A stretch of DNA of 64,000 nt from an uncultured Dehalococcoidia bacterium (lineage in GTDB: Bacteria; Chloroflexota; Dehalococcoidia; Lucifugimonadales; UBA826), in NCBI GenBank assembly GCA_964409595.1, contig CAYPDR010000024.1:63808-127807 (forward strand), in the 5' to 3' direction. Position numbers and translations under genes: made by a program. Under the pieces are notes generated by a model. It ran no database searches, had not been told where the DNA came from, and saw only the letters and a list, made by a program, of their open reading frames with translations. Below, piece by piece: positions 1-64,000 of this stretch; the stretch's first letter is position 1, and every line of letters begins with the position of its first letter.

Positions 1-105
1 AAAAAGAGCAATCCGACTACTTCATTGACCCTGACTTTACCCGCTGTTACGATTCAAGGTGAATCGAATTAACAAATCCTAAACTTAGGTGCTACATTTC
101 CTCAG

Positions 106-741
106 TTGAATTCTCAAGATCTCACCCTTAAGATCGGCGAAATAGCGTTACGAGTCTCAAAATGCTCTGACTGCAGACTTTCAAAAACAAGAAATCTAAC
201 TGTACCCGGAAGGGGCAATCCTACTTCAAGGATAATGCTCATCGGTGAAGCACCTGGATATAACGAAGATAGACAAGGCACACCGTTTGTGGGACGTGCA
301 GGTAATGTGTTAGATCAATTGCTTCAATCCATCGGTTTAAATCGTAGAGACGTATTTATAACCAACATGGTGAAGTGCCGACCACCAAAGAACCGTGACC
401 CACAAGTTGAAGAACTTAATTCTTGCTCGATTTTTTTGGACGAACAAATAACCGCCATTGACCCTTCGGTCATCATCACGCTTGGAAGATTTTCGTTCGC
501 TAAATTTTTCCCAGATCTATCCCTTAGTCAATCTAGAGGTACCCCTCGCATATGGAAAGGTATAAATATATTCCCCATGTATCATCCTGCCGCGGCACTT
601 TACAATCCCGCCTTACGCCCCAGGTTAGAGCAAGATTTCAACAAGATACCTCAATTGCTTGAACACTTCTGGAAGGCAGGTGCCATCAAATCCGGAACCT
701 CGCCAGAGGTAACAGAACGGCAACTTGGATTGTTTGATTGA
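106..741 (+). CDS. Family-4 type uracil-DNA glycosylase
   Basis: 211-aa ORF with a TTG start. Carries the GEAPGYNED and HPAAALYNP motifs and an N-terminal CSDCRL Cys cluster, all typical of Fe-S family-4 UDGs. Confidence 0.8.
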
Positions 742-2417
742 GCAATTTCAAAATACCTAACAAAGATCAACCCATCAGAGTCATCCCATTAGGTGGTTTG
801 GGAGCGATCGGCCAAAACATGATGGTCATAGAGATGGGATCGGATGTTCTCCTTATTGATGCTGGGGTCCTGTTCCCAGACAAAGATATATACGGAGTAG
901 AAATTGGCCTACCCGACATTTCTTATTTGGAAAGAAATTCAAACCGCGTTAAAGCGATATTGATCACACACGGTCATGAGGACCACATAGGAGCACTACC
1001 CTATCTATTAAACCGAATCGACGCCCCAGTCTATTCCTCCCGACTAACTAAGGAACTGATCTCCAATAAACTGAGAAGGTCGACCTTAGAGAGTGCTCCG
1101 CGTTTAGTAGTTATAGAACCAGATGAAGCCTTCAACGTAGGCTGTTTCGATGTTAGGTTTTTCCGAGTATGCCATTCCATACCAGACTCGATGGGAATCG
1201 CGATACAAACACCATTGGGCGCAATCGTGCACACCGGTGATTTTAAAATCGACCATAACCCTGCGGATGGCGTTACTACAGATCTCGCTGCAATAGGGCG
1301 ACTCGCTGAATCAGGAATCCTTCTACTTTTGTCAGACTCTACTTACGCGGAAATGGAGGGTTACACCGAATCAGAATCTGTAATGGTGGAAACTTTTGAC
1401 AACCTTATTGAGAATGCAAAGGGTCGGGTGATATTCGCTACTTTCGCTTCTTTAATTTCCAGGATACAGCAGATTATAGACGCTTCTCACCGACACAGAC
1501 GAAAGGTAGGTATTCTGGGGAGAAGTATGAATATCAACGTAAAGATGGCCCTAAGGATGGGATACATCACAGATCCTGGAAACGTCCTAATCCCAATTCG
1601 AGAAATACGGAAAATGCCCAGGAACAGGACAATATTAATCGCCACCGGGAGTCAAGGAGAGCCGAAAGCGGCCATCTCTAGAATATCCGAAGGGCTTCAT
1701 CCCGAAATCTTCATACTAGACGATGACACAGTAGTTTTTTCCTCCTCCCCGATTCCTGGAAATGAAACCTCTGTCGCACGAACCATCAATAACCTGCTCA
1801 GGCTTGGCGCTGAAGTCGTATACAGCCGAATAGCCAAAGTTCATGTACATGGACACGCCTACAGAGAAGAACTGAAAACAATGTTAAGCATAGCTAAACC
1901 GAAATACTTCGTTCCTATACACGGTGAGTACCGCCACTTGAAAGCACACGCTCAAATTGCAAAGGAAATGGGACTACACAAAGAGACCATATTTATCATG
2001 GAAAATGGAAACGTGCTTGAAATAATCGATAGTGGGGCAAAGATGGCCGAACCGGTAGAGTCGGGCACAGTGTTCATGGAAGGGGAAAATACATGGGATG
2101 CCTCAAGCAACCTTCTCAAAGAGAGACACCAGCTATCCCGGCAAGGCGCCATATCTGTGAGCATAACTATTGACAGAAAAAAGGGGAGAATTACAGAACC
2201 TCCGGTGATCATTTCGGCTGGATTTCAAGAATTGGAAAAAGCAAAGCAATCACTTCAATCAGCTTCTAAAGTAGTCCAGAATATGCTGGAAGATAGAGAC
2301 CTTTTGGTACTAGATTTAGAGGATATCGAATCAGAAGTTATTAAATGCCTTTCGAATCATTTATTCAAGGGAACGAAAAAGCGTCCCATTATAATGCCTA
2401 TGGTTAAATTCTTGTAG
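738..2417 (+). CDS. rnj: Ribonuclease J (metallo-beta-lactamase/beta-CASP)
   Basis: 559 aa. THGHEDHIGALPYL metallo-beta-lactamase motif with RNase J-like length and C-terminal domain. The TTG start overlaps the UDG stop (TTGA). Confidence 0.88.
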   Translation: MSNFKIPNKDQPIRVIPLGGLGAIGQNMMVIEMGSDVLLIDAGVLFPDKDIYGVEIGLPDISYLERNSNRVKAILITHGHEDHIGALPYLLNRIDAPVYSSRLTKELISNKLRRSTLESAPRLVVIEPDEAFNVGCFDVRFFRVCHSIPDSMGIAIQTPLGAIVHTGDFKIDHNPADGVTTDLAAIGRLAESGILLLLSDSTYAEMEGYTESESVMVETFDNLIENAKGRVIFATFASLISRIQQIIDASHRHRRKVGILGRSMNINVKMALRMGYITDPGNVLIPIREIRKMPRNRTILIATGSQGEPKAAISRISEGLHPEIFILDDDTVVFSSSPIPGNETSVARTINNLLRLGAEVVYSRIAKVHVHGHAYREELKTMLSIAKPKYFVPIHGEYRHLKAHAQIAKEMGLHKETIFIMENGNVLEIIDSGAKMAEPVESGTVFMEGENTWDASSNLLKERHQLSRQGAISVSITIDRKKGRITEPPVIISAGFQELEKAKQSLQSASKVVQNMLEDRDLLVLDLEDIESEVIKCLSNHLFKGTKKRPIIMPMVKFL

Positions 2418-2506
2418 ATCCTATAGTTTCACCAAAGTCACCTTGGTGAAAGTTATTTTAGGTAATGAAATTTGTCCGACAATTAACATTTGTTCAGTAA
2501 CCGATT

Positions 2507-5086
2507 TTGAGAATGGTCAGGAAACAAGACAAGTCAAATAACCCCACTAATATCAGAATCCCATCTGTCTATATTAGCTTTAGACAAATTTCGATTGCCA
2601 CTTTAACGCTATTTCTTGCCACTATATCTATTTTGTTCTACGTAAATTTCAAGGTCGCCACAGAATTCGTGATTGGACAAATTGAAATTTTACTGACATG
2701 GACCGGGTTGGGAATAGTTCCCATACTCTTCTCAATATGCTTGATCTTCTGGTCAATAAGGTCAGGAAAATTGCGGTCCTACATCTTACGAAACAAACGG
2801 ATTGTTATTGGCTTATATGGATTAATCATTGCCTTATGGGGTATCTCTGCACTCTACACTCCCACAAGCGGATTTCCGGGATGGACTACGGGCTCTTCTG
2901 CTATTCCCGTTGGAGGAAACATAGGTACCCTAATAATAGGTTCTAATGTAACTCATGCCGTAATTCGCCTCCTTATAATTTCAATCTCGTCCATAGTAAT
3001 CATTAAACCCTCACTTGTTCATTTATCGTGGAATTCGGTCAGGAAATTAATGAGGGTACTCTACAGCTGCTTGGCAGCCCTGATTAGATACATTTCTGGA
3101 ATGTATGAAAAAGATGGAAGCACAAGAGCCCTCGAGGCTCATACCGAAGGATTAAATGTAGAGGACCAGTATCTGCCCGCTGACTTGCTAACGCCACATA
3201 TGAGAGAAAGTGAAATTATTGGCGATATATCGGATATGGAAGTCGAAATTGAGAAGGACGAAAACAGAATCTCTTCCGACCATTCGACTAGTTCAAGTTC
3301 CTTCACTAAACCGGAGAACTTTTTTGTTTCAAACAAGAAATCGCAAGACTATGAAGCGCGGTCAAGCCTAGCAGACTCAGGCATCCTAAATGCATCGCAC
3401 CGAACAAGAAACCAAGATGTATCACAAAAAGACGGAGCAAAATTTAACAAGTTCTGGATAAATCAGAAAGCTGAATCAAGAATACATGCAGAGGTCGTCA
3501 ATAGTGCTGGAAAACTTACCCAGAGGGACTCCACCCCCAACACTAAAATTGAGGACATTACATCGCCCTCTCCAGGCATAGCTAACCAGTGGAAACAACC
3601 TGAGTTAGAGTTGCTAAATAGTGCCGAAGAACTAGGGATAAGCCCAGAAGAAATAGAAGCTACTTCTCGTACGATAAAAACAACATTCGCCGAATACAGA
3701 GTTGAAATTGAAGTGGAAAAAGTTCGCCCAGGTCCAGCCGTGACTATGTACGGAATAGAGCCAGGGTGGGTCAGAAAATCTAAACGTGTTCGAATAAAGG
3801 ACAAAAACGGAAACCCAAAATTAGATGAAAAGGGTAAACCATTAGTAATCCAACGTGAAGACAAGACCCGAGTCAGCGTGGATAACATTTTGAGGAGGGA
3901 AAAGGACCTTTCTCTAGCCTTAAAAACCCCCAGTTTACGTATTGAAACCCCGGTGATGGGAGAGTCGTTACTGGGAATTGAAGTTCCGAATCCTAACCCG
4001 AGTCTTGTCTCCTTACGAAAAGTAATGGAAAGCAACAGGTATAGATCATTAAAGGGTAAAACTTCTCTTCCAGTGGCTTTGGGTAGAGGTTCTGACGGCG
4101 AAGAAGTTGTTTTTGACTTAGCAAGAATGCCACATATGTTGATTGCAGGTTCCACTGGAAGCGGTAAAAGTGTGTGTATGAACGCCATAATCTCTTGCCT
4201 GCTCATGGTAAGAAATCCTTCCGAATTACAAATGCTGCTTATTGATCCGAAAAGGGTTGAATTAACGCCTTATAACGGAATTCCACATCTCATCACCCCT
4301 GTGGTAGTAGAAACAGATGGTGTGGTAAACCTCTTGAAAGGGTTAATCGCAGAAATGATGGATCGTTATAGGACGATGGAAGAAGTCGGAGTCAGAAACA
4401 TAGAATCCTTCAACCAGAAAATGCCAGGGAAAAAGATGCCCTACCTAGTTGTTGCAATTGATGAGTTGGCAGACCTAATGATGACTGCGGCTTTCGATAT
4501 AGAACAATCCATATGTAGGTTAGCACAGCTGGGTCGAGCAACAGGCATACACTTATTGATCGCAACACAGCGACCTTCTGTAGATGTAATAACTGGGCTG
4601 ATAAAGGCTAACTTTCCCAGTAGAATAAGTTTCGCGGTAACCTCACAGATAGACTCACGCACAATATTAGATAACACAGGAGCAGAACGACTACTGGGAC
4701 GCGGAGACATGTTGTACCAACCCATTGACGGAACACGTCCGACAAGAGTACAAAGCGTCTTTATATCCGACAGCGAAATTCAAGCCATAGTAGAGCATTG
4801 GAAAAATATCCCTTCTTCCTCCCGACCACAAATTAACCTTGCGACTCTCGGCAACAATGATTTCAAAGAGGAAGCCAATATTTCACCAGGTCACCAAACT
4901 CGGGATCAGCTAGCCGACAGAGCCATAGAATTAGCTCATAGGCATACCAAACTATCTACGTCTCTCCTACAACGCAGGCTCCGTATCGGGTATCCCAGAG
5001 CTGCTAGACTCATGGACGAACTGGAAGACATGGGAATCGTTGGCCCAGGTGATGGGTCAAAATCTCGCGATGTTATAATCTCGTAA
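2507..5086 (+). CDS. ftsK: DNA translocase FtsK/SpoIIIE
   Basis: N-terminal TM helices, then a long low-complexity linker. Motor domain has Walker A GSTGSGKS and Walker B VVAIDELADLM. C-terminal gamma winged helix (LLQRRLRIGYPRAARLMDELE). The exact start is uncertain. Confidence 0.9.
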   Translation: MRMVRKQDKSNNPTNIRIPSVYISFRQISIATLTLFLATISILFYVNFKVATEFVIGQIEILLTWTGLGIVPILFSICLIFWSIRSGKLRSYILRNKRIVIGLYGLIIALWGISALYTPTSGFPGWTTGSSAIPVGGNIGTLIIGSNVTHAVIRLLIISISSIVIIKPSLVHLSWNSVRKLMRVLYSCLAALIRYISGMYEKDGSTRALEAHTEGLNVEDQYLPADLLTPHMRESEIIGDISDMEVEIEKDENRISSDHSTSSSSFTKPENFFVSNKKSQDYEARSSLADSGILNASHRTRNQDVSQKDGAKFNKFWINQKAESRIHAEVVNSAGKLTQRDSTPNTKIEDITSPSPGIANQWKQPELELLNSAEELGISPEEIEATSRTIKTTFAEYRVEIEVEKVRPGPAVTMYGIEPGWVRKSKRVRIKDKNGNPKLDEKGKPLVIQREDKTRVSVDNILRREKDLSLALKTPSLRIETPVMGESLLGIEVPNPNPSLVSLRKVMESNRYRSLKGKTSLPVALGRGSDGEEVVFDLARMPHMLIAGSTGSGKSVCMNAIISCLLMVRNPSELQMLLIDPKRVELTPYNGIPHLITPVVVETDGVVNLLKGLIAEMMDRYRTMEEVGVRNIESFNQKMPGKKMPYLVVAIDELADLMMTAAFDIEQSICRLAQLGRATGIHLLIATQRPSVDVITGLIKANFPSRISFAVTSQIDSRTILDNTGAERLLGRGDMLYQPIDGTRPTRVQSVFISDSEIQAIVEHWKNIPSSSRPQINLATLGNNDFKEEANISPGHQTRDQLADRAIELAHRHTKLSTSLLQRRLRIGYPRAARLMDELEDMGIVGPGDGSKSRDVIIS

Positions 5087-5126
5087 GATTCTATGTGATC
5101 GCCCTTCATTTTCAGGAAATCTATTT

Positions 5127-6914
5127 ATGCGCACAAACTTTTCAAGTTTGGTAGAAAGACTTTTAAAGGGTCAAAATACCGAGCCTATAGATACCGGCGG
5201 ACACTCTTTTTGCTTGGTTTGCGATTCCAACCTCTCGGAGTCGCGATCCTATCTGAACTACAAAGTTTGCTCAACTTGCCAATTTCATTACAGCATGACC
5301 GCAAGAGAAAGGATAGATTTTCTAGCTGACAAAGGTACATTCCGAGAAACCAACAAGTCCCTTTCGTCTATGGATCCTCTTTCTTTCTCTTCAAGAACTT
5401 CCTACAAGGAGCAGATATTTCGCGACCAGAAAAGAACTGGACTTACTGAAGCAGTTGTAACGGGATCCTGCAAAATTGGCGGAGTATCATGCGTATTGAT
5501 TGTCCTAGATTTCGGGTTTATGGGTGGATCGATGGGTTGTGTAGTAGGAGAAAAAATATCGCTTGCCTTTGAACGAGCTACGAAACGAAACTTGCCCGTA
5601 ATAAGCGTCATAACTAGCGGCGGTTCGCGAATACAAGAGGGCATATTGTCATTGATGCAAATGGCTAAAACTTCTGTAACATCTAACAAACTACATGAAA
5701 AGGGAATTCCATACATATCAATACTAGCGAACCCGGCCACTGGGCAAGCTTTCGCAAGCTTTGGAAATGCTGCGGACATCATACTGGCAGAGCCAGGCGC
5801 AATAGTTGGCTACAGTCCTCTTCGAACAGTTAAGGAAAGTCAAGAGAATGTAGCGGAAAATGCCCATACCGCTGAATCGCAATTGAAACACGGAATGATA
5901 GATGCCGTCGCCGATAGAGCCAAGCTCAAAGAGATCGTATCAGTTCTGCTAGACTTGCTTCAGAAAGAATTCAAGTTGCAAAAAACTGGTGTGCGAGATG
6001 AAACTTTACGGGATTCTGCGCCTACTGGAGCGTGGCACTCTGTGCAGCTCGCAAGGCACACTTCAAGGCCTACCGCCCTGGACCTAATGGCGCGAATGAT
6101 GGACGACTTTGTGGAACTACATGGAGACAGAATGTACGGCGATGACCAGTCTGTCGTTTGCGGACTCGGCCATTTGGGAGGCCAAACTGTCGCCGTAATC
6201 GGCCAAGAACGCAGGCGTCCAACAAATTCAAGCCTTGAGAGACGCGACGGGCGAATCTTACCGGAAGGTCTTCGAAAAGCCCAACGAACACTCCTACTAG
6301 CAGAAAAATTTGATGTTCCAATAATTACGTTACTCGACACACCAGGTGCCAATTTATCCACAGAAGCAGAAACCAGAGGAATAGGAAATGCAATCGCCTC
6401 TACCATGGCGGTGATGTCAGATATAGAAATACCTACAATATCTGTGATAATAGGAGAAGGTGGCAGTGCCGGTGCCCTTGCTCTAGGTACTGCAGACAAA
6501 TTACTAATGATGGAAAATGCCATATACACAGCTGTGTCACCAGAAGATGCTGCCCAAGTACTATATCAAGATGAATGCAAGGCTCAAGATGCGGCGGAAT
6601 CCTTAAAGCTTACTGCGTTCAACTGCCATGAGCTTGGCATAATAGACAATATTGTCCCAGAACCCGAAGGGGGAGCGCACACCAACCATCACCAAGCTGC
6701 CCGACTACTAAAGCGAAACATCCTCCACGAACTTGCGGATCTTCAAAAACTCTCTAAGCGAAGTAGGCAGAGGAAGCGATACAAAAAATTTCGCAATATA
6801 GGCGAATACGGTTCGCTCTTCCGCTCTTCCATTTCACGTGAGGTGAACATGTTGAGAGGAACGGTTGCAAGAAAAGTGAGAGAAATCCGGGTCAAATCGA
6901 TTCCTACTGATTAG
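5127..6914 (+). CDS. Acetyl-CoA carboxylase carboxyltransferase, fused beta (AccD) and alpha (AccA) halves
   Basis: 595 aa. The N-terminal Zn ribbon (CLVC...CSTC) and AccD-like half continue without a stop into an AccA-like half (TLLDTPGA, GEGGSAGALALG). Confidence 0.85.
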   Translation: MRTNFSSLVERLLKGQNTEPIDTGGHSFCLVCDSNLSESRSYLNYKVCSTCQFHYSMTARERIDFLADKGTFRETNKSLSSMDPLSFSSRTSYKEQIFRDQKRTGLTEAVVTGSCKIGGVSCVLIVLDFGFMGGSMGCVVGEKISLAFERATKRNLPVISVITSGGSRIQEGILSLMQMAKTSVTSNKLHEKGIPYISILANPATGQAFASFGNAADIILAEPGAIVGYSPLRTVKESQENVAENAHTAESQLKHGMIDAVADRAKLKEIVSVLLDLLQKEFKLQKTGVRDETLRDSAPTGAWHSVQLARHTSRPTALDLMARMMDDFVELHGDRMYGDDQSVVCGLGHLGGQTVAVIGQERRRPTNSSLERRDGRILPEGLRKAQRTLLLAEKFDVPIITLLDTPGANLSTEAETRGIGNAIASTMAVMSDIEIPTISVIIGEGGSAGALALGTADKLLMMENAIYTAVSPEDAAQVLYQDECKAQDAAESLKLTAFNCHELGIIDNIVPEPEGGAHTNHHQAARLLKRNILHELADLQKLSKRSRQRKRYKKFRNIGEYGSLFRSSISREVNMLRGTVARKVREIRVKSIPTD

Positions 6915-6926
6915 AAGTCAATAATA

Positions 6927-7784
6927 TTAGAGCCTCAGGACCTTCTCAGCGTTCCGTCCCAGAATCAACTCCTTTACGTCTTCGCCAATCCCAGTCGCAT
7001 TATTAACCCATTCAGCTGGTGAATCCAGTCCCATATCAAATGGAAAGTCGCTCCCCAAAAGAACCCTATCTGACCCTACCCTATTTATGAGAAATTCCAG
7101 TTGATCGTACCCGTGCGTTAAGCAATCGTAGTAGAATGAACTGAGGTAGTCACCAGGAAGTTTGTCAATATTAGTGCGCGGCTCATTCCTGACCAGGTGG
7201 CCCCTATTTAGTCGGGGTATCCCGTAGCAAGCGTACCCACCTCCGTGAGCGAAACACAATTTCAAATCAGGGTAACGATCCATGACACCGCCGAATATAA
7301 CGCTAGATATTGCGATTGTATTTTCCAATGGATTACCGATCAAATTGGCCAAATAATATTCTTTCATACGGTTTGTTCCAGCGGGAGCATGCGGGTGAAA
7401 GAAAAGGAAGGCCCCTAATGACTCTGCCACTTCGAATAGAGGCCACAATGACCTATCGTCATAATTTACACCATTTACATGAGTGCAAATTTCGGCCCCT
7501 TTCATTCCTTGAGAAAGGGCCCACTCGAGCTCCGAAACAGCGGCCCCGATATCCTGAAGCGGTATCGTAGCCAATGAATCAAACCGATCAGGTTTAATTG
7601 ATGTCATCTCAATCAGTTCTTCATTAATTATTCGTGCCGAGCAGATACCCATGTCCTTATCTAGGTGGTAGTTGAAAAAATATGGTGGTGTAGAAATCAG
7701 CTGTTTATCGACGCCAATTGAATCCATCAGAAGGACACGTTGGTCAATGGTGAGATGCCAATTAGGCTCGATAGGACCTGCCAA
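6927..7784 (-). CDS. Amidohydrolase-2 (ACMSD-like) family metal-dependent hydrolase/decarboxylase; the real start is probably upstream, near 7925
   Basis: The body matches amidohydrolase_2 (FFHPHAP, FAHGGG, LLGSDFPFD). The same frame stays open upstream to 7952 and encodes the canonical metal-binding N-terminus NPSIDVHSHHVPGDFW. See the related finding. Confidence 0.75.
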   Translation of the reverse strand: MAGPIEPNWHLTIDQRVLLMDSIGVDKQLISTPPYFFNYHLDKDMGICSARIINEELIEMTSIKPDRFDSLATIPLQDIGAAVSELEWALSQGMKGAEICTHVNGVNYDDRSLWPLFEVAESLGAFLFFHPHAPAGTNRMKEYYLANLIGNPLENTIAISSVIFGGVMDRYPDLKLCFAHGGGYACYGIPRLNRGHLVRNEPRTNIDKLPGDYLSSFYYDCLTHGYDQLEFLINRVGSDRVLLGSDFPFDMGLDSPAEWVNNATGIGEDVKELILGRNAEKVLRL

Positions 7785-7921
7785 ACGGTCCTTCGTATCG
7801 ATAAATCGCTTCCCGCTTTTTTCTTTTATGGAGGCACCGAACCACGAATTCCCAGCTGCACAGGCCTTCCAGAAGTCGCCCGGAACGTGATGGGAATGAA
7901 CATCTATACTGGGATTTTTTT

Positions 7922-8536
7922 TCAGGACGGTAGCACCCCACCATGCATAGGTCTATTTGATTCAAAAGAAGCTATCTTATCTTCATCTTCTAATGTTAGT
8001 CCGATTTCATCCAGCCCATTGAGTAGACAATGACGCCTGAACGGCTCTATATTGAATTCGGTTACCACCTCTTCATTTTCGTCCCAAATTCTCTGGCCCT
8101 CTAAGTCAACCGTTATTTTATATCCAGGGTTATTCTCCGAGTTTTCTATCAAGATTTTTACGGTTTCCTCTGGAAGTACAACAGGTAATATTCCATTCTG
8201 AAAACAATTCGCAAAAAATATGTCGGCAAAGCTGGGAGCAATTATGCATTTGATTCCGAAATCTTGCAGCGCCCAGGGAGCATGCTCCCTGGAGGACCCG
8301 CACCCGAAATTTCTACCACTTACAAGGATTGAGGCATTTCTATATCCGCTTTTATTAAGTATAAAATCAGGATTCGCAGATCCATTTTCCTCAAACCTCC
8401 AATCATTAAACAGATACTGCCCGAAGCCCGTCCTTTCAACTCTTTTGAGGAACTGCTTTGGAATTATCTGATCAGTATCTACATTCACACGGTCAAGTGG
8501 AGCAATCGCTCCTGTCAAAGTATCAAACGCATCCAT
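7922..8536 (-). CDS. leuD: 3-isopropylmalate dehydratase small subunit
   Basis: 204 aa with the LeuD motif GRNFGCGSSREHAPWAL. Lies directly downstream of leuC. Confidence 0.92.
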   Translation of the reverse strand: MDAFDTLTGAIAPLDRVNVDTDQIIPKQFLKRVERTGFGQYLFNDWRFEENGSANPDFILNKSGYRNASILVSGRNFGCGSSREHAPWALQDFGIKCIIAPSFADIFFANCFQNGILPVVLPEETVKILIENSENNPGYKITVDLEGQRIWDENEEVVTEFNIEPFRRHCLLNGLDEIGLTLEDEDKIASFESNRPMHGGVLPS

Positions 8537-8546
8537 TGTTCACTCT

Positions 8547-9950
8547 CTATATCCATTCTCTAGTGTCTACAAAGTGTCCGGCAACAGCAGCGGCAGCAGC
8601 CATCTCAGGACTCACCAAATGAGTTCTACCGCCTTTCCCTTGCCTACCTTCGAAATTTCTGTTCGAAGTAGAAGCACATCTCTCTTCAGGCTTTAGAATA
8701 TCTGGGTTCATGCCAAGACACATCGAACATCCCGCCTCTCTCCAATCGAATCCAGCTTCTTTAAATATTTGATCCAATCCTTCTTCCTCAGCTTGGCGTT
8801 TAATTGCGTTCGAACCTGGTACCACCATCGCATAAACTCCGTCACTAACTTTTCGGCCTCTTGCGATTTCTGACGCAGCCCTTAAATCATCCATTCTTGA
8901 GTTCGTACAAGATCCAATAAAAACCCTGTCTATAGAGATGTCCTCAATATGAGTCCCCGGCTCTAGTCCCATGTAGTCCAACGCCCTAGCAACCGATTCT
9001 TTCTCCCCTTCATCCTCGTAATCGAGTGGATTCGGTACAGCCGCCGTTACCGGTGCCACCATTCCAGGATTTGTTCCCCAAGTTACGTGAGGTTGAAGTG
9101 TCGAAGCGTCGACAATCACCACGTCATCGTATTCCGCACCCTCGTCACTTTCAAGTTTCTTCCAAGCCTCTATTGCATTGTCAAATTCTTTGCCCTGCGG
9201 AACATTTTCTCGACCACGCATGTAATCGAAAGTGACCTCATCAGGGGCAACCATGCCAGCCCTCGCTCCAGCTTCGATACTCATGTTACATACAGTCATC
9301 CTCCCTTCCATGGACAACGACCTAATTGCTTCCCCAGTATATTCAATTACATGGCCCGCTGCCCCCGCCGTTCCGATTTTCCCAATGATGCCGAGAACAA
9401 CATCCTTAGCCGACACTCCATGAGGCAGCGAACCATCAACTCTGACTTCCATCGTCTTGGGTTTGAATTGACGCAATGTTTGAGTGGCGAGAACATGCTC
9501 TACTTCAGAGGTCCCGATACCAATGGCGAAGGCTCCAAACGCACCATGCGTGGAGGTATGGCTATCACCACAAACGATGGTTTTACCAGGTTGGGTATGG
9601 CCTTGTTCGGGCCCGATCACATGAACGATGCCTTGTAGAGGACTGAACCGATCGTGAAGAGTTACTCCAAATTCCTCGCAATTTCTTGATAGAGTGTCTA
9701 ATTGTTGTTTAGCAATAGGATCGGTGATCGGTAACGACAAATCCCAAGTCGGTGTGTTGTGGTCCGCTACCGCCACCGTCAAATCGGTCCTCCGTACTCC
9801 ACGACCAGCCATTCTCAGTCCTTCAAACGCTTGCGGTGAAGTGACCTCATGGACTAAATGAAGATCAACATAGAGGATGGATGGCTTGCCCAATTCTTCA
9901 TTAACTAGGTGAGCGTCCCAAATTTTTTCAAACATAGTTTTAGGAATCAT
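8547..9950 (-). CDS. leuC: 3-isopropylmalate dehydratase large subunit
   Basis: 467 aa of the aconitase family with Fe-S ligand motifs ([20 protein letters not shown]). Confidence 0.95.
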
Positions 9951-10034
9951 TTAATACTCCAAATGCTGTATTTAGGAAAACACCCCCCACCGACAGATCG
10001 GCGGAATATAAGCACTTATTGAAAACGTTTAATG

Positions 10035-11564
10035 TCATTTTGCTGAGTCGACAGATAATGCCCTATTTAGTGCATTCATGTAGGCCCTAGCACTCGCAAC
10101 AATTATGTCTGTGTCACTTCCCCTACCCACAAAAACATCAGAATTGCGTTCAATCCTGATCGTAACATCTCCCAAAGCGTCGATTCCTTCCGTTACAGCA
10201 TCCACACGGAATTCCGTAAGGCGATTGTCAACTCCGACAACCCTATTAATAGCCCTGTACACTGCATCGACGGGGCCGGTGCCAGTGGCAGCATCGATTA
10301 TCTCCTCCCCTTCCGGCGAAATAATCTTTACCGTCGCAGTTGGAACTTCGTGATCTCCAGTTGAAACTTGTATGTGCTCCAGCTCATAAATCGTAGGAAC
10401 GTCAGCAGTTCGCCTTCGAGTCGACATCAGAGATTCGAGATCTTGATCTGTAACCTCTCGCTTCCTGTCTGCAAGATTCTTGAAAGCTTCGAAGACTTCA
10501 TTAAGCTCATTTTGATCTAGGTGGTATCCGAGTTCTTCTAAACGTGATCGAAGACCCGCACGCCCGCTAAGTTTACCCAGAACGAGGGAATTACTCGGCC
10601 AACCAACCGTCTTAGGATCAATGATTTCGTAAGTACTTGTATCCTTAAGAACACCATCTTGATGTATGCCTGATGCATGCCTAAAAGCATTAGCACCCAC
10701 TATCGCCTTGTTAGGCTGTACTGGAAATCCGGTTATATCGCTAACCAATCGGCTAGTTCTATAGATTTGGGTCGTATCTATACTAGTTACCACGTCAAAG
10801 AGATCATCTCTAGTTTCTATCGCCATAATGATCTCTTCAAGGGAAGCATTACCTGCCCGTTCGCCGAGCCCATTTATACAACCTTCCACCTGACGAACTC
10901 CTGACCTTACTGCTGCGAGACTATTGGCAACTGACAAACCAAGATCATTGTGGCAATGGACACTTATTACCGCTTGATCTATATTGGGTACTTTTTTCTT
11001 TATGGCTTCTATCCTTTCTGCGAATTCGGAGGGGATCGTATATCCGACCGTATCAGCTATGTTTACAGTATTTGCTCCAGCCTTTATAACTGCTTCAAGC
11101 ATCTTGAATAGATATTCAGGATCCGTTCTGGTTGCGTCCATTGGAGAGAATTCCACGTCCTCGCAATAACTTTTCGCTCTTTCTACAGAAGAGACCGCCG
11201 CATCCATAACCTCTTCAGGATTTTTCCTAAGAAGATTCATTATATGGTTGTCAGAACTGGATATGAAAACATGTATTCTCGGTCGAGCCGCCTCTTTTAC
11301 CCCTTCCCAAGCGGCATCTACATCAGGTAAATAACATCTAGCCAAGGAGGCTATTATTGGCTTCCTCACATTTTCAGCAATCGTTCGCACAGCTTCTAGG
11401 TCACCAGGAGAGCTAGCCGCAAATCCAGCCTCTATAACGTCCACACCCAACCTCTCGAGTTGTTGAGCAATTTCTAGCTTTTCCTGAGTAGTCAATCCAA
11501 TTCCTGCAGATTGCTCACCATCTCTTAAAGTTGTATCGAAGATGGTTACTTTTTCCCGCGACAT
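10035..11564 (-). CDS. leuA: 2-isopropylmalate synthase (citramalate synthase not excluded)
   Basis: 509 aa. DRE-TIM motifs (TTLRDGEQ, HCHNDLG) plus a C-terminal LeuA-type regulatory domain. Sits in the ilv-leu operon. Confidence 0.85.
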   Translation of the reverse strand: MSREKVTIFDTTLRDGEQSAGIGLTTQEKLEIAQQLERLGVDVIEAGFAASSPGDLEAVRTIAENVRKPIIASLARCYLPDVDAAWEGVKEAARPRIHVFISSSDNHIMNLLRKNPEEVMDAAVSSVERAKSYCEDVEFSPMDATRTDPEYLFKMLEAVIKAGANTVNIADTVGYTIPSEFAERIEAIKKKVPNIDQAVISVHCHNDLGLSVANSLAAVRSGVRQVEGCINGLGERAGNASLEEIIMAIETRDDLFDVVTSIDTTQIYRTSRLVSDITGFPVQPNKAIVGANAFRHASGIHQDGVLKDTSTYEIIDPKTVGWPSNSLVLGKLSGRAGLRSRLEELGYHLDQNELNEVFEAFKNLADRKREVTDQDLESLMSTRRRTADVPTIYELEHIQVSTGDHEVPTATVKIISPEGEEIIDAATGTGPVDAVYRAINRVVGVDNRLTEFRVDAVTEGIDALGDVTIRIERNSDVFVGRGSDTDIIVASARAYMNALNRALSVDSAK

Positions 11565-11760
11565 TGCCGCCTCCTTATTTACCGGTTATCCGATCTTTTT
11601 CCCTACCAACTTCGTTTCCATCATCGTCACAAGATGATTTCGGTTGAAATGTTGTCATCTAGAATAATTCACAAACACCGCACACAATGAGTTGTGTCTC
11701 TAGCATTTTCCCTAGAAAATGAGCTACTTATGAATGCATAGTTACCATATTTACAACGCT

Positions 11761-12762
11761 TCAATCAGCATCGGATAGAAACGTCATCATTGATCTTAAT
11801 TCTTTTCCGACCGATTCTATAGGATGTCCTGCATTTTCCTCCCTGAGCCTGTTGAAAGTGGGTCTACCCTCGTCGTTTTCCGAGATCCATTCTCTGGCGA
11901 ACGTACCATCTTGAATCTGACTTAAGATGTCTCTCATTTTTTCCTTCACGCTCTCATCTATTACTACCGGACCCCTAGTGTAATCTCCGTATTCTGCGGT
12001 ATCACTAACGGAATACCTCATGTATTCCATGCCACCTTGATAAAATAGATCTACAATTAGTTTAAGCTCGTGCATACATTCAAAATAGGCTGATTCGGGC
12101 TGATATCCTGCCTCTATTAGTATTTCAAACGCCGCTTTCACTAAAGCTGCGACTCCGCCACAAAGGACAGCTTGTTCTCCGAATAAATCAGTTTCCGTCT
12201 CTTCCTTGAAGGTAGTATCTAAAACACCTGCCCTTGTACATCCGACACCCCTAGAATAGGCTAGCCCGATACCATGGGCATCGCCTGAAGCATCTTGATG
12301 CACTGCAAGAAGTCCGGGCACCCCTGACTCCTTTGTGTATACCTCCCTCATTCTGTGTCCTGGAGCCTTAGGAGCTACCATAGATACATCAACATTTGAA
12401 GGTGGAATGATCGCGTCATAATGAATATTGAATCCGTGTGCAAACATGAGGGTCTTACCAGGCAACAAATGCGGAAGAATTGATTCACGATACACTTGAG
12501 ATTGTAGATGGTCCGGTATGAGTAGCATTATGATATCTGACTGCTCTGAAATCTGGGAAACGGTTCCTACGTTTAGACCGTCCTCTTCGGCCTTGGGCCA
12601 ACTGCCGCTACCTTCGTAAAGACCAACCGAGACATTTAGCCCTGAATCCTTCAGGTTCAAAGCATGGGCATGTCCTTGACTCCCATACCCTATTATTCCA
12701 ATTTGCTTCTCATCGATTAGCGACATATCAGCATCGGTTTCGTAATACATTTTGGCTGGCAT
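11761..12762 (-). CDS. ilvC: Ketol-acid reductoisomerase (class I)
   Basis: 333 aa with [21 protein letters not shown]-binding motif and typical IlvC length. Confidence 0.95.
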
Positions 12763-12797
12763 AGGCGCAGTGCTCCTCTATTTATTTTGTTCGATAT

Positions 12798-13337
12798 TTA
12801 TGAAACATCCCTTGTCAGGCTAGAAGTTATACTTTCCCCTTCAAAAGATACACCCCTACTCATTGCTATGGTTCCAGTTCTCATAACTTCTCTAACACCA
12901 AACGTACGCAAAAGATCGACAAGCGAATCAACTTTATCTTCGTCCCCAGTAACTTCAACAATCAGAGTACCTTGAGAAACATCAACAATTTTTGCGCGAA
13001 ATATCTCTACGATCTGCATAATTTCACTTCGGGATGCCACGTCGGCTTCGACTCTTACCAAAGCCAATTCACGGGACACTGCGGCCTCATCAGATATATC
13101 TACAACTTTTATTACCTCAACGAGTTTGTGTAGATTTTTTGCCACCATTTCCACCGTGGCTGAGTCTCCCTCAACGACAAAAGTCATTCGTGAGAGACCT
13201 TGGCTCTCACTTTGCCCTACCGCTAAGCTAGAAATATTGTATCCTCGGCGTCGAAACATGCTTGAAATCCTATTTAGGACTCCCGGCTGATCTTCCACAA
13301 GAGCGGTTATCGTATGGCGGCCAACTAATTCACTCAT
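12798..13337 (-). CDS. ilvN: Acetolactate synthase small (regulatory, ACT-domain) subunit
   Basis: 179 aa. The N-terminal ACT domain (HTITALVEDQPGVLNRISSMFRRRGYNI) is typical of IlvN/IlvH. The start overlaps the ilvB stop by 4 nt. Confidence 0.9.
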   Translation of the reverse strand: MSELVGRHTITALVEDQPGVLNRISSMFRRRGYNISSLAVGQSESQGLSRMTFVVEGDSATVEMVAKNLHKLVEVIKVVDISDEAAVSRELALVRVEADVASRSEIMQIVEIFRAKIVDVSQGTLIVEVTGDEDKVDSLVDLLRTFGVREVMRTGTIAMSRGVSFEGESITSSLTRDVS

Positions 13338-15028
13338 GCTGTTACCTTCCCTACTGAAGGTTCCTCGATAATATCTCCAACGGTCATACCTGACGGGATC
13401 ATCGGATAAACATTTTCTTCCTGTTCCACAATGAAATCTATCAATACCGGCCCGTCGTGTGATATGGCTTCCTCGACAGCAGATTTAACTTGAGTTTTAT
13501 CGGTGACCCTTATCCCTTTAATGCCATATGCCTCAGCCAAGCGCACAAAATCTGGGTTGCCTGAGAATCCCGTAGAAACGTAGGAACTTTCGAAAAATAT
13601 TTCCTGCCACTGTCTCACCATTCCAAGAAAACCATTATTTAAGATGGCAAATTTCACGGGAAGCTTGTTCTCCACAATAGTCGCAAGTTCGCATAACGTC
13701 ATTTGGAATCCGCCATCTCCTGCAATCGACCACACCAGGCCATTGGGATTGGCTACTTGAGCTCCCATAGCCGCGGGAACTTCATACCCCATAGTCCCCG
13801 AGCCTCCCGAGGTCAATAGGGAGCACGGGTTCTTAAACGTATAATGCTGTGCCGCCCACATTTGATGTTGCCCAACTCCAGTTACTATAGTCGCTCTACC
13901 GTCTGTTATCTCTGATATGTCCCTCACCACTTGACGTGCAAGTAATTTATCAGTATCCGGCAGTCGAAGAGATGGGTGCTCATCTTTCAACGTATCTATT
14001 CGTTTTAACCACTCAGTGTGAGTTGCATGTTCCACTATTTCATTTAAGCTCGCTAGAATATCTCTCACATCCCCTACTATCGGAACATCAGCTACTACGT
14101 TTTTCCCTATCTCTGACGGATCAATATCAACGTGTATTTTCTTGGAATTCGGGGCAAATTTCTTGGGGTTGCCCGTTATTCTGTCGTCAAAACGCATTCC
14201 AAGAGCTATTAACAGGTCAGATTCATCTATAGCTAGGCTTGAATATGCCATACCATGCATACCAGGCCAACCGGTCCAAAGGACATGGTCCTCTGGAAAA
14301 CAGCTTATACCCAACAGAGTAGTTATAACTGGTATTTGAGCTTTTTCGGCCAACTCTTTGAGCTCTTCGTAGGCTCGCGATATTATAACTCCATGGCCAG
14401 CCACAATTACCGGTTTCTTGGAATCTTTAATCAGCTGAGCGGCCTTTTTAATCTGCCCAGCATGTCCAACTGATGTAGGGCTATAGCCCGGCAACTCAAT
14501 TTCTCCAGGGACCATATACTGAACTTCTTCTAGAAAAACATCTCTTGGTATGTCAACTAAGACGGGTCCTGGCCTTCCTGTATTGGCGATGTGGAATGCC
14601 TCTTTAATGACCCTCGCGATGTCACCAGCATCCAGCACTAGAAAGTTGTGTTTTGTTATTGGCAGAGTAATTCCCGTAATGTCTGTCTCCTGAAAGGCGT
14701 CTGAACCGATCGCGGAACTATTTACCTGACCGGTAACGACGACCAAAGGTACAGAATCCATTTGTGCAGAAGCTATACCAGTCACCAAATTAGTCGCCCC
14801 TGGCCCTGACGTAGCAAATGCAACACCTGGTCTCCCAGTCACTCTGGCATAGCCATCGGCTGCATGAGCCGCGCCTTGCTCATGACGGACTAGGATGTGC
14901 CTAAGATCTGGGAATTCTGGAAGGGTTTGATAAAGCGGGAGAATCGCCCCTCCGGGAATCCCAAAGACAACATTACAACCTTCCCGCAAAAGACTTTCGC
15001 AGACTATTTGTGCTCCTCTCATCTTCAT
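13334..15028 (-). CDS. ilvB: Acetolactate synthase large subunit (ThDP-dependent)
   Basis: 564 aa with the ThDP-binding motif GDGGFQM...NNG and AHAS-like FAD-binding middle domain. Confidence 0.92.
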   Translation of the reverse strand: MKMRGAQIVCESLLREGCNVVFGIPGGAILPLYQTLPEFPDLRHILVRHEQGAAHAADGYARVTGRPGVAFATSGPGATNLVTGIASAQMDSVPLVVVTGQVNSSAIGSDAFQETDITGITLPITKHNFLVLDAGDIARVIKEAFHIANTGRPGPVLVDIPRDVFLEEVQYMVPGEIELPGYSPTSVGHAGQIKKAAQLIKDSKKPVIVAGHGVIISRAYEELKELAEKAQIPVITTLLGISCFPEDHVLWTGWPGMHGMAYSSLAIDESDLLIALGMRFDDRITGNPKKFAPNSKKIHVDIDPSEIGKNVVADVPIVGDVRDILASLNEIVEHATHTEWLKRIDTLKDEHPSLRLPDTDKLLARQVVRDISEITDGRATIVTGVGQHQMWAAQHYTFKNPCSLLTSGGSGTMGYEVPAAMGAQVANPNGLVWSIAGDGGFQMTLCELATIVENKLPVKFAILNNGFLGMVRQWQEIFFESSYVSTGFSGNPDFVRLAEAYGIKGIRVTDKTQVKSAVEEAISHDGPVLIDFIVEQEENVYPMIPSGMTVGDIIEEPSVGKVTA

Positions 15029-15079
15029 CGAATCTCATCTCCAAAATTAATGTTATGAACTATAAAAATTTCGTCAAAC

Positions 15080-15110
15080 AAAAAAATCCCGTCCACTCAA
15101 TGGGACGGGA
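15080..15110 (-). terminator. Intrinsic terminator of the T-box leader (attenuator)
   Basis: On the minus strand, UCCCGUCC-cauugagu-GGACGGGA forms a perfect 8-bp stem followed by U7. It lies about 50 nt upstream of the ilvB ATG. Confidence 0.8.
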
Positions 15111-15330
15111 TAAATATTCTCTCCCGTGGTACCACCCACGTTGCCAACTTGGCTTGCGCCACGTAGACCACTCAATTAGCTGTAACGTCGCCAACGCCCA
15201 CCCTCTATTTACTTTAAGGGGGGTGCTCCAGGGCGAGTTCGCCGCGGATCCCAGTGCCCGTTTTCCACCTTTCTCACCGAGCTCTCTAGACCGTCCCTTA
15301 CGGCTACTACTCCCTTTCTACACATCTATG
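15080..15330 (-). promoter_or_regulatory. T-box riboswitch leader of the ilvBNC-leuACD operon, putative Leu (CUC) specifier
   Basis: The conserved T-box sequence GUGGGUGGUACCACGGGAG (plus-strand 15121-15139) lies immediately 5' of the terminator. Stem I elements are AGUAGUA, AGAGAG and GGUGAGAAAGG. A specifier-loop-like GAA-CUC-G places CUC at 15235-15237, flanked by GCCG/CGGC and AGGG/CCCU helices. Confidence 0.75.
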
Positions 15331-15615
15331 AGTTATTTAAATTAATTTGACAGGTCATTGATAGTAACATTCAGCTACAGAAGGCGTCAATGAACCAACC
15401 TTTCAATTTCTAAGAGGTTTCACTCTTGCTAGTGTTTTCCGAATCGATGAGACTCTTCGATGCGAAGTATCTAACGTTAGAGAGAACCTCTAAAATAGAC
15501 TGATAAAGGTCTTCATAACACCGTCGGAGAAGTAGCTACTCTACCGTATTGTGAGGTTCCAATGCCTGTGCTATCGTCTTTTTGAACTTCTGTACACTTT
15601 GGGGGGTAACCTAGT

Positions 15616-17289
15616 ATGCACGATCACGATGTCCTCATCGTAGGAGCCGGTCTCGCCGGTATGCGGGCTGCGCTCGCAGCCACGGAGGCTGGTGTAGACG
15701 TAGCCGTGGTATCGAAAGTCCATCCTGTAAGAAGCCACTCTAATGCTGCGCAGGGAGGAATAAACGCCGCTTTAACAGACCGTGGAGACGATTGGAGAGA
15801 TCACGCATACGACACGATAAAAGGAAGCGACTTCCTCGGAGATCAAGACGCTATCGAGATCATGTGCAGAGAAGCTGGTGACGAAGTAATCGCCATGGAA
15901 CATATGGGAGCAATATTCAACCGTGATGATGAAGGTAAACTGGGCACCAGAAGCTTTGGTGGCCAACGACAGGCAAGAACGTTTTTCGTCGCTGACTTCA
16001 CCGGCCAAGCACTCCTCCACGTCTTATATGAGCAAATATTGGAGGCCGGAGTTTTAGTCTATGAAGAATGGTTCGTTCTTTCTCTGATTGTTGAGGGAGA
16101 CAGGTGCGTCGGATCCGTCATGATGGATATAAAAACTGGCAAAATAGAAGTCGTACGAGCCAAAACCGTTATCCTGGCGACAGGCGGGCTGGGACGAGTC
16201 TTCGAGCCCAGTACAAACGCACTAATATGCACTGGAGATGGCATGGGACTTGCCTACAGGGCAGGGGCACCTCTTATGGATATGGAAATGGTGCAGTATC
16301 ACCCCACCACACTAAAAGGAAGCGGAGTACTCATAAGCGAAGGTGCTAGAGGCGAAGGAGCATATTTGCTCAATTCCGAAGGGGAGCGTTTTATGCTGAA
16401 ATATGCCCCTGAGTTCAAAGAGCTTGCTTCGAGAGATGTAGTATCAAGATGTGAACAAACAGAAATAAACGAAGGACGTGGACTCGACGGGTGTGTCCTT
16501 CTCGACCTTCGCCACCTCGGCGAGAAACTTATCAACGAACGGCTTTCACAAATACGAGAACTGGCACAAGATTTTGCCAATGTTGACATGGTCAAGGAAC
16601 CTGTTCCGATCCGGCCAGGCATGCATTATCAAATGGGAGGGGTAAAAGCTGACGTAGACGGGCTTACGAACCTTCCAGGTCTATATGCAGCAGGCGAAGT
16701 CGCGTGTGTAAGCGTACATGGAGGTAACCGGCTTGGAGCTAATTCCCTCCTCGACACACTAGTTTTCGGGAGAAGATCAGGCGAACATGCTGCACGATCA
16801 GCACAATCTATTAACCACGCTAAAATAGATGACTCATATGCCAAAACTGACAGACAATCCATTCAAAGGCTACTAGACAATCAGCCAGGAGAGACTTTCG
16901 GTCAACTCAGATCAGATCTCGGCGACTCCATGAACAACCATCTAGCTGTGTACAGGAACCAAACGGGGATGGAGCAGTCACTCAAAGACATTACTAGCAT
17001 AAAAGAGAGATTCAACAAGGTATACGTCGCTGACAAGGGTAAAACGTTCAATACCAATCTAATATTCACGTTAGAAATGGGGTTCATGATCGAATGTGCT
17101 GAATCGATAGCTTTGAGCGCGCTGGAGAGGACGGAAAGTCGCGGAGCTCACACCAGAGAAGACATGCCCAACAGGGATGATGCTAACTGGCTAAAACATA
17201 TCCTAGTCGCTAAGGAGAAAGACGGGAATAAAATCACCTACAAAGACGTAGTCATTACAGATTGGGAGCCAACAGAGAGACAATATTAA
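15616..17289 (+). CDS. sdhA: Succinate dehydrogenase/fumarate reductase flavoprotein subunit
   Basis: 557 aa. FAD-binding [11 protein letters not shown], the covalent-FAD His region ([14 protein letters not shown]), and [12 protein letters not shown] motifs. Confidence 0.92.
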
Positions 17290-17358
17290 ATTCCTAGAGG
17301 GCCGAGAATAACGACGAAACATTAGACTCGCTTTGACCTAAGTGGGAAGGATTGACAG

Positions 17359-18315
17359 ATGGAAGTCAAGTTCAACATTAGAAGGTACAACCCTGAATCA
17401 ACAGCCGCTGTTGCCCATTTTCAAGAATACCAATTGGAAATGGACGACACATCAACCGTCCTTGATGGGCTTATAAAAATCAGAGAAGAAATCGATGGCA
17501 CTCTAAGTCTAAGATGTTCTTGCAGAAGCGCCATCTGCGGATCATGTGCCATGAAGATTAATGGCCAGGCAGGACTAGCCTGCAATACAAAAGTGATAGA
17601 TGTGTTGTCCAACAACGGGTCTCCTATAGTCGTAGAACCCGCCGGAAACCTCCCCCTGATTAAAGACCTAATCGTTGACTTCCAGCCATTCTGGTCCAAA
17701 ATTAGAGAGGTAGAACCTTGGTTGCAGCCAGATGGCGAAAAACCGGAAACAGAATATATAGCTCCGAACGAAGATATGCTTCATTTGGCGGGAGTAATGG
17801 CGTGCATTATGTGTGGTGCGTGTGTATCTGACTGTACTGTTCTGGAAGTCGATCCCAACTTCTTAGGTCCGGCAGCCCTCGCAAAGTCATATCGATTCAT
17901 AGGTGATCCCAGAGATGACGGCAACAGTCGCCGACTCAGCCAACTGAATGAGCCAAATGGAGTTTGGGATTGTACGCGTTGCATGCAATGTGTAGAAGTT
18001 TGCCCCAAAGACGTAGCTCCGATGGACCGCATAATGTCGTTGAGAGAAATGGCCATGGAATCTGGACATGTAAATACCAACGGCGCGAGACACGCTAAAG
18101 CCTTCAGTGATTCAGTCAAACATAGCGGATGGCTTGACGAACTCCGCCTACCGATAAAGAGCTTTGGCATTCTTAATATCAAGGCTATGATAGGACTTAT
18201 TCCGACCGGAATAAGAGCTCAGATGAATGGTAAAAGACCCCCAATATTCCACAAAAGCATTCCCGGGGCCAGAAACGTTAGAAAGATATTCGATAAGGTT
18301 GAGAACAAAAAATGA
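17359..18315 (+). CDS. sdhB: Succinate dehydrogenase/fumarate reductase iron-sulfur subunit (C-terminally extended)
   Basis: Three cluster motifs: CSCRSAICGSC (2Fe-2S), CIMCGACVSDC and CTRCMQCVEVCP. At 318 aa it is longer than classical SdhB. Confidence 0.85.
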   Translation: MEVKFNIRRYNPESTAAVAHFQEYQLEMDDTSTVLDGLIKIREEIDGTLSLRCSCRSAICGSCAMKINGQAGLACNTKVIDVLSNNGSPIVVEPAGNLPLIKDLIVDFQPFWSKIREVEPWLQPDGEKPETEYIAPNEDMLHLAGVMACIMCGACVSDCTVLEVDPNFLGPAALAKSYRFIGDPRDDGNSRRLSQLNEPNGVWDCTRCMQCVEVCPKDVAPMDRIMSLREMAMESGHVNTNGARHAKAFSDSVKHSGWLDELRLPIKSFGILNIKAMIGLIPTGIRAQMNGKRPPIFHKSIPGARNVRKIFDKVENKK

Positions 18316-19202
18316 AATATGCCTTCTACCCCGGTTGCGTCTCCAGGGGCGCCTGCCCCGAACTTTATACGGCAACTCTAGAGGTGTGTCAGATACTAGG
18401 TATAGAGCTCGACGAACAATCATTGAAAGGTGCCTCCTGTACTGGAGCCGGAGTACTTCAAGAAAAAAACCAACGCCTAGGGGACACGCTGAACGCGAGA
18501 ACTTTCGCTATGGTAGAACAATCTGGATTGCCCCTCATGACAATATGCAGCACTTGCCAAGGGGTAATGGCACAAGCTAATGACCGACTCATAAATGACC
18601 CCGAATACCTGGCATCAGTGAACCAAGATCTTGAAGAAGAGGGCCTAGAATATAAGGGGACTGTAGAACCTAAGCATCTACTATGGATCATAGCTGAAGA
18701 TATAGGTATTGACTTCCTAAAATCCAAAATCGTCCGAAAGTTGAGTGGTTTGAAACTAGCCCCTTTCTATGGATGCTACATTGTACGGCCATCGAAGGCA
18801 CTCGGATTAGATGAAAACCCTGAAAGGGAAAAGGCGCTTGAAGCCGTGATAGAGGCCGTAGGAGCGGATGTAGTAGATTTTCCAGGAAAAACCCTCTGCT
18901 GCGGTTTCCCAATATTGACCATAAATCCCGAAAACTCGATAAAGATGGTGTCAAACCACACAACCGACGCTAAAGATAGAGGTGCAGACGCCATGGTTAC
19001 CCCATGTCCTCTCTGCCATCTAAACCTGGACGGTTACCAGCCGAATGCCTCCGCCTCTGCAAATCGCGAAATAGACCTTCCCATCATCCATCTACCGCAA
19101 TTAGTAGGTTTGGCGCTGGGGATCGCACCTGAAAAGATGCGGCTAAATAAACATATAGTTTCTACTAAGAAGCTCCTATCTGAACTGGCCGTGGCTCCCT
19201 AG
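18312..19202 (+). CDS. CCG-domain (HdrB-like) subunit of a type-E succinate:quinone oxidoreductase or thiol:fumarate reductase
   Basis: 296 aa with two Cys-rich CCG-type domains (YPGC...C...C; TLCCGFP; PCPLCHLNLD). The start overlaps the sdhB stop (ATGA). Confidence 0.75.
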   Translation: MKYAFYPGCVSRGACPELYTATLEVCQILGIELDEQSLKGASCTGAGVLQEKNQRLGDTLNARTFAMVEQSGLPLMTICSTCQGVMAQANDRLINDPEYLASVNQDLEEEGLEYKGTVEPKHLLWIIAEDIGIDFLKSKIVRKLSGLKLAPFYGCYIVRPSKALGLDENPEREKALEAVIEAVGADVVDFPGKTLCCGFPILTINPENSIKMVSNHTTDAKDRGADAMVTPCPLCHLNLDGYQPNASASANREIDLPIIHLPQLVGLALGIAPEKMRLNKHIVSTKKLLSELAVAP

Positions 19203-19250
19203 TTGACAGACAGCCCACTCCGCTGACGCTATGTCCTTAGGACCCATTTA

Positions 19251-20486
19251 TTAGTCAGCGAGAGAGACCTTCAATGTCGAAAGAATTGTAAAAGCTATCG
19301 TTACACAAACTAGCAACCATAGTATGGCTGCTACCTGCCCTAAACCCATCGTCACTGAAATCAATGCCCATGACAACGGACCGACTATGGCTGCCGCTCT
19401 ACCAACCATACTTGACATTCCAAAGTACTCCCCCAATCTCCTTTCTGGGGCCATTAACAGTACAAAGGGTCTTTCTGAAACATAGAGCCCTGCCATTACA
19501 GTCCCGCTTAAAACGCCCACGACCCACCAAAAATATTTAGGCAGCCCTAGCAAAGGAATCCCGGCGGCAAGGGCAAGTAGAAAAACCCATCCCAATATGT
19601 TCCATTTCAATACGGTGAAAGCCCCAACCCGATCTACAACTCTACCCCAGAGAGCCCCCATCGGGATTCCAGAAAGTATGCCGGTCAATAGAACAAGCTG
19701 AACCTGAATCTCGCTAAGTTTCACAGTGCCGATCCCATAGAGAACCGCGAAAGCTGACGCAGCATTTACTGCCCAGAGATACCAAAATCGCGCTATTAAA
19801 AACCTTAGCCACTCACGATTCTCAATCAACCTGCCTGTTGCTTGCTTCGCTATGTTAAAGCATCTCGATAAAATTCTGTTTGAGGTCAATTTCTCCGAGG
19901 TTGTAACCTTATATTTTCCGACAACCATGAGAGGTAAAACTAGACCTAGTTCCAATATTCCCATTAATCGAAACAGGTAAATGTGTCCCTTAGATTCGAG
20001 AAATACAAACCCCAATAAAACCGAAACTATTCCTCCAAGGTATCCAACTCCAACTCCCAGTCCTCCAATAAACCCAACATTGTCTCTACTGGAAACATCT
20101 GCAAGGAGTCCGTTGTAAAATATTGCTGCGAGCTGAACCGCACTTACCGAAATGCAAAATAGACCAAGAGAATATTCGTAGGAAAAAACCCCGATTAGCA
20201 ATGTGCAAAAAATACCAACTATCATTGATATCGTTAAAAATGGCATTTTCTGTTCGAGCTTATCTGAAAGGACACCAAGTATCGGGGATAAGGTAAAGAC
20301 GACTCCCATGGAAACCGCAAGAGCGTAGCCTACGGTGGCATCGGTCCCACCCATTACCCTGGTTATCCAAAGGGGGAATACCAGTCCAACTACTCCTGAG
20401 AAAAATAGAGTGTTGCCTATATCGTAAACAATCCATGAGATTACACTAATCCGCGTTGATGTTATTTCTTCATGCTTCATACGCAA
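19251..20486 (-). CDS. MFS-type transporter (UMF1/Atg22-like)
   Basis: 411 aa with about 12 predicted hydrophobic helices and MFS-like repeat organisation. No substrate can be inferred. Confidence 0.65.
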   Translation of the reverse strand: MRMKHEEITSTRISVISWIVYDIGNTLFFSGVVGLVFPLWITRVMGGTDATVGYALAVSMGVVFTLSPILGVLSDKLEQKMPFLTISMIVGIFCTLLIGVFSYEYSLGLFCISVSAVQLAAIFYNGLLADVSSRDNVGFIGGLGVGVGYLGGIVSVLLGFVFLESKGHIYLFRLMGILELGLVLPLMVVGKYKVTTSEKLTSNRILSRCFNIAKQATGRLIENREWLRFLIARFWYLWAVNAASAFAVLYGIGTVKLSEIQVQLVLLTGILSGIPMGALWGRVVDRVGAFTVLKWNILGWVFLLALAAGIPLLGLPKYFWWVVGVLSGTVMAGLYVSERPFVLLMAPERRLGEYFGMSSMVGRAAAIVGPLSWALISVTMGLGQVAAILWLLVCVTIAFTILSTLKVSLAD

Positions 20487-20513
20487 TCTACAAATGAAAT
20501 CTAAGCTATAGCG

Positions 20514-20589
20514 TGGTCGGGGCGACTGGACTTGAACCAGCGACCTCCACGTCCCGAACGTGGCGCGCTACCAACTGCGCTACGCCCCG
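20514..20589 (-). tRNA. tRNA-Pro (anticodon CGG)
   Basis: The minus strand reads CGGGGCG-TA-GCGC-AGTTGGTA-GCGC-G-CCACG-TTCGGGA-CGTGG-AGGTC-GCTGG-TTCAAGT-CCAGT-CGCCCCG-A-CCA. This folds as a cloverleaf, with anticodon loop UU-CGG-GA and an encoded CCA. Confidence 0.9.
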
Positions 20590-20747
20590 ACACTTATATA
20601 ATTTTATTAATTTTACAGCTATATAAGCAAGGCAATGGGTTCTTCCATGGCTAAGTTATAGCACATTTATTTCTTTGACCACATTTTATAGGGTATTGTA
20701 AAATCAATTAGCGAAAAAACACATAAACGTGAGGTACTGAGCCCCCA

Positions 20748-21710
20748 TTGAAAGAACTTTCACCTACAGGGTGTAAGCCGGGAACCATCTATAGAACGAT
20801 AGGTCTTATTGGAATTTTTGCGGCTTTCGCCCAAATCTCACTCGGGGGTTTTGTTAGAGCCTCGGGATCCGGTCTTGGTTGCCCGGACTGGCCACTTTGT
20901 CACGGCGAGATTATACCCACCTTTGAGTATCACACTATCATCGAATATTCCCACAGGGCATTAGGTTCCATACTTGGCCTACTGGTGATCCTTTTGTTGG
21001 CATCAACACTTATTTTTTATCGTAAGAATCGCTGGTTGCTGTATTGGAACATATCTGCCTCCATGCTTGTTGTATTAGCCGGGGTGCTAGGAGGTATCAC
21101 AGTAATTACGGAACTAGTTTGGTGGGTAAGGCTTATTCATTTAGCAATAGCCCAATGCGTAATAGCATCATTAGCTGTTATTCTCTGGCAAGCATTCGAA
21201 GTCAAGCCTCCATCCACGGCGACCTACAGCTCCATTGGTAATTGGAAAAACAAGATTGTGATTTCTCTCACAATTGTTTTTAGCCTTATGTTAACTGGAT
21301 CTTACATGGTAGGTGTTGGAGCGAGTACGTCGTGTTCAACATGGCCCCTTTGTAGAAATGAACTTTTCCCGTCAGGCATGGAATATAGCATCCATATGGG
21401 GCATAGATACATGGCGGCAATTTCAACATTGTACCTAGGATACATGTCTATAACTTTTATAAAAAACAGCAAGAACTTCCCTATTTTGAGAAAGGCCGCC
21501 CATTCTGTGCTGGGACTGATGATCTTGCAGATCGTGGTTGGTGCTTTTGTAGTTTGGTCAGACTTTTCATTGCATATGAAATCAACACATTTAAGCCTCG
21601 CTACTCTGATCTGGATAGCAGTAGTTTTCACAGCTCTTACTCTACATTCTCTTTCAACGACTAAGCCTGAATTAAAAAAGCTCAACTCTAATGAGCTGAG
21701 GAACAATTGA
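20748..21710 (+). CDS. ctaA: Heme A synthase (COX15/CtaA)
   Basis: 320 aa polytopic membrane protein. Contains CPDWPLCHG and a second Cys pair (CSTWPLC), with conserved His residues in helices. TTG start. Confidence 0.82.
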   Translation: MKELSPTGCKPGTIYRTIGLIGIFAAFAQISLGGFVRASGSGLGCPDWPLCHGEIIPTFEYHTIIEYSHRALGSILGLLVILLLASTLIFYRKNRWLLYWNISASMLVVLAGVLGGITVITELVWWVRLIHLAIAQCVIASLAVILWQAFEVKPPSTATYSSIGNWKNKIVISLTIVFSLMLTGSYMVGVGASTSCSTWPLCRNELFPSGMEYSIHMGHRYMAAISTLYLGYMSITFIKNSKNFPILRKAAHSVLGLMILQIVVGAFVVWSDFSLHMKSTHLSLATLIWIAVVFTALTLHSLSTTKPELKKLNSNELRNN

Positions 21711-21711
21711 C

Positions 21712-22575
21712 ATGATAGCCGGTTATATTGCGTTAACAAAGCCTAAAATAATTTCCCTGTTATTATTGACAGCTTTGGGGGGAATATTCTTAGCCACTCA
21801 GGGAATCCCGGATCCTCTACTTTGTTTAATTGTGTTGTTAGGCGGGTCTCTGGCGGCTGGCGGAGCAAATGCTATAAACCATTTCCTAGATAGAGATATT
21901 GACGGAAAAATGAGTCGAACTCAAGGTCGCCCTATAGTTTCGGGCTCCATAAAGCCACCATATGCGTTACTGTTCGGCATTGTATTGAACGTAGTCGCGT
22001 TTGGAATACTGTGGGGTTACGCCAACCTGTTAAGCGCAATCCTAGCTCTGTCGGCGACATTGTTTTATGTCTTTATTTACACAATGGCCTTGAAAAGAAC
22101 TACCGCTCAAAATATCGTAATTGGAGGTGCCGCAGGAGCGATCCCCCCTATGGTGGGCTGGGCTGCTGTTACTGGAGACATTTTAGATCCAGCTCCAATA
22201 TTACTATTTGCCATTATATTTTTCTGGACCCCCCCACACTTTTGGGCTTTGGCGCTACTTTTAAAAGATGATTACGCTGATGCCGGCATTCCCATGCTCC
22301 CTGTAGTATCAGGTATCGACACCACAAAAAAACAGATATTCCTTTACACGTGGATTTTACTAGCATTGATGATAATCACAGTCTTAACCACAAGCCGACT
22401 GGGAATTATTTACGGGGCGTGTTCTATTTCGCTGACTGTCATTTTCATGTGGATGACATGGCGACTGATGAAAGAAGACGGAATTGAAAAAGCAAAATCG
22501 ACTTACCTTTTTTCCCTTGCATATCTAGCCCTAGTATTTCTATCTGTAATGATCGATGCAAGTGTATCTATTTGA
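21712..22575 (+). CDS. ctaB: Protoheme IX farnesyltransferase (heme O synthase)
   Basis: 287 aa UbiA-family protein with the NHFLDRDIDGKMSRT motif. Lies directly after ctaA. Confidence 0.9.
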   Translation: MIAGYIALTKPKIISLLLLTALGGIFLATQGIPDPLLCLIVLLGGSLAAGGANAINHFLDRDIDGKMSRTQGRPIVSGSIKPPYALLFGIVLNVVAFGILWGYANLLSAILALSATLFYVFIYTMALKRTTAQNIVIGGAAGAIPPMVGWAAVTGDILDPAPILLFAIIFFWTPPHFWALALLLKDDYADAGIPMLPVVSGIDTTKKQIFLYTWILLALMIITVLTTSRLGIIYGACSISLTVIFMWMTWRLMKEDGIEKAKSTYLFSLAYLALVFLSVMIDASVSI

Positions 22576-22700
22576 GCTACTAGTAGCATCACATTGAAGC
22601 CAGTTTAGCCTTGACGCTCAGGCATGTCTTTGATAAATTTCCCACTTGGTGTTACACATTTTGGCTAAAAAACTTTAGAGGTCCACTACCAATCGTGTTC

Positions 22701-23816
22701 ATGAAGCATACCAACCTGAGGAAATTCGTATCGGTCTCAGTGTCTATCTCTATGGTTCTAATTGTCGCAGGCTGTGCGATTATAGATCCGGCTAACAATC
22801 AATCCACCTTTGATCCCAGAGGTCCAGTTGCGGATAGGCAACTTGATATTTTCTGGTGGATACTAGGTGGTGGTGCGATAGTTTTCGTAATTATTGAAGC
22901 TGCGCTTGTATATATGATATTCAAATTCCGAATGAAAAGTGAAGACCATGTGCCCCACCAAACCCATGGTAACAACACTCTGGAAATCACCTGGACAGTA
23001 ATTCCAGTCATCCTCTTAGCAATTATCATGGTTCCCACTATTCAAGTGTTGTTTTATTCCGCCAACGCACCGGCGGAAGCAAAAGACGAATATACCTTAG
23101 AGGCAATCGGTCACCAGTGGTGGTTTGAATTTAGATACCCTCATCCAGGGAATCCTGAGGAGGAAATAGTCACGGCGAATGAAGTTTACATACCCGTCGG
23201 CGAGCCAGTAAAGATTAATCTAGAATCTGTAGACGTTATACACAGTTTTTGGGTCCCCAAGTTAGCCGGGAAAGTAGACATGGTCCCCTCAGAAGGAAAC
23301 TATATGTGGTTTCAAGCGGATGAACCGGGCGAATATTTCGGTCAATGTGCGGAGTATTGTGGGACCTCACATGCCAATATGAAATTTAAGGTAATAGCAA
23401 AAAGCCCCTCTGAATTCAATGTTTGGTTAAATGCGCAAGCATCTCCGGCGCTCGAATCATCCGACCCGTTAGTTCAGGAAGGTGCCGATGTCTTTAAAAG
23501 TGCCGGATGTTCAGGATGCCACGCTACCAAATCAACTATTAAAAGCGGTGCCAAAGGTCGACGGGGACCAAATCTCACTCATGTGGCCTCCAGAAGACAT
23601 CTCGCTGCAGGAATGATGGATAACACAGACGGTCAAGGTGGCGTTATAAATGATGGCTACCTACAAGGCAATCTTCGGCAATGGCTCGAAGATCCCAATT
23701 CAGTAAAGCCGGGAAACATAATGTCCACCGAGGCAGCGGTGTACACAGATCCTGATCGCTCATTGACGGAAAAACAGATTTCAGCATTAGTCGCGTATCT
23801 GACGTCGCTAAAATGA
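22701..23816 (+). CDS. ctaC: Cytochrome c oxidase subunit II with fused C-terminal cytochrome c (caa3 type), probable lipoprotein
   Basis: CuA site (HSFWVPKLAGK, CAEYCGTSHANM) and heme-c motif CSGCH. The ATG at 22701 gives MKHTNLRKF...LIVAGC, a signal peptide with a lipobox. The ORF-track start at 22611 is probably too far upstream. Confidence 0.88.
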   Translation: MKHTNLRKFVSVSVSISMVLIVAGCAIIDPANNQSTFDPRGPVADRQLDIFWWILGGGAIVFVIIEAALVYMIFKFRMKSEDHVPHQTHGNNTLEITWTVIPVILLAIIMVPTIQVLFYSANAPAEAKDEYTLEAIGHQWWFEFRYPHPGNPEEEIVTANEVYIPVGEPVKINLESVDVIHSFWVPKLAGKVDMVPSEGNYMWFQADEPGEYFGQCAEYCGTSHANMKFKVIAKSPSEFNVWLNAQASPALESSDPLVQEGADVFKSAGCSGCHATKSTIKSGAKGRRGPNLTHVASRRHLAAGMMDNTDGQGGVINDGYLQGNLRQWLEDPNSVKPGNIMSTEAAVYTDPDRSLTEKQISALVAYLTSLK

Positions 23817-23865
23817 ACACAAAAATCAAAACAAAAATACATTTCCTAGAACGGGAGAACATTGC

Positions 23866-25722
23866 ATGAGCACATTCCCTCTAGCAATTCCTAGACCGGT
23901 GCACCCGACAGGTATCTGGGGATGGATCACTACAATTGACCACAAACGAATAGGCATCCTATATGGTGTAACGGCTTTCATTATGTTCCTAACTGGCGGT
24001 ATAGAAGCCGTTCTAATGCGTATCCAACTGGCCGGACCAGAGCTGGACATAGTGAGCGCCGCAGTTTTTAATCAATTGTTCACCATGCATGGAACCACAA
24101 TGATATTCCTGGCGATTATGCCAATGGGTGCCGCCTTCTTTAATTTTGTAATACCGTTGCAGATCGGTGCACGGGACGTGGCTTTCCCAAGGTTGAATGC
24201 CTTTAGCTACTGGACCTTCCTAGCTGGTGCTTTAATGCTTAAGCTCAGTTGGATCGGTGGCGCTACCGATGCGGGCTGGTTCGGATATGCACCTCTCACA
24301 TCAATCAGTCAAAATCCTGGATCTGGTATCGACTTCTGGATTCTTAGCCTTCAGGTCCTCGGAATCGCATCTCTTGCGGCAGCTTTCAATTTCATAGTCA
24401 CTATCATCAACATGCGAGCCCCTGGCATGACCATGATGAGAATGCCTCTTTTCACTTGGATGAGCTTCCTAACAGCGATACTGCTGGTGCTCGCCTTCCC
24501 CGTCATCACTGTCGCCCTTATAGAGCTTACCTTCGATCGCCAGTTTATGTTCAATTTCTTCAACGTCGCCAACGGGGGAAGTGTAGTCCTTTGGCAACAC
24601 CTGTTTTGGGTTTTTGGGCATCCGGAAGTTTACATTTTGATACTGCCAGCTATGGGCATAGTATCGGAAGTGTTACCAGTCTTTTCAAAAAAGCCTCTAT
24701 TCGGCTATACCACAGTGGTGTTAGCGGGTGTCATCATAGCTTTCATGGGATGGATGGTATGGAGTCACCACATGTTCACTGTTGGGCTGGGACCCGTTGC
24801 CAACGCAGTATTTACCATCACAACCATGCTAATAGCGGTTCCAACCGGTATAAAAGTTTTCAACTGGATGGGCACTGTGTGGGGAGGATCTCTCCGACTT
24901 AACACTCCAATGCTATTTTCTTTGGGCTTCATTGCCATGTTCCTTATCGGTGGTATCAGTGGTGTCATGCATGCCGTTTCACCATCCGACGCCCAGCAAC
25001 AAGATACTTATTTTATTCCTGCCCACATCCATTACGTACTCTTTGGAGGCGCGATAATGGCATTACTTTCGGGCATTTATTACTGGTTTCCTAAATTCAC
25101 CGGAAAGATGTTTGATGAGAAACTAGGAAAGCTTCATTTCTGGTTGATGATGGTAGGTCAAAACGTAACGTTCTTCCCCATGCACTTCGTCGGACTCGAT
25201 GGCATGCCCAGACGAATATACACATACGTGGAAGGCATGGGTTGGGAATTTTGGAACGGTATATCGACCTTCGGAGCTGTAATACTAATGCTAGGATTCC
25301 TAATTTTTATTCAGAATATGATAAAAAGTTGGAAGAGTGGCGAACCTGCACCTGGAGACCCCTGGGATGCCCGGACACTCGAATGGTCAATTCCTTCACC
25401 CCCTCCAGAATATAATTTCAAAGAAATACCAGTCGTTCGTTCGCTAGACGATTGGTGGGTAAGCAAGCAAAGAGGCGCACAAAGGAATATACCGGCATCC
25501 GGAGGATCTGGGGACGAGGCACACGGAATACACCTTCCGCAAGCATCATATTGGCCAATAGTCGTTTCGCTGGGAATATTTATAGCCGCTTATGGCGTAG
25601 TTTTTAATAACTTCTTGATTCCATGGAGTATGGCGATTATTGGAACTTTTATCGGATTTGTCGGAGTCTACGCCTGGTCACTCGAACCGGTAAATGACCC
25701 AGATGAAGAGACAGGCCACTAA
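23866..25722 (+). CDS. ctaD: Cytochrome c oxidase subunit I
   Basis: 618 aa with WVFGHPEVYILILP and HHMFTVG motifs. It carries two extra C-terminal helices, as in the long Bacillus-type CtaD. Confidence 0.95.
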   Translation: MSTFPLAIPRPVHPTGIWGWITTIDHKRIGILYGVTAFIMFLTGGIEAVLMRIQLAGPELDIVSAAVFNQLFTMHGTTMIFLAIMPMGAAFFNFVIPLQIGARDVAFPRLNAFSYWTFLAGALMLKLSWIGGATDAGWFGYAPLTSISQNPGSGIDFWILSLQVLGIASLAAAFNFIVTIINMRAPGMTMMRMPLFTWMSFLTAILLVLAFPVITVALIELTFDRQFMFNFFNVANGGSVVLWQHLFWVFGHPEVYILILPAMGIVSEVLPVFSKKPLFGYTTVVLAGVIIAFMGWMVWSHHMFTVGLGPVANAVFTITTMLIAVPTGIKVFNWMGTVWGGSLRLNTPMLFSLGFIAMFLIGGISGVMHAVSPSDAQQQDTYFIPAHIHYVLFGGAIMALLSGIYYWFPKFTGKMFDEKLGKLHFWLMMVGQNVTFFPMHFVGLDGMPRRIYTYVEGMGWEFWNGISTFGAVILMLGFLIFIQNMIKSWKSGEPAPGDPWDARTLEWSIPSPPPEYNFKEIPVVRSLDDWWVSKQRGAQRNIPASGGSGDEAHGIHLPQASYWPIVVSLGIFIAAYGVVFNNFLIPWSMAIIGTFIGFVGVYAWSLEPVNDPDEETGH

Positions 25723-25736
25723 GGGAGGCAGGTTAG

Positions 25737-26501
25737 TTGGCACAGGAACACACTGAAGTCCCTCACGGAGAGGATGAAGACACTTATACCGGCTTGAACC
25801 ACAGAAAGATGCTGATGTGGGCATTCCTAGGCTCAGACTGTATGTTCTTCGGGTCACTTATAGCTACTTATTTAGTCTACAGAGGTAAAAGTCTCTCAGG
25901 TCCATTTCCAATGGACGTATTTGACATCCCAGTCACCTCTGTTAGCACCTTTGTCCTATTAATGAGCAGCATGAGTATGGTGCTTGCTTACGCGGCCCTA
26001 ACCAAAGGGAACATGAAGGGCTTCCGAATTTGGATGGTGTCTACAGCGATTATGGGAGCAACATTTATAGGATTCCAAGTATATGAATTCAGCAGCTTTG
26101 CCCACTATCATGTTCATTTCGAGTGCGGTGAGTTAGCTGGTGATATTGAGCAAGGTAAACATATCAAGCCAAGTGATGAATTATTCTACGGAAAAGAGTG
26201 TCTGGATGAAAACGGCCTTGTTAAAACCGCTCACAATGTGGATAAGTCCTTTGGGCTCAAACCTCAAACCAATTTATTCGGAACAACCTTTTACACTCTT
26301 ACCGGATTTCACGGTGCCCATGTTACACTCGGGGTTATTTGGCTCCTTTCCATTTTCTTCCTCTCTTTTAAGAAAGGCGTTGTGACTCCAGAAAAAAATT
26401 TGGACGTCGACCTTGCCGCTCTTTACTGGCATTTTGTTGATGTAGTCTGGATAGTGATTTTCACGGTTGTATATTTGTTCGGAGTATTCCCTGGGTTCTG
26501 A
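25737..26501 (+). CDS. ctaE: Cytochrome c oxidase subunit III (with an extra loop insertion)
   Basis: 254 aa with FLGSDCMFFG and TGFHGAHVTLG motifs. TTG start 8 nt after GGGAGG. Confidence 0.85.
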   Translation: MAQEHTEVPHGEDEDTYTGLNHRKMLMWAFLGSDCMFFGSLIATYLVYRGKSLSGPFPMDVFDIPVTSVSTFVLLMSSMSMVLAYAALTKGNMKGFRIWMVSTAIMGATFIGFQVYEFSSFAHYHVHFECGELAGDIEQGKHIKPSDELFYGKECLDENGLVKTAHNVDKSFGLKPQTNLFGTTFYTLTGFHGAHVTLGVIWLLSIFFLSFKKGVVTPEKNLDVDLAALYWHFVDVVWIVIFTVVYLFGVFPGF

Positions 26502-26519
26502 AGGGAAACTGGAGATTAA

Positions 26520-26828
26520 ATGAGTCAGGAGATAAATACCACCGAACTTCACACAGGACACCCCACTGCTGGCATGTACTTCAAGATCGCGATGATCTTA
26601 TCAGCAGTCACGGCGATAGAGGTCGGAATTTTTTACCTAGAATGGCTAGGCCACTGGATACTCCCTGTACTCTTTGTCCTCTCTGCAGGAAAGTTCGCCC
26701 TTGTGGCCATGTACTATATGCACCTTAAATTCGACAATAAGTTGTTCTCGATTATGTTTGTAGGAGGATTCATTCTGGCCGCTGTCGTCATAGTACTACT
26801 AATAGTACTATTCGGAGTATTCTGGTAG
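26520..26828 (+). CDS. ctaF: Cytochrome c oxidase subunit IV (caa3/CtaF-like small subunit)
   Basis: 102 aa with three hydrophobic helices and a YYMHLKFD motif. The call also rests on its position after ctaE. Confidence 0.7.
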   Translation: MSQEINTTELHTGHPTAGMYFKIAMILSAVTAIEVGIFYLEWLGHWILPVLFVLSAGKFALVAMYYMHLKFDNKLFSIMFVGGFILAAVVIVLLIVLFGVFW

Positions 26829-26859
26829 ATCCTTCAAACAAAAGGGCCCATAGTAGACG

Positions 26860-27675
26860 ATGGGTGATTTAAATTCCTCCATTTGGCTTCACTGGCACGG
26901 TCACCCTGACGCATTGATTGGGTTGGTTATTTTTCAAAGCGCCTATCTCTTTGGAATAGGTCCCGTTAGAAGAAAATTTAAACTGTCTAACTATGTTGAT
27001 CCCAGGCAAACTTTGACCTTTACGGCCGGTGTTCTCGTAATATTTCTATCGCTTCTCTCACCGATTCACATACTCAGTGATAAATATCTGTTCAGCGCTC
27101 ATATGCTGCAGCATGTCCTGTTAACCCTTGTCGCGCCACCCCTTTTAATACTAGGAATTCCAGGGTGGTTGATTTCACCATTAATTCTAAACAAGAAATG
27201 GACGTTGTTATTTTTCCGATCTGTATTCCACCCGGTATCGGCTGTGGTATTTTTCAATCTCGTATTCTCCATATGGCACCTCCCTGTGTTGTATGAGTTA
27301 TCAGTTTCCCACCACCCGATCCATGTAGTAGAACACCTATTGTTTATGATCGCAGCATTCATTATGTGGTGGCCTATATGTAGTAAAGTACCTGAGATTC
27401 CAAGGCTAAATTACCCTCTACAAATGGTATATATGTTTGTGATGTCTCTCGCTCAAATTGTGGTGTTCGGAATCATTACATTCGCTTCCGAACCTATTTA
27501 CGACCATTATGCGCACGCGCCAAGAATATGGGACATCAGCCCCCTAGCAGATCAGCAGCTCGGAGGAATAATTATGAAGGTAGGAAGTGGATTCCTGTTC
27601 TTAACCCTCATAATTATCGCTTTTTTTAGATGGTTTGACGAGGGATCTAATGATGAAGAAGATAGTATAATGTAG
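26860..27675 (+). CDS. ctaG: Cytochrome c oxidase assembly factor CtaG (caa3_CtaG family membrane protein)
   Basis: 271 aa polytopic membrane protein with SAHMLQHVLL and HVVEHLLFM His motifs. Sits in the cox cluster. Confidence 0.72.
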   Translation: MGDLNSSIWLHWHGHPDALIGLVIFQSAYLFGIGPVRRKFKLSNYVDPRQTLTFTAGVLVIFLSLLSPIHILSDKYLFSAHMLQHVLLTLVAPPLLILGIPGWLISPLILNKKWTLLFFRSVFHPVSAVVFFNLVFSIWHLPVLYELSVSHHPIHVVEHLLFMIAAFIMWWPICSKVPEIPRLNYPLQMVYMFVMSLAQIVVFGIITFASEPIYDHYAHAPRIWDISPLADQQLGGIIMKVGSGFLFLTLIIIAFFRWFDEGSNDEEDSIM

Positions 27676-27746
27676 CACAGTGAGGAGAAACACAGGAAAT
27701 GGTTCTGAATGAGCCTATTTAACAGTAAAAAGGATGGCAAACCGAT

Positions 27747-27950
27747 TTGAATAATTTCGTACTTTCTGTAGTTGTGCCCTTAGCTTCCTTCGCTTTAATT
27801 GCGGCCTATGCCGTCGGTCTTGGTATTGTGTTCTACCAAGTACACCACAATACGGAATTTGGAACTTTGGGAGTCATAGGGATCGGTTTAGCACTGCTTA
27901 TCTTAACGCCAGCAATCGCGTTCCTGTTAGAAAGGTCGTCTGACAAATAA
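27747..27950 (+). CDS. Small two-helix membrane protein, function unknown
   Basis: 67-aa ORF with two clear hydrophobic helices, located between ctaG and sco1. TTG start; no recognisable motif. Confidence 0.4.
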   Translation: MNNFVLSVVVPLASFALIAAYAVGLGIVFYQVHHNTEFGTLGVIGIGLALLILTPAIAFLLERSSDK

Positions 27951-27990
27951 CCTTCAAATAGAGTCCGATCAAACGTCTAAAGTCGCTCTG

Positions 27991-28635
27991 TTGATTAGAA
28001 TGCAACGTTGTTTTCAATTTATATCATTAATATTCTTTGTATTTGTAATCAGTTGCTCCGGAATGGAGGCCCACACTCCAGATTACAGAGGGACTTCTCT
28101 GGCCAATCACAACGGTTACCAATTTTCTCTAACAGATCATTTTGGAAAAAATGTTACATCGACTAGCCCCCAAGGTAGTGTAAAAATTTTGACATTTTTT
28201 TTTACCAGCTGTACCGACGTCTGCCCAATCATTACATCCAATATCAAAAAGGCGGTTTTTGACGTTAAAGAACCCGATCGAATCCAGGTTATAGTAATCA
28301 CAGTCGACCCCGAAAGAGACACTACAGAGGCCTCGAAAAAATACGCGACGAAGTGGAAACTCTCTTCCAACTGGCATTTTTTGACAGGATCCGAAAAGGA
28401 ATTAAGCCCCATTTGGGAGGCGTACTTCGTAAATCCTCAAATACCGCCTTTAAATTCAAATAATACCGGCGCTCAGTCAGTAAACTCAGCTTTCAACGAT
28501 CGTTACAGCGTCATTCATACCACACCAGTTTACCTTCTAAATAGCAACGGCGTCCCCAAAGTAGTACATACTAATCCTATTAACGAATCTGATCTTGCAC
28601 ACGACATCAGAAAGGTTCTAAGCGAAAATAATTGA
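27991..28635 (+). CDS. SCO1/SenC copper chaperone (thioredoxin fold)
   Basis: 214 aa with a signal/anchor sequence, the CxxxC motif FTSCTDVCP and a downstream conserved His (VIHTTP). The start may instead be the ATG at 28000. Confidence 0.8.
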   Translation: MIRMQRCFQFISLIFFVFVISCSGMEAHTPDYRGTSLANHNGYQFSLTDHFGKNVTSTSPQGSVKILTFFFTSCTDVCPIITSNIKKAVFDVKEPDRIQVIVITVDPERDTTEASKKYATKWKLSSNWHFLTGSEKELSPIWEAYFVNPQIPPLNSNNTGAQSVNSAFNDRYSVIHTTPVYLLNSNGVPKVVHTNPINESDLAHDIRKVLSENN

Positions 28636-28674
28636 GAAGTGTAAATTATGAGTCGACGATATTTAGCTAAAACT

Positions 28675-29049
28675 TCAGGCGGCAGTTCCTTTTGACTCAA
28701 GTACTGCGATTGCCTCCCGCGCAACCTCAGCGAACGCTTTTGGATCGTTGGTAGCCAATTCGGCCAACATTTTTCGATTTATTTCAACCCCAGCTGTGCT
28801 AAGACCATACATAAGCTTGCTATATGTGGTCCCATTATCTCTCGCAGCAGCGTTGATACGAATATTCCAGAGTCTCCTCATATCGCCCTTTTTCTGCCTC
28901 CGGTGGTCAAACGCATACTGTTGAGCATGTAGCATGGACTCATGTGCACGCCTAAACAGCCTATGCCGAACGCCCTGATGACCCTTTGTCATCCCAAGCA
29001 TCTTCTTGTGCCTTCTTCGTCTAACGACACCACTTCTGACTCTAGTCAA
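28675..29049 (-). CDS. rplT: 50S ribosomal protein L20
   Basis: 124 aa; the basic N-terminus MTRVRSGVVRRRRHKK is typical of L20. infC-rpmI-rplT gene order. Confidence 0.95.
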   Translation of the reverse strand: MTRVRSGVVRRRRHKKMLGMTKGHQGVRHRLFRRAHESMLHAQQYAFDHRRQKKGDMRRLWNIRINAAARDNGTTYSKLMYGLSTAGVEINRKMLAELATNDPKAFAEVAREAIAVLESKGTAA

Positions 29050-29078
29050 TTCTATGCTCTCCTAAAATTGAACCTCGT

Positions 29079-29279
29079 TTAATTATCGTATGGCAGCAGT
29101 CTTTTTAGTCGCGGTACGTCAGCTTCGCTAACTGGAAGCCTTGAACCATAAAGTCTTTTAACCCTCTTAGGCTTCTTTCTACGTAGATGGCTTCTTAAGC
29201 CTTTCATTCTCATGAGTTTACCAGAACCGGTCACCTTGAACCGTCTCTTTGCTCCCTTGTGGGTCTTAAGCTTTGGCAC
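29079..29279 (-). CDS. rpmI: 50S ribosomal protein L35
   Basis: 66 aa, MPKLKTHKGAKRRFKVTGSGK. Confidence 0.95.
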   Translation of the reverse strand: MPKLKTHKGAKRRFKVTGSGKLMRMKGLRSHLRRKKPKRVKRLYGSRLPVSEADVPRLKRLLPYDN

Positions 29280-29832
29280 TTTGCAATTCCTTATTTGCCA
29301 CCTGCTTCCGCAAAGAGGGGCTAGGAGACAGAATCATGGATAAGAACCTTCCTTCAAATGACGGGGCTTTATCCAGCATGGCATCCTCCTTAAGATCTTC
29401 AGCAACGTTCTTTAAAAGCGCCATACCTATTTCCGGATGTTGCATTTCCCGTCCCCGAAACATCACTGACACTTTCACCTTGGAACCTTCTGAAAGAAGT
29501 CGCTTTACCAGTCTGGTTTTAGACAACCTATCATGTTCACCGATACGCGTTTTCATGCGTACTTCTCGCAGCTGATTTCCGGCCTTAGACTTATTCGCCT
29601 TCCTTGCTTCTCGTTCCTTTCGTGTAGCTTCATAACGAAACTTTCCGTAGTTTAGAAGCCTACACACAGGAGGGTTGGCCGCAGGCGCCACTTCCACCAA
29701 GTCAAGTCCTTTTTCACTGGCAATATTGAGAGCCTCTGCAGTTGGCATCTCGCCGAGTTGAGTCCCTCTATCATCAACCAAAAGCACATCTGAAACCCTT
29801 ATACGATCGTTTACTCTATAGTTTTTAGGTAT
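29266..29832 (-). CDS. infC: Translation initiation factor IF-3, probable AUA start
   Basis: IF-3 N- and C-domains are present. The frame is open upstream of the ORF-track GTG and encodes IPKNYRVNDRIRVSDV, the conserved IF-3 N-terminus. The ATA at 29830-29832 lies 6 nt after GGGAGG and follows an in-frame TAA. Confidence 0.85.
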   Translation of the reverse strand: MPKNYRVNDRIRVSDVLLVDDRGTQLGEMPTAEALNIASEKGLDLVEVAPAANPPVCRLLNYGKFRYEATRKEREARKANKSKAGNQLREVRMKTRIGEHDRLSKTRLVKRLLSEGSKVKVSVMFRGREMQHPEIGMALLKNVAEDLKEDAMLDKAPSFEGRFLSMILSPSPSLRKQVANKELQSAKA

Positions 29833-29940
29833 GTTATTCCTCCCTTTTTACACATAAACACCCCAGCGAACTAAAACGGACCACTCTGAATATAGCACAC
29901 GGCTTTTATTGCATCAAGAAATTAACATGTGTGCCCAGAG

Positions 29941-31674
29941 CTAAACGCGAGACACAACTTCCTCACGTATTCGAGAAATCATATCCGGAAGGGAAATCAT
30001 TCCCAAATCCTCCCCGGACCTCAACCTTACCGATACGGAATCGGATTCCATTTCTCTATCTCCTACGATAAACATGTAAGGAATCTTCTGAAGTTGAGCG
30101 GTGCGTATCTTCGCGTTCATTCGATCGTTCCCATCATCAACATCTATTCTAATACCAGATGAGCTAAATTTTTGACCCAAGTCTTTAGCATAATCCAGAT
30201 GCCTATCGGCAATTGGTATTATTACGGCCTGTACTGGCGCCAGCCAAACTGGAAACGCACCCCCATAATGCTCTATAAGGATTCCCATAAATCTTTCAAG
30301 TGACCCAAATATAGCTCTGTGCACCATGTATGGCTGATGATATCCTCCGTCTTCACCCACATACGTGAGACCGAATCTCTCCGGAAGATTAAAGTCAAAC
30401 TGAACTGTTGTGCATTGCCATGATCTCCCGATCGCATCTCTAATGTTCACGTCTATTTTCGGTCCGTAAAAAGCCCCTCCAGCTTCTTCGACATCAAATG
30501 TTAGTCCTCTCGCCACCAAGGTATCCCGCAATGAACTCTCTGCTATATTCCACTGTTCGTCAGACCCGACCGCCTTTTCAGGTCTTGTGGAAAGACTGAT
30601 GTCAAAGTCTCTAAACCCAAAAGCCTCAAGCAAATAAAAAGTTAGGTCCAAAACACCGTTTATCTCGTCAGAGATCTCATCTGGTCTGCAAAATATATGT
30701 GCATCGTCCTGGGTGAAACCGCGAACCCTCAGCATCCCATGTAATGTCCCTCCACGTTCATACCTATACACGGTACCCAACTCGCCCACTCTCATAGGAA
30801 GATCCCTGTAACTCCGCAAATTCGCTTTGTAATACATTATGTGGAAAGGGCAATTCATCGGCTTTAGATAGTAGTCTTGACCATCCGTTTCTGAAGCGGA
30901 GAACATGTTTTCCTGAAAAAATTCCAGGTGCCCGCTAGTTTCCCAAAGATTAGCTCTACCTATATTCGGGGTGTAAACTAAATCATAACCCCTGACGTAA
31001 TGTTCCTCCCTCCAAAAATTTTCAAACAAACTCCTTATTCTTGCACCCTTCGGATGCCAGATAATTAATCCGGGACCAGTCTCTTCATGAACAGAAAACA
31101 AATCTAGTTCTCTACCCAAGATACGATGATCTCTCTTACGAGCCTCCTCCAGACGAATAAGAAAGTCTTCAAGCATTTCCTTGCTCTCCCACGCGGTGCC
31201 ATAAATACGTTGAAGCATCGGTCTGTCTTCGTCTCCCCTCCAATACGCCCCAGCAACGTTAATTAATTTGAAAGCAGGAATGTTTCCGGTAGAACCAACA
31301 TGAGGCCCCGCACATAAGTCTTCAAATTCGCCATGTTTGTACGTGCTTATTGGGTCTCCTTCAGGTATCTCAGCAATCACCTCTAATTTAAACGGCTCAG
31401 ATGAATTTAGAACAACGATCTCTTCACGGTTGTACTCCGTGTATTCAAAAGGAAGGTTAAGAGCGATCACCTTATCCATACCTCGTTCAATTTTTAGCAG
31501 GTCCTCATCAGTAAATGGTTCATCGGTAAGGAAATCATAGTAAAATCCATCGTCTGTAGGAGGACCTATAGCAAGCTTGGCATCTGGATACAGCGACGTC
31601 ACCACATCAGCCATCACATGTGCGGCCGAATGCCTAATTCGTTGCCTAAGATCAAATAATGTTTCTTCATTCAT
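29941..31674 (-). CDS. thrS: Threonine--tRNA ligase (lacks the N-terminal TGS domain)
   Basis: 577 aa with the editing-domain HSAAHVM motif, a class-II catalytic core and a C-terminal anticodon-binding domain. An in-frame TAA sits directly upstream of the ATG. Confidence 0.93.
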   Translation of the reverse strand: MNEETLFDLRQRIRHSAAHVMADVVTSLYPDAKLAIGPPTDDGFYYDFLTDEPFTDEDLLKIERGMDKVIALNLPFEYTEYNREEIVVLNSSEPFKLEVIAEIPEGDPISTYKHGEFEDLCAGPHVGSTGNIPAFKLINVAGAYWRGDEDRPMLQRIYGTAWESKEMLEDFLIRLEEARKRDHRILGRELDLFSVHEETGPGLIIWHPKGARIRSLFENFWREEHYVRGYDLVYTPNIGRANLWETSGHLEFFQENMFSASETDGQDYYLKPMNCPFHIMYYKANLRSYRDLPMRVGELGTVYRYERGGTLHGMLRVRGFTQDDAHIFCRPDEISDEINGVLDLTFYLLEAFGFRDFDISLSTRPEKAVGSDEQWNIAESSLRDTLVARGLTFDVEEAGGAFYGPKIDVNIRDAIGRSWQCTTVQFDFNLPERFGLTYVGEDGGYHQPYMVHRAIFGSLERFMGILIEHYGGAFPVWLAPVQAVIIPIADRHLDYAKDLGQKFSSSGIRIDVDDGNDRMNAKIRTAQLQKIPYMFIVGDREMESDSVSVRLRSGEDLGMISLPDMISRIREEVVSRV

Positions 31675-31896
31675 TTAAGCGTCCTCAATTTTACTAATTA
31701 AATGAAAAGAACCCTCTATGAAAAACAACCTGAAGTTAAGTTGTTAAATCATGAGAGCTACATGCAGTCAATCACTGTACGATTTTGTATAGGTTTTATA
31801 GGCCAATTTCACCAAATAGTAAATACGGAAGCCCAACCAAAATTGTAGGTGGACTAAATTTGGCGGTCAATTGCTATATGAACTATGAAATATCCG

Positions 31897-33036
31897 TTAT
31901 TGATCGAAAACGGAACCATCAAGATGTAGTCGCGTGTTAACTGGTCTCGCAACGGCAGGGAATTTCTCTGCTGCACCATCAACTATCTCTATACCTATAC
32001 CAGGCTCCTCTGGAATTTTTAGAAATCCTTTATCTAGTTCAAGGGGCCTATTCACAATTTCGCTTTTGGGGGGTTCTAGCTCCCCCAATGGATATTCCTG
32101 AATGGAAAAATTCGGTATGGCCGCCGCTATTTGCAAGCATGCTGCTGTACTGATTGGTCCAAGAGGATTGTGAGGCACAACACCAACATAATTAGCTTCT
32201 GCTAACGCTGCAATTTTTTTCGTATGGGTGATCCCTCCTGCAAGACACACATCAGGCCTTACATATTGAACAGCCCCTCTATTCAACAACATCTGAAACT
32301 CGTGAATAGAATGTAGCCTTTCCCCGGTTGCTATTGGAACAGATATGCCCTGAGCAACCAGTCCCATTGCATCGAAGTTGTCAGGAAGAATAGGATCTTC
32401 GTAAAAAAATGGGTGGAATTCTTCAATGCCTCTAGCAAGAACAACCGCCTCCGCGGGTGAAAGGCGACGATGAATTTCGATGCAAAGATCCACTTCATCG
32501 CCTACAGCATCTCTATACATTGCCACTGCCTCTATACCGTCACGGATCTTGCTCGCATGTGTCTTGAAGTATGGTAAATCTCGTTCTTCATCTAGAAATG
32601 GTGTCAAATGGCCAACGGCGGTGAACCCTTGCTGTTTGGCTAATTTGATACCATTCACAAGTTGATCGCGAGTACTTCCGAATACGTGATAGTACACTCT
32701 TGCTTTGTCTCTTGTTTTACCTCCAAGCAACTGATAGACAGGCACTCCAAAATTCTTCCCAGCTATATCCCATAGCGCGATATCCAAAGCGCTTATGGCC
32801 CCCATTATGGCTGCGCCTCGAAAATGACTAAAGCGGTACATGTATTGCCAATGGTGTTCTATCAAAAGTGGGTCTTGTCCAACCAAATATTCACCGAACT
32901 TATCTATAGCTGAGGCGGAAGGTTCCAAGAATCCCCACGCTCCAGATTCCCCATACCCAATTATCCCTTCGTCTGTATACACCTTAGCAAATAAAAACTT
33001 ATCAACGGGAACGGCTTCCACTTTAGTGATTTTCAC
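31897..33036 (-). CDS. Enolase-superfamily dehydratase (mandelate racemase/muconate lactonizing family, galactonate/mannonate dehydratase-like)
   Basis: 379 aa. N-terminal capping domain (MKITKVEA...GYGE), DIALWDIAGK, and barrel acid residues in the expected spacing. Confidence 0.8.
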   Translation of the reverse strand: MKITKVEAVPVDKFLFAKVYTDEGIIGYGESGAWGFLEPSASAIDKFGEYLVGQDPLLIEHHWQYMYRFSHFRGAAIMGAISALDIALWDIAGKNFGVPVYQLLGGKTRDKARVYYHVFGSTRDQLVNGIKLAKQQGFTAVGHLTPFLDEERDLPYFKTHASKIRDGIEAVAMYRDAVGDEVDLCIEIHRRLSPAEAVVLARGIEEFHPFFYEDPILPDNFDAMGLVAQGISVPIATGERLHSIHEFQMLLNRGAVQYVRPDVCLAGGITHTKKIAALAEANYVGVVPHNPLGPISTAACLQIAAAIPNFSIQEYPLGELEPPKSEIVNRPLELDKGFLKIPEEPGIGIEIVDGAAEKFPAVARPVNTRLHLDGSVFDQ

Positions 33037-33046
33037 ATTTTCTCCA

Positions 33047-33790
33047 TCAAATCCAAGATGTTTTCAAACCCGACCTGACAAGTGCGAGCAAGCCACCCGA
33101 GATTATAACGCCAATTACCACTTTCCTGTACAGGTCTTCATCAATGTACTTAATCAGTTTCGATGCAAGTAGGAATCCAATTAGAGCAGGAAATAATCCG
33201 ATTGCAATCAGGAGGATAGCTTCCTCACCAAATCTGCCACTAAACCAGTACCCCACAACTGCTGTACCTTCTATGAAAAAATAAAAAAGCGGAAGAGAAC
33301 CACGTATAGCATCACGACTCCATCCCTGACTAACCGCTGCTAAGGCCATAAGAGGCCCCCCGATTCCTGTCGACGTTAACAACCCACCAACTACAAAGGA
33401 AACTGTCGGAAATACAAGGGGCTTTGTACTTATGTGTTTTGTGTCATAAATAGCGACAAAAGCACCAGAAATGATTATTATGACCGCGATGATAATACTC
33501 AACAAATCCGGGTTTATGTGTTCGAAAATTAACAAACCTGCTGGCACACCTAATAATCCGGAAGATATTGGAAGCGCCATTTCTCGATATTGGATTCTTT
33601 TTTGATTTTGGACAATAAGCATCACGAATACGGTCAGAGATACGGAATTTATAACCACCACCGTGGTCTTCGCGTCTAGAAAGACAAGTAAAAACGGAGA
33701 ACCTGAAAGCCCGATACCAAACCCTACGGAACTAAGCACAAAAGATCCGAAAAACAACCCGAGGATCGTGGCTAATATACCCAATGACAT
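33047..33790 (-). CDS. TauE/SafE-family (sulfite exporter-like) membrane protein
   Basis: A hydrophobic protein of about 247 aa and 7-8 helices with Gly-rich TauE-like repeats. I chose the ATG at 33790 (MSLGILATILG). The longer ORF-track start would overlap the upstream gene by 94 nt. Confidence 0.7.
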   Translation of the reverse strand: MSLGILATILGLFFGSFVLSSVGFGIGLSGSPFLLVFLDAKTTVVVINSVSLTVFVMLIVQNQKRIQYREMALPISSGLLGVPAGLLIFEHINPDLLSIIIAVIIIISGAFVAIYDTKHISTKPLVFPTVSFVVGGLLTSTGIGGPLMALAAVSQGWSRDAIRGSLPLFYFFIEGTAVVGYWFSGRFGEEAILLIAIGLFPALIGFLLASKLIKYIDEDLYRKVVIGVIISGGLLALVRSGLKTSWI

Positions 33791-33795
33791 ACGCG

Positions 33796-36597
33796 TTATT
33801 GGGCAGTCTCGCCAAGATTCATATATGTAGGGTCTGGAGTAATGAGGTGCAAAGGAAGTGTCTCCCTCGCTCCACTTGGTAAGGTCCACTCCAACCTAAA
33901 CTTCGGGGGCACACCAGCGGAGTTCTGTTGAACGACAATATGTGATTGGTCCTTCCTTAAACTTACTTTTTCCGTAGAAAAATCAGTGATGTGTGGATCT
34001 GAGGATGAGAACATGTGCCCTTCTATAACAATGTTCATTTCACTATTAGAACTCACATGAAATTGGTAATCACCGGAAACAGGTGGAGTTATAAAGCCAG
34101 CCCACACCACAGAATAGGGGCCATCAATCGGAATATCATAGTAGAAAGTGTCTACCGTACCTGTCACCTCCGCTGAAAAAGGTACACCGCCGGACTCGAA
34201 CACTCCTGCGATGCCTACAGGCTTAACCGACCCTTTATACAGAGCCATATCACTAACCGGATGCCAATCATTAAAAGGCCTCCTCCAAAGCAGTTCGGTG
34301 AACTCCGAACTGGATTGCACTGATCCGCTTATTTTTAAATTATGCAAGCCGACTCCCAAACGTATTTTCGCGATGCCATCTTGAGAAGGAAGAATTTTAT
34401 TGCCATCGATATCAAGGCTACCGATTCCTCTAATTTTAAAGTGATATTCATCACTTTCCCTTATATGAAGAGAGGTTTCGAGCAAGAATTTAGCGGGGAA
34501 TCTCTCATCATCCAACATCATATTCCAGGGGACAGATAAGGTAGAGTGACTCCTTTCGAATACTTCGGAATCAGACAACACAATATGGCTACTAACCCCA
34601 TGAGAATGTTTAATAACCTCTCGATCCAGAACAACCTCAAATAAAATTATCTTGGATCCAGATGGTGTCCGTATCTCTTTAAAGTCTCCCTCGGGGTAGT
34701 AAATTTGGAGAATATCAAACACTCCCTTCTCTCTCGGCTCTAAATAGATAACAGCACCATTTTGTATTTCGTCTAAATTTAAAGGTATGTCCCGTGGTGA
34801 ACGTATGGCTTCATAATGTGTCCCATTACCTATGACATATGCCGGCAGGCTGTGTAAAAATTGACGGGAGCTATATAAACTGTATCCACTATTTTTGTAC
34901 GTTTGCATCCGTTTCGCCATGATGGTCTCCGCTGTAGAAAACTCGTTGAAGACTTCCGAGTTATTAGCCTGGACTGAAAAAACACCGTGAATGTTTACAG
35001 CCCCTACAGTAAGGGCAATAGCTACCGCAAAGGTTATTATGAATCTGTGGCCCAGGGTACCAAAAACTGTTCTTCCGCGATTAATAAGTACAACTATTGG
35101 TAAAACGGAAATCACAATCACAGCAGGCATTGCTCCAATCGACCTCAATGACTGAGGCGATTCCCAAGGAACCGTGAAAACGCCCGGCAAAATCATCACT
35201 AAAATCCAAATGGGAAAGATCAATAGAAATCTATTCTTATGGGTAAAAGACATGGCTATCCCGATAATGAACAGTGCTCCCGTGACAACATCCAGCATTG
35301 GTTCGTGAGGAATATTGTGCCTAGGATTTGGGTCACCCGATATATTAAACATCAGCAAATGTTCTATTAGTGAATCTCGTAGTACCATCCAAATTTCGGT
35401 ACCTTCATGAAAAGTAAACAGCCACAACTCCCTAGACCTCTCAAAGAACACTTCGTGGTCTAATACAGCAAATTGGATCACTGGGGCGGAGCTGAGAAAA
35501 GAAGCCCATAAGAAAGTTAGGGATGCCAAAATAATCCTCTTCCAACCCGGAAACTCGATGTACATACCAACTAGAAAAATAGCTCCCACAACGACCGGAA
35601 AGGCCCGAAACGAGGCATAAAACCACATACCAATACCTACAGAAAACCCGGCCCAAAAAAACCAAGCCAAATCCCAATTCTTGACAGCTCGCAGCAATAG
35701 GTAGGCACTCAGCGCTGAGAAAAAAGCGGCCGTTATTCCATGCATTCCAATACGTCCCCAGTTCACGCTCCAGCGCAATACACACGCAAGATATGCAGAT
35801 CCGACACCTAATAAAACCCCTCCAAGTTGATTCCCAAGAAAATATAGAGACGCTATTAACCCCAACGAAAACAATCCTGCCACCAGGCGACCAGCTATCC
35901 AGTTATACCCTATCCCTTCTTGGACAAACGCGATCAGAATGAGAAAAGGAGTAGGAAGGTGAGTTGAAGGCGAGAACACTGATACTTTTCCAGGATTCTT
36001 ATTGAATTCGACTGCGTTGAGAATATTGTCAGCCTCATCGTACCAAAGGCCGTATGGCAGCTCGGTGATGTTGTAGATCCGAATAAGTAGCCCTATAACT
36101 AATATGAAGGCCAGGCTGCCCCAAGCCAACTTTCGAGCAACGGGTCTATTAAACACAGCCAACGATTTCAAAGTTTGTCGATCTCTACAAAAAATAACTC
36201 CCGCTGATGAAGTGACCAGGGAAAGTAAGAACAATAACCATGCAATCCAGTAGGGCGGCTGAAGTCTAAACTGAGCCAATGCTAAAAAACAAATAATTCC
36301 TCCTAATACCAATAGGAAACCACCAATAAGAATCTCTCTCGCTTTAATCCACATGGATACCGTAGATTCCTCTGTCATAGAGAAATATCGCCTGGCTTCC
36401 ACTCCCCCTTCATTCACTTCGATATGAAAGTTCCTATCTTTGAGGTTTGACCAAACGATAGACGTTACCGCCACCAAGGCAGGAGAAATTGCCCAGATGG
36501 CTCTATCAAAGGCCCATAATCCCGATGACAGGAACGCAAGAAAAATCCCGGTTATTAGCAGTACGCAACTTGTTCGGTTGTCGTGCATGTTTTTCAC
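33796..36597 (-). CDS. Large GT-C (family 39/ArnT/PMT-like) membrane glycosyltransferase with C-terminal PA14-like beta domain(s)
   Basis: 933 aa. The N-terminal half has more than 12 TM helices and a first-loop YGLWYDEADN (DE) motif typical of GT-C enzymes. The soluble C-terminal half contains a PA14-like segment (GFITPPVSGDYQFHVSSNSEMNIVIEGHM). Confidence 0.62.
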   Translation of the reverse strand: MKNMHDNRTSCVLLITGIFLAFLSSGLWAFDRAIWAISPALVAVTSIVWSNLKDRNFHIEVNEGGVEARRYFSMTEESTVSMWIKAREILIGGFLLVLGGIICFLALAQFRLQPPYWIAWLLFLLSLVTSSAGVIFCRDRQTLKSLAVFNRPVARKLAWGSLAFILVIGLLIRIYNITELPYGLWYDEADNILNAVEFNKNPGKVSVFSPSTHLPTPFLILIAFVQEGIGYNWIAGRLVAGLFSLGLIASLYFLGNQLGGVLLGVGSAYLACVLRWSVNWGRIGMHGITAAFFSALSAYLLLRAVKNWDLAWFFWAGFSVGIGMWFYASFRAFPVVVGAIFLVGMYIEFPGWKRIILASLTFLWASFLSSAPVIQFAVLDHEVFFERSRELWLFTFHEGTEIWMVLRDSLIEHLLMFNISGDPNPRHNIPHEPMLDVVTGALFIIGIAMSFTHKNRFLLIFPIWILVMILPGVFTVPWESPQSLRSIGAMPAVIVISVLPIVVLINRGRTVFGTLGHRFIITFAVAIALTVGAVNIHGVFSVQANNSEVFNEFSTAETIMAKRMQTYKNSGYSLYSSRQFLHSLPAYVIGNGTHYEAIRSPRDIPLNLDEIQNGAVIYLEPREKGVFDILQIYYPEGDFKEIRTPSGSKIILFEVVLDREVIKHSHGVSSHIVLSDSEVFERSHSTLSVPWNMMLDDERFPAKFLLETSLHIRESDEYHFKIRGIGSLDIDGNKILPSQDGIAKIRLGVGLHNLKISGSVQSSSEFTELLWRRPFNDWHPVSDMALYKGSVKPVGIAGVFESGGVPFSAEVTGTVDTFYYDIPIDGPYSVVWAGFITPPVSGDYQFHVSSNSEMNIVIEGHMFSSSDPHITDFSTEKVSLRKDQSHIVVQQNSAGVPPKFRLEWTLPSGARETLPLHLITPDPTYMNLGETAQ

Positions 36598-36698
36598 TAT
36601 GGAAGCGAGCTGATGGCAAGGCGAGTCAAGCAGCCCGAAGGAATCTCTATTCGGATCCGTTGGGGGGAAGTAAGTTTTTGTTCCGTATAAAATACGAC

Positions 36699-36735
36699 AA
36701 AAAAGATAAGCCCCGAACCTACCAGCTCGGGGCTT
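36699..36735 (-). terminator. Intrinsic terminator after the selenoprotein gene
   Basis: On the minus strand, AAGCCCCGA-gcugguagg-UUCGGGGCUU is followed by AUCUUUUUU. It lies about 30 nt after the stop at 36765. Confidence 0.75.
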
Positions 36736-36764
36736 ATTAAACTCCTTGTCTTACTGTACAGAGA

Positions 36765-37043
36765 CTAGGAAACAGTCATCGACTCGAGTTTCTCCCTTAT
36801 GGAGGCTCTCATCTCTTTGACTCTTGGCAGATTAGGAAATTGCCCATCTTCCTCTGCCTTGTCATAAATCTTATCACCGTCGGCAAATACCTGAAGAATC
36901 CCGCCGGTACCAGGCGTGATCTTAATCGCTACGTCCTTTCCACCTTCTGCAAAAAACTCGCCGGCCATCCAGGCCGCCGTACCGTGGTGCGCTCAAGGAA
37001 CGCAGTAGATAATCTCTACTTCAAACTTACCTTCTCCTGCCAT
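36765..37043 (-). CDS. SelW/Rdx-family selenoprotein (CxxU redox motif; in-frame UGA at 36993-36995)
   Basis: The ATG at 37043 follows AAGGAGG. Translation gives MAGEGKFEVEIIYCVP-U-AHHGTAAWMAGEFF and then the 67-aa ORF from the track. The beta1-CxxU-helix layout plus GG..QVF.DG..IYDK...GQFP is the Rdx (SelW/SelT/SelH) signature. selB lies in the same window. Confidence 0.8.
36959..36979 (-). promoter_or_regulatory. Putative bacterial SECIS hairpin
   Basis: Starting 14 nt 3' of the UGA, CGGCGGCC-UGGAU-GGCCGGCG forms 7 bp with one G-G mismatch and a G-containing apical loop. The spacing is compatible with SelB-dependent recoding. Confidence 0.5.
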
Positions 37044-37120
37044 GATTTCCTCCTTACGATTGTGCTTAAATCACGAGTTGAAAATATCACAGACACAAAA
37101 CCAGGTCAATGCATTCATCG

Positions 37121-38413
37121 CTAAATGTCTATATCCATTCCCATATCAATGACTCTTCCCAATTTGTTTTTCTCGAGAATAATTCTATCTTGAAAAGTCT
37201 TCCAAGCATTAAGTTTGTCAACATCTGAAAGCGATTCCATATCATAAATATCTTTCTTGAGTTCATTCAGGGCTGACTCACTCTCAGTTCCTGTCGGCAT
37301 GTCAAAAAACTTTCGTTCAAATGCTGGCACCTTTCCCGGAGGGAAATATCCCATTCCGGGTAGTTCGTAGCCTTCAAGGTTATCGGAGTCTTTACCCAAC
37401 ACTTCTCCAGTCTCCAAATAATGCTCCATAACAGAAGGCAATCCATACTTTTGCACTGGGCAAACTTTTATACACACGCCACATCCTGAATACCTAGTCA
37501 TAACTGGGCGACATCGTCTGGAAATGAGTTTATTTTTCTCAACTCCTCTAAACCAAACTCTTTGAGCTTGGATAGCCTTTCCCGGGCATCTCATAAAACA
37601 AATCTGACACGTCTCACAAAGTTTATAGACCCCGAAGTCGACAGGAGAATCATGCTTCAAAGGCGCGTCAGTTATTAATATTTGCAATCTGGCCCTGGAA
37701 CCGAAATGGGGAGACAAAAGCTGTCCATTGACCCCCAACTGACCCAACCCTGCTTGGACAAACATCGGGATTACTGGTCCAAAATGCCAGACAGGTCCTG
37801 ATATCTGCGATTTATAGCCTAGACTCAAAAGGAAATTAGCTAACTCAATAGAAAGTTTAGCCTGTAATAAATAAGCATCGCCTTGAGCTTCTTCGGCTTC
37901 CAGGCTAGGTATTTCTTGTGTGCGGACATAATCTTGTTCTACAGCAAGGCAAATTGCATTGGGTAAATCGGTTTTAACCTGCCCTCGACGACTACTATAG
38001 ACATATCTCCGGTCGAATCTCGTGAATCCTACTTCCCCGTATCCCAGAGATCTTGCCTTCTCTCGAATTAGTGACGTGACGTCCTCAGTCTGCTTAGGAA
38101 CTTCAGGATTCCTTTCCGCAACCTCACCTATGTTCTTCACCCACGGCAATATTTTAGACTGGTATTCTCTGTATAACCGTGAAGTCTCAGGAGAAACCAC
38201 TTCCCTCTCTTTATCTGCCCAAATTGCGGATGCACTTTCAGATACTGAGAAACTTTCAATGGGAAACTCCCGACTATAGTAAGACACTTCTGCCTCTCTT
38301 ATCGGAATACCGTCGACTTTCAGAAGGTCAGACGCAATAGGTATACTAACTTCCGGGTCCAAAGACGTTCGTCCTTTTCTAAAAATGTTTTTTCCCAGCT
38401 TACGTTTGGCCAT
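37121..38413 (-). CDS. Cytoplasmic reductive-dehalogenase/epoxyqueuosine-reductase (RdhA/QueG)-like 2x[4Fe-4S] protein
   Basis: 430 aa. Fe-S motifs CETCQICFMRCP and C-x10-CGVCIKVCP. Family-typical segments ARSLGYGEVGFT and QAGLGQLGVNGQLLSPHFGSRARL. No twin-arginine signal peptide. Confidence 0.68.
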   Translation of the reverse strand: MAKRKLGKNIFRKGRTSLDPEVSIPIASDLLKVDGIPIREAEVSYYSREFPIESFSVSESASAIWADKEREVVSPETSRLYREYQSKILPWVKNIGEVAERNPEVPKQTEDVTSLIREKARSLGYGEVGFTRFDRRYVYSSRRGQVKTDLPNAICLAVEQDYVRTQEIPSLEAEEAQGDAYLLQAKLSIELANFLLSLGYKSQISGPVWHFGPVIPMFVQAGLGQLGVNGQLLSPHFGSRARLQILITDAPLKHDSPVDFGVYKLCETCQICFMRCPGKAIQAQRVWFRGVEKNKLISRRCRPVMTRYSGCGVCIKVCPVQKYGLPSVMEHYLETGEVLGKDSDNLEGYELPGMGYFPPGKVPAFERKFFDMPTGTESESALNELKKDIYDMESLSDVDKLNAWKTFQDRIILEKNKLGRVIDMGMDIDI

Positions 38414-40700
38414 CTATCGATCCATCATTTAACATTTCTTTAAGAATTATCCTAGCCACATCTTTATCAAGTGGTTCATTGTTGCTTCCACATTTTGGAG
38501 ATTGTACACATCCTGGGCAACCTTCTGTGCAGTCGCATTCAGTTACAACTTCCAACGTAGTCTCAATCAGTTTCTCTGCCTCCTCATACCCCAATTCCGA
38601 GATTCCTACGCCACCTATATGCCCATCATGTATGAAGACCTGTGCTCTTCCGGTATCTGGATGAATTGGTGTGGAAACACCCCCGATGTCACTACGGTCA
38701 CACATTGCAAACAAAGGTAATATTCCGATAGCTGCGTGTTCTATTGCGTGGAGTCCCCCAGCTAAATCGAGATTATGGTATCGAATGTAATCTAGAGCCT
38801 TTTGAGGAACATCCAACCATAGTGAGACAGTTTTGTAATTCAACTTCGGAAGTGAAACATTTTCCTCTGCAAGAACCATTTCAGTAAATCTATGTTTTTT
38901 TCTGAACCCAAGTACTTGTGTGGAAACATTGACTTCACCTATGTGAACGACTGTATTGCCCGCTACACGACATCGATGTTCGTTAATAATTCGAGTCTCA
39001 GTAAAATCCCGTGCCTCTGTGTAATACGATAGATCTACTTCAACGCAGTAAGCTGTTAGTGACTCTATATCTAGATCAGTAACAAGAAACGATACACCTT
39101 GATGAATATACGTCCCACCTGGGTGCATCTGCAAAAACGCACCAATTTCGTCGATTGTTTCAATGATTGCGCCGCTGACCTCATCTACTAGGGTATATAT
39201 TCTCTGTCCAACGGAGCGGATGTTTATTTTCTGAGCAGGATAAGAAACCTCCGGAGAAATATGCCAATAACTCTGTTTGACTCTGAGCTGCCCTTCCTTT
39301 ACGAGTTCATCCACGTTCCATAGCATGTCTGGACCAAAAAAATTTGTGTCAGACATAGAAAGGGGAAGTTCATAAGCAGCGCACAGAAGATGAGGCTTTT
39401 GAATATATGGGTTATTAGGGGATATGCGAGCGTGTTCAAAATCTTTTCTGAAAAAGGCTTCAGGATGTTTCATTAAATACTGGTCCAAGGGATCATCAGA
39501 TGCTACCAAAACGCTCATTGAGTCACTTGCACCTCGGCCACCTCTGCCCGATTGTTGCCAAGTGCTCACGATAGATCCCGGAAATCCGGTGAGAACCGTG
39601 GCGTCAAGTTCCCCTACGTCTACACCTACTTCCATTGCATTGGTAGTTATAAGCCCTAACAAACTCCCGTCAAAAAGCGCTTTCTCAATTAACCTTCGAT
39701 CTTCGGGCAAATAGCTCCCCTTGTAAGGAGCAAGTTTTTCGACCTTAGAAGGGTCGACTCTAGATAGATTATCCCTCACATAGAGGTGAACTACTTCAGC
39801 TTGACGCCTACCTCGAACAAATGTCATGGACCTAATTTGTTTTCTTAGTAACTGAGTTGTCAGTTTTGCCGACTCCCAGTTTGTACTACGGCGACTTCCG
39901 ATGGCAGAATCGATGGTCGAAGGATTCCAAAATATAAAATCTTTGCCCGATGACGGGGATCCGTCAACCTCTATCAGCTCAAATTCCAGTCCTGTAAGGT
40001 TCTTGGCGTGCTCCCTTGGATTCGAGATAGTGGCAGAGCAGAAAATAAATTGTGGCACAGAACCGATACTAGCACAGATTCTACGTAACCTTTTCATCAA
40101 ATTGGAAAAGTTAGACCCGAAAACTCCCCTATATATGTGTGCTTCGTCAACCACTACATATTTCAAGCCTTTAAAGAATGTATGCCACGATCTATGGTTA
40201 GGAAGTATTCCAAGGTGGAGCATATCCGGGTTTGTAATGACTATTCGAGCACGCTTTCTGATTTCTGTCCTATCAGTGGCTGGCGTATCTCCGTCGAATA
40301 TATCATGACGGAGATTGCTGTGAAGTGTTGTAATCCTGTCCAAGCCTCTGCTCTGATCCTGGGAAAGAGCTTTAGTGGGAAACAAATAAAGAGCTTTCTT
40401 GGATTTGTCGGAGCAAAGATCTTCCACTATAGGGACGTTGTAACAGAGGCTCTTACCGCTGGATGTTGACGTCGACACAATTACATTATGCCCGTCCTGG
40501 ATAGCATTGATAGCTTCTGCTTGATGATAAAAAAAAGAGTGTACGCCTATATCACCTAAAGCTTCCATAGTCTCATCACTTAACAGACAATTAAGTTCCC
40601 CAACGATGGAATCCCGACCGGATATCTTCTCCCAATGTACGAGCTGGTCATCATACCAATCGGCAGCTTTAACATCATTTATAAAAGTTTCAACATCCAA
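38400..40700 (-). CDS. DEAD/DEAH-box helicase with C-terminal DUF1998 zinc module (MrfA/YprA-like)
   Basis: 766 aa. Walker A TSTSSGKS, DEAH box (VVVDEAHIY), and SAT and QxxGRxGR (QQSGRGGRG) motifs. The C-terminal four-Cys motif CDCTEGCPGCVQSPKCG is characteristic of DUF1998. Confidence 0.85.
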   Translation of the reverse strand: MDVETFINDVKAADWYDDQLVHWEKISGRDSIVGELNCLLSDETMEALGDIGVHSFFYHQAEAINAIQDGHNVIVSTSTSSGKSLCYNVPIVEDLCSDKSKKALYLFPTKALSQDQSRGLDRITTLHSNLRHDIFDGDTPATDRTEIRKRARIVITNPDMLHLGILPNHRSWHTFFKGLKYVVVDEAHIYRGVFGSNFSNLMKRLRRICASIGSVPQFIFCSATISNPREHAKNLTGLEFELIEVDGSPSSGKDFIFWNPSTIDSAIGSRRSTNWESAKLTTQLLRKQIRSMTFVRGRRQAEVVHLYVRDNLSRVDPSKVEKLAPYKGSYLPEDRRLIEKALFDGSLLGLITTNAMEVGVDVGELDATVLTGFPGSIVSTWQQSGRGGRGASDSMSVLVASDDPLDQYLMKHPEAFFRKDFEHARISPNNPYIQKPHLLCAAYELPLSMSDTNFFGPDMLWNVDELVKEGQLRVKQSYWHISPEVSYPAQKINIRSVGQRIYTLVDEVSGAIIETIDEIGAFLQMHPGGTYIHQGVSFLVTDLDIESLTAYCVEVDLSYYTEARDFTETRIINEHRCRVAGNTVVHIGEVNVSTQVLGFRKKHRFTEMVLAEENVSLPKLNYKTVSLWLDVPQKALDYIRYHNLDLAGGLHAIEHAAIGILPLFAMCDRSDIGGVSTPIHPDTGRAQVFIHDGHIGGVGISELGYEEAEKLIETTLEVVTECDCTEGCPGCVQSPKCGSNNEPLDKDVARIILKEMLNDGSIDGQT

Positions 40701-40712
40701 AAACGTGCTGTC

Positions 40713-41003
40713 CTAAAACCCCGTGAACGTCTCCCTATCTATGTCAATGATCTCTACATCCACCCTTTCTGATTCAATAAATCGAATCGCTTTCTCGATG
40801 GACTTCTCTCCATGTCTGAGACTTGAACTAACCGATGAAATCCCTATTACAGACCGTCCCCACTGCTCATTCTCCGCTACCTCAGATATAGAGACGTTAA
40901 ATTTGTTCGATGTTTTCCCCATAATAGATCTTATTATCCGCCTCTTCTCCTTTAACGAACTAGAGGGCAGGACAAGGGAGATTTTGCAGACACTTACTAT
41001 CAT
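40713..41003 (-). CDS. DUF503 (YlxP-like) small protein
   Basis: 96 aa. The pattern ...LPSSSLKEKRRIIRSI...KFNVSISEV...QW.R..IG...V is typical of DUF503. Confidence 0.65.
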   Translation of the reverse strand: MIVSVCKISLVLPSSSLKEKRRIIRSIMGKTSNKFNVSISEVAENEQWGRSVIGISSVSSSLRHGEKSIEKAIRFIESERVDVEIIDIDRETFTGF

Positions 41004-41260
41004 AAAAAGTCTCAGCTCCTATTGCAGTTACCACACCATAGGCTCGATTATATAAGAATCCGACAGAATCCTAAGAAAGGTAAAAGTACGTGGAAGTCAA
41101 GAAGTTTATAAGTTCGTAGAAGATTTCAATGCGCATCCATGAAATTGGATGCGAAATCTGCCGGATATCGGGTATCTTTAATGAAGGCAGGAAATAGCTA
41201 AGTACTTAATAATAATGACAATACAACAAAATTCAAAAAAGGACTGATTGGTGACAAGCT

Positions 41261-41584
41261 TTGCCTGAGAAACTTGGAATAGAACAAGTGGGTTTATACG
41301 GTGCAAATATTCTTTTACGATGGAATGATGGGCATGAAAGCACATACAACTCTCGAGGCATAAGAATTAGCTGCCAATGTGCCGAATGCGTCGAAGAATG
41401 GAGCAAACGCCAACTGCTGGATCCAGCCACAATACCCGCAGACCTACGGGCGGAAGATTACCTTATGATCGGGAACTATGCCATACAATTTTTGTGGAGC
41501 GACGCTCACTACACGGGCATATTTCCTTTTGATGTTTTACGCGCAATGTGCCCGTGCGGAGCCTGTACTCCGGCTCACCAATAA
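41261..41584 (+). CDS. DUF971 (gamma-butyrobetaine hydroxylase N-terminal-like) zinc-binding protein
   Basis: 107 aa with LRWNDGHES...LR..CQCAEC...Y.....W.D.H.TGI(F/Y) and a C-terminal CPCGAC. TTG start. Confidence 0.65.
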   Translation: MPEKLGIEQVGLYGANILLRWNDGHESTYNSRGIRISCQCAECVEEWSKRQLLDPATIPADLRAEDYLMIGNYAIQFLWSDAHYTGIFPFDVLRAMCPCGACTPAHQ

Positions 41585-41687
41585 CAAGATCAAAACTTCT
41601 GAGACCTTATATTTTGACACCGCTTGGCAACGGCTTAAAAGACAGACCTCACACACAGGTAAGCCAAGGTAATGGCCAAGCAATTTC

Positions 41688-42098
41688 CTACGCCGGCTCA
41701 AATTTTGGAAGAGCCAGCTCATCGTTGATGTCCTCGAAGACTACCTGAAGATTCATCCCAATCTCTAAATTATCAAAGGACGGATTCTCGATCAAAATAT
41801 TGGTCGCCATCTTCGGGCCTTCTTCCAATTCCACAATAGCAGTAACAAATGGCACATCGTCCACAAATCCAGGATGAGGTGCCCTCTGCACAATACCGTA
41901 AGTGAATAAAGTAGCCTTTCCGCTCGCTTGAATCCAATCTGTATCTTTTGAAAAACAACAAGGAGAAATATCTCTAGGATAAAAATATGGCGTGTTGCAA
42001 TCGTTACACTTACGAAGCCAAAGTTCACCTTTTTTTGCTTTTTCCCAGTAGAAGTCTGATTCGCCCTGAGGTACAGGTACGGGTTTGTTGTACGCCAT
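41688..42098 (-). CDS. Zn-ribbon/OB-fold protein (DUF35), thiolase partner
   Basis: Zn ribbon (CNDCNTPYFYPRDISPCC) followed by an OB fold. I chose the ATG at 42098, which has GGAG 8 nt upstream. Lies directly downstream of the thiolase-like gene. Confidence 0.8.
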   Translation of the reverse strand: MAYNKPVPVPQGESDFYWEKAKKGELWLRKCNDCNTPYFYPRDISPCCFSKDTDWIQASGKATLFTYGIVQRAPHPGFVDDVPFVTAIVELEEGPKMATNILIENPSFDNLEIGMNLQVVFEDINDELALPKFEPA

Positions 42099-42116
42099 CT
42101 TTGATTCTCCTTTCAA

Positions 42117-43259
42117 TTAATCGACTGCAAGCACTGTGGTCCCAGTTGAGGAAAGAGATCCACCAGTGCCGTTTATAAGACATAACTTGGGATTATCAAG
42201 CTGACGTTCTCCGCACTCCCCACGTAACTGCCTGACTGCCTCAAGTACCAAAAACATTCCGTACATTCCGGAGTGGGTGTAGGAAAGGCCACCACCTGAC
42301 GTGTTCATTGCAAAATCTCCACCTGGGGCTGTACGTTGGTTAGCCACGAAGTCAGGACCCTCTCCTGGACCACAAAATCCCAAACTTTCCAGCGTTGCGA
42401 TAACTGTGTACGTGAACGAATCATAGATCATAGCGAGATCGATGTCGTCATGGCTGACTCCAGATCTCTCTAACGCAGCCGGCCCTGTGTTCCTCGCTAC
42501 GGTACGAGTCAAGTTGGGCATCTGGCTAATCATATTGTGATCATGGGATTCAGCAGCTCCAAGTACCCAAACAGGTTTTTTCTTTGCGTCCTTAGCTCGC
42601 TCAGCTGAAGTTATTACATAAGCACCACCGGCGTCCGTTACCAAACAGCAATCCAAAAGATGGAACGGTTCAGATATCCACCGAGAACTGTGATAGTCAT
42701 CAAAACTCATATCATCTTTCATGTAGGCTTTGGGATTAAGTTGGGCCCATTTCCTAGTAGCAACAGCTACTTCCGCCATGCCCTGACGAGCGTATTCCTC
42801 TCCATACTCATGCATGTATCTTCGGGCAGCCATCGCGTAATTAATAGGAGCACCCAAAAAGCCATAGGGCGTTTCAAACTGCGAACCAGGATCGGATGCG
42901 TTTCCTCCCGCTCTGCTTCTAGCACTCCTTCCTGCTTCACCATGAGTGACAAGCGCCACATCACAATAGCCAGCGTTAACAGCAGCCATGGCGTGAGCGA
43001 TGTGAATTATAAAAGACGATCCCCCCACCGCCGTCGTATCAGTAAAACTTGGTTCAATACCGAGATACTCTGCAAGATTCAAGGTAGAAGTTCCGGCTGT
43101 GAAAAGCCCGTTTACATCCTTCATAGACATTCCTGCATCTTCCAATGCATTATAGGCCGCTTCGGCATGATGTTGTAGATTAGATTTATCTGGTACTTTG
43201 CCAATTTCATCGGATTCATCTACCCCGACGATGGCGACCGTTTTCCGAAGGTCGGTCAT
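42117..43259 (-). CDS. Thiolase-like protein (SCP-x/nonspecific lipid-transfer type)
   Basis: Thiolase fold lacking the classical N-terminal active-site Cys context, and paired with DUF35. The ATG at 43259 (MTDLRKTVAIVGV) is preceded by AGGAGG. The ORF-track start at 43322 is probably too far upstream. Confidence 0.82.
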   Translation of the reverse strand: MTDLRKTVAIVGVDESDEIGKVPDKSNLQHHAEAAYNALEDAGMSMKDVNGLFTAGTSTLNLAEYLGIEPSFTDTTAVGGSSFIIHIAHAMAAVNAGYCDVALVTHGEAGRSARSRAGGNASDPGSQFETPYGFLGAPINYAMAARRYMHEYGEEYARQGMAEVAVATRKWAQLNPKAYMKDDMSFDDYHSSRWISEPFHLLDCCLVTDAGGAYVITSAERAKDAKKKPVWVLGAAESHDHNMISQMPNLTRTVARNTGPAALERSGVSHDDIDLAMIYDSFTYTVIATLESLGFCGPGEGPDFVANQRTAPGGDFAMNTSGGGLSYTHSGMYGMFLVLEAVRQLRGECGERQLDNPKLCLINGTGGSLSSTGTTVLAVD

Positions 43260-43374
43260 AATTATCCTCCTATTAACACTTATACTTTCAGATATGTAGG
43301 GTGAGACGCAAAATATCGTCACCTAGCATACATCCACTTTGCCGTGGTCACAACATTAAGCCTTTTGAGGGAAA

Positions 43375-44544
43375 TCACCAGTTCGTAAAGGCCCCGTCAT
43401 TCCTTCTAAGTTGAGGAGTCCATCCTGTCGGGTCTACGATACGGGAGGACGCAGCTTCCTCATCGAAGTCAACACCCATACCAGGTTCATCTGGACACCA
43501 GGCGTAACCATCAGCCCACTCTATTTGCTTCGGAAATATGTCCGTTGCGTATGTGCCAGGTCTCTTAGGCATTTCTTGAACCCCTACGTTGGTAGAGGCC
43601 ATACAGAGAGCTACACACACAGCAGCACTTACCGGCCCAAGCGGGTTATGAGGCACTATGTCAATATAGTGTGTTTCAGCCCAATGCGTAATTTTCAGAG
43701 CTTCCGTCAATCCGCCGACGATACAAAGATCAATTCGAGCGTAGCTAATGAGTTCTTCTTCGAGAACTTCTCTGAAAGACCATTTGTTAGCCCATTGTTC
43801 TCCCGCTGCAATCGGAACCGGCACGTGTCGTGCCAACGTACGATAACTAGCAGAATTTTCTGACCTGATAGGATCTTCTATAAAATATGGCCTGAATTGT
43901 TCTACCGCCCTACAAAAGGTGATTGCATGGGCCGTATCCAATCTGGTGTGTACATCAAAGCAGATTTGTACCTCCGGGCCCACGCTTTCTCTAATAGCTC
44001 TCATTTGTTCTTGCGCGACCAGTACTGATTCCACTGGTTCTAGCTTATTGAAGTTATCAATATACTGCTGGGATGGTCCCGTCTCTGGCTGGTACCACCT
44101 CACAAATTTCCAACCTTCGTCTATATGCCTCTTGCAGCTCTCCAATAGTTCAGAAATATTGTTTCCATAAGTGTGCGGATAGCACACAACTTTTTCTCTT
44201 ACTGGACCACCCAATAATTTGTACAAAGGCATCTCAAGGGCCTTCGCCTTAATGTCCCACAGCGCGATATCAATCGCGCTAATAGCACAGGAATAAACTT
44301 TGTCCGCGGGGAAAAAATTTCCTCTAAACATATGCTGCCATAATCTCTCGGTGCCGAAGGGATCTTGGCCGATCACAATTTGGGAGAGGTGTTCGATTGC
44401 TTTTGAAATCGCCGCTCCCCAGCGCGCAATACCAACTTCCCCAAGCCCATAGATTCCTGAATCTGTTTCCACCTTTACGACATAGTACAAGGCATCAGCA
44501 GCGTCAACTATAGGAAAACTCTTTATCTTTGTTATTTTCATCAA
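43375..44544 (-). CDS. Enolase-superfamily dehydratase (mandelate racemase family, second paralogue)
   Basis: 389 aa with MKITKIKSFP...GLGE, DIALWDIKAK and barrel acidic ligands. Paralogous to the gene at 31897-33036. Confidence 0.8.
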   Translation of the reverse strand: MMKITKIKSFPIVDAADALYYVVKVETDSGIYGLGEVGIARWGAAISKAIEHLSQIVIGQDPFGTERLWQHMFRGNFFPADKVYSCAISAIDIALWDIKAKALEMPLYKLLGGPVREKVVCYPHTYGNNISELLESCKRHIDEGWKFVRWYQPETGPSQQYIDNFNKLEPVESVLVAQEQMRAIRESVGPEVQICFDVHTRLDTAHAITFCRAVEQFRPYFIEDPIRSENSASYRTLARHVPVPIAAGEQWANKWSFREVLEEELISYARIDLCIVGGLTEALKITHWAETHYIDIVPHNPLGPVSAAVCVALCMASTNVGVQEMPKRPGTYATDIFPKQIEWADGYAWCPDEPGMGVDFDEEAASSRIVDPTGWTPQLRRNDGAFTNW

Positions 44545-44717
44545 AATCTCCTGCCCGATTCATCACAAAATCTACAAGAAGCGCCACCTTAAACTAGGCC
44601 AGTTAAATGGTCAAATCATGCCAAGAGCTGATTTAGCTATCTCCGTTCGCAACATAAAATGGATCTCTTTAGCATCTCCAACCTAGTAAAATTCGTCAGT
44701 TTTGTTACCATCCAGTA

Positions 44718-45089
44718 ATGGCTTCGATTTCTCGCGACCAATTTGAGAGTTTAGTGAGACGGGTACTCTCCCAATTACCCGACGAATTCAAAGCACGCCT
44801 TGATAATGTCGATATCGTAGTCGATGACATCGCTTCCAAAGATCAGCTAATCGGAACCGGAATTCAGAGGGAAATAGACTTACTTGGACTCTACGAAGGA
44901 ATCCCGTTAACCGAGCGCTACGGCTACGACATGATCCTTCCAGACAAAATTACTATTTTTCAAAATCCTGTTGAGTCGGCATGTGAGTCACAAGAACAAA
45001 TAGCAGAGGAAATAAAGATCACTATACTGCACGAAATTGCCCATCATTTCGGAATAGACGATAGCACCCTAGGTGAGATCGGCATTTAG
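44718..45089 (+). CDS. Small zinc metallopeptidase-like protein (DUF1025/zincin fold)
   Basis: 123 aa with an HExxH motif (ILHEIAHHFG) near the C-terminus, as in the DUF1025 family. Confidence 0.68.
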   Translation: MASISRDQFESLVRRVLSQLPDEFKARLDNVDIVVDDIASKDQLIGTGIQREIDLLGLYEGIPLTERYGYDMILPDKITIFQNPVESACESQEQIAEEIKITILHEIAHHFGIDDSTLGEIGI

Positions 45090-46721
45090 TCAGGAAGGAC
45101 CGAAGAGATCCTCCATGTTTTTCTTCAAGTCCCCGATTCCCTGCGATAAATTACCCAAAGCTGCGTAGGATTTGGAACTACCGTAATCTCTCGTACGAAC
45201 TACTACTGGCATGGGAATCGCATGCCCAAAAATCAATGCCTGTTGACGCGTTTCCAATCTAGAGAGAACTCCGCGAAGTTTCCTACTCCCTGAAACTCCG
45301 GACAGTACTGAATCCACATCACGACCACTGTCGAGAAGACAAGCGATCTTCGTCCCTATCTGGCTCATAATCTCGTCGTCTATATCGCTGGGCCTCTGGT
45401 CCACAATTAAAAGAGTAACATTGTATTTTCTCATCTCTCTAGCTATGGTGCCGAATATAGTCTGGTCTGCCATAGAAGTACTTAGAAACCTATGAGCTTC
45501 CTCTATGGTGATAACCAAGTTAGGTGGTTCTTTAATTTTGTCGCCTAATGAGGCCTCTTTTTGGCGTTGGTATTCATCATATATTCTGCGGGTCAGTATG
45601 TTGGCAACAAGCATGTAGGCTGTTGGATTATTACCATGCTTACCAAATTCCAAAACTACATGTTGGCCAGCATTCAGCCGATCTATTATCATGCCAGCAG
45701 AATCCTCCACTTTTTCTTTGGACACAAATTCAAATCGCATAAGGCGGTCAAGGCGACGACGCAATGTGGCCAAAGCCGACCCGTTTACGTTCATGGTTCC
45801 GGCGAGGGCATTCATAGAGTCTGCAGAAATATTCACGAATTCGCTAAACCAGTTATTTTGGCCAAATTGGGCGGCCAGGGAGTATGCAATATCAGACGTG
45901 ACCGAACTCATATCCAAAGTTTCTCTTAAAAGTTGGATATCTTCTGGGGCAATATCTGAGTGTCCGAATTCCACTACATGATCAGGGGAAAATCCCCTCC
46001 TTGAGGCGCTCTCCTTGTCCATCGAAAAAACGGAAACCTTAGAGCCAAACAATTGTTTCAGACCTTTCACTGAATGATTTGATTCGCTAGTACCTTCCCA
46101 ACCGTATTCATTGTGCATATCGAATATTAGGTTGCTGGCTTTACCACTCTGAAGTATGCCAATGAGCAGTAATCTTGTTAAAAATGTCTTACCCGTGCCA
46201 CTTTTTCCAAATACCCCGTTGCTCCTTTTAACAAGTTCGTCGATGTTTAAACATAATTTGGCTTCCATATCAAGAGGACTCCCAATCCAAAATCCTCCTT
46301 CAGATTCTGACCCGAAAACATTGTGAATATCATCCTCCGTGGCCGGAGAGACGATGGAAAAATGAGATGGTACAGTTTTCGCAGGCAGTGGCTTTTGTTT
46401 GCCAGTATTTTGGTCGATGCCTATAGTCAACATCGGCTCAACCGTTATCGAGCCATAGGCCGAGGTCCCCAGTAATGTTTCACGTAGAAAGGAATCAGAC
46501 ACATCCGGAAGGTTAAATTGCATAGAAGGGTCGGAGGATCCTAAGCCGATGTCCGTTACCACTCCAAAAAATCGGTTGTTACGTCCCTGTATGACAACAT
46601 TCGAGCCGACTTTAACATCTTCAACTGAAGATCTAGGATCCAACCTAACTTTGACACCCTCAGACAACGAGCCAGCAACTACAACCCCATAGCTTCCTCC
46701 TGAACCACCCAAACCTATCAT
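45090..46721 (-). CDS. HerA/FtsK-superfamily hexameric ATPase (DUF87 type)
   Basis: 543 aa. N-terminal HAS-barrel-like segment (YGVVVAGSLSEGVKVRLD...VVIQGRNNRFFGVVTDIG). Walker A GKSGTGKT, Walker B VITIEEAHRF and LLIVDQRPS. The start overlaps the upstream stop (ATGA). Confidence 0.8.
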   Translation of the reverse strand: MIGLGGSGGSYGVVVAGSLSEGVKVRLDPRSSVEDVKVGSNVVIQGRNNRFFGVVTDIGLGSSDPSMQFNLPDVSDSFLRETLLGTSAYGSITVEPMLTIGIDQNTGKQKPLPAKTVPSHFSIVSPATEDDIHNVFGSESEGGFWIGSPLDMEAKLCLNIDELVKRSNGVFGKSGTGKTFLTRLLLIGILQSGKASNLIFDMHNEYGWEGTSESNHSVKGLKQLFGSKVSVFSMDKESASRRGFSPDHVVEFGHSDIAPEDIQLLRETLDMSSVTSDIAYSLAAQFGQNNWFSEFVNISADSMNALAGTMNVNGSALATLRRRLDRLMRFEFVSKEKVEDSAGMIIDRLNAGQHVVLEFGKHGNNPTAYMLVANILTRRIYDEYQRQKEASLGDKIKEPPNLVITIEEAHRFLSTSMADQTIFGTIAREMRKYNVTLLIVDQRPSDIDDEIMSQIGTKIACLLDSGRDVDSVLSGVSGSRKLRGVLSRLETRQQALIFGHAIPMPVVVRTRDYGSSKSYAALGNLSQGIGDLKKNMEDLFGPS

Positions 46722-47293
46722 CGAATTCTCCTTAGTATGCCTTCCAACCTACGCGTATCGTTTCCTAGCAAGTTGGCTATCTGCCTGGCCGCTTGCAACT
46801 TGAGCTCCACCAGATCAGGAAGAGCCGCACAAGCAAACCTGACAAACGCAGCGACAACATCATCACATTGCGGATAATTCAGCCGCAGTATCGAATTCAT
46901 AAACCCCATAGAATCAACAAAGGAACGAACCTCTTCTTGGTCACAACTATTAACAAAAGAATGAAGTTTCGGGGGTGTAGGTGGCAGATATGTCATAACC
47001 TCAGAAGAATCCTCATATCCAACTGTGATACAGCTGAACTCTGTGCTAAGCAACCGGGACAGCTGAGGGTTTCTCTCGTAGACCTGGCGTTCTGTCTCCA
47101 AGTTCTGACCTCGCGCGACCGATCGTCTGCTCGGATCCAACCCTGACGTAGAAGAATAAATAACTATGCCGTACACAGTTTCGATCTCTCCTGCCTTTAC
47201 CAACGTCCCTAACGCAGGTGAGTCATAGAGCTCATAACATTGAGTTACAAATTCATTTGTATTGCTCTCTACAACTTCCCCTAGGCGCTGCAT
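46718..47293 (-). CDS. Hypothetical protein, possible stand-alone HAS-barrel-like partner of HerA
   Basis: 191 aa. The N-terminal LGEVVESNTNEFVTQCYEL...GTLVKAG..ETVYGIVIY resembles the barrel at the HerA N-terminus, though this rests on pattern only. It is translationally coupled on both sides. Confidence 0.5.
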   Translation of the reverse strand: MQRLGEVVESNTNEFVTQCYELYDSPALGTLVKAGEIETVYGIVIYSSTSGLDPSRRSVARGQNLETERQVYERNPQLSRLLSTEFSCITVGYEDSSEVMTYLPPTPPKLHSFVNSCDQEEVRSFVDSMGFMNSILRLNYPQCDDVVAAFVRFACAALPDLVELKLQAARQIANLLGNDTRRLEGILRRIR

Positions 47294-47303
47294 ATCTTCC
47301 CCG

Positions 47304-48527
47304 TCATAACCATCTCAACTTTTTCGATCTGTCTTTCCCAGACGTGAAAAACCTGATGTTTCTGGCCTCCAAAGCGTCCTCCACCAAATTGATGAAATAG
47401 GTCCTGTCTGCTGTAGATATAACCGCTTGCTCATGGGCCTCTATCAGGCAAGCGGGATATCCAGACCCAAGTTCGCATTGGTCCAAAACCACAGAATGAA
47501 CTAAATCTACCTTACGGGTATCCTCAGCTACCCAGAGAGGTATTTCAACTCTCGCTATTTCTTCGCCTACCTTCATGTAAAAAAAATTCACTTCATTGTC
47601 GCCGTAATAAGTTTTCACTAGTTGGGAACTACTTCCAAATATTGGAGTTCTAAACCCCTCATCCAAAGATTCTTCAAACAAATTTCTATCTTTCAATCCC
47701 AGGGTTGGTGCATCGCAAGGTCTCTTCTCAACCCCTTCGTTTCTGCAATAATTTCGACAATCAGACGTATTAAAAGGGCAAGCTAAAAGACGTATTCCAT
47801 CCATAACCTCGGTACTTCCGGGAAAGCTTATATAGCTGGCCACAATTACTTGCCTATCCTCACTATATCTCCTTATATCGTCTAATGCCTTAACGAATCT
47901 CTCTTCAAGAACGCTACGTATAACAAAGTCTTGGACTCCAGCACGGAGCAAGTCAAGCATAACTAAAGTACCGTCCATGAGCCCTACAATCGGAAGCTGT
48001 GAGTCCGATATTTCTTCGGTTTGGATTTTGCTCACTAACGCTTCGATTTCATGAACTGCCCTTATCGCACCAAGTACAGTCCCTTGGATTGGGACATATC
48101 TATGAGGATTAGCGGGATCGGTTAGTATCGTGTCCGAATTTCCGGAAAACAATTTGGGAAAGCTCTCTATCTCAGCTATAGGGTCCAAACCATATTTTAG
48201 TGTGGCTATGCCTGTATTGATTAAAAAGCAGCTGACAGGTATGTGGCGATTTACATCAATATGAGATCCATCTACTCCTATGGCAACGTAGTTGATAGGT
48301 TTTTCAGGAGATGGTATTGACTCAGACGGTTTAATTGGAAAGTCAGGAGAGGACCATTGAAATAGATTGAGAGAAGCATTTCTCCTTTCTGTAAATTTAT
48401 CCACTTCGAATTTAGCAAGGAGCTCTGAAGCAGCTGTTACCCGACCAATAACAGCCTCATTGGAATCCTTGAGGCCATCAGCCATTTTATCAAGTTGCAA
48501 TGCCGTCTTAGAAAGATCAAGGGCCAA
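47304..48527 (-). CDS. NurA-like nuclease
   Basis: 407 aa with NurA-type motifs AIGVDGSHI, GLMDGTLVM and GYPACLIEAHEQAVIS. The TTG start abuts the upstream TAA; an alternative ATG lies 14 codons downstream. Confidence 0.7.
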   Translation of the reverse strand: MALDLSKTALQLDKMADGLKDSNEAVIGRVTAASELLAKFEVDKFTERRNASLNLFQWSSPDFPIKPSESIPSPEKPINYVAIGVDGSHIDVNRHIPVSCFLINTGIATLKYGLDPIAEIESFPKLFSGNSDTILTDPANPHRYVPIQGTVLGAIRAVHEIEALVSKIQTEEISDSQLPIVGLMDGTLVMLDLLRAGVQDFVIRSVLEERFVKALDDIRRYSEDRQVIVASYISFPGSTEVMDGIRLLACPFNTSDCRNYCRNEGVEKRPCDAPTLGLKDRNLFEESLDEGFRTPIFGSSSQLVKTYYGDNEVNFFYMKVGEEIARVEIPLWVAEDTRKVDLVHSVVLDQCELGSGYPACLIEAHEQAVISTADRTYFINLVEDALEARNIRFFTSGKDRSKKLRWL

Positions 48528-49025
48528 TTAAACAACTCCAAACGTGTCATCTTTAAACACTATCGACAACGTCCCTGAAGAAAGGGACGCACCTGACATC
48601 CTTTTCATAGTTTTTACAACTTGCCTGTAACGTTTTGTTAAAGGAGTGTCTTTGGACGATCTATTGTCTGCTACAGCAAATCCCCAAAGACTGGTTTGTG
48701 CGTTCCCATTGAGAAAGTTGTTGAGTCCGTTGACAAAAGTGGTGACAACAAGAGCAGTAAAATCAATCAAATTTGCATTTTCGTGTCGGTTAGTGAAATA
48801 CATCAATATACAGGTGTGATTATCAAGAGTACTTATCGTCTGGCAAAGTACAGGAGACTCTCCGCCCTCCATAGTATCAGAGGTATCTTCCGACTGAACG
48901 GCGGTCTCACGCAGAGCAGCCTGCATTACTCTTAGAAGATTAGAAAGGTAAGAAACAGATATAGACTCCGATGGCAACGAGACCTTCAATACCACCCTCG
49001 CTTCGTTTCCTTTTTTTTGTAACAT
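48528..49025 (-). CDS. Hypothetical protein (first gene of the HerA/NurA module)
   Basis: 165-aa ORF with no motif I recognise. Its ATG lies 20 nt after the selB stop, and its stop abuts the NurA-like start. Coding is supported by this tight operon context. Confidence 0.5.
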   Translation of the reverse strand: MLQKKGNEARVVLKVSLPSESISVSYLSNLLRVMQAALRETAVQSEDTSDTMEGGESPVLCQTISTLDNHTCILMYFTNRHENANLIDFTALVVTTFVNGLNNFLNGNAQTSLWGFAVADNRSSKDTPLTKRYRQVVKTMKRMSGASLSSGTLSIVFKDDTFGVV

Positions 49026-49045
49026 TGTTTTTCACCGACGAATTT

Positions 49046-50908
49046 TCAACGAAGAATTCTTACATCCCCAACTCTTCTTGTTATCTGTTGCTGATCCATG
49101 TGGTCCATGAGTGCTAGAGAGTATTTCCTGCTAGTACTGAACATGTCCCTGACATCTGCGATGGATATTTCACCGTTCATGCGGATATAGTCACGGACCT
49201 TATTCAGCATGCTGTCATAAGATTCCGCAGCAAAAATTACTCCGTCTGAAACCCTGACGACCTCCCCAGTCTCTATAAGGTAGTTAACAATCTCTTGATC
49301 CAGATCCTGATTCGTGGGAGGTGCAAATGGATTTAAGTTCAAGGTTCCAACATATCGTTGGGCTTCTATTTCTTGATCCTTCGATAACAAAGACACATGG
49401 TTTTCCAATGCGATCAATGATGCTTGCTCTTTGATCGCGCCCCCATTAACCAACATAACAATAACATCATTGTAAACTGAGTTTTCTAAACCAAGCCTAC
49501 TCCTAAGCTCCTCTCTAGGCACACCTCCGCGGAGAGGAAATTTCGCATGGAATTCTTTCAACAAGGAAAGTAACGATTTTCTCAAATTGTCCCAGTGAGT
49601 ATCTGCAAAAAAATTTGCAATTTCCAATTGAACTCTTGTTGCAACAATCCGATGACTTGAAACAAGTTTACCTAGCTCTGCAATAATCTTTGGTTTCTCA
49701 ATATTTGTAGAGTTGGAGACAAATTCTACATTTACTGGAGTAAGACCAGACGATTCAATCACATTAAGAACAATATCTTCTGAACTTCCTAATTCCAAAG
49801 TTCGGAGCCTTCGTAATGTGGGTTCGTGCCGACGCCGATGTCTCTTGGCCCGAGGCTCAATGACAGACCCGCCACCAAGGGTTGTCATATTTGACCGAAT
49901 TACAAAATAATCTCCCTTAACCAATGGTAATGGGGATTCTGGTTTCATCTGTGCCCATCCAGTCGCCCCTGGTTCTAGAACATCTCCTTCGAGCAATCTA
50001 AGTCTGGTTACGGTTTCACTACTGCCTGTATGAAGCGTCACAAACATATTGTGGCGTAATTCGTTCGGTGCCTCAGGCAACACCTTCAGCTGAACATCAA
50101 AAGCCTCGCTTGGTCTCAACCATCCCGGTGAAGTAAGTACTTCGCCTCTCATAATTTCATTTTGGTCTATCCCGGATATATTCGCTGCGACCCGAGTGCC
50201 TGGTTCTGCAGCGGGTTCTTTTCTCTTGTGAGTCTGCAAACCTCTGATCCTAGCCCCCTTGCCCGAAGGTGCGAGAACTACGTCTTGCCCCACACTTAAG
50301 GATCCGTCTATCAACGTGCCCGTTACTACGGTTCCAAATCCGGTAACAGTGAATACTCTGTCTATAGGCAATCTGGGTCGACCTACATCCCGCCTAACTT
50401 GGGAGTCGGTCAACATCTGGTCCATCGTTGCTACTAGCTCCTCAATACCTTCACCAGTCTCGGCCGACACAGGACAAATCGGGGAGTTCTCCAGATGGGT
50501 TCCCTCGATTAGTTCTTCTACGTCTTTAGCAACTAGTTGTAACCATTCTTCGTCTACCAGATCTTTCTTCGTCAAAGCAATGATCCCTTTTCCAACTCCT
50601 AAAAGGTCGAGAATAGCCAGATGTTCCCTAGTTTGAGGCATCACTGATTCATCTGCTGCCACCACCAACATGGCTATGTCAATTCCTCCGACACCAGCAA
50701 GCATATTATTGACGAAGCGTTCATGACCAGGCACATCGACAATGGAAACTTCTCCCCCCACTGGCAAAGTAAACCACGCAAACCCCAAATCAATCGTCAT
50801 ACCGCGATTTTTTTCTTCCTGGAGACGATCAGGATCAATACCAGTGAGTGCTCTAACCAAAGTAGATTTCCCGTGATCTACATGACCAGCAGTCCCAACA
50901 ACAAACAA
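49046..50908 (-). CDS. selB: Selenocysteine-specific translation elongation factor SelB
   Basis: 620 aa. EF-Tu-like G domain ([25 protein letters not shown]). The long C-terminal winged-helix extension ending ...[27 protein letters not shown] is typical of bacterial SelB. TTG start. Confidence 0.9.
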
Positions 50909-51115
50909 AGCTACACCTCACAATTGATGTACTGTAATCTCAAAAATACTAGGACTGCCAAAGAATAGCATAGGGGAACAATCGAATACGTAAATCCGAA
51001 ATGTATATACCCGGTTGGTTTTCCTCCATTCGCTCCTTAGTAGATTGCGTGTGAAATGACCCTTTGTTATGTTTGTTCAACTAACTGCTCACTTCACAAG
51101 AAAAGGAGTCGGAAA

Positions 51116-52303
51116 ATGAAAGAAGCCGTCATAATCAGCGGAGCGAGAACTCCAGTCGCTAAATTCGGAGGCGCCTTTAAAAATATAAGTGCTCCTGATC
51201 TGGGATCAGCTGCGATCAAAACCGCTCTAGCCCGAGCCGGTATATCACCTGACCTAGTCCAAGAAGTCGTGATAGGAAATGCTGTACAGGCAGCGGAGGC
51301 GGGGTATGCCGCACGACTAGCGTCTCTCAGATCAGGTATCCCAGAAGAGGTTCCTACAATCGCCATAAACAGACAATGCTCCTCCGGATTGGAAGCGATT
51401 AACATAGCCGCTCAATTGATCAAAGCGGGGGAAGCAGAAATTATAGTTGCAGGTGGCACCGAAAATATGAGTCAAGTGCCATTTCTCATAGATTACAAGG
51501 CTAGGTTCGATGGGCTTCGGATGGGAAATTCTACGCTTGTCGATGGATTGACTGAAGGGTTGGGATGTCCTGTGAACAGGTACCACATGGGCGTAACAGC
51601 AGAAAACGTGGCCGAAAGGTTCGGAGTGTCACGAGAGACCCAAGATGAGCTCGCCTACATCAGCCATAGACGGGCAAGTAATGCAGTTTCAGAGGGGCGG
51701 TTCGATAAACAAATAACAGAAATAAAGGTTCCCCAAAGACGTTCAGATCCTATAACCGTAGTGACGGACGAAGGACCGAGGGCAGACACAACAATTGAAA
51801 GCCTGTCAACACTAAAACCGGTATTCAAGAAAGATGGTTCCGTGACTGCTGGAAACTCTTCAAGCATCAATGATGGGGCGGCGGCCGTCGTGATGATGTC
51901 TTCTGAAAAAGCATCTGAACTCGGACTAAAAGCGAGAATGAAATGGCATACTCGGGGAGTGGCAGGTGTTGAACCAGCAATTATGGGCACCGGACCAGTG
52001 CCCGCGGTCCGGAAGGTACTTAGCAAGGCTGGGATGAGCATATCTGACGTCGATGTAGTGGAGTTGAATGAGGCCTTTGCTTCCCAGGCCATCTACTGTA
52101 TGAGGGAATTGGGACTAGACGAGGACAAAACCAACCCGAATGGAAGCGGCATTAGCTTAGGGCACCCCATAGGAGCTACGGGCGCCATTATGACCGTCAA
52201 AATTATGGAAGAGATGGAGAGGAACGATTCAACCGTTGGATTAGTCACTATGTGCGTAGGCGGCGGGCAAGGGGTAGCGACATTATTCGAGAGACTTAAC
52301 TGA
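51116..52303 (+). CDS. Acetyl-CoA C-acetyltransferase (thiolase II)
   Basis: MKEAVIISGARTP... with the active-site Cys region INRQCSSGLEAI, and C-terminal NPNGSGISLGHPIGATG and CVGGGQG motifs. The ATG at 51116 follows AAAGGAG. Confidence 0.9.
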   Translation: MKEAVIISGARTPVAKFGGAFKNISAPDLGSAAIKTALARAGISPDLVQEVVIGNAVQAAEAGYAARLASLRSGIPEEVPTIAINRQCSSGLEAINIAAQLIKAGEAEIIVAGGTENMSQVPFLIDYKARFDGLRMGNSTLVDGLTEGLGCPVNRYHMGVTAENVAERFGVSRETQDELAYISHRRASNAVSEGRFDKQITEIKVPQRRSDPITVVTDEGPRADTTIESLSTLKPVFKKDGSVTAGNSSSINDGAAAVVMMSSEKASELGLKARMKWHTRGVAGVEPAIMGTGPVPAVRKVLSKAGMSISDVDVVELNEAFASQAIYCMRELGLDEDKTNPNGSGISLGHPIGATGAIMTVKIMEEMERNDSTVGLVTMCVGGGQGVATLFERLN

Positions 52304-52427
52304 TCAATTGGGGTCAATCAATGAGAACATGTATGACTCCCACTCCAAAAAATGAAGAGGTCTTTGAAGATAGAGGTCACGACCTAAGGACTCCTCGATT
52401 CCATCAATAAACAGGCGGAGAATGGAA

Positions 52428-53615
52428 CTAGATAGGGGACTGAATCAGATCCAAATATTTCAAACCAGAACCAGTGTTCAGAAGTAACACTTGCTCGGTC
52501 GTAGAAATATTTCCATTATGAATAAATTTGCGCAGTCCTACCGCGGTTGCTGCTCCCTCTGGGCAAACAAACATACCTTCCTTTGAAGCAACCACTCCAA
52601 TCATGTCGATGATCTCATCGTCTGAAACGGTGATTGCCCCTCCACCACTCTCTCTCAGCGCTCTTAATATAAGATAATCCCCGACGGCTCCTGGGACCCG
52701 GATACCGGCAGCTAATGTCTCTGCATCCTTCCAAGGCTCAGCAAATTCATCTCCGTTCTCAAACGCTCGTACGATAGGAGCGCAACCACTAGCTTGTACA
52801 GCATACATCTTAGGCCGTTCTGGACCGATCCATCCAAGATTCTCCATTTCCTCAAAGGCTTTCCACATGCCCACAATTCCGGTACCGCCACCAGTCGGAT
52901 AAATAATCGAATCAGGTAATTTCCAGTCCAATTGTTCCGCAATCTCGTAGCCCATAGTCTTTTTACCTTCCACCCTATAAGGCTCTTGAAGAGTAGAAAC
53001 GTCAAATAAATCCAGTTCAGAAGCTCTTTGCCGGGAAATAACACCAGCATCACTTATGAGACCATCTACAAGATTTAAGTTCCCACCTGTGATGGAAACC
53101 TCTATCAGGTTCGCCTCAGGTGCGTCTTTGGGCATAAAAACATAGGCCTCCATACCCGCCCGTGCCGCATAAGAGGACATTGCTCCAGCTGCGTTACCAG
53201 CCGATGGCATGGTTAATCTTAAAACTCCCAATTCTTTAGCTTTCGAAACAGCAGCGGAAAGACCTCTCGCTTTAAATGACGCGGTTGGGTTAAGTCCCTC
53301 ATCTTTAATGAGCAAATTGGAGGAATCACACATTTCCCCAAGGCGTTTCACCCGAAATATAGGGGTGAAACCTTCCCCCAACGTCACCACATTTGACCAC
53401 TCTCTGACAGGCAACATTTCAAAATATCGCCACATATTGGGAGACCGATCTATCAGTTTTTCTTTAACAAAATGTTTCCTCGCAGAAGCAATGTCATATC
53501 TGGGATAAAGCACTTTTCCACACAATTCACAGAGTCTATAAAGTCTTTCCGGGGAAAAAAGCTCTCCGCAATATGTGCATTCCAAATGAGTGAGAAAACT
53601 GTGCATTGTCGACAC
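52428..53615 (-). CDS. thrC: Threonine synthase (PLP fold-type II)
   Basis: 395 aa. N-terminal Zn-ribbon-like CTYCGE...CELCG, PLP-lysine region NPTASFKARG, and a GGGTG-type glycine loop (PTGGGTGIVG). Confidence 0.8.
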   Translation of the reverse strand: MSTMHSFLTHLECTYCGELFSPERLYRLCELCGKVLYPRYDIASARKHFVKEKLIDRSPNMWRYFEMLPVREWSNVVTLGEGFTPIFRVKRLGEMCDSSNLLIKDEGLNPTASFKARGLSAAVSKAKELGVLRLTMPSAGNAAGAMSSYAARAGMEAYVFMPKDAPEANLIEVSITGGNLNLVDGLISDAGVISRQRASELDLFDVSTLQEPYRVEGKKTMGYEIAEQLDWKLPDSIIYPTGGGTGIVGMWKAFEEMENLGWIGPERPKMYAVQASGCAPIVRAFENGDEFAEPWKDAETLAAGIRVPGAVGDYLILRALRESGGGAITVSDDEIIDMIGVVASKEGMFVCPEGAATAVGLRKFIHNGNISTTEQVLLLNTGSGLKYLDLIQSPI

Positions 53616-53792
53616 CTTATCTATTTCAAGACAAATTACTTAGCGATTAGCAAAATGCTTTTAAAGTCCTATATGTTACGTCCAACGACCTAATAGGGAA
53701 TATATATTTTCTCTCCAAGCGTATAGAGATATGATACAACCGAGTAATAGAAGAAGCTGCTACCAAATTCGCTATTTGAAGGAAGAACGTCC

Positions 53793-55121
53793 GTGACTAC
53801 ACCCATTGAACAAAAATTCATCGACCTTCATCCCGGGTCGGCCGAGAGGCATGAGCGCGCGTTGAGTATTTTTCCAAATGGGGTGACCCATGACGCGAGG
53901 CGTCAAAACCCGTTCCAACTATACTACACTCACGCCTCCGGACCGCACAAATATGATGTAGACGGACACAAAATCATAGACTTTTGGAGTGGTCACGGGT
54001 CACTGATATTAGGTCATTCCAATCCATCAATAGTGCAAGCGGTTCAAAACCAAATTTCAAAAGGCACCCATCTAAGCGGATCGACCGATCTAGAAATAGA
54101 GTGGGCGGAATTAGTAAGAGAGTTGATTCCGAGTGCAGAAAAAATCCGATTTCACAGTTCAGGAACCGAGGCGGATATGATGGCTATCCGAATGGCACGG
54201 GCGTATACGGGGAAAACTAAAGTAATCAAGTTCCAAGACCATTTCCATGGGTGGAGCGACTATGTAGCTGCAGGAAATGAAGGAGTGGGAGGAATACCAG
54301 AGGAAACCCTTTCTACTATGATTGTACTTCCGCCTAATGACATATCTATAGTGGAACAAACTCTTTTAAAAGATGTCGATGTTGCTGCAATCATACTAGA
54401 ACCTACTGGAGCCCATATGGGACTCGAGCCTATTTTGCCTTCTTTCCTTCAGGAATTGAGAAAAGTGACAACAAAGCATGGCGTCATTTTGATCTTCGAC
54501 GAAGTAGTCACCGGATTTCGGATATCAAAGGGGGGAGCGCAAGAGTTCTACGATGTGACCCCCGATATGACAACACTGGCTAAGATACTTGGGGGCGGGC
54601 TTCCTGGGGGCGCGGTCGCTGGCAGGGCGGACATAATAAATATGATAGAACCCACCGTAGACCCTGACTGGAATAATAAACGCCGAATAGCCCACAACGG
54701 CACCTTCAACGCAAACCCTCTTTCTGCAATCGCAGGAATCACTGCTCTAAATAAATTGCGCGCCGAACCAATTAATGAAATCGCGACCAGCATGGGTAAT
54801 AAACTCAAGAATGACCTCAATGGACTACTTACCAAACTGGAAATTCCTGGATGCGCGAGCGGGTTAAACTCACTGATCCACTTGAGATTAGGTTCAGACC
54901 ACCAATGTGACAGAGAAATATGTGTTCTCACGCCCGAAGAAATGTTAAAAACAACTGACTCGAATAGGAATTCGCAACTCAATCTGGCATTATTGAACCA
55001 TGGGGTTCACTCAGGAACAAGGTTCATACTAGGCGCCACACATTCTGAAAGTGACATAAAATATACGGTGGATGCTTTTGAAGCAGCATTGACGGAACTC
55101 AGAGAGCAGGGCTCATTGTAA
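53793..55121 (+). CDS. Class-III aminotransferase (glutamate-1-semialdehyde aminomutase-like)
   Basis: 442 aa with SGTEADMMAIRMAR, IFDEVVTGFR and TLAKILGGGLP (PLP Lys) motifs. GTG start. Confidence 0.82.
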   Translation: MTTPIEQKFIDLHPGSAERHERALSIFPNGVTHDARRQNPFQLYYTHASGPHKYDVDGHKIIDFWSGHGSLILGHSNPSIVQAVQNQISKGTHLSGSTDLEIEWAELVRELIPSAEKIRFHSSGTEADMMAIRMARAYTGKTKVIKFQDHFHGWSDYVAAGNEGVGGIPEETLSTMIVLPPNDISIVEQTLLKDVDVAAIILEPTGAHMGLEPILPSFLQELRKVTTKHGVILIFDEVVTGFRISKGGAQEFYDVTPDMTTLAKILGGGLPGGAVAGRADIINMIEPTVDPDWNNKRRIAHNGTFNANPLSAIAGITALNKLRAEPINEIATSMGNKLKNDLNGLLTKLEIPGCASGLNSLIHLRLGSDHQCDREICVLTPEEMLKTTDSNRNSQLNLALLNHGVHSGTRFILGATHSESDIKYTVDAFEAALTELREQGSL

Positions 55122-55135
55122 TATCACAGGTTTTT

Positions 55136-56077
55136 ATGAAAGAACGAGACTTAATAGTTATTGGAGGCGGAGTCGCTGGGTTGACAGCTAGCATATTTGC
55201 CGCTCGGCTTGGTCTTGACACGTTATTGTTGGAAAGACTCATGCCAGGCGGTCAGGTTATAAACGCTGAAACCGTCGAAGACTTTCCAGGCTTTCCAGAT
55301 GGAATTTCTGGAGCGGACCTCATAGCCAAAATTCAAGAGCAAGCAATGAAGTCAGGCGCCGAAATAGTATTGTCAGAAGTAATTAATATCGCCCCCTTGG
55401 GTAAATCGTGGAAAGTAACTACACATGAGGGAACCCGAATCGCCAAATCTGTCATAGTAGCTGGAGGATCCAGCCTAAAAAAGCTTGGCGTTCCGGGTGA
55501 AGAAGAGCTCACAGGCTCCGGTGTTTCATATTGTGCAACATGCGACGGAGCATTTTTCATCAACCAGAACGTCTGTGTTGTAGGTGGCGGTGATTCAGCT
55601 TTGGAAGAGGCCCTAACATTAACAGAGTTTGCCTCGCACGTAGACGTCTATTGCAGAGACAGTTCCTTACACGGACAGTGGGTTTTACAAAACAGACTGA
55701 TGCAAGAAAAAAAAGTCTCTGTTCATTACGATGTAGAGATCACCGAAATACATGGAACTGAAATGGTGAACAGCGTGTCCTTAAAAAGTAGGACATCAGG
55801 AACTACAACTCTCGTTAATATAGATGGAGTTTTCGTATTCGTCGGACTTAACCCTAATACAGAATACCTGACCGGTACATTTGAGTTAGACAGTGGTAGG
55901 CATATAAAGACCGATTCGGCAATGAGGACTTCTTCACCGGGACTTCTAGCTGCAGGTGACATACGAAGAAATTCAGCTTCTCAACTTGTTACGGTTTCTG
56001 GAGATGGAGCAACTGCCGCATTATCAGCATTTAATTATGTTGCGAATGGAGTGTGGCAAGAAAAACAAGGGTCGTGA
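55136..56077 (+). CDS. trxB: Thioredoxin-disulfide reductase
   Basis: 313 aa with GGGVAGLTA FAD motif, redox-active CATCDG, and GGGDSALEEA NADPH motif. Confidence 0.9.
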   Translation: MKERDLIVIGGGVAGLTASIFAARLGLDTLLLERLMPGGQVINAETVEDFPGFPDGISGADLIAKIQEQAMKSGAEIVLSEVINIAPLGKSWKVTTHEGTRIAKSVIVAGGSSLKKLGVPGEEELTGSGVSYCATCDGAFFINQNVCVVGGGDSALEEALTLTEFASHVDVYCRDSSLHGQWVLQNRLMQEKKVSVHYDVEITEIHGTEMVNSVSLKSRTSGTTTLVNIDGVFVFVGLNPNTEYLTGTFELDSGRHIKTDSAMRTSSPGLLAAGDIRRNSASQLVTVSGDGATAALSAFNYVANGVWQEKQGS

Positions 56078-56445
56078 ACTGGCTTCTGGTAGCACTGGGT
56101 GGCAGTTTAGGAGCTGTGTGCCGTTATGCTCTCGACAAAAGTATCGGTGGAGAATTAGGCAGTACCCTATTAGGAACATTCACCGCAAATATTAGTGGCT
56201 CGTTATTACTTGGTATATTCATGGGAATTGCATCTGCTAGGGTTGGTTGGCCGCAAAGTTACAATTTACTAATCGCTGTAGGGTTTTGCGGTTCATTTAC
56301 GACATTTTCAACCGTCACAGTCGCCAGCATTAAAATCATGGAAGATGGCGATTACTTAAAAGCACTTCTAAACGTTGGAGGAAGTGTGTTCGTTGGACTA
56401 ATTGCTGCTTTCCTAGGGCTCTGGATAGGTCGACATGCCTTTTGA
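56053..56445 (+). CDS. crcB: Fluoride ion channel CrcB/FluC
   Basis: Small four-helix protein with LLVALGGSLGAVCRY and GFCGSFTTFST motifs. The start is ambiguous: GTG at 56053, or GTG at 56074 overlapping the trxB stop (GTGA). Confidence 0.85.
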   Translation: MARKTRVVNWLLVALGGSLGAVCRYALDKSIGGELGSTLLGTFTANISGSLLLGIFMGIASARVGWPQSYNLLIAVGFCGSFTTFSTVTVASIKIMEDGDYLKALLNVGGSVFVGLIAAFLGLWIGRHAF

Positions 56446-56455
56446 CCAAAAATTT

Positions 56456-57853
56456 TTATAAGGTATCGAACCATCCTTTCACTTGTTCTACATGTTCTGC
56501 AGTAGTACCACTGCTGCCGTAACATGCAGACACAAAAGCACCTGTTAAACCCACGACTGAACTCGGTCTAAAAACATTTGAAAGATGCGGAATCATCTCG
56601 TCTGGAGTCATGTCATATCTACGGTTAACCCCTTTCGTTTCTCCCAGGTTTAACATTTTGTAGTAAGACAGTAGGGTCTCCCTTGTGCCTTCATCAACAT
56701 CAGGTGGTATTCCGTAGCCCATTTTACCGCGCTTATTTACAAACTCAGGTACTAGATTTTTCGCAAGCCTTAATAAATCATCCATAAGACCGACATCTTC
56801 GGACAAATCAAATCGGCTTTCATCTGGGATTGTTCTTACCCATCTCACTCTCCTTTTGAAAGCGAGTCCTAAGACAACTAAAACTACAAAAATACCGAGA
56901 GAAATCGCCAGCACCTCCACAATACCTGCGAGAATAGATGGTTCTTTATCCCCTGTCTGAACTACCATCTCTTGAACAGCTTCTCCTAAGCCAAATTGGG
57001 ACAAGGGTTGGAGAGGGTCTTCACTCGGATCAGGGGATCCCAAAACCCATCTGAGGCCTCGCAATATGTATTCCACCAAATAGGCTAAAGGAACTACTAT
57101 GGCGTAGATGATAACTATGCCAACCCAACTTAATAACGTGATTAAAGGTCGAGAAATATAACTAAGAAATTCGTTCCCCAGAGAGCTAAAGAAGGCTCCA
57201 ACTCCCAAAACACAGGCGACCATGCCCAATATGATTGTCGCCCATCGAATGCCTTTAATTTTTGGCAGAATACCTGGAATTATCCTGCCGATGGCTAGCC
57301 CCCCTAAAGACGAGGCAAAAAAAAGTAACATCAGTAAATTCAAATGAAGGTTTGAAGAATGAAACGTGTCGACGATGACACAGACGGCGAGGATTAGAAC
57401 TCCGATTCTAAAACTGAATATCAAAGACTCCATTGGGAAATCAGAAGCACCTGAAAGCCCTCCCCGCAACCATACTATTGACGACATGACGAATGCCGAT
57501 ACCACTAGGTGTGTAGGTTCACCAAACTTGAAACCCCATTCGTCCAGCCCACCGATCCACGTCAAATCGAATCCGATTCCATCTGGAATACTTGTAATAC
57601 CCACCAACAAATACACCAAAAGGGCCCCGCAAAACATTTGGGTGCAAAATGAAATTGATGGACTGATTTTCAATAACCCTATTCCCCTAGATAAATAAAG
57701 AGAACTCCCGTAAAGAACAAGACAAGATAACCAAGGAACAGGACTTCTATCGAGTCCTGTTAATAACCCGATGACAGAATATATTGCATAGATCCAAACG
57801 GTTTCTGACAATATAAATGCTAAAGTGACTAGCCTATCCTGCATGGAAGTCAC
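56456..57853 (-). CDS. Polytopic membrane protein with C-terminal DUF4129-like domain
   Basis: 465 aa with many TM helices. The soluble C-terminal tail (TPDEMIPHL...LTGAFVSACYG) resembles DUF4129, which is normally found in TgpA-type partners of MoxR/DUF58. No transglutaminase Cys-His-Asp core is seen. Confidence 0.55.
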   Translation of the reverse strand: MTSMQDRLVTLAFILSETVWIYAIYSVIGLLTGLDRSPVPWLSCLVLYGSSLYLSRGIGLLKISPSISFCTQMFCGALLVYLLVGITSIPDGIGFDLTWIGGLDEWGFKFGEPTHLVVSAFVMSSIVWLRGGLSGASDFPMESLIFSFRIGVLILAVCVIVDTFHSSNLHLNLLMLLFFASSLGGLAIGRIIPGILPKIKGIRWATIILGMVACVLGVGAFFSSLGNEFLSYISRPLITLLSWVGIVIIYAIVVPLAYLVEYILRGLRWVLGSPDPSEDPLQPLSQFGLGEAVQEMVVQTGDKEPSILAGIVEVLAISLGIFVVLVVLGLAFKRRVRWVRTIPDESRFDLSEDVGLMDDLLRLAKNLVPEFVNKRGKMGYGIPPDVDEGTRETLLSYYKMLNLGETKGVNRRYDMTPDEMIPHLSNVFRPSSVVGLTGAFVSACYGSSGTTAEHVEQVKGWFDTL

Positions 57854-59069
57854 CTGTTCTTTCTAATTCAGCAAAATGTCGACCAAGTTCGTAAACAAGT
57901 GTCCCTTCCGGCATAGTTGGGCAAACATTGTCAGAAACATAAGTTACAACTATTTTGTAGCCGAATCTTTTCAGCCTCTCAATGACTTCTACGAACTCCT
58001 CTGTAATTATTGAGGCCGTGATTACGAGAGTAGCACCCATCGGGAATCGGTTTACATTTTCCGACAAGTTGGAGGTCATCGAACCCATAGGAAGCGGACG
58101 AACCGTAGCCAGGGTTTCAAGGATGACCGTGAGTTGTTCGACCGATCGAGAGGGCGATATTTTCATAGGCCGGTCAGACAGTATTGGGGTCCCGTTCGAA
58201 AACAAACCTAACGAATACCCTTGATCTGAAACATATGAAGCCAGTGAGGCAGCACAAGTTATGATTCTTTCTAGATTTACAGCCGAGTATCCTTCCCAAA
58301 ACCTTAGCGAAGTTTCTATAGCCACAATCAAAACAACAGTCTGAGAAGAACTAGGTTCGAAAGTCCTCACTTTTAAATCGCCACTTCTGGCAGTAGCTTT
58401 CCAATCTACAAACTTCATTGGATCACTTGTTTGGTAATCTCTTATACCCGATGGACGAGATGGATCTTGAAACATTCGGATACCATGCTCGACATCACCC
58501 AAGGGCCTAGATTCCGGTAAGCCGAGTACAGGCAACTCTACAATATCGGGATATATCAACAGATAATCATCAGAGCGAACTCGGCGAATACTTTGGAACA
58601 GACCAAAACCATCGCCGCTTATTAAAGTTGCTGGCCCTATTCGTAAATATCCCCTCGTATTACCGCTGATCAAATAATCCCATCTGACTTTTTCATACCA
58701 AGACATAGAAGTTGAATGGCGCATTCGCGTCGTATGGGGGTCAGGGCTGTGCCCTAAAGTAGCTCCGTCAACAGTCAAAAATTCATCTAGATCATCATCT
58801 ATATCTATTCTGGAAATGGGTATGGGCTTCCTATTTGAAAGCTCAATGGACAGAGGAACTTTTTCCCCTTTAAAAACTCTTTTATGAGGGATGATACGTT
58901 CATAACCCAAATCTTCAAGGCAAAACTTGTTCCAGATCCAAGCGACGCTTGCAACCAACAACCCCATAGCACCAAGCCCAATCGCCATACCCATGCCTGA
59001 AAATATTCCTATCAGGATAAGTATCACAAAAATGGTTATCCAGAGATCGTGCCACCATCTTTTAAACAC
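57834..59069 (-). CDS. DUF58 (vWA-like) protein
   Basis: 411 aa. Two N-terminal TM helices, the DUF58 core (GIRDYQTSDPMKFVDWKATAR), and a degenerate vWA-like C-terminal half. Lies downstream of moxR. Confidence 0.78.
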   Translation of the reverse strand: MFKRWWHDLWITIFVILILIGIFSGMGMAIGLGAMGLLVASVAWIWNKFCLEDLGYERIIPHKRVFKGEKVPLSIELSNRKPIPISRIDIDDDLDEFLTVDGATLGHSPDPHTTRMRHSTSMSWYEKVRWDYLISGNTRGYLRIGPATLISGDGFGLFQSIRRVRSDDYLLIYPDIVELPVLGLPESRPLGDVEHGIRMFQDPSRPSGIRDYQTSDPMKFVDWKATARSGDLKVRTFEPSSSQTVVLIVAIETSLRFWEGYSAVNLERIITCAASLASYVSDQGYSLGLFSNGTPILSDRPMKISPSRSVEQLTVILETLATVRPLPMGSMTSNLSENVNRFPMGATLVITASIITEEFVEVIERLKRFGYKIVVTYVSDNVCPTMPEGTLVYELGRHFAELERTGDFHAG

Positions 59070-59120
59070 TCTCAGTACCCAAGACAGTAAGGACAGAGTA
59101 CCGTGGGTTCGAGCATATAG

Positions 59121-60077
59121 TCAGTCTTTCTCAATTGGAACCGGTATACTTGATAGAACCTCTTCCACAATGCTATTTTGAGAATAACCTCTCAACCTAG
59201 CGTTGGCGGTTGGAATAATCCGGTGGGACAGGACAGGTTGGGAGAGTATCTTAACGTCATCAGGTATCACATAATCTCTACCAAGCAGTCCGGCTCTCGC
59301 TTGCGAAGCCCTATACAAGGAAATGGACGCACGAGGACTAGCACCGAGTTTGGTACGTTCACTAACACGGGTTGCCCGGACCAAATCCACTATATAACGG
59401 CGAATGCTATTCTCAACACGAACCTCAGATACTGCTTGTTGCATGAGTCGAAGTTGATTAGAGTCAACTTCAACCTCTTGGCTCGGTAGCTCTCCTCCAG
59501 ATTGGTAACGTAGTACCACATCTTCCTCCTGTTCAATAGTCGGATATCCTAAACTAATTCTTACCATGAACCTGTCAAGTTGAGCCTCGGGGAGCGGAAA
59601 AGTACCTTCCATATCAATTGGATTTTGTGTTGCAATAACAATGAACGGAAAAGGGAGCGAATGCGTTTCCCCATCAATAGTAACTTGACCTTCTTGCATT
59701 GCTTCTAGCAGAGCTGACTGCGTCCTAGGTGTTGCCCTGTTAATCTCATCAGCTAACACTACCCCACTGAAAATAGGCCCCGGCCTAAATTCAAAAACAT
59801 CTGTTTTCTGATTAAACCAATTAATTCCAAGCACATCTGATGGCATTAGGTCGGGAGTGAATTGTATTCTCCCAAAGCTACAATCCATGGCGCCTGATAA
59901 CGCCTTCGCCAATGTGGTCTTTCCAACCCCTGGAACATCTTCAACGAGGATATGCCCTCTACAAAGGACAGCAATTACCGTTAGGTCTATGCTGGAACCT
60001 TTTCCAACGATGATTTCACTCACACTATTTCGTAATCTAACCGCTACCTCTTTTATGATAGCAATATCATTTGCCAA
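59121..60077 (-). CDS. MoxR-family AAA+ ATPase
   Basis: 318 aa with Walker A DVPGVGKTTLAK, Walker B VVLADEINRA, and the MoxR-typical VIATQNP and ASPRA motifs. Confidence 0.9.
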   Translation of the reverse strand: MANDIAIIKEVAVRLRNSVSEIIVGKGSSIDLTVIAVLCRGHILVEDVPGVGKTTLAKALSGAMDCSFGRIQFTPDLMPSDVLGINWFNQKTDVFEFRPGPIFSGVVLADEINRATPRTQSALLEAMQEGQVTIDGETHSLPFPFIVIATQNPIDMEGTFPLPEAQLDRFMVRISLGYPTIEQEEDVVLRYQSGGELPSQEVEVDSNQLRLMQQAVSEVRVENSIRRYIVDLVRATRVSERTKLGASPRASISLYRASQARAGLLGRDYVIPDDVKILSQPVLSHRIIPTANARLRGYSQNSIVEEVLSSIPVPIEKD

Positions 60078-60228
60078 TAAATAAGCTCCTTTATAATCCT
60101 GTCAAATAGCCAGAAGACATCGGACTAGAAATAATCTTGAGTACTACTTGCGATAAGGGCCCAAGTATATAGGAGAGAAATACCCCTAGATAGGCTTCGC
60201 TGCTTTATACTAGGGAACTTGAGATCAC

Positions 60229-60302
60229 TGCCCGGTGGTGTAGCGGTAGCACTAATGACTTTGAATCCTTCGACCCAGGTTCGAATCCTGGCCGGGCAGC
60301 CA
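60229..60302 (+). tRNA. tRNA-Gln (anticodon UUG)
   Basis: TGCCCGG-TG-GTGT-AGCGGT-AGCAC... with anticodon loop CU-UUG-AA. T arm is CCAGG-TTCGAAT-CCTGG, the acceptor 3' strand is CCGGGCA, and G-CCA is encoded. The anticodon stem has one T-C mismatch. Confidence 0.85.
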
Positions 60303-60304
60303 CA

Positions 60305-61042
60305 TTAAGTTTTTGTTATGTTAAGGATCTCGGCGATTCTAGCCTCTAATAACAAGGCTTCGCTTAAAGGAAGATTACCACCATCTAGCACAGACCTTTT
60401 CAGCGAGTGTAGAAGGTTTTGGTCAAGCAAAGTTAATGAATCAGCTATGGCTTGTGTTTCTAATTCAATGTCACAAATTGGCACGATCCTATCAATAAGT
60501 CCAATTTTCTTCGCTTCAATAGGACCTATGCTTTTGTTAGTTAAAATCATATCCAACGCTCTAGCGACACCAACCAATCTGGCCAACGTCTGAGTCCCGC
60601 CCGCTGCCGGGATCATTCCCAAAGCTACCTCTGGCATACGAAACTGACAATTATCGGCTGCCACCCTGATATCACAAAGGGCGGCAATTTCTATGCCAGA
60701 ACCAATAACGTACCCGTGCAGTGAGGCAATTACTGGCTTTCGTATGCTCAGGAACATACCCCACAGGTCGCGTTCCCACCTTACTGAGCGTGCTATTACT
60801 TGGGATGGAGCCGTACCGAACTCTGACAAGTCCGCTCCCGCACAAAATCCTTTTGGACCAGATCCTTTGATAATTGCCACTTTTGCTGTTGGGTCATCAT
60901 TGAGCAAACGGATCATTTGATATAAATCATCTCTCATTGCGACGTTAAAGGCGTTTATCTGATCCGGGCGATTTAGGGTCATAGTAGCAATACCGCGGTC
61001 ACATTCGTACACCACGGATGATTCTATACGGACCATGATCAT
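60305..61042 (-). CDS. Enoyl-CoA hydratase/isomerase (crotonase) family protein
   Basis: 245 aa with oxyanion-hole motifs FCAGADL and G.V.GSGIEIA. Confidence 0.85.
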   Translation of the reverse strand: MIMVRIESSVVYECDRGIATMTLNRPDQINAFNVAMRDDLYQMIRLLNDDPTAKVAIIKGSGPKGFCAGADLSEFGTAPSQVIARSVRWERDLWGMFLSIRKPVIASLHGYVIGSGIEIAALCDIRVAADNCQFRMPEVALGMIPAAGGTQTLARLVGVARALDMILTNKSIGPIEAKKIGLIDRIVPICDIELETQAIADSLTLLDQNLLHSLKRSVLDGGNLPLSEALLLEARIAEILNITKT

Positions 61043-61767
61043 TCTCCCTCGTATGTTGGAAGGCGCCTATTCAAAAATGAATTGATCCCTTCCGCACGAT
61101 CCGAGGTACTTTGCAAAATCACACTCAAATCCGCTTCTAGAACCATTCCATCCCTTATAGACATCTGAATACCAGAGTTCACAGCCTCTTTGAAATAGCG
61201 TGCAGCCACCGGGCCATGGCTAGATATTGTCTTTGCCAATCTAATGGCCTGAACAACTACGTCATTCTCATGAACGTATTGAACTAATCCCATTTCCAAT
61301 GCTTCTGCTGAATCGAATTCCCTGCCAGTAATTAATAGCTCAAGTGCCCTGCCTTGCCCAACTATTCTTGGAAGTCTCTGGGTGCCTCCGTTCACTGGCA
61401 TGAAACCCTTGACAATGTTAGGCATGGAGAACGTTGCCCTTTGAGAACAAAGTCTGATGTCAGTTGCCAATACGACCTCTAATCCCAAGCCATGAGCCCC
61501 TTTGTCGACAGCGGCAATCACGGGTATTTCAATTTGAGCAATAAAATCGGAAATTCCGGGAAGTTTCAGGCTCTCATCCGAAGCGCCAATTTCAAAAAAC
61601 ACCTTCGACTCTGAGGTGAGAACAATAGCACGAACTGTGTGGTTCTCCATGACATCGGCGCATGCGTCCTCCAAATCCCATACCAAGCTTGAATTGCATC
61701 CTTGGACGGGTAGCCTGAATACCGCGATTTTGCCATCATGAATTAGTTGTGTATCTATGCTGTTCAC
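61039..61767 (-). CDS. Enoyl-CoA hydratase/isomerase (crotonase) family protein, divergent
   Basis: 242 aa crotonase fold (VIAAVDKGAHGLGLEVVLATD). The first oxyanion motif is degenerate (FFEIGASD). Its stop overlaps the downstream start (ATGA). Confidence 0.75.
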   Translation of the reverse strand: MNSIDTQLIHDGKIAVFRLPVQGCNSSLVWDLEDACADVMENHTVRAIVLTSESKVFFEIGASDESLKLPGISDFIAQIEIPVIAAVDKGAHGLGLEVVLATDIRLCSQRATFSMPNIVKGFMPVNGGTQRLPRIVGQGRALELLITGREFDSAEALEMGLVQYVHENDVVVQAIRLAKTISSHGPVAARYFKEAVNSGIQMSIRDGMVLEADLSVILQSTSDRAEGINSFLNRRLPTYEGE

Positions 61768-61815
61768 GACAGAAATTATCCCCTTTATTTGCCGAATCAG
61801 GCTTACCCACGCGTC

Positions 61816-62916
61816 TCAATGTGGGTTTGCGCTATGATATTTCTCGGGGTGCGAAAAATAAACTAGAATCTCCTTAGCTGATGCCAGAATCGGAGGACCT
61901 AGTATTACACCCCATAACCCCCCAATTTCACTACCTATAACTATCCCGACTAGTATCATCAAAGGGTGTACCCTCAGTGCTAAGCTTTGAATCCTTGGAA
62001 CTAGAATCGCACCCTGAATAAATTGAACTCCGACATAAAGCAAAAGAACCAAAATAATCTTGTCAGGTGAAGTGGAAAGAACTACCACAACCGCCGGAAT
62101 GGCCCCTAACCATGCCCCAATAATCGGAATGAATTCAAAAATACCCGCTACCGCCCCAAGCAAAACAGCGTATTCCACTCCAAGAAAATATAGTCCCACT
62201 GAAATCGCGATCCAAACACAAGCTGCTAGTGACACTTGAGCTCTAACATAGGCCCCCGCTACGCGATTGAGAATTCTCAAGACGTAGACGACGTGAATCT
62301 GCCAATCCGTCGGAAAACTGTCTATAAATGAGTCCCTGACTTTTTCACGATCCTTCAATAAGTAGAAGACAAATATTGGAACTGCAACAAGCCCCACTAC
62401 TAGCGTAAGTGCATGCACGGCGGCAAGAGCGGTTTTGTTCAAAAGTTCTCGAAATGCTCCTACTAAAACCCCCCCTGCATCGGCCAAAGTATCATCAATC
62501 TCGAGACGGATTTCTTCAGGAATGGCAGAGGCGTATTCTCGGTTCCAACTTTCCACCGTGTTTCTGGCCTCAGTGATGAAACCAGGGAGCTTGACTAAAA
62601 GTTCTGTTGATTGACTGAATAAGGGAGGGACTATGAGCAACAATGCGAGAGCAGTACTGAAAAGGAAAGCAATGTATATGATAACGATAGATACTGTTCT
62701 AGAGAAATTTTGATATCTGGATCGACCAGGTAGCAACTTTTCTAGAGAGATAACCAGCGGGTGGAAAACATATGTTAGTACAATTCCGATCACTAAAGGG
62801 AAAAGTGCTCCTCTAACTAAGTAAAGGGCAAATATGACCACCCCGACTATAAGGAGTGAAATCGCAAGTTTACCTAATGTGTTTAGCGAAACCTTTATCT
62901 GAGTTCTTGTTTGCAA
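61816..62916 (-). CDS. AI-2E family transporter (PerM/UPF0118)
   Basis: 366 aa with about 8 TM helices and the C-terminal conserved pattern ...FIPIIGAWLGAIPAVVV... typical of the family. TTG start. Confidence 0.78.
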   Translation of the reverse strand: MQTRTQIKVSLNTLGKLAISLLIVGVVIFALYLVRGALFPLVIGIVLTYVFHPLVISLEKLLPGRSRYQNFSRTVSIVIIYIAFLFSTALALLLIVPPLFSQSTELLVKLPGFITEARNTVESWNREYASAIPEEIRLEIDDTLADAGGVLVGAFRELLNKTALAAVHALTLVVGLVAVPIFVFYLLKDREKVRDSFIDSFPTDWQIHVVYVLRILNRVAGAYVRAQVSLAACVWIAISVGLYFLGVEYAVLLGAVAGIFEFIPIIGAWLGAIPAVVVVLSTSPDKIILVLLLYVGVQFIQGAILVPRIQSLALRVHPLMILVGIVIGSEIGGLWGVILGPPILASAKEILVYFSHPEKYHSANPH

Positions 62917-63460
62917 TGATTTAAAGCTCGTCGTCGTTTAACCAAACAATAATGTGATCTGCTTCTACGCCATTATGTTCACTGTTCGCCCTTTAATCAA
63001 GAAAATTGGTCAAATTCGAAAACAGAGCTTCTCTATTACTGGTAATACCAATATCTTCCATGAAACGTCTGTACGCATTCGAGGCCAACCCTAATGATTC
63101 TAGGGAAGCATTTTACAAAGAGTCTCCATTCGAATCTGGATTAATGGAAAGCCTATCTTGAAATTTAGTCGGTACAAGCCAAGGCCAATCAGTCATCAGC
63201 TAGTTAACGTATTACGCCTCATGTACGCAGTAGAGGACAGTTTGATTCCTCATATTAAAAATCAGCTGAAAACCACCTGCAACAGTAGAAACAATACAGT
63301 GTAACTTCACTATTCGTACCCTCACAGGGAGGAAACTAACTGAGTGGCAATCACTCCACACTGAACTACTCAATAACCTTAAAGACCAGAGCCACAAACT
63401 TCTCAGTTGAGAGGCTCACTAGAGAAAATCTAGGTTGGTTTTTTAAGCATCCCTCTACAT

Positions 63461-64000
63461 CTAATGAGGTAAAATCACTACTCTGCGGTCCGCTCCCTCG
63501 CCTGAACTTTCAGTGTATACGCCTTCCCGCTCAGCGAGGGCTATGTGGACCACTCTTCTCTCCCTAGGGTTCATGGGTTCGAGTTCAATCGAACGACCAG
63601 TTGTGATCACTCTTTGTGCAACCCTGTTTGCTAGATTACCTAGAGATTGTTTACGTCGCTCATCATAACCCTCTACATCGAGCGAAAGATTGACTCTTTG
63701 GCCAGTTTTTTGACTGATCATAAAGCGTACTAAGAATTGCAATGATCTTAAAGTTTCACCTTTCCGTCCAATAAGAAGTCCGGAATCATCTCCCTCTATT
63801 TCGAAGAGAGGGCCCCCATCCTCTTCAGTTCTAGCTTGACGTATATTTGAAACAACATCGACTCCCATGAGTGAAATTAATTGGTTAACAGTTTCGTGGG
63901 CAACGTTTATGGTGTCGCTTGCTAAATCGTCTTCTAAAAGCGCCTCTTCAATCTTAGTTATTTTTACTTTTGCTGGTTCGCTTCCGAGTCCGAATACCCC
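63461..64000 (-). CDS. jag: Jag/KhpB-like RNA-binding protein (KH + R3H domains), 5' end outside the window
   Basis: KH (LLIGRKGETLRSLQFL) and R3H (LEPMNPRERRVVHIAL) motifs. The frame stays open from 63868 to the window edge (GVFGLGSEPAKVKI...). Confidence 0.8.
   Translation of the reverse strand, partial: GVFGLGSEPAKVKITKIEEALLEDDLASDTINVAHETVNQLISLMGVDVVSNIRQARTEEDGGPLFEIEGDDSGLLIGRKGETLRSLQFLVRFMISQKTGQRVNLSLDVEGYDERRKQSLGNLANRVAQRVITTGRSIELEPMNPRERRVVHIALAEREGVYTESSGEGADRRVVILPH

What the first reader, a model, noticed from the sequence alone, without database searches (positions are those of the whole stretch)
45090..49025. Tightly coupled four-gene HerA/NurA module with two uncharacterised small partners
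Four co-directional minus-strand ORFs are packed with essentially no intergenic space. The junctions are a TAA|TTG abutment at 48528/48527, a 10-nt gap at 47294-47303, and an ATGA overlap at 46718-46721.

The four products are:
- A 165-aa protein with no motif I recognise.
- A 407-aa NurA-like nuclease (GVDGSHI, LMDGTL, GYPACLIEAHEQAV).
- A 191-aa protein with a HAS-barrel-like N-terminus.
- A 543-aa HerA/FtsK-type ATPase (Walker A GKSGTGKT, Walker B VITIEEAH, LLIVDQRPS).

In established knowledge, HerA-NurA acts in archaeal DNA end resection together with Mre11-Rad50, which are absent here. HerA-family ATPases are also reused as scaffolds of anti-phage systems with other effectors. I do not know of a described HerA-NurA system carrying these two extra subunits. 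The module could therefore be an undescribed DNA-processing or defence complex.
Basis: partly seen in the sequence, partly recalled or inferred. Interest (0 to 1): 0.8.

Follow-up and report, generated by a model that had tools for sequence, protein, structure and literature searches.

The report
HerA–NurA operon with truncated HerA partner
A marine Chloroflexota (SAR202-like) chromosome carries the known NurA nuclease / HerA DNA-pump pair in an undescribed three-part form, in which herA is almost always preceded by a small gene for a motor-less copy of HerA's own N-terminal barrel, while the fourth small gene is only a lineage-restricted add-on.

Summary
The four minus-strand ORFs, their three junctions and all quoted motifs are as described, and selB joins the same tight string 20 nt upstream.

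- **HerA and NurA:** both pass Pfam cut-offs.
- **191-aa protein:** it is a stand-alone HAS barrel with a helical tail. The AF2 model has pLDDT 92.6, the top 50 PDB fold matches are all HerA chains, and 19 of 29 relatives hit PF09378. It aligns collinearly with HerA residues 9-137, so it looks like a truncated HerA paralogue without the ATPase.
- **Pairing with herA:** the pairing is near-obligate. With the small protein as bait, 70 of 82 loci have herA within 60 nt, commonly with a 4-nt overlap. With HerA as bait, 67 of 67 loci carry the small gene upstream.
- **Size and spread:** 1,047 clusters at 50% identity, found across Dehalococcoidia and in Armatimonadota. Every named member is 'hypothetical protein'.
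- **NurA:** it is nearby in only about 60% of loci.
- **165-aa protein:** it is a real gene but lineage-restricted, present in 14 of 30 selB-nurA loci. Its fold is unknown and its link to the system is unproven.
- **Defence reading:** nothing supports it. PADLOC finds no partner, there are no phage or plasmid copies, and the flanks are syntenic housekeeping genes.

Verdict: an undescribed three-component variant of bacterial NurA-HerA. How the small protein acts is inferred, not shown.

The parts
45090..46721 (-). herA: 543-aa HerA/FtsK-type hexameric translocase ATPase with its own N-terminal HAS barrel, Walker A GKSGTGKT and Walker B VITIEEAH.
   Evidence: PF01935 E=1.3e-27 and PF09378 E=9.2e-8 over residues 12-100. 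Full-length collinear match to Sulfolobus HerA 4d2i, E=7e-18. Far below the cut-offs of every NCBIfam HerA equivalog, repair or antiphage.
46718..47293 (-). Gene for a 191-aa stand-alone HAS-barrel protein: beta-barrel at about residues 3-116, then a five-helix tail at 119-190, with no ATPase domain. It is probably an ancient truncated paralogue of the HerA N-terminus. Its stop overlaps the herA start (ATGA).
   Evidence: - AF2 model pLDDT 92.6, pTM 0.87.
- Foldseek against PDB: the top 50 hits are all HerA chains, best E=1.3e-6.
- 19 of 29 relatives hit PF09378, best E=5e-7.
- hhalign against HerA residues 9-137 is collinear, E=0.015-0.016.
- herA follows within 60 nt in 70 of 82 loci.
- The gene is present upstream of herA in 67 of 67 HerA-baited loci.
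47304..48527 (-). nurA: 407-aa NurA-domain nuclease with invariant D86, E160, D185 and E363/H365/E366. It has a helical N-terminal extension and a clade-specific four-cysteine insertion.
   Evidence: PF09376 E=1.2e-17. Invariant catalytic-motif columns in 20 orthologues. No sequence-level hit to solved NurA structures, even with a profile.
48528..49025 (-). Gene for a 165-aa protein of unknown fold. It is a real conserved gene but lineage-restricted, and it lies between selB and nurA.
   Evidence: - 10 clusters at 46% identity or more.
- ORFs of 163-176 aa with shared motifs (VS.LS.LLR..QAA.RE, LWG, R..Q) in 14 of 30 selB-nurA loci.
- No Pfam, NCBIfam, PADLOC or PDB sequence match.
- AF2 pLDDT 59.9 and no significant fold match.
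49046..50908 (-). selB, the selenocysteine-specific elongation factor. It is the first gene of the co-directional string, ending 20 nt before the 165-aa ORF.
   Evidence: GTP_EFTU plus the SelB winged-helix 2 and 3 and beta-barrel domains. selB sits directly upstream of nurA in 30 loci, with gaps of 5-50 nt or 4-nt overlaps.
46718..46721 (-). ATGA stop/start overlap between the HAS-protein gene and herA, implying translational coupling.
   Evidence: Read directly. The same 4-nt overlap is the commonest junction among the 82 loci.
47715..47780 (-). Four-cysteine insertion in NurA (C250-x8-C-x3-C-x9-C271), a putative metal-binding site.
   Evidence: Alignment block: conserved in most of 20 orthologues and absent in L001.

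Best explanation
This is a chromosomal, vertically inherited NurA-HerA nuclease/translocase operon of a SAR202-like Dehalococcoidia bacterium. It occurs in a clade-specific three-component form.

HerA is the ATP-driven hexameric DNA pump and NurA is the nuclease that works on the DNA HerA feeds it. In the characterised Deinococcus and archaeal complexes, a NurA dimer docks on the ring of six HAS barrels at one face of HerA.

The new element is the 191-aa protein. It is a motor-less paralogue of the HerA N-terminus, made of a HAS barrel, the linker and a new helical tail. It is made in step with HerA from an overlapping stop/start. It most likely assembles with the HerA hexamer at or on its HAS-barrel face. 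There it would act as an extra crown or adaptor ring that modifies or gates the docking of NurA or other partners and the exit of DNA.

The 165-aa protein is an optional accessory found in some lineages, and its role is unknown.

**Shown:** the identities and folds of the proteins, the near-obligate HAS-herA pairing, the phyletic spread, and the housekeeping context.

**Inferred:** physical assembly with HerA, the site of binding, and the role in DNA end processing.
For: **Family assignments**
- HerA and NurA pass Pfam, and the NurA catalytic residues are invariant.

**Nature of the 191-aa protein**
- Confident model whose top 50 PDB matches are all HerA chains, across repair and defence HerAs.
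- 19 of 29 relatives hit PF09378.
- Weak but collinear sequence similarity to the N-terminus of the adjacent HerA. It runs past the barrel into the linker motif P..H(S/F).V....(E/D)(E/D)(V/I). The gene also lies immediately 5' of herA. Both points fit an old partial tandem duplication.

**Partnership with HerA**
- HAS bait: 82 loci hold both genes, 70 with a gap of 60 nt or less, and a 4-nt overlap is the commonest junction.
- HerA bait: 67 of 67 loci with 650 nt or more upstream carry the HAS gene, 64 of them within 150 nt.
- The pairing persists where nurA is not nearby, so HerA rather than NurA is the constant partner.
- The trio is kept down to 32-36% identity and in Armatimonadota.

**Established knowledge (PMC9960219)**
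- HAS barrels form the ring that mediates NurA docking on HerA.

**Housekeeping context**
- The flanks hold selB, thiolase, an enolase-superfamily gene and Zincin_1. FtsK, RNase J, ThrRS and cox1 lie elsewhere in the window.
- GC is flat across the window.
- Synteny is conserved across deep divergence.
Against: - No interaction was computed or measured. A complex prediction could not be run.
- The window's own 191-aa sequence does not reach Pfam HAS-barrel significance, and its similarity to HerA is marginal (E about 0.015).
- I found two clear loci where a homologue has no herA nearby (L022; L091), so it can exist apart from HerA.
- In a minority of Dehalococcoidales loci, unrelated genes sit between the HAS gene and herA.
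- HerA here has a complete HAS barrel of its own, so the small protein does not fill an obvious gap.
- The in vivo role of bacterial NurA-HerA is itself unsettled: PMC9960219 cites genetic studies in Deinococcus and Thermus, and by my recollection nurA/herA deletion in Thermus does not give a simple repair defect.
Confidence: 0.6

Rival explanations
1. The 191-aa protein is a negative regulator or decoy, not a structural subunit. As a free HAS barrel it would mimic the HerA crown. It would either sequester the NurA dimer or cap the HerA pore, keeping the nuclease/translocase silent until DNA damage or another signal releases it.
For: - It has the same fold as the surface on which NurA docks (PMC9960219).
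- Both the barrel and the HerA N-terminus are acidic (pI 4.7 and 4.5), so the small protein could present a similar docking surface.
- HerA already has a full barrel, so a second copy is not needed structurally.
- Tight co-expression is typical of toxin-like enzyme and inhibitor pairs.
Against: - The pairing is with herA, not nurA. It persists in 29 of 82 loci with no nurA within 6 kb, which a NurA decoy would not predict.
- There is no data on binding.
- The helical tail (residues 119-190) is well conserved, for example the invariant F131 and L183, which suggests a specific interface of its own.
Confidence: 0.2
2. The module is an anti-phage or anti-plasmid defence system. A HerA scaffold would be coupled to a NurA nuclease effector, with the two small proteins acting as sensor or regulator. 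This would be analogous to Sir2-HerA and DUF4297-HerA.
For: - HerA scores against PADLOC HerA models (best E=2.7e-32) and against NCBIfam antiphage HerA nearly as well as against repair HerA.
- The top sequence hit in PDB is a SIR2-HerA chain, although only over residues 371-506.
- In Dehalococcoidales the nurA-HAS interval is a variable spot that sometimes holds a methylase-Mrr fusion, DUF2130 or a SLOG/LOG protein.
Against: - No PADLOC hit for the NurA, HAS or 165-aa families.
- No homologue of the HAS protein in 72,556 plasmids or 50,697 phages, and no viral fold match.
- The locus is syntenic with selB and metabolic genes across 32-68% identity.
- GC is flat, and all neighbours in the window are housekeeping genes.
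- Most cargo at the variable spot is metabolic: flavodoxin, PNPOx and an MFS transporter.
Confidence: 0.12
3. The 165-aa protein is not part of the HerA/NurA system at all. It would be a selB-associated or independent small gene that merely sits in the selB-nurA intergenic slot of some lineages.
For: - It is found only between selB and nurA, in 14 of 30 such loci. The other 16 have gaps of 5-210 nt with no such ORF.
- It is absent from loci where nurA follows cutA instead of selB and from the Armatimonadota trio.
- No fold or family links it to DNA metabolism.
Against: - Its stop abuts the nurA start codon.
- It keeps conserved motifs at 21-49% identity, so it is under selection within this operon context.
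Confidence: 0.4

Closest known systems
Bacterial NurA-HerA complex of Deinococcus radiodurans (cryo-EM 7f6d, 7wrw, 7wrx; PMC9960219)
   Same: - A bacterial system with no Mre11-Rad50 genes beside it.
- A HerA with HAS barrel, RecA-like core and helical insert, plus a NurA-domain nuclease.
- HerA of the window and DrHerA share the fold, and the small protein matches DrHerA's barrel.
- The expected mechanism is the same: NurA docks on the HAS face of a HerA hexamer.
   Different: - That system is described as two components (6 HerA: 2 NurA). Here a third gene, a HAS-barrel-only HerA paralogue, sits between nurA and herA and is almost always paired with herA.
- NurA here is too divergent to hit any solved NurA by sequence, and it carries a four-cysteine insertion.
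- nurA is often unlinked from herA.
Archaeal HerA-NurA-Mre11-Rad50 end-resection operon (Sulfolobus HerA 4d2i; Thermococcus HerA-NurA 9x1l and 9x1m)
   Same: The same two enzyme families. Full-length collinear similarity of the window HerA to SsoHerA (E=7e-18). The best fold matches of the small protein are SsoHerA and TkoHerA barrels.
   Different: - The flanking genes are selB and Zincin_1, and none of the other 14 window ORFs scanned is Mre11 or Rad50.
- It scores far below the NCBIfam equivalog cut-offs (84.8 bits against 800).
- It has an extra HAS-only subunit gene.
HerA-scaffolded anti-phage systems (Sir2-HerA/Nezha, DUF4297-HerA, TdpAB)
   Same: A HerA hexamer whose HAS face recruits an effector. 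The HerA C-terminal half scores against these proteins, and the small protein's barrel superposes on theirs.
   Different: No Sir2, DUF4297 or TdpB-type partner is present. There are no PADLOC hits for the partners. The context is a conserved housekeeping locus rather than a mobile island.
N-terminal beta-barrel 'crown' of F1/V1-type ATPase subunits (the other half of the HAS = HerA-ATP Synthase barrel family)
   Same: From established knowledge, small barrels of this class oligomerise into a ring that holds a hexameric P-loop motor together. This is the basis for expecting the stand-alone barrel to join a ring.
   Different: In those enzymes the barrel is always fused to the ATPase. A separately encoded barrel-only protein paired with its motor is, as far as I could find, not described. 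This comparison rests on memory and was not tested here.

Membership tests
HerA (HerA/FtsK superfamily; PF01935 + PF09378) | Central DUF87/HerA ATPase domain above the Pfam gathering score | tested here: met
   PF01935 E=1.3e-27, 97.8 bits against a cut-off of 23.2.
HerA (HerA/FtsK superfamily; PF01935 + PF09378) | N-terminal HAS barrel | tested here: met
   PF09378 E=9.2e-8, 32.5 bits against 25.2, residues 12-100.
HerA (HerA/FtsK superfamily; PF01935 + PF09378) | Intact Walker A and Walker B motifs | tested here: met
   GKSGTGKT and LVITIEEAH read in the translation. Both are invariant in 9 diverse orthologues.
HerA (HerA/FtsK superfamily; PF01935 + PF09378) | Hexameric ring that translocates DNA | not testable with these tools
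   Needs biochemistry or a multimer prediction.
Curated HerA equivalogs (NCBIfam repair HerA NF040937/NF040819; antiphage HerA NF042943/NF042944) | Score above the equivalog cut-off (800-970 bits) | tested here: not met
   Best scores are 84.8 and 79.5 bits. This HerA belongs to neither curated subgroup.
NurA nuclease (PF09376) | NurA domain above the Pfam gathering score | tested here: met
   E=1.2e-17, 64.7 bits against 21, residues 83-370 covering model positions 4-254 of 254.
NurA nuclease (PF09376) | Conserved acidic and histidine catalytic residues | tested here: met
   D86, E160, D185 and E363/H365/E366 are invariant in 20 orthologues. The mapping onto catalytic residues of solved NurAs is by motif position, not by structural superposition.
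NurA nuclease (PF09376) | Detectable sequence relationship to structurally solved NurAs (Deinococcus, Thermotoga, Sulfolobus, Pyrococcus) | tested here: inconclusive
   No hit with the single sequence or with a 20-sequence profile. The clade is too divergent for HMMER against PDB, and no NurA structure model was made.
Archaeal-type herA-mre11-rad50-nurA operon | mre11 and rad50 adjacent to herA and nurA | tested here: not met
   The flanking genes are selB and Zincin_1. None of the 16 window ORFs scanned with Pfam is Mre11 or Rad50; 14 of these lie outside the cluster. Not every ORF of the window was scanned.
Two-component bacterial NurA-HerA (Deinococcus type) | nurA and herA as a two-gene unit forming a 2:6 complex with no further subunit | tested here: not met
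   A conserved third gene lies between them and is paired with herA in 67 of 67 and 70 of 82 loci. Stoichiometry is not testable here.
HAS-barrel domain (PF09378), for the 191-aa protein | Sequence match to the Pfam model | tested here: inconclusive
   The window protein gives no hit at E<=1, but 19 of 29 family members do, best E=5.2e-7. Precomputed PF09378 hits also appear on several clusters.
HAS-barrel domain (PF09378), for the 191-aa protein | HAS-barrel fold | tested here: met
   AF2 pLDDT 92.6. The top 50 Foldseek PDB hits are all HerA chains, with probability 1.00 and E from 1.3e-6 to 1.2e-3.
Known HerA-based defence systems (Sir2-HerA, DUF4297-HerA, others in PADLOC) | A recognised effector or partner protein next to HerA | tested here: not met
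   PADLOC gives no hit for NurA, the HAS protein or the 165-aa protein, alone or across their families.

The most novel reading that the evidence does not exclude
The stand-alone HAS-barrel protein is a true stoichiometric subunit that builds a second, separately encoded barrel ring on the HerA hexamer, giving a hetero-dodecameric 'double-crown' motor. This would be the first case in the HerA/FtsK superfamily where the effector-docking platform is supplied by a distinct gene. Such a platform could be exchanged or regulated independently of the motor. That would explain why nurA can be unlinked while the pair is almost never split. It would define a new architectural class of HerA machines spanning Dehalococcoidia and Armatimonadota.
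Probability: 0.35. Interest if true: 0.7.

Novelty: new variant of a known kind. Interest (0 to 1): 0.55.

Why it matters
HerA hexamers are reused across DNA repair and several recently solved anti-phage systems. In all of them the HAS-barrel face is where the effector docks. A large, unannotated family of motor-less HerA N-terminal paralogues is almost always co-encoded with its HerA: 1,047 clusters at 50% identity, 187 reference genomes, and at least two phyla. This suggests a way of building or regulating that docking face that no structural or biochemical study has yet considered.

It also matters for ecology. SAR202 and other Dehalococcoidia are abundant, mostly uncultured ocean and subsurface bacteria whose DNA-repair equipment is poorly known. 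This operon appears to be part of their core genome.

On the practical side, the family deserves a name and a profile model. At present every named member is labelled 'hypothetical protein'.

Tried and rejected
1. **Sequence searches of the 191-aa profile and the 165-aa profile against PDB.** Only chance-level hits.
2. **Pfam, NCBIfam and PADLOC on the two small proteins.** Nothing usable.
3. **Structure of the 165-aa protein.** The permitted 10-sequence alignment gave pLDDT 59.9, and its Foldseek matches are all above E=0.05 with poor TM-scores. I draw no conclusion from them.
4. **Natural fusions as a Rosetta-stone clue.** The longer family members are N-terminal extensions or barrel insertions. 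One (P0179) is a NurA C-terminus run into the HAS gene, most likely through a frameshift. It is not evidence of fusion.
5. **NurA profile against PDB.** No NurA hit.
6. **Viral fold library for the HAS model.** Nothing below E=0.04.
7. **Phage and plasmid collections.** No match.
8. **Literature.** No paper in the held library links NurA-HerA to Chloroflexota or mentions a stand-alone HAS-barrel partner. The founding comparative-genomics paper (Iyer et al. 2004, NAR 32:5260) is not held, so I cannot exclude a passing mention there.
9. **Promoter and terminator scan.** Counts do not exceed those of shuffled sequence, so it is uninformative.
10. **Inter-protein covariation (HAS x HerA).** Considered and not run. 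About 150 related pairs is too few for about 700 columns, and no null would control for shared phylogeny.
11. **First genome scan with the full 29-sequence alignment.** It failed because no stretch was conserved enough. It was repeated with a 10-sequence subset.

Full report
**1. The observation.** The ORF table and the sequence itself confirm four co-directional minus-strand ORFs at exactly the stated coordinates: 165 aa at 48528-49025, 407 aa at 47304-48527, 191 aa at 46718-47293, and 543 aa at 45090-46721. The three junctions are as described: TAA directly followed by TTG, a 10-nt spacer, and an ATGA overlap. The unusual TTG start of the 407-aa ORF is real, because its first residues (M-[A/S]-L-D-L) are invariant in 20 orthologues, some of which start with ATG. 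One addition: the gene immediately upstream is selB (49046-50908, minus strand). It has the full set of SelB domains and ends only 20 nt before the 165-aa ORF. The tight string therefore has five genes. A convergent Zincin_1 gene ends exactly where the herA stop begins.

**2. HerA and NurA.** The 543-aa protein has the HerA central domain (PF01935, E=1.3e-27) and its own HAS barrel (PF09378, E=9.2e-8, residues 12-100). The 407-aa protein has a full-length NurA domain (PF09376, E=1.2e-17). All three hits are above Pfam's cut-offs. HerA aligns over its whole length with Sulfolobus HerA (4d2i, E=7e-18). It falls an order of magnitude below the cut-offs of every curated NCBIfam HerA equivalog, whether repair-type or antiphage-type, so it is a separate HerA clade. 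The NurA clade is divergent. Neither the single sequence nor a 20-sequence profile reaches any solved NurA. Even so, the acidic and histidine motif residues (D86, E160, D185, E363/H365/E366) are invariant, so the nuclease looks active. Most members also carry a four-cysteine insertion (C-x8-C-x3-C-x9-10-C).

**3. The 191-aa protein.**
- *Sequence searches.* Searches with the window protein alone find nothing in Pfam, NCBIfam or PADLOC.
- *Homologues.* It has 77 homologous clusters in the first search. A profile of 29 of them finds 1,047 clusters at 50% identity (718 at E<=1e-10). The best 150 are mostly proteins of about 190-215 aa.
- *Structure.* An AlphaFold2 model built on that alignment is confident (pLDDT 92.6, pTM 0.87). 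It shows a beta-barrel at roughly residues 3-116 followed by five helices.
- *Fold matches.* Against the PDB, the top 50 matches are all HerA chains, from archaeal repair HerA, Deinococcus HerA, Sir2-HerA, DUF4297-HerA and TdpA. They align through the N-terminal HAS barrel.
- *Family-level sequence support.* 19 of 29 family members hit PF09378, best E=5e-7.
- *Relation to the adjacent HerA.* Profile comparison with the N-terminus of the neighbouring HerA gives a weak but collinear alignment (E about 0.015). It runs from the start of the barrel past its end into the linker, through a shared P..H(S/F).V....(E/D)(E/D)(V/I) motif.
- *Reading.* The protein is a truncated HerA paralogue: barrel plus linker plus a new helical tail, with no ATPase. 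Its gene lies directly 5' of herA, as an old partial tandem duplication would leave it. That origin is an inference.

**4. Neighbourhood conservation.**
- *HAS protein as bait.* A scan of one genome per species found 187 genomes. The best 80 are all Chloroflexota, class Dehalococcoidia, including SAR202 and Dehalococcoidales.
- *Junctions.* Among 82 loci holding both genes, herA follows within 60 nt in 70. A 4-nt stop/start overlap is the commonest junction.
- *HerA as bait.* That set is biased by its bait, so I also baited with HerA in metagenome contigs. Of 67 loci with at least 650 nt upstream of herA, all 67 carry the HAS gene on the same strand, 64 of them within 150 nt.
- *Depth of conservation.* The trio nurA-HAS-herA persists down to 32-36% identity. 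It also occurs in an Armatimonadota MAG and in a similarly organised contig.
- *NurA linkage is weaker.* It is within 6 kb in 53 of 82 loci, directly adjacent in 23, and present in 29 of 48 HerA-baited loci.
- *Dehalococcoidales.* Unrelated cargo of 1-4 kb separates nurA from the HAS gene.
- *Exceptions.* I found two clear loci where a HAS homologue has no herA nearby (L022; L091).
- *Conclusion.* The constant unit is HAS + herA, with nurA as a frequent third member.

**5. The 165-aa protein.** It is a real gene. ORFs of 163-176 aa with shared motifs occupy the selB-nurA interval in 14 of 30 loci that have both genes, at 21-49% identity to the window protein. The other 16 loci have only 5-210 nt there. 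It has no sequence-family or PDB sequence match. Its model is poor (pLDDT 59.9) and the fold search is not significant. It occurs only where selB precedes nurA, so the data cannot say whether it belongs with NurA-HerA, with SelB, or with neither.

**6. Repair or defence?**
- PADLOC matches only generic HerA models and nothing for the NurA, HAS or 165-aa families.
- The HAS protein has no relative in 72,556 plasmids or 50,697 phage records, and no viral fold match.
- The window is ordinary core chromosome: FtsK, RNase J, ThrRS, cytochrome oxidase, LeuA and thiolases. GC content is flat.
- The locus keeps the same neighbours, especially selB, across very deep divergence.
- The variable cargo in Dehalococcoidales is mostly metabolic, with an occasional methylase-Mrr fusion, DUF2130 or SLOG protein.
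- This pattern fits a vertically inherited housekeeping function, not a mobile defence island. I keep the defence reading at about 0.12.

**7. Mechanism.**
- *Established background.* In the solved Deinococcus complex and in the archaeal complexes, HerA is a stable hexamer. Its six HAS barrels form the ring on which a NurA dimer docks, and DNA is threaded through the channel to the nuclease (PMC9960219).
- *Shown here.* A barrel-only paralogue is made together with HerA, from overlapping stop and start codons, in essentially every genome with this HerA clade.
- *Inferred.* It assembles with the HerA hexamer at the HAS-barrel face, as an added ring or adaptor. There it would shape or gate the docking of NurA or another partner and the passage of DNA.
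- *Main rival.* It could be a decoy or cap that keeps the enzyme silent. Against a NurA decoy, the pairing is with herA and survives where nurA is not nearby.
- *Not settled.* I could not run a complex prediction, so none of this is tested.

**8. Comparison with what is known.** The closest described system is the two-component bacterial NurA-HerA of Deinococcus. The absence of Mre11-Rad50 is therefore normal for a bacterium and is not a sign of novelty. What is new is the third, near-obligate component. In the held literature I found no paper linking NurA-HerA to Chloroflexota and no mention of a separately encoded HAS-barrel partner. The 2004 comparative-genomics paper on the superfamily is not held, so a passing mention there cannot be excluded. 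Every named database member is called 'hypothetical protein'.

**9. Verdict.** This is an undescribed three-component variant of a known system. It is widespread in Dehalococcoidia and present in Armatimonadota. The fourth gene is a lineage-restricted accessory, and nothing supports a defence role. Interest is moderate (0.55). A HerA specialist would want to see the complex, but the enzymes and their likely job are familiar.

Noticed in passing
window 49046-50908 (-); L004, L006, L088 and 27 other loci: selB is co-directional with nurA and almost touches it in 30 loci, with gaps of 5-50 nt or 4-nt overlaps. This holds down to 32% identity of the HAS protein. A translation factor for selenocysteine in one apparent operon with a nuclease/translocase is an odd, unexplained linkage.
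   Followed up: partly
window about 47715-47780 (-), NurA residues 250-271: A four-cysteine insertion (C-x8-C-x3-C-x9-10-C) in the NurA of this clade. It is conserved in most of 20 orthologues and lost in L001. It may be a zinc or iron-sulfur site; I do not recall one in characterised NurAs, and this was not checked here.
   Followed up: partly
window 44718-45089 (+) against 45090 (-): A Zincin_1 (PF06262) gene converges on herA with a 0-nt gap between the two stop codons. The same neighbour overlaps herA in L001 and L002.
   Followed up: no
window 37121-41003 (-): A reductive-dehalogenase-like 430-aa ORF, then an MrfA-type DEAD helicase with the MZB zinc domain (766 aa, overlapping it by 14 nt), then a DUF503 gene. 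This is another DNA-repair-type helicase about 4 kb from the HerA locus.
   Followed up: partly
window 15098-15329 (-): A T-box leader just above Rfam's gathering score (94.7 bits against 93). It lies upstream of a TPP-enzyme (acetolactate-synthase-like) gene at 13334-15028.
   Followed up: no
window 33796-36597 (-): A 933-aa ORF with no Pfam domain at E<=1e-6. Only its C-terminal 100 residues resemble a PA14-domain protein (6qdi, E=2e-10).
   Followed up: no
L043 3705-5982; L071, L057, L029, L086 and others: In Dehalococcoidales the nurA-HAS interval, and sometimes the HAS-herA interval, is a variable spot. Its cargo includes a DNA methylase-Mrr fusion, DUF2130, LOG/SLOG, flavodoxin, PNPOx, an MFS transporter, a 23S-rRNA-IVP protein, a GNAT-like ORF (read by eye, not scanned) and an NfeD-like ORF (also by eye).
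   Followed up: partly
L022 5905-6573; L091 7001-7696: Two homologues of the HAS protein sit with no herA within 6-7 kb. One lies between trpC and a HEAT-repeat gene in a 4.9-Mb contig.
   Followed up: no
L089 4001-5464; L090 9219-10703: In the Armatimonadota-type loci, herA is followed by a gene of about 490 aa with weak LptD_N/DUF3769 similarity. Its start overlaps herA in L090 and lies 2 nt after it in L089. It may be a further lineage-specific partner or just a neighbour.
   Followed up: partly
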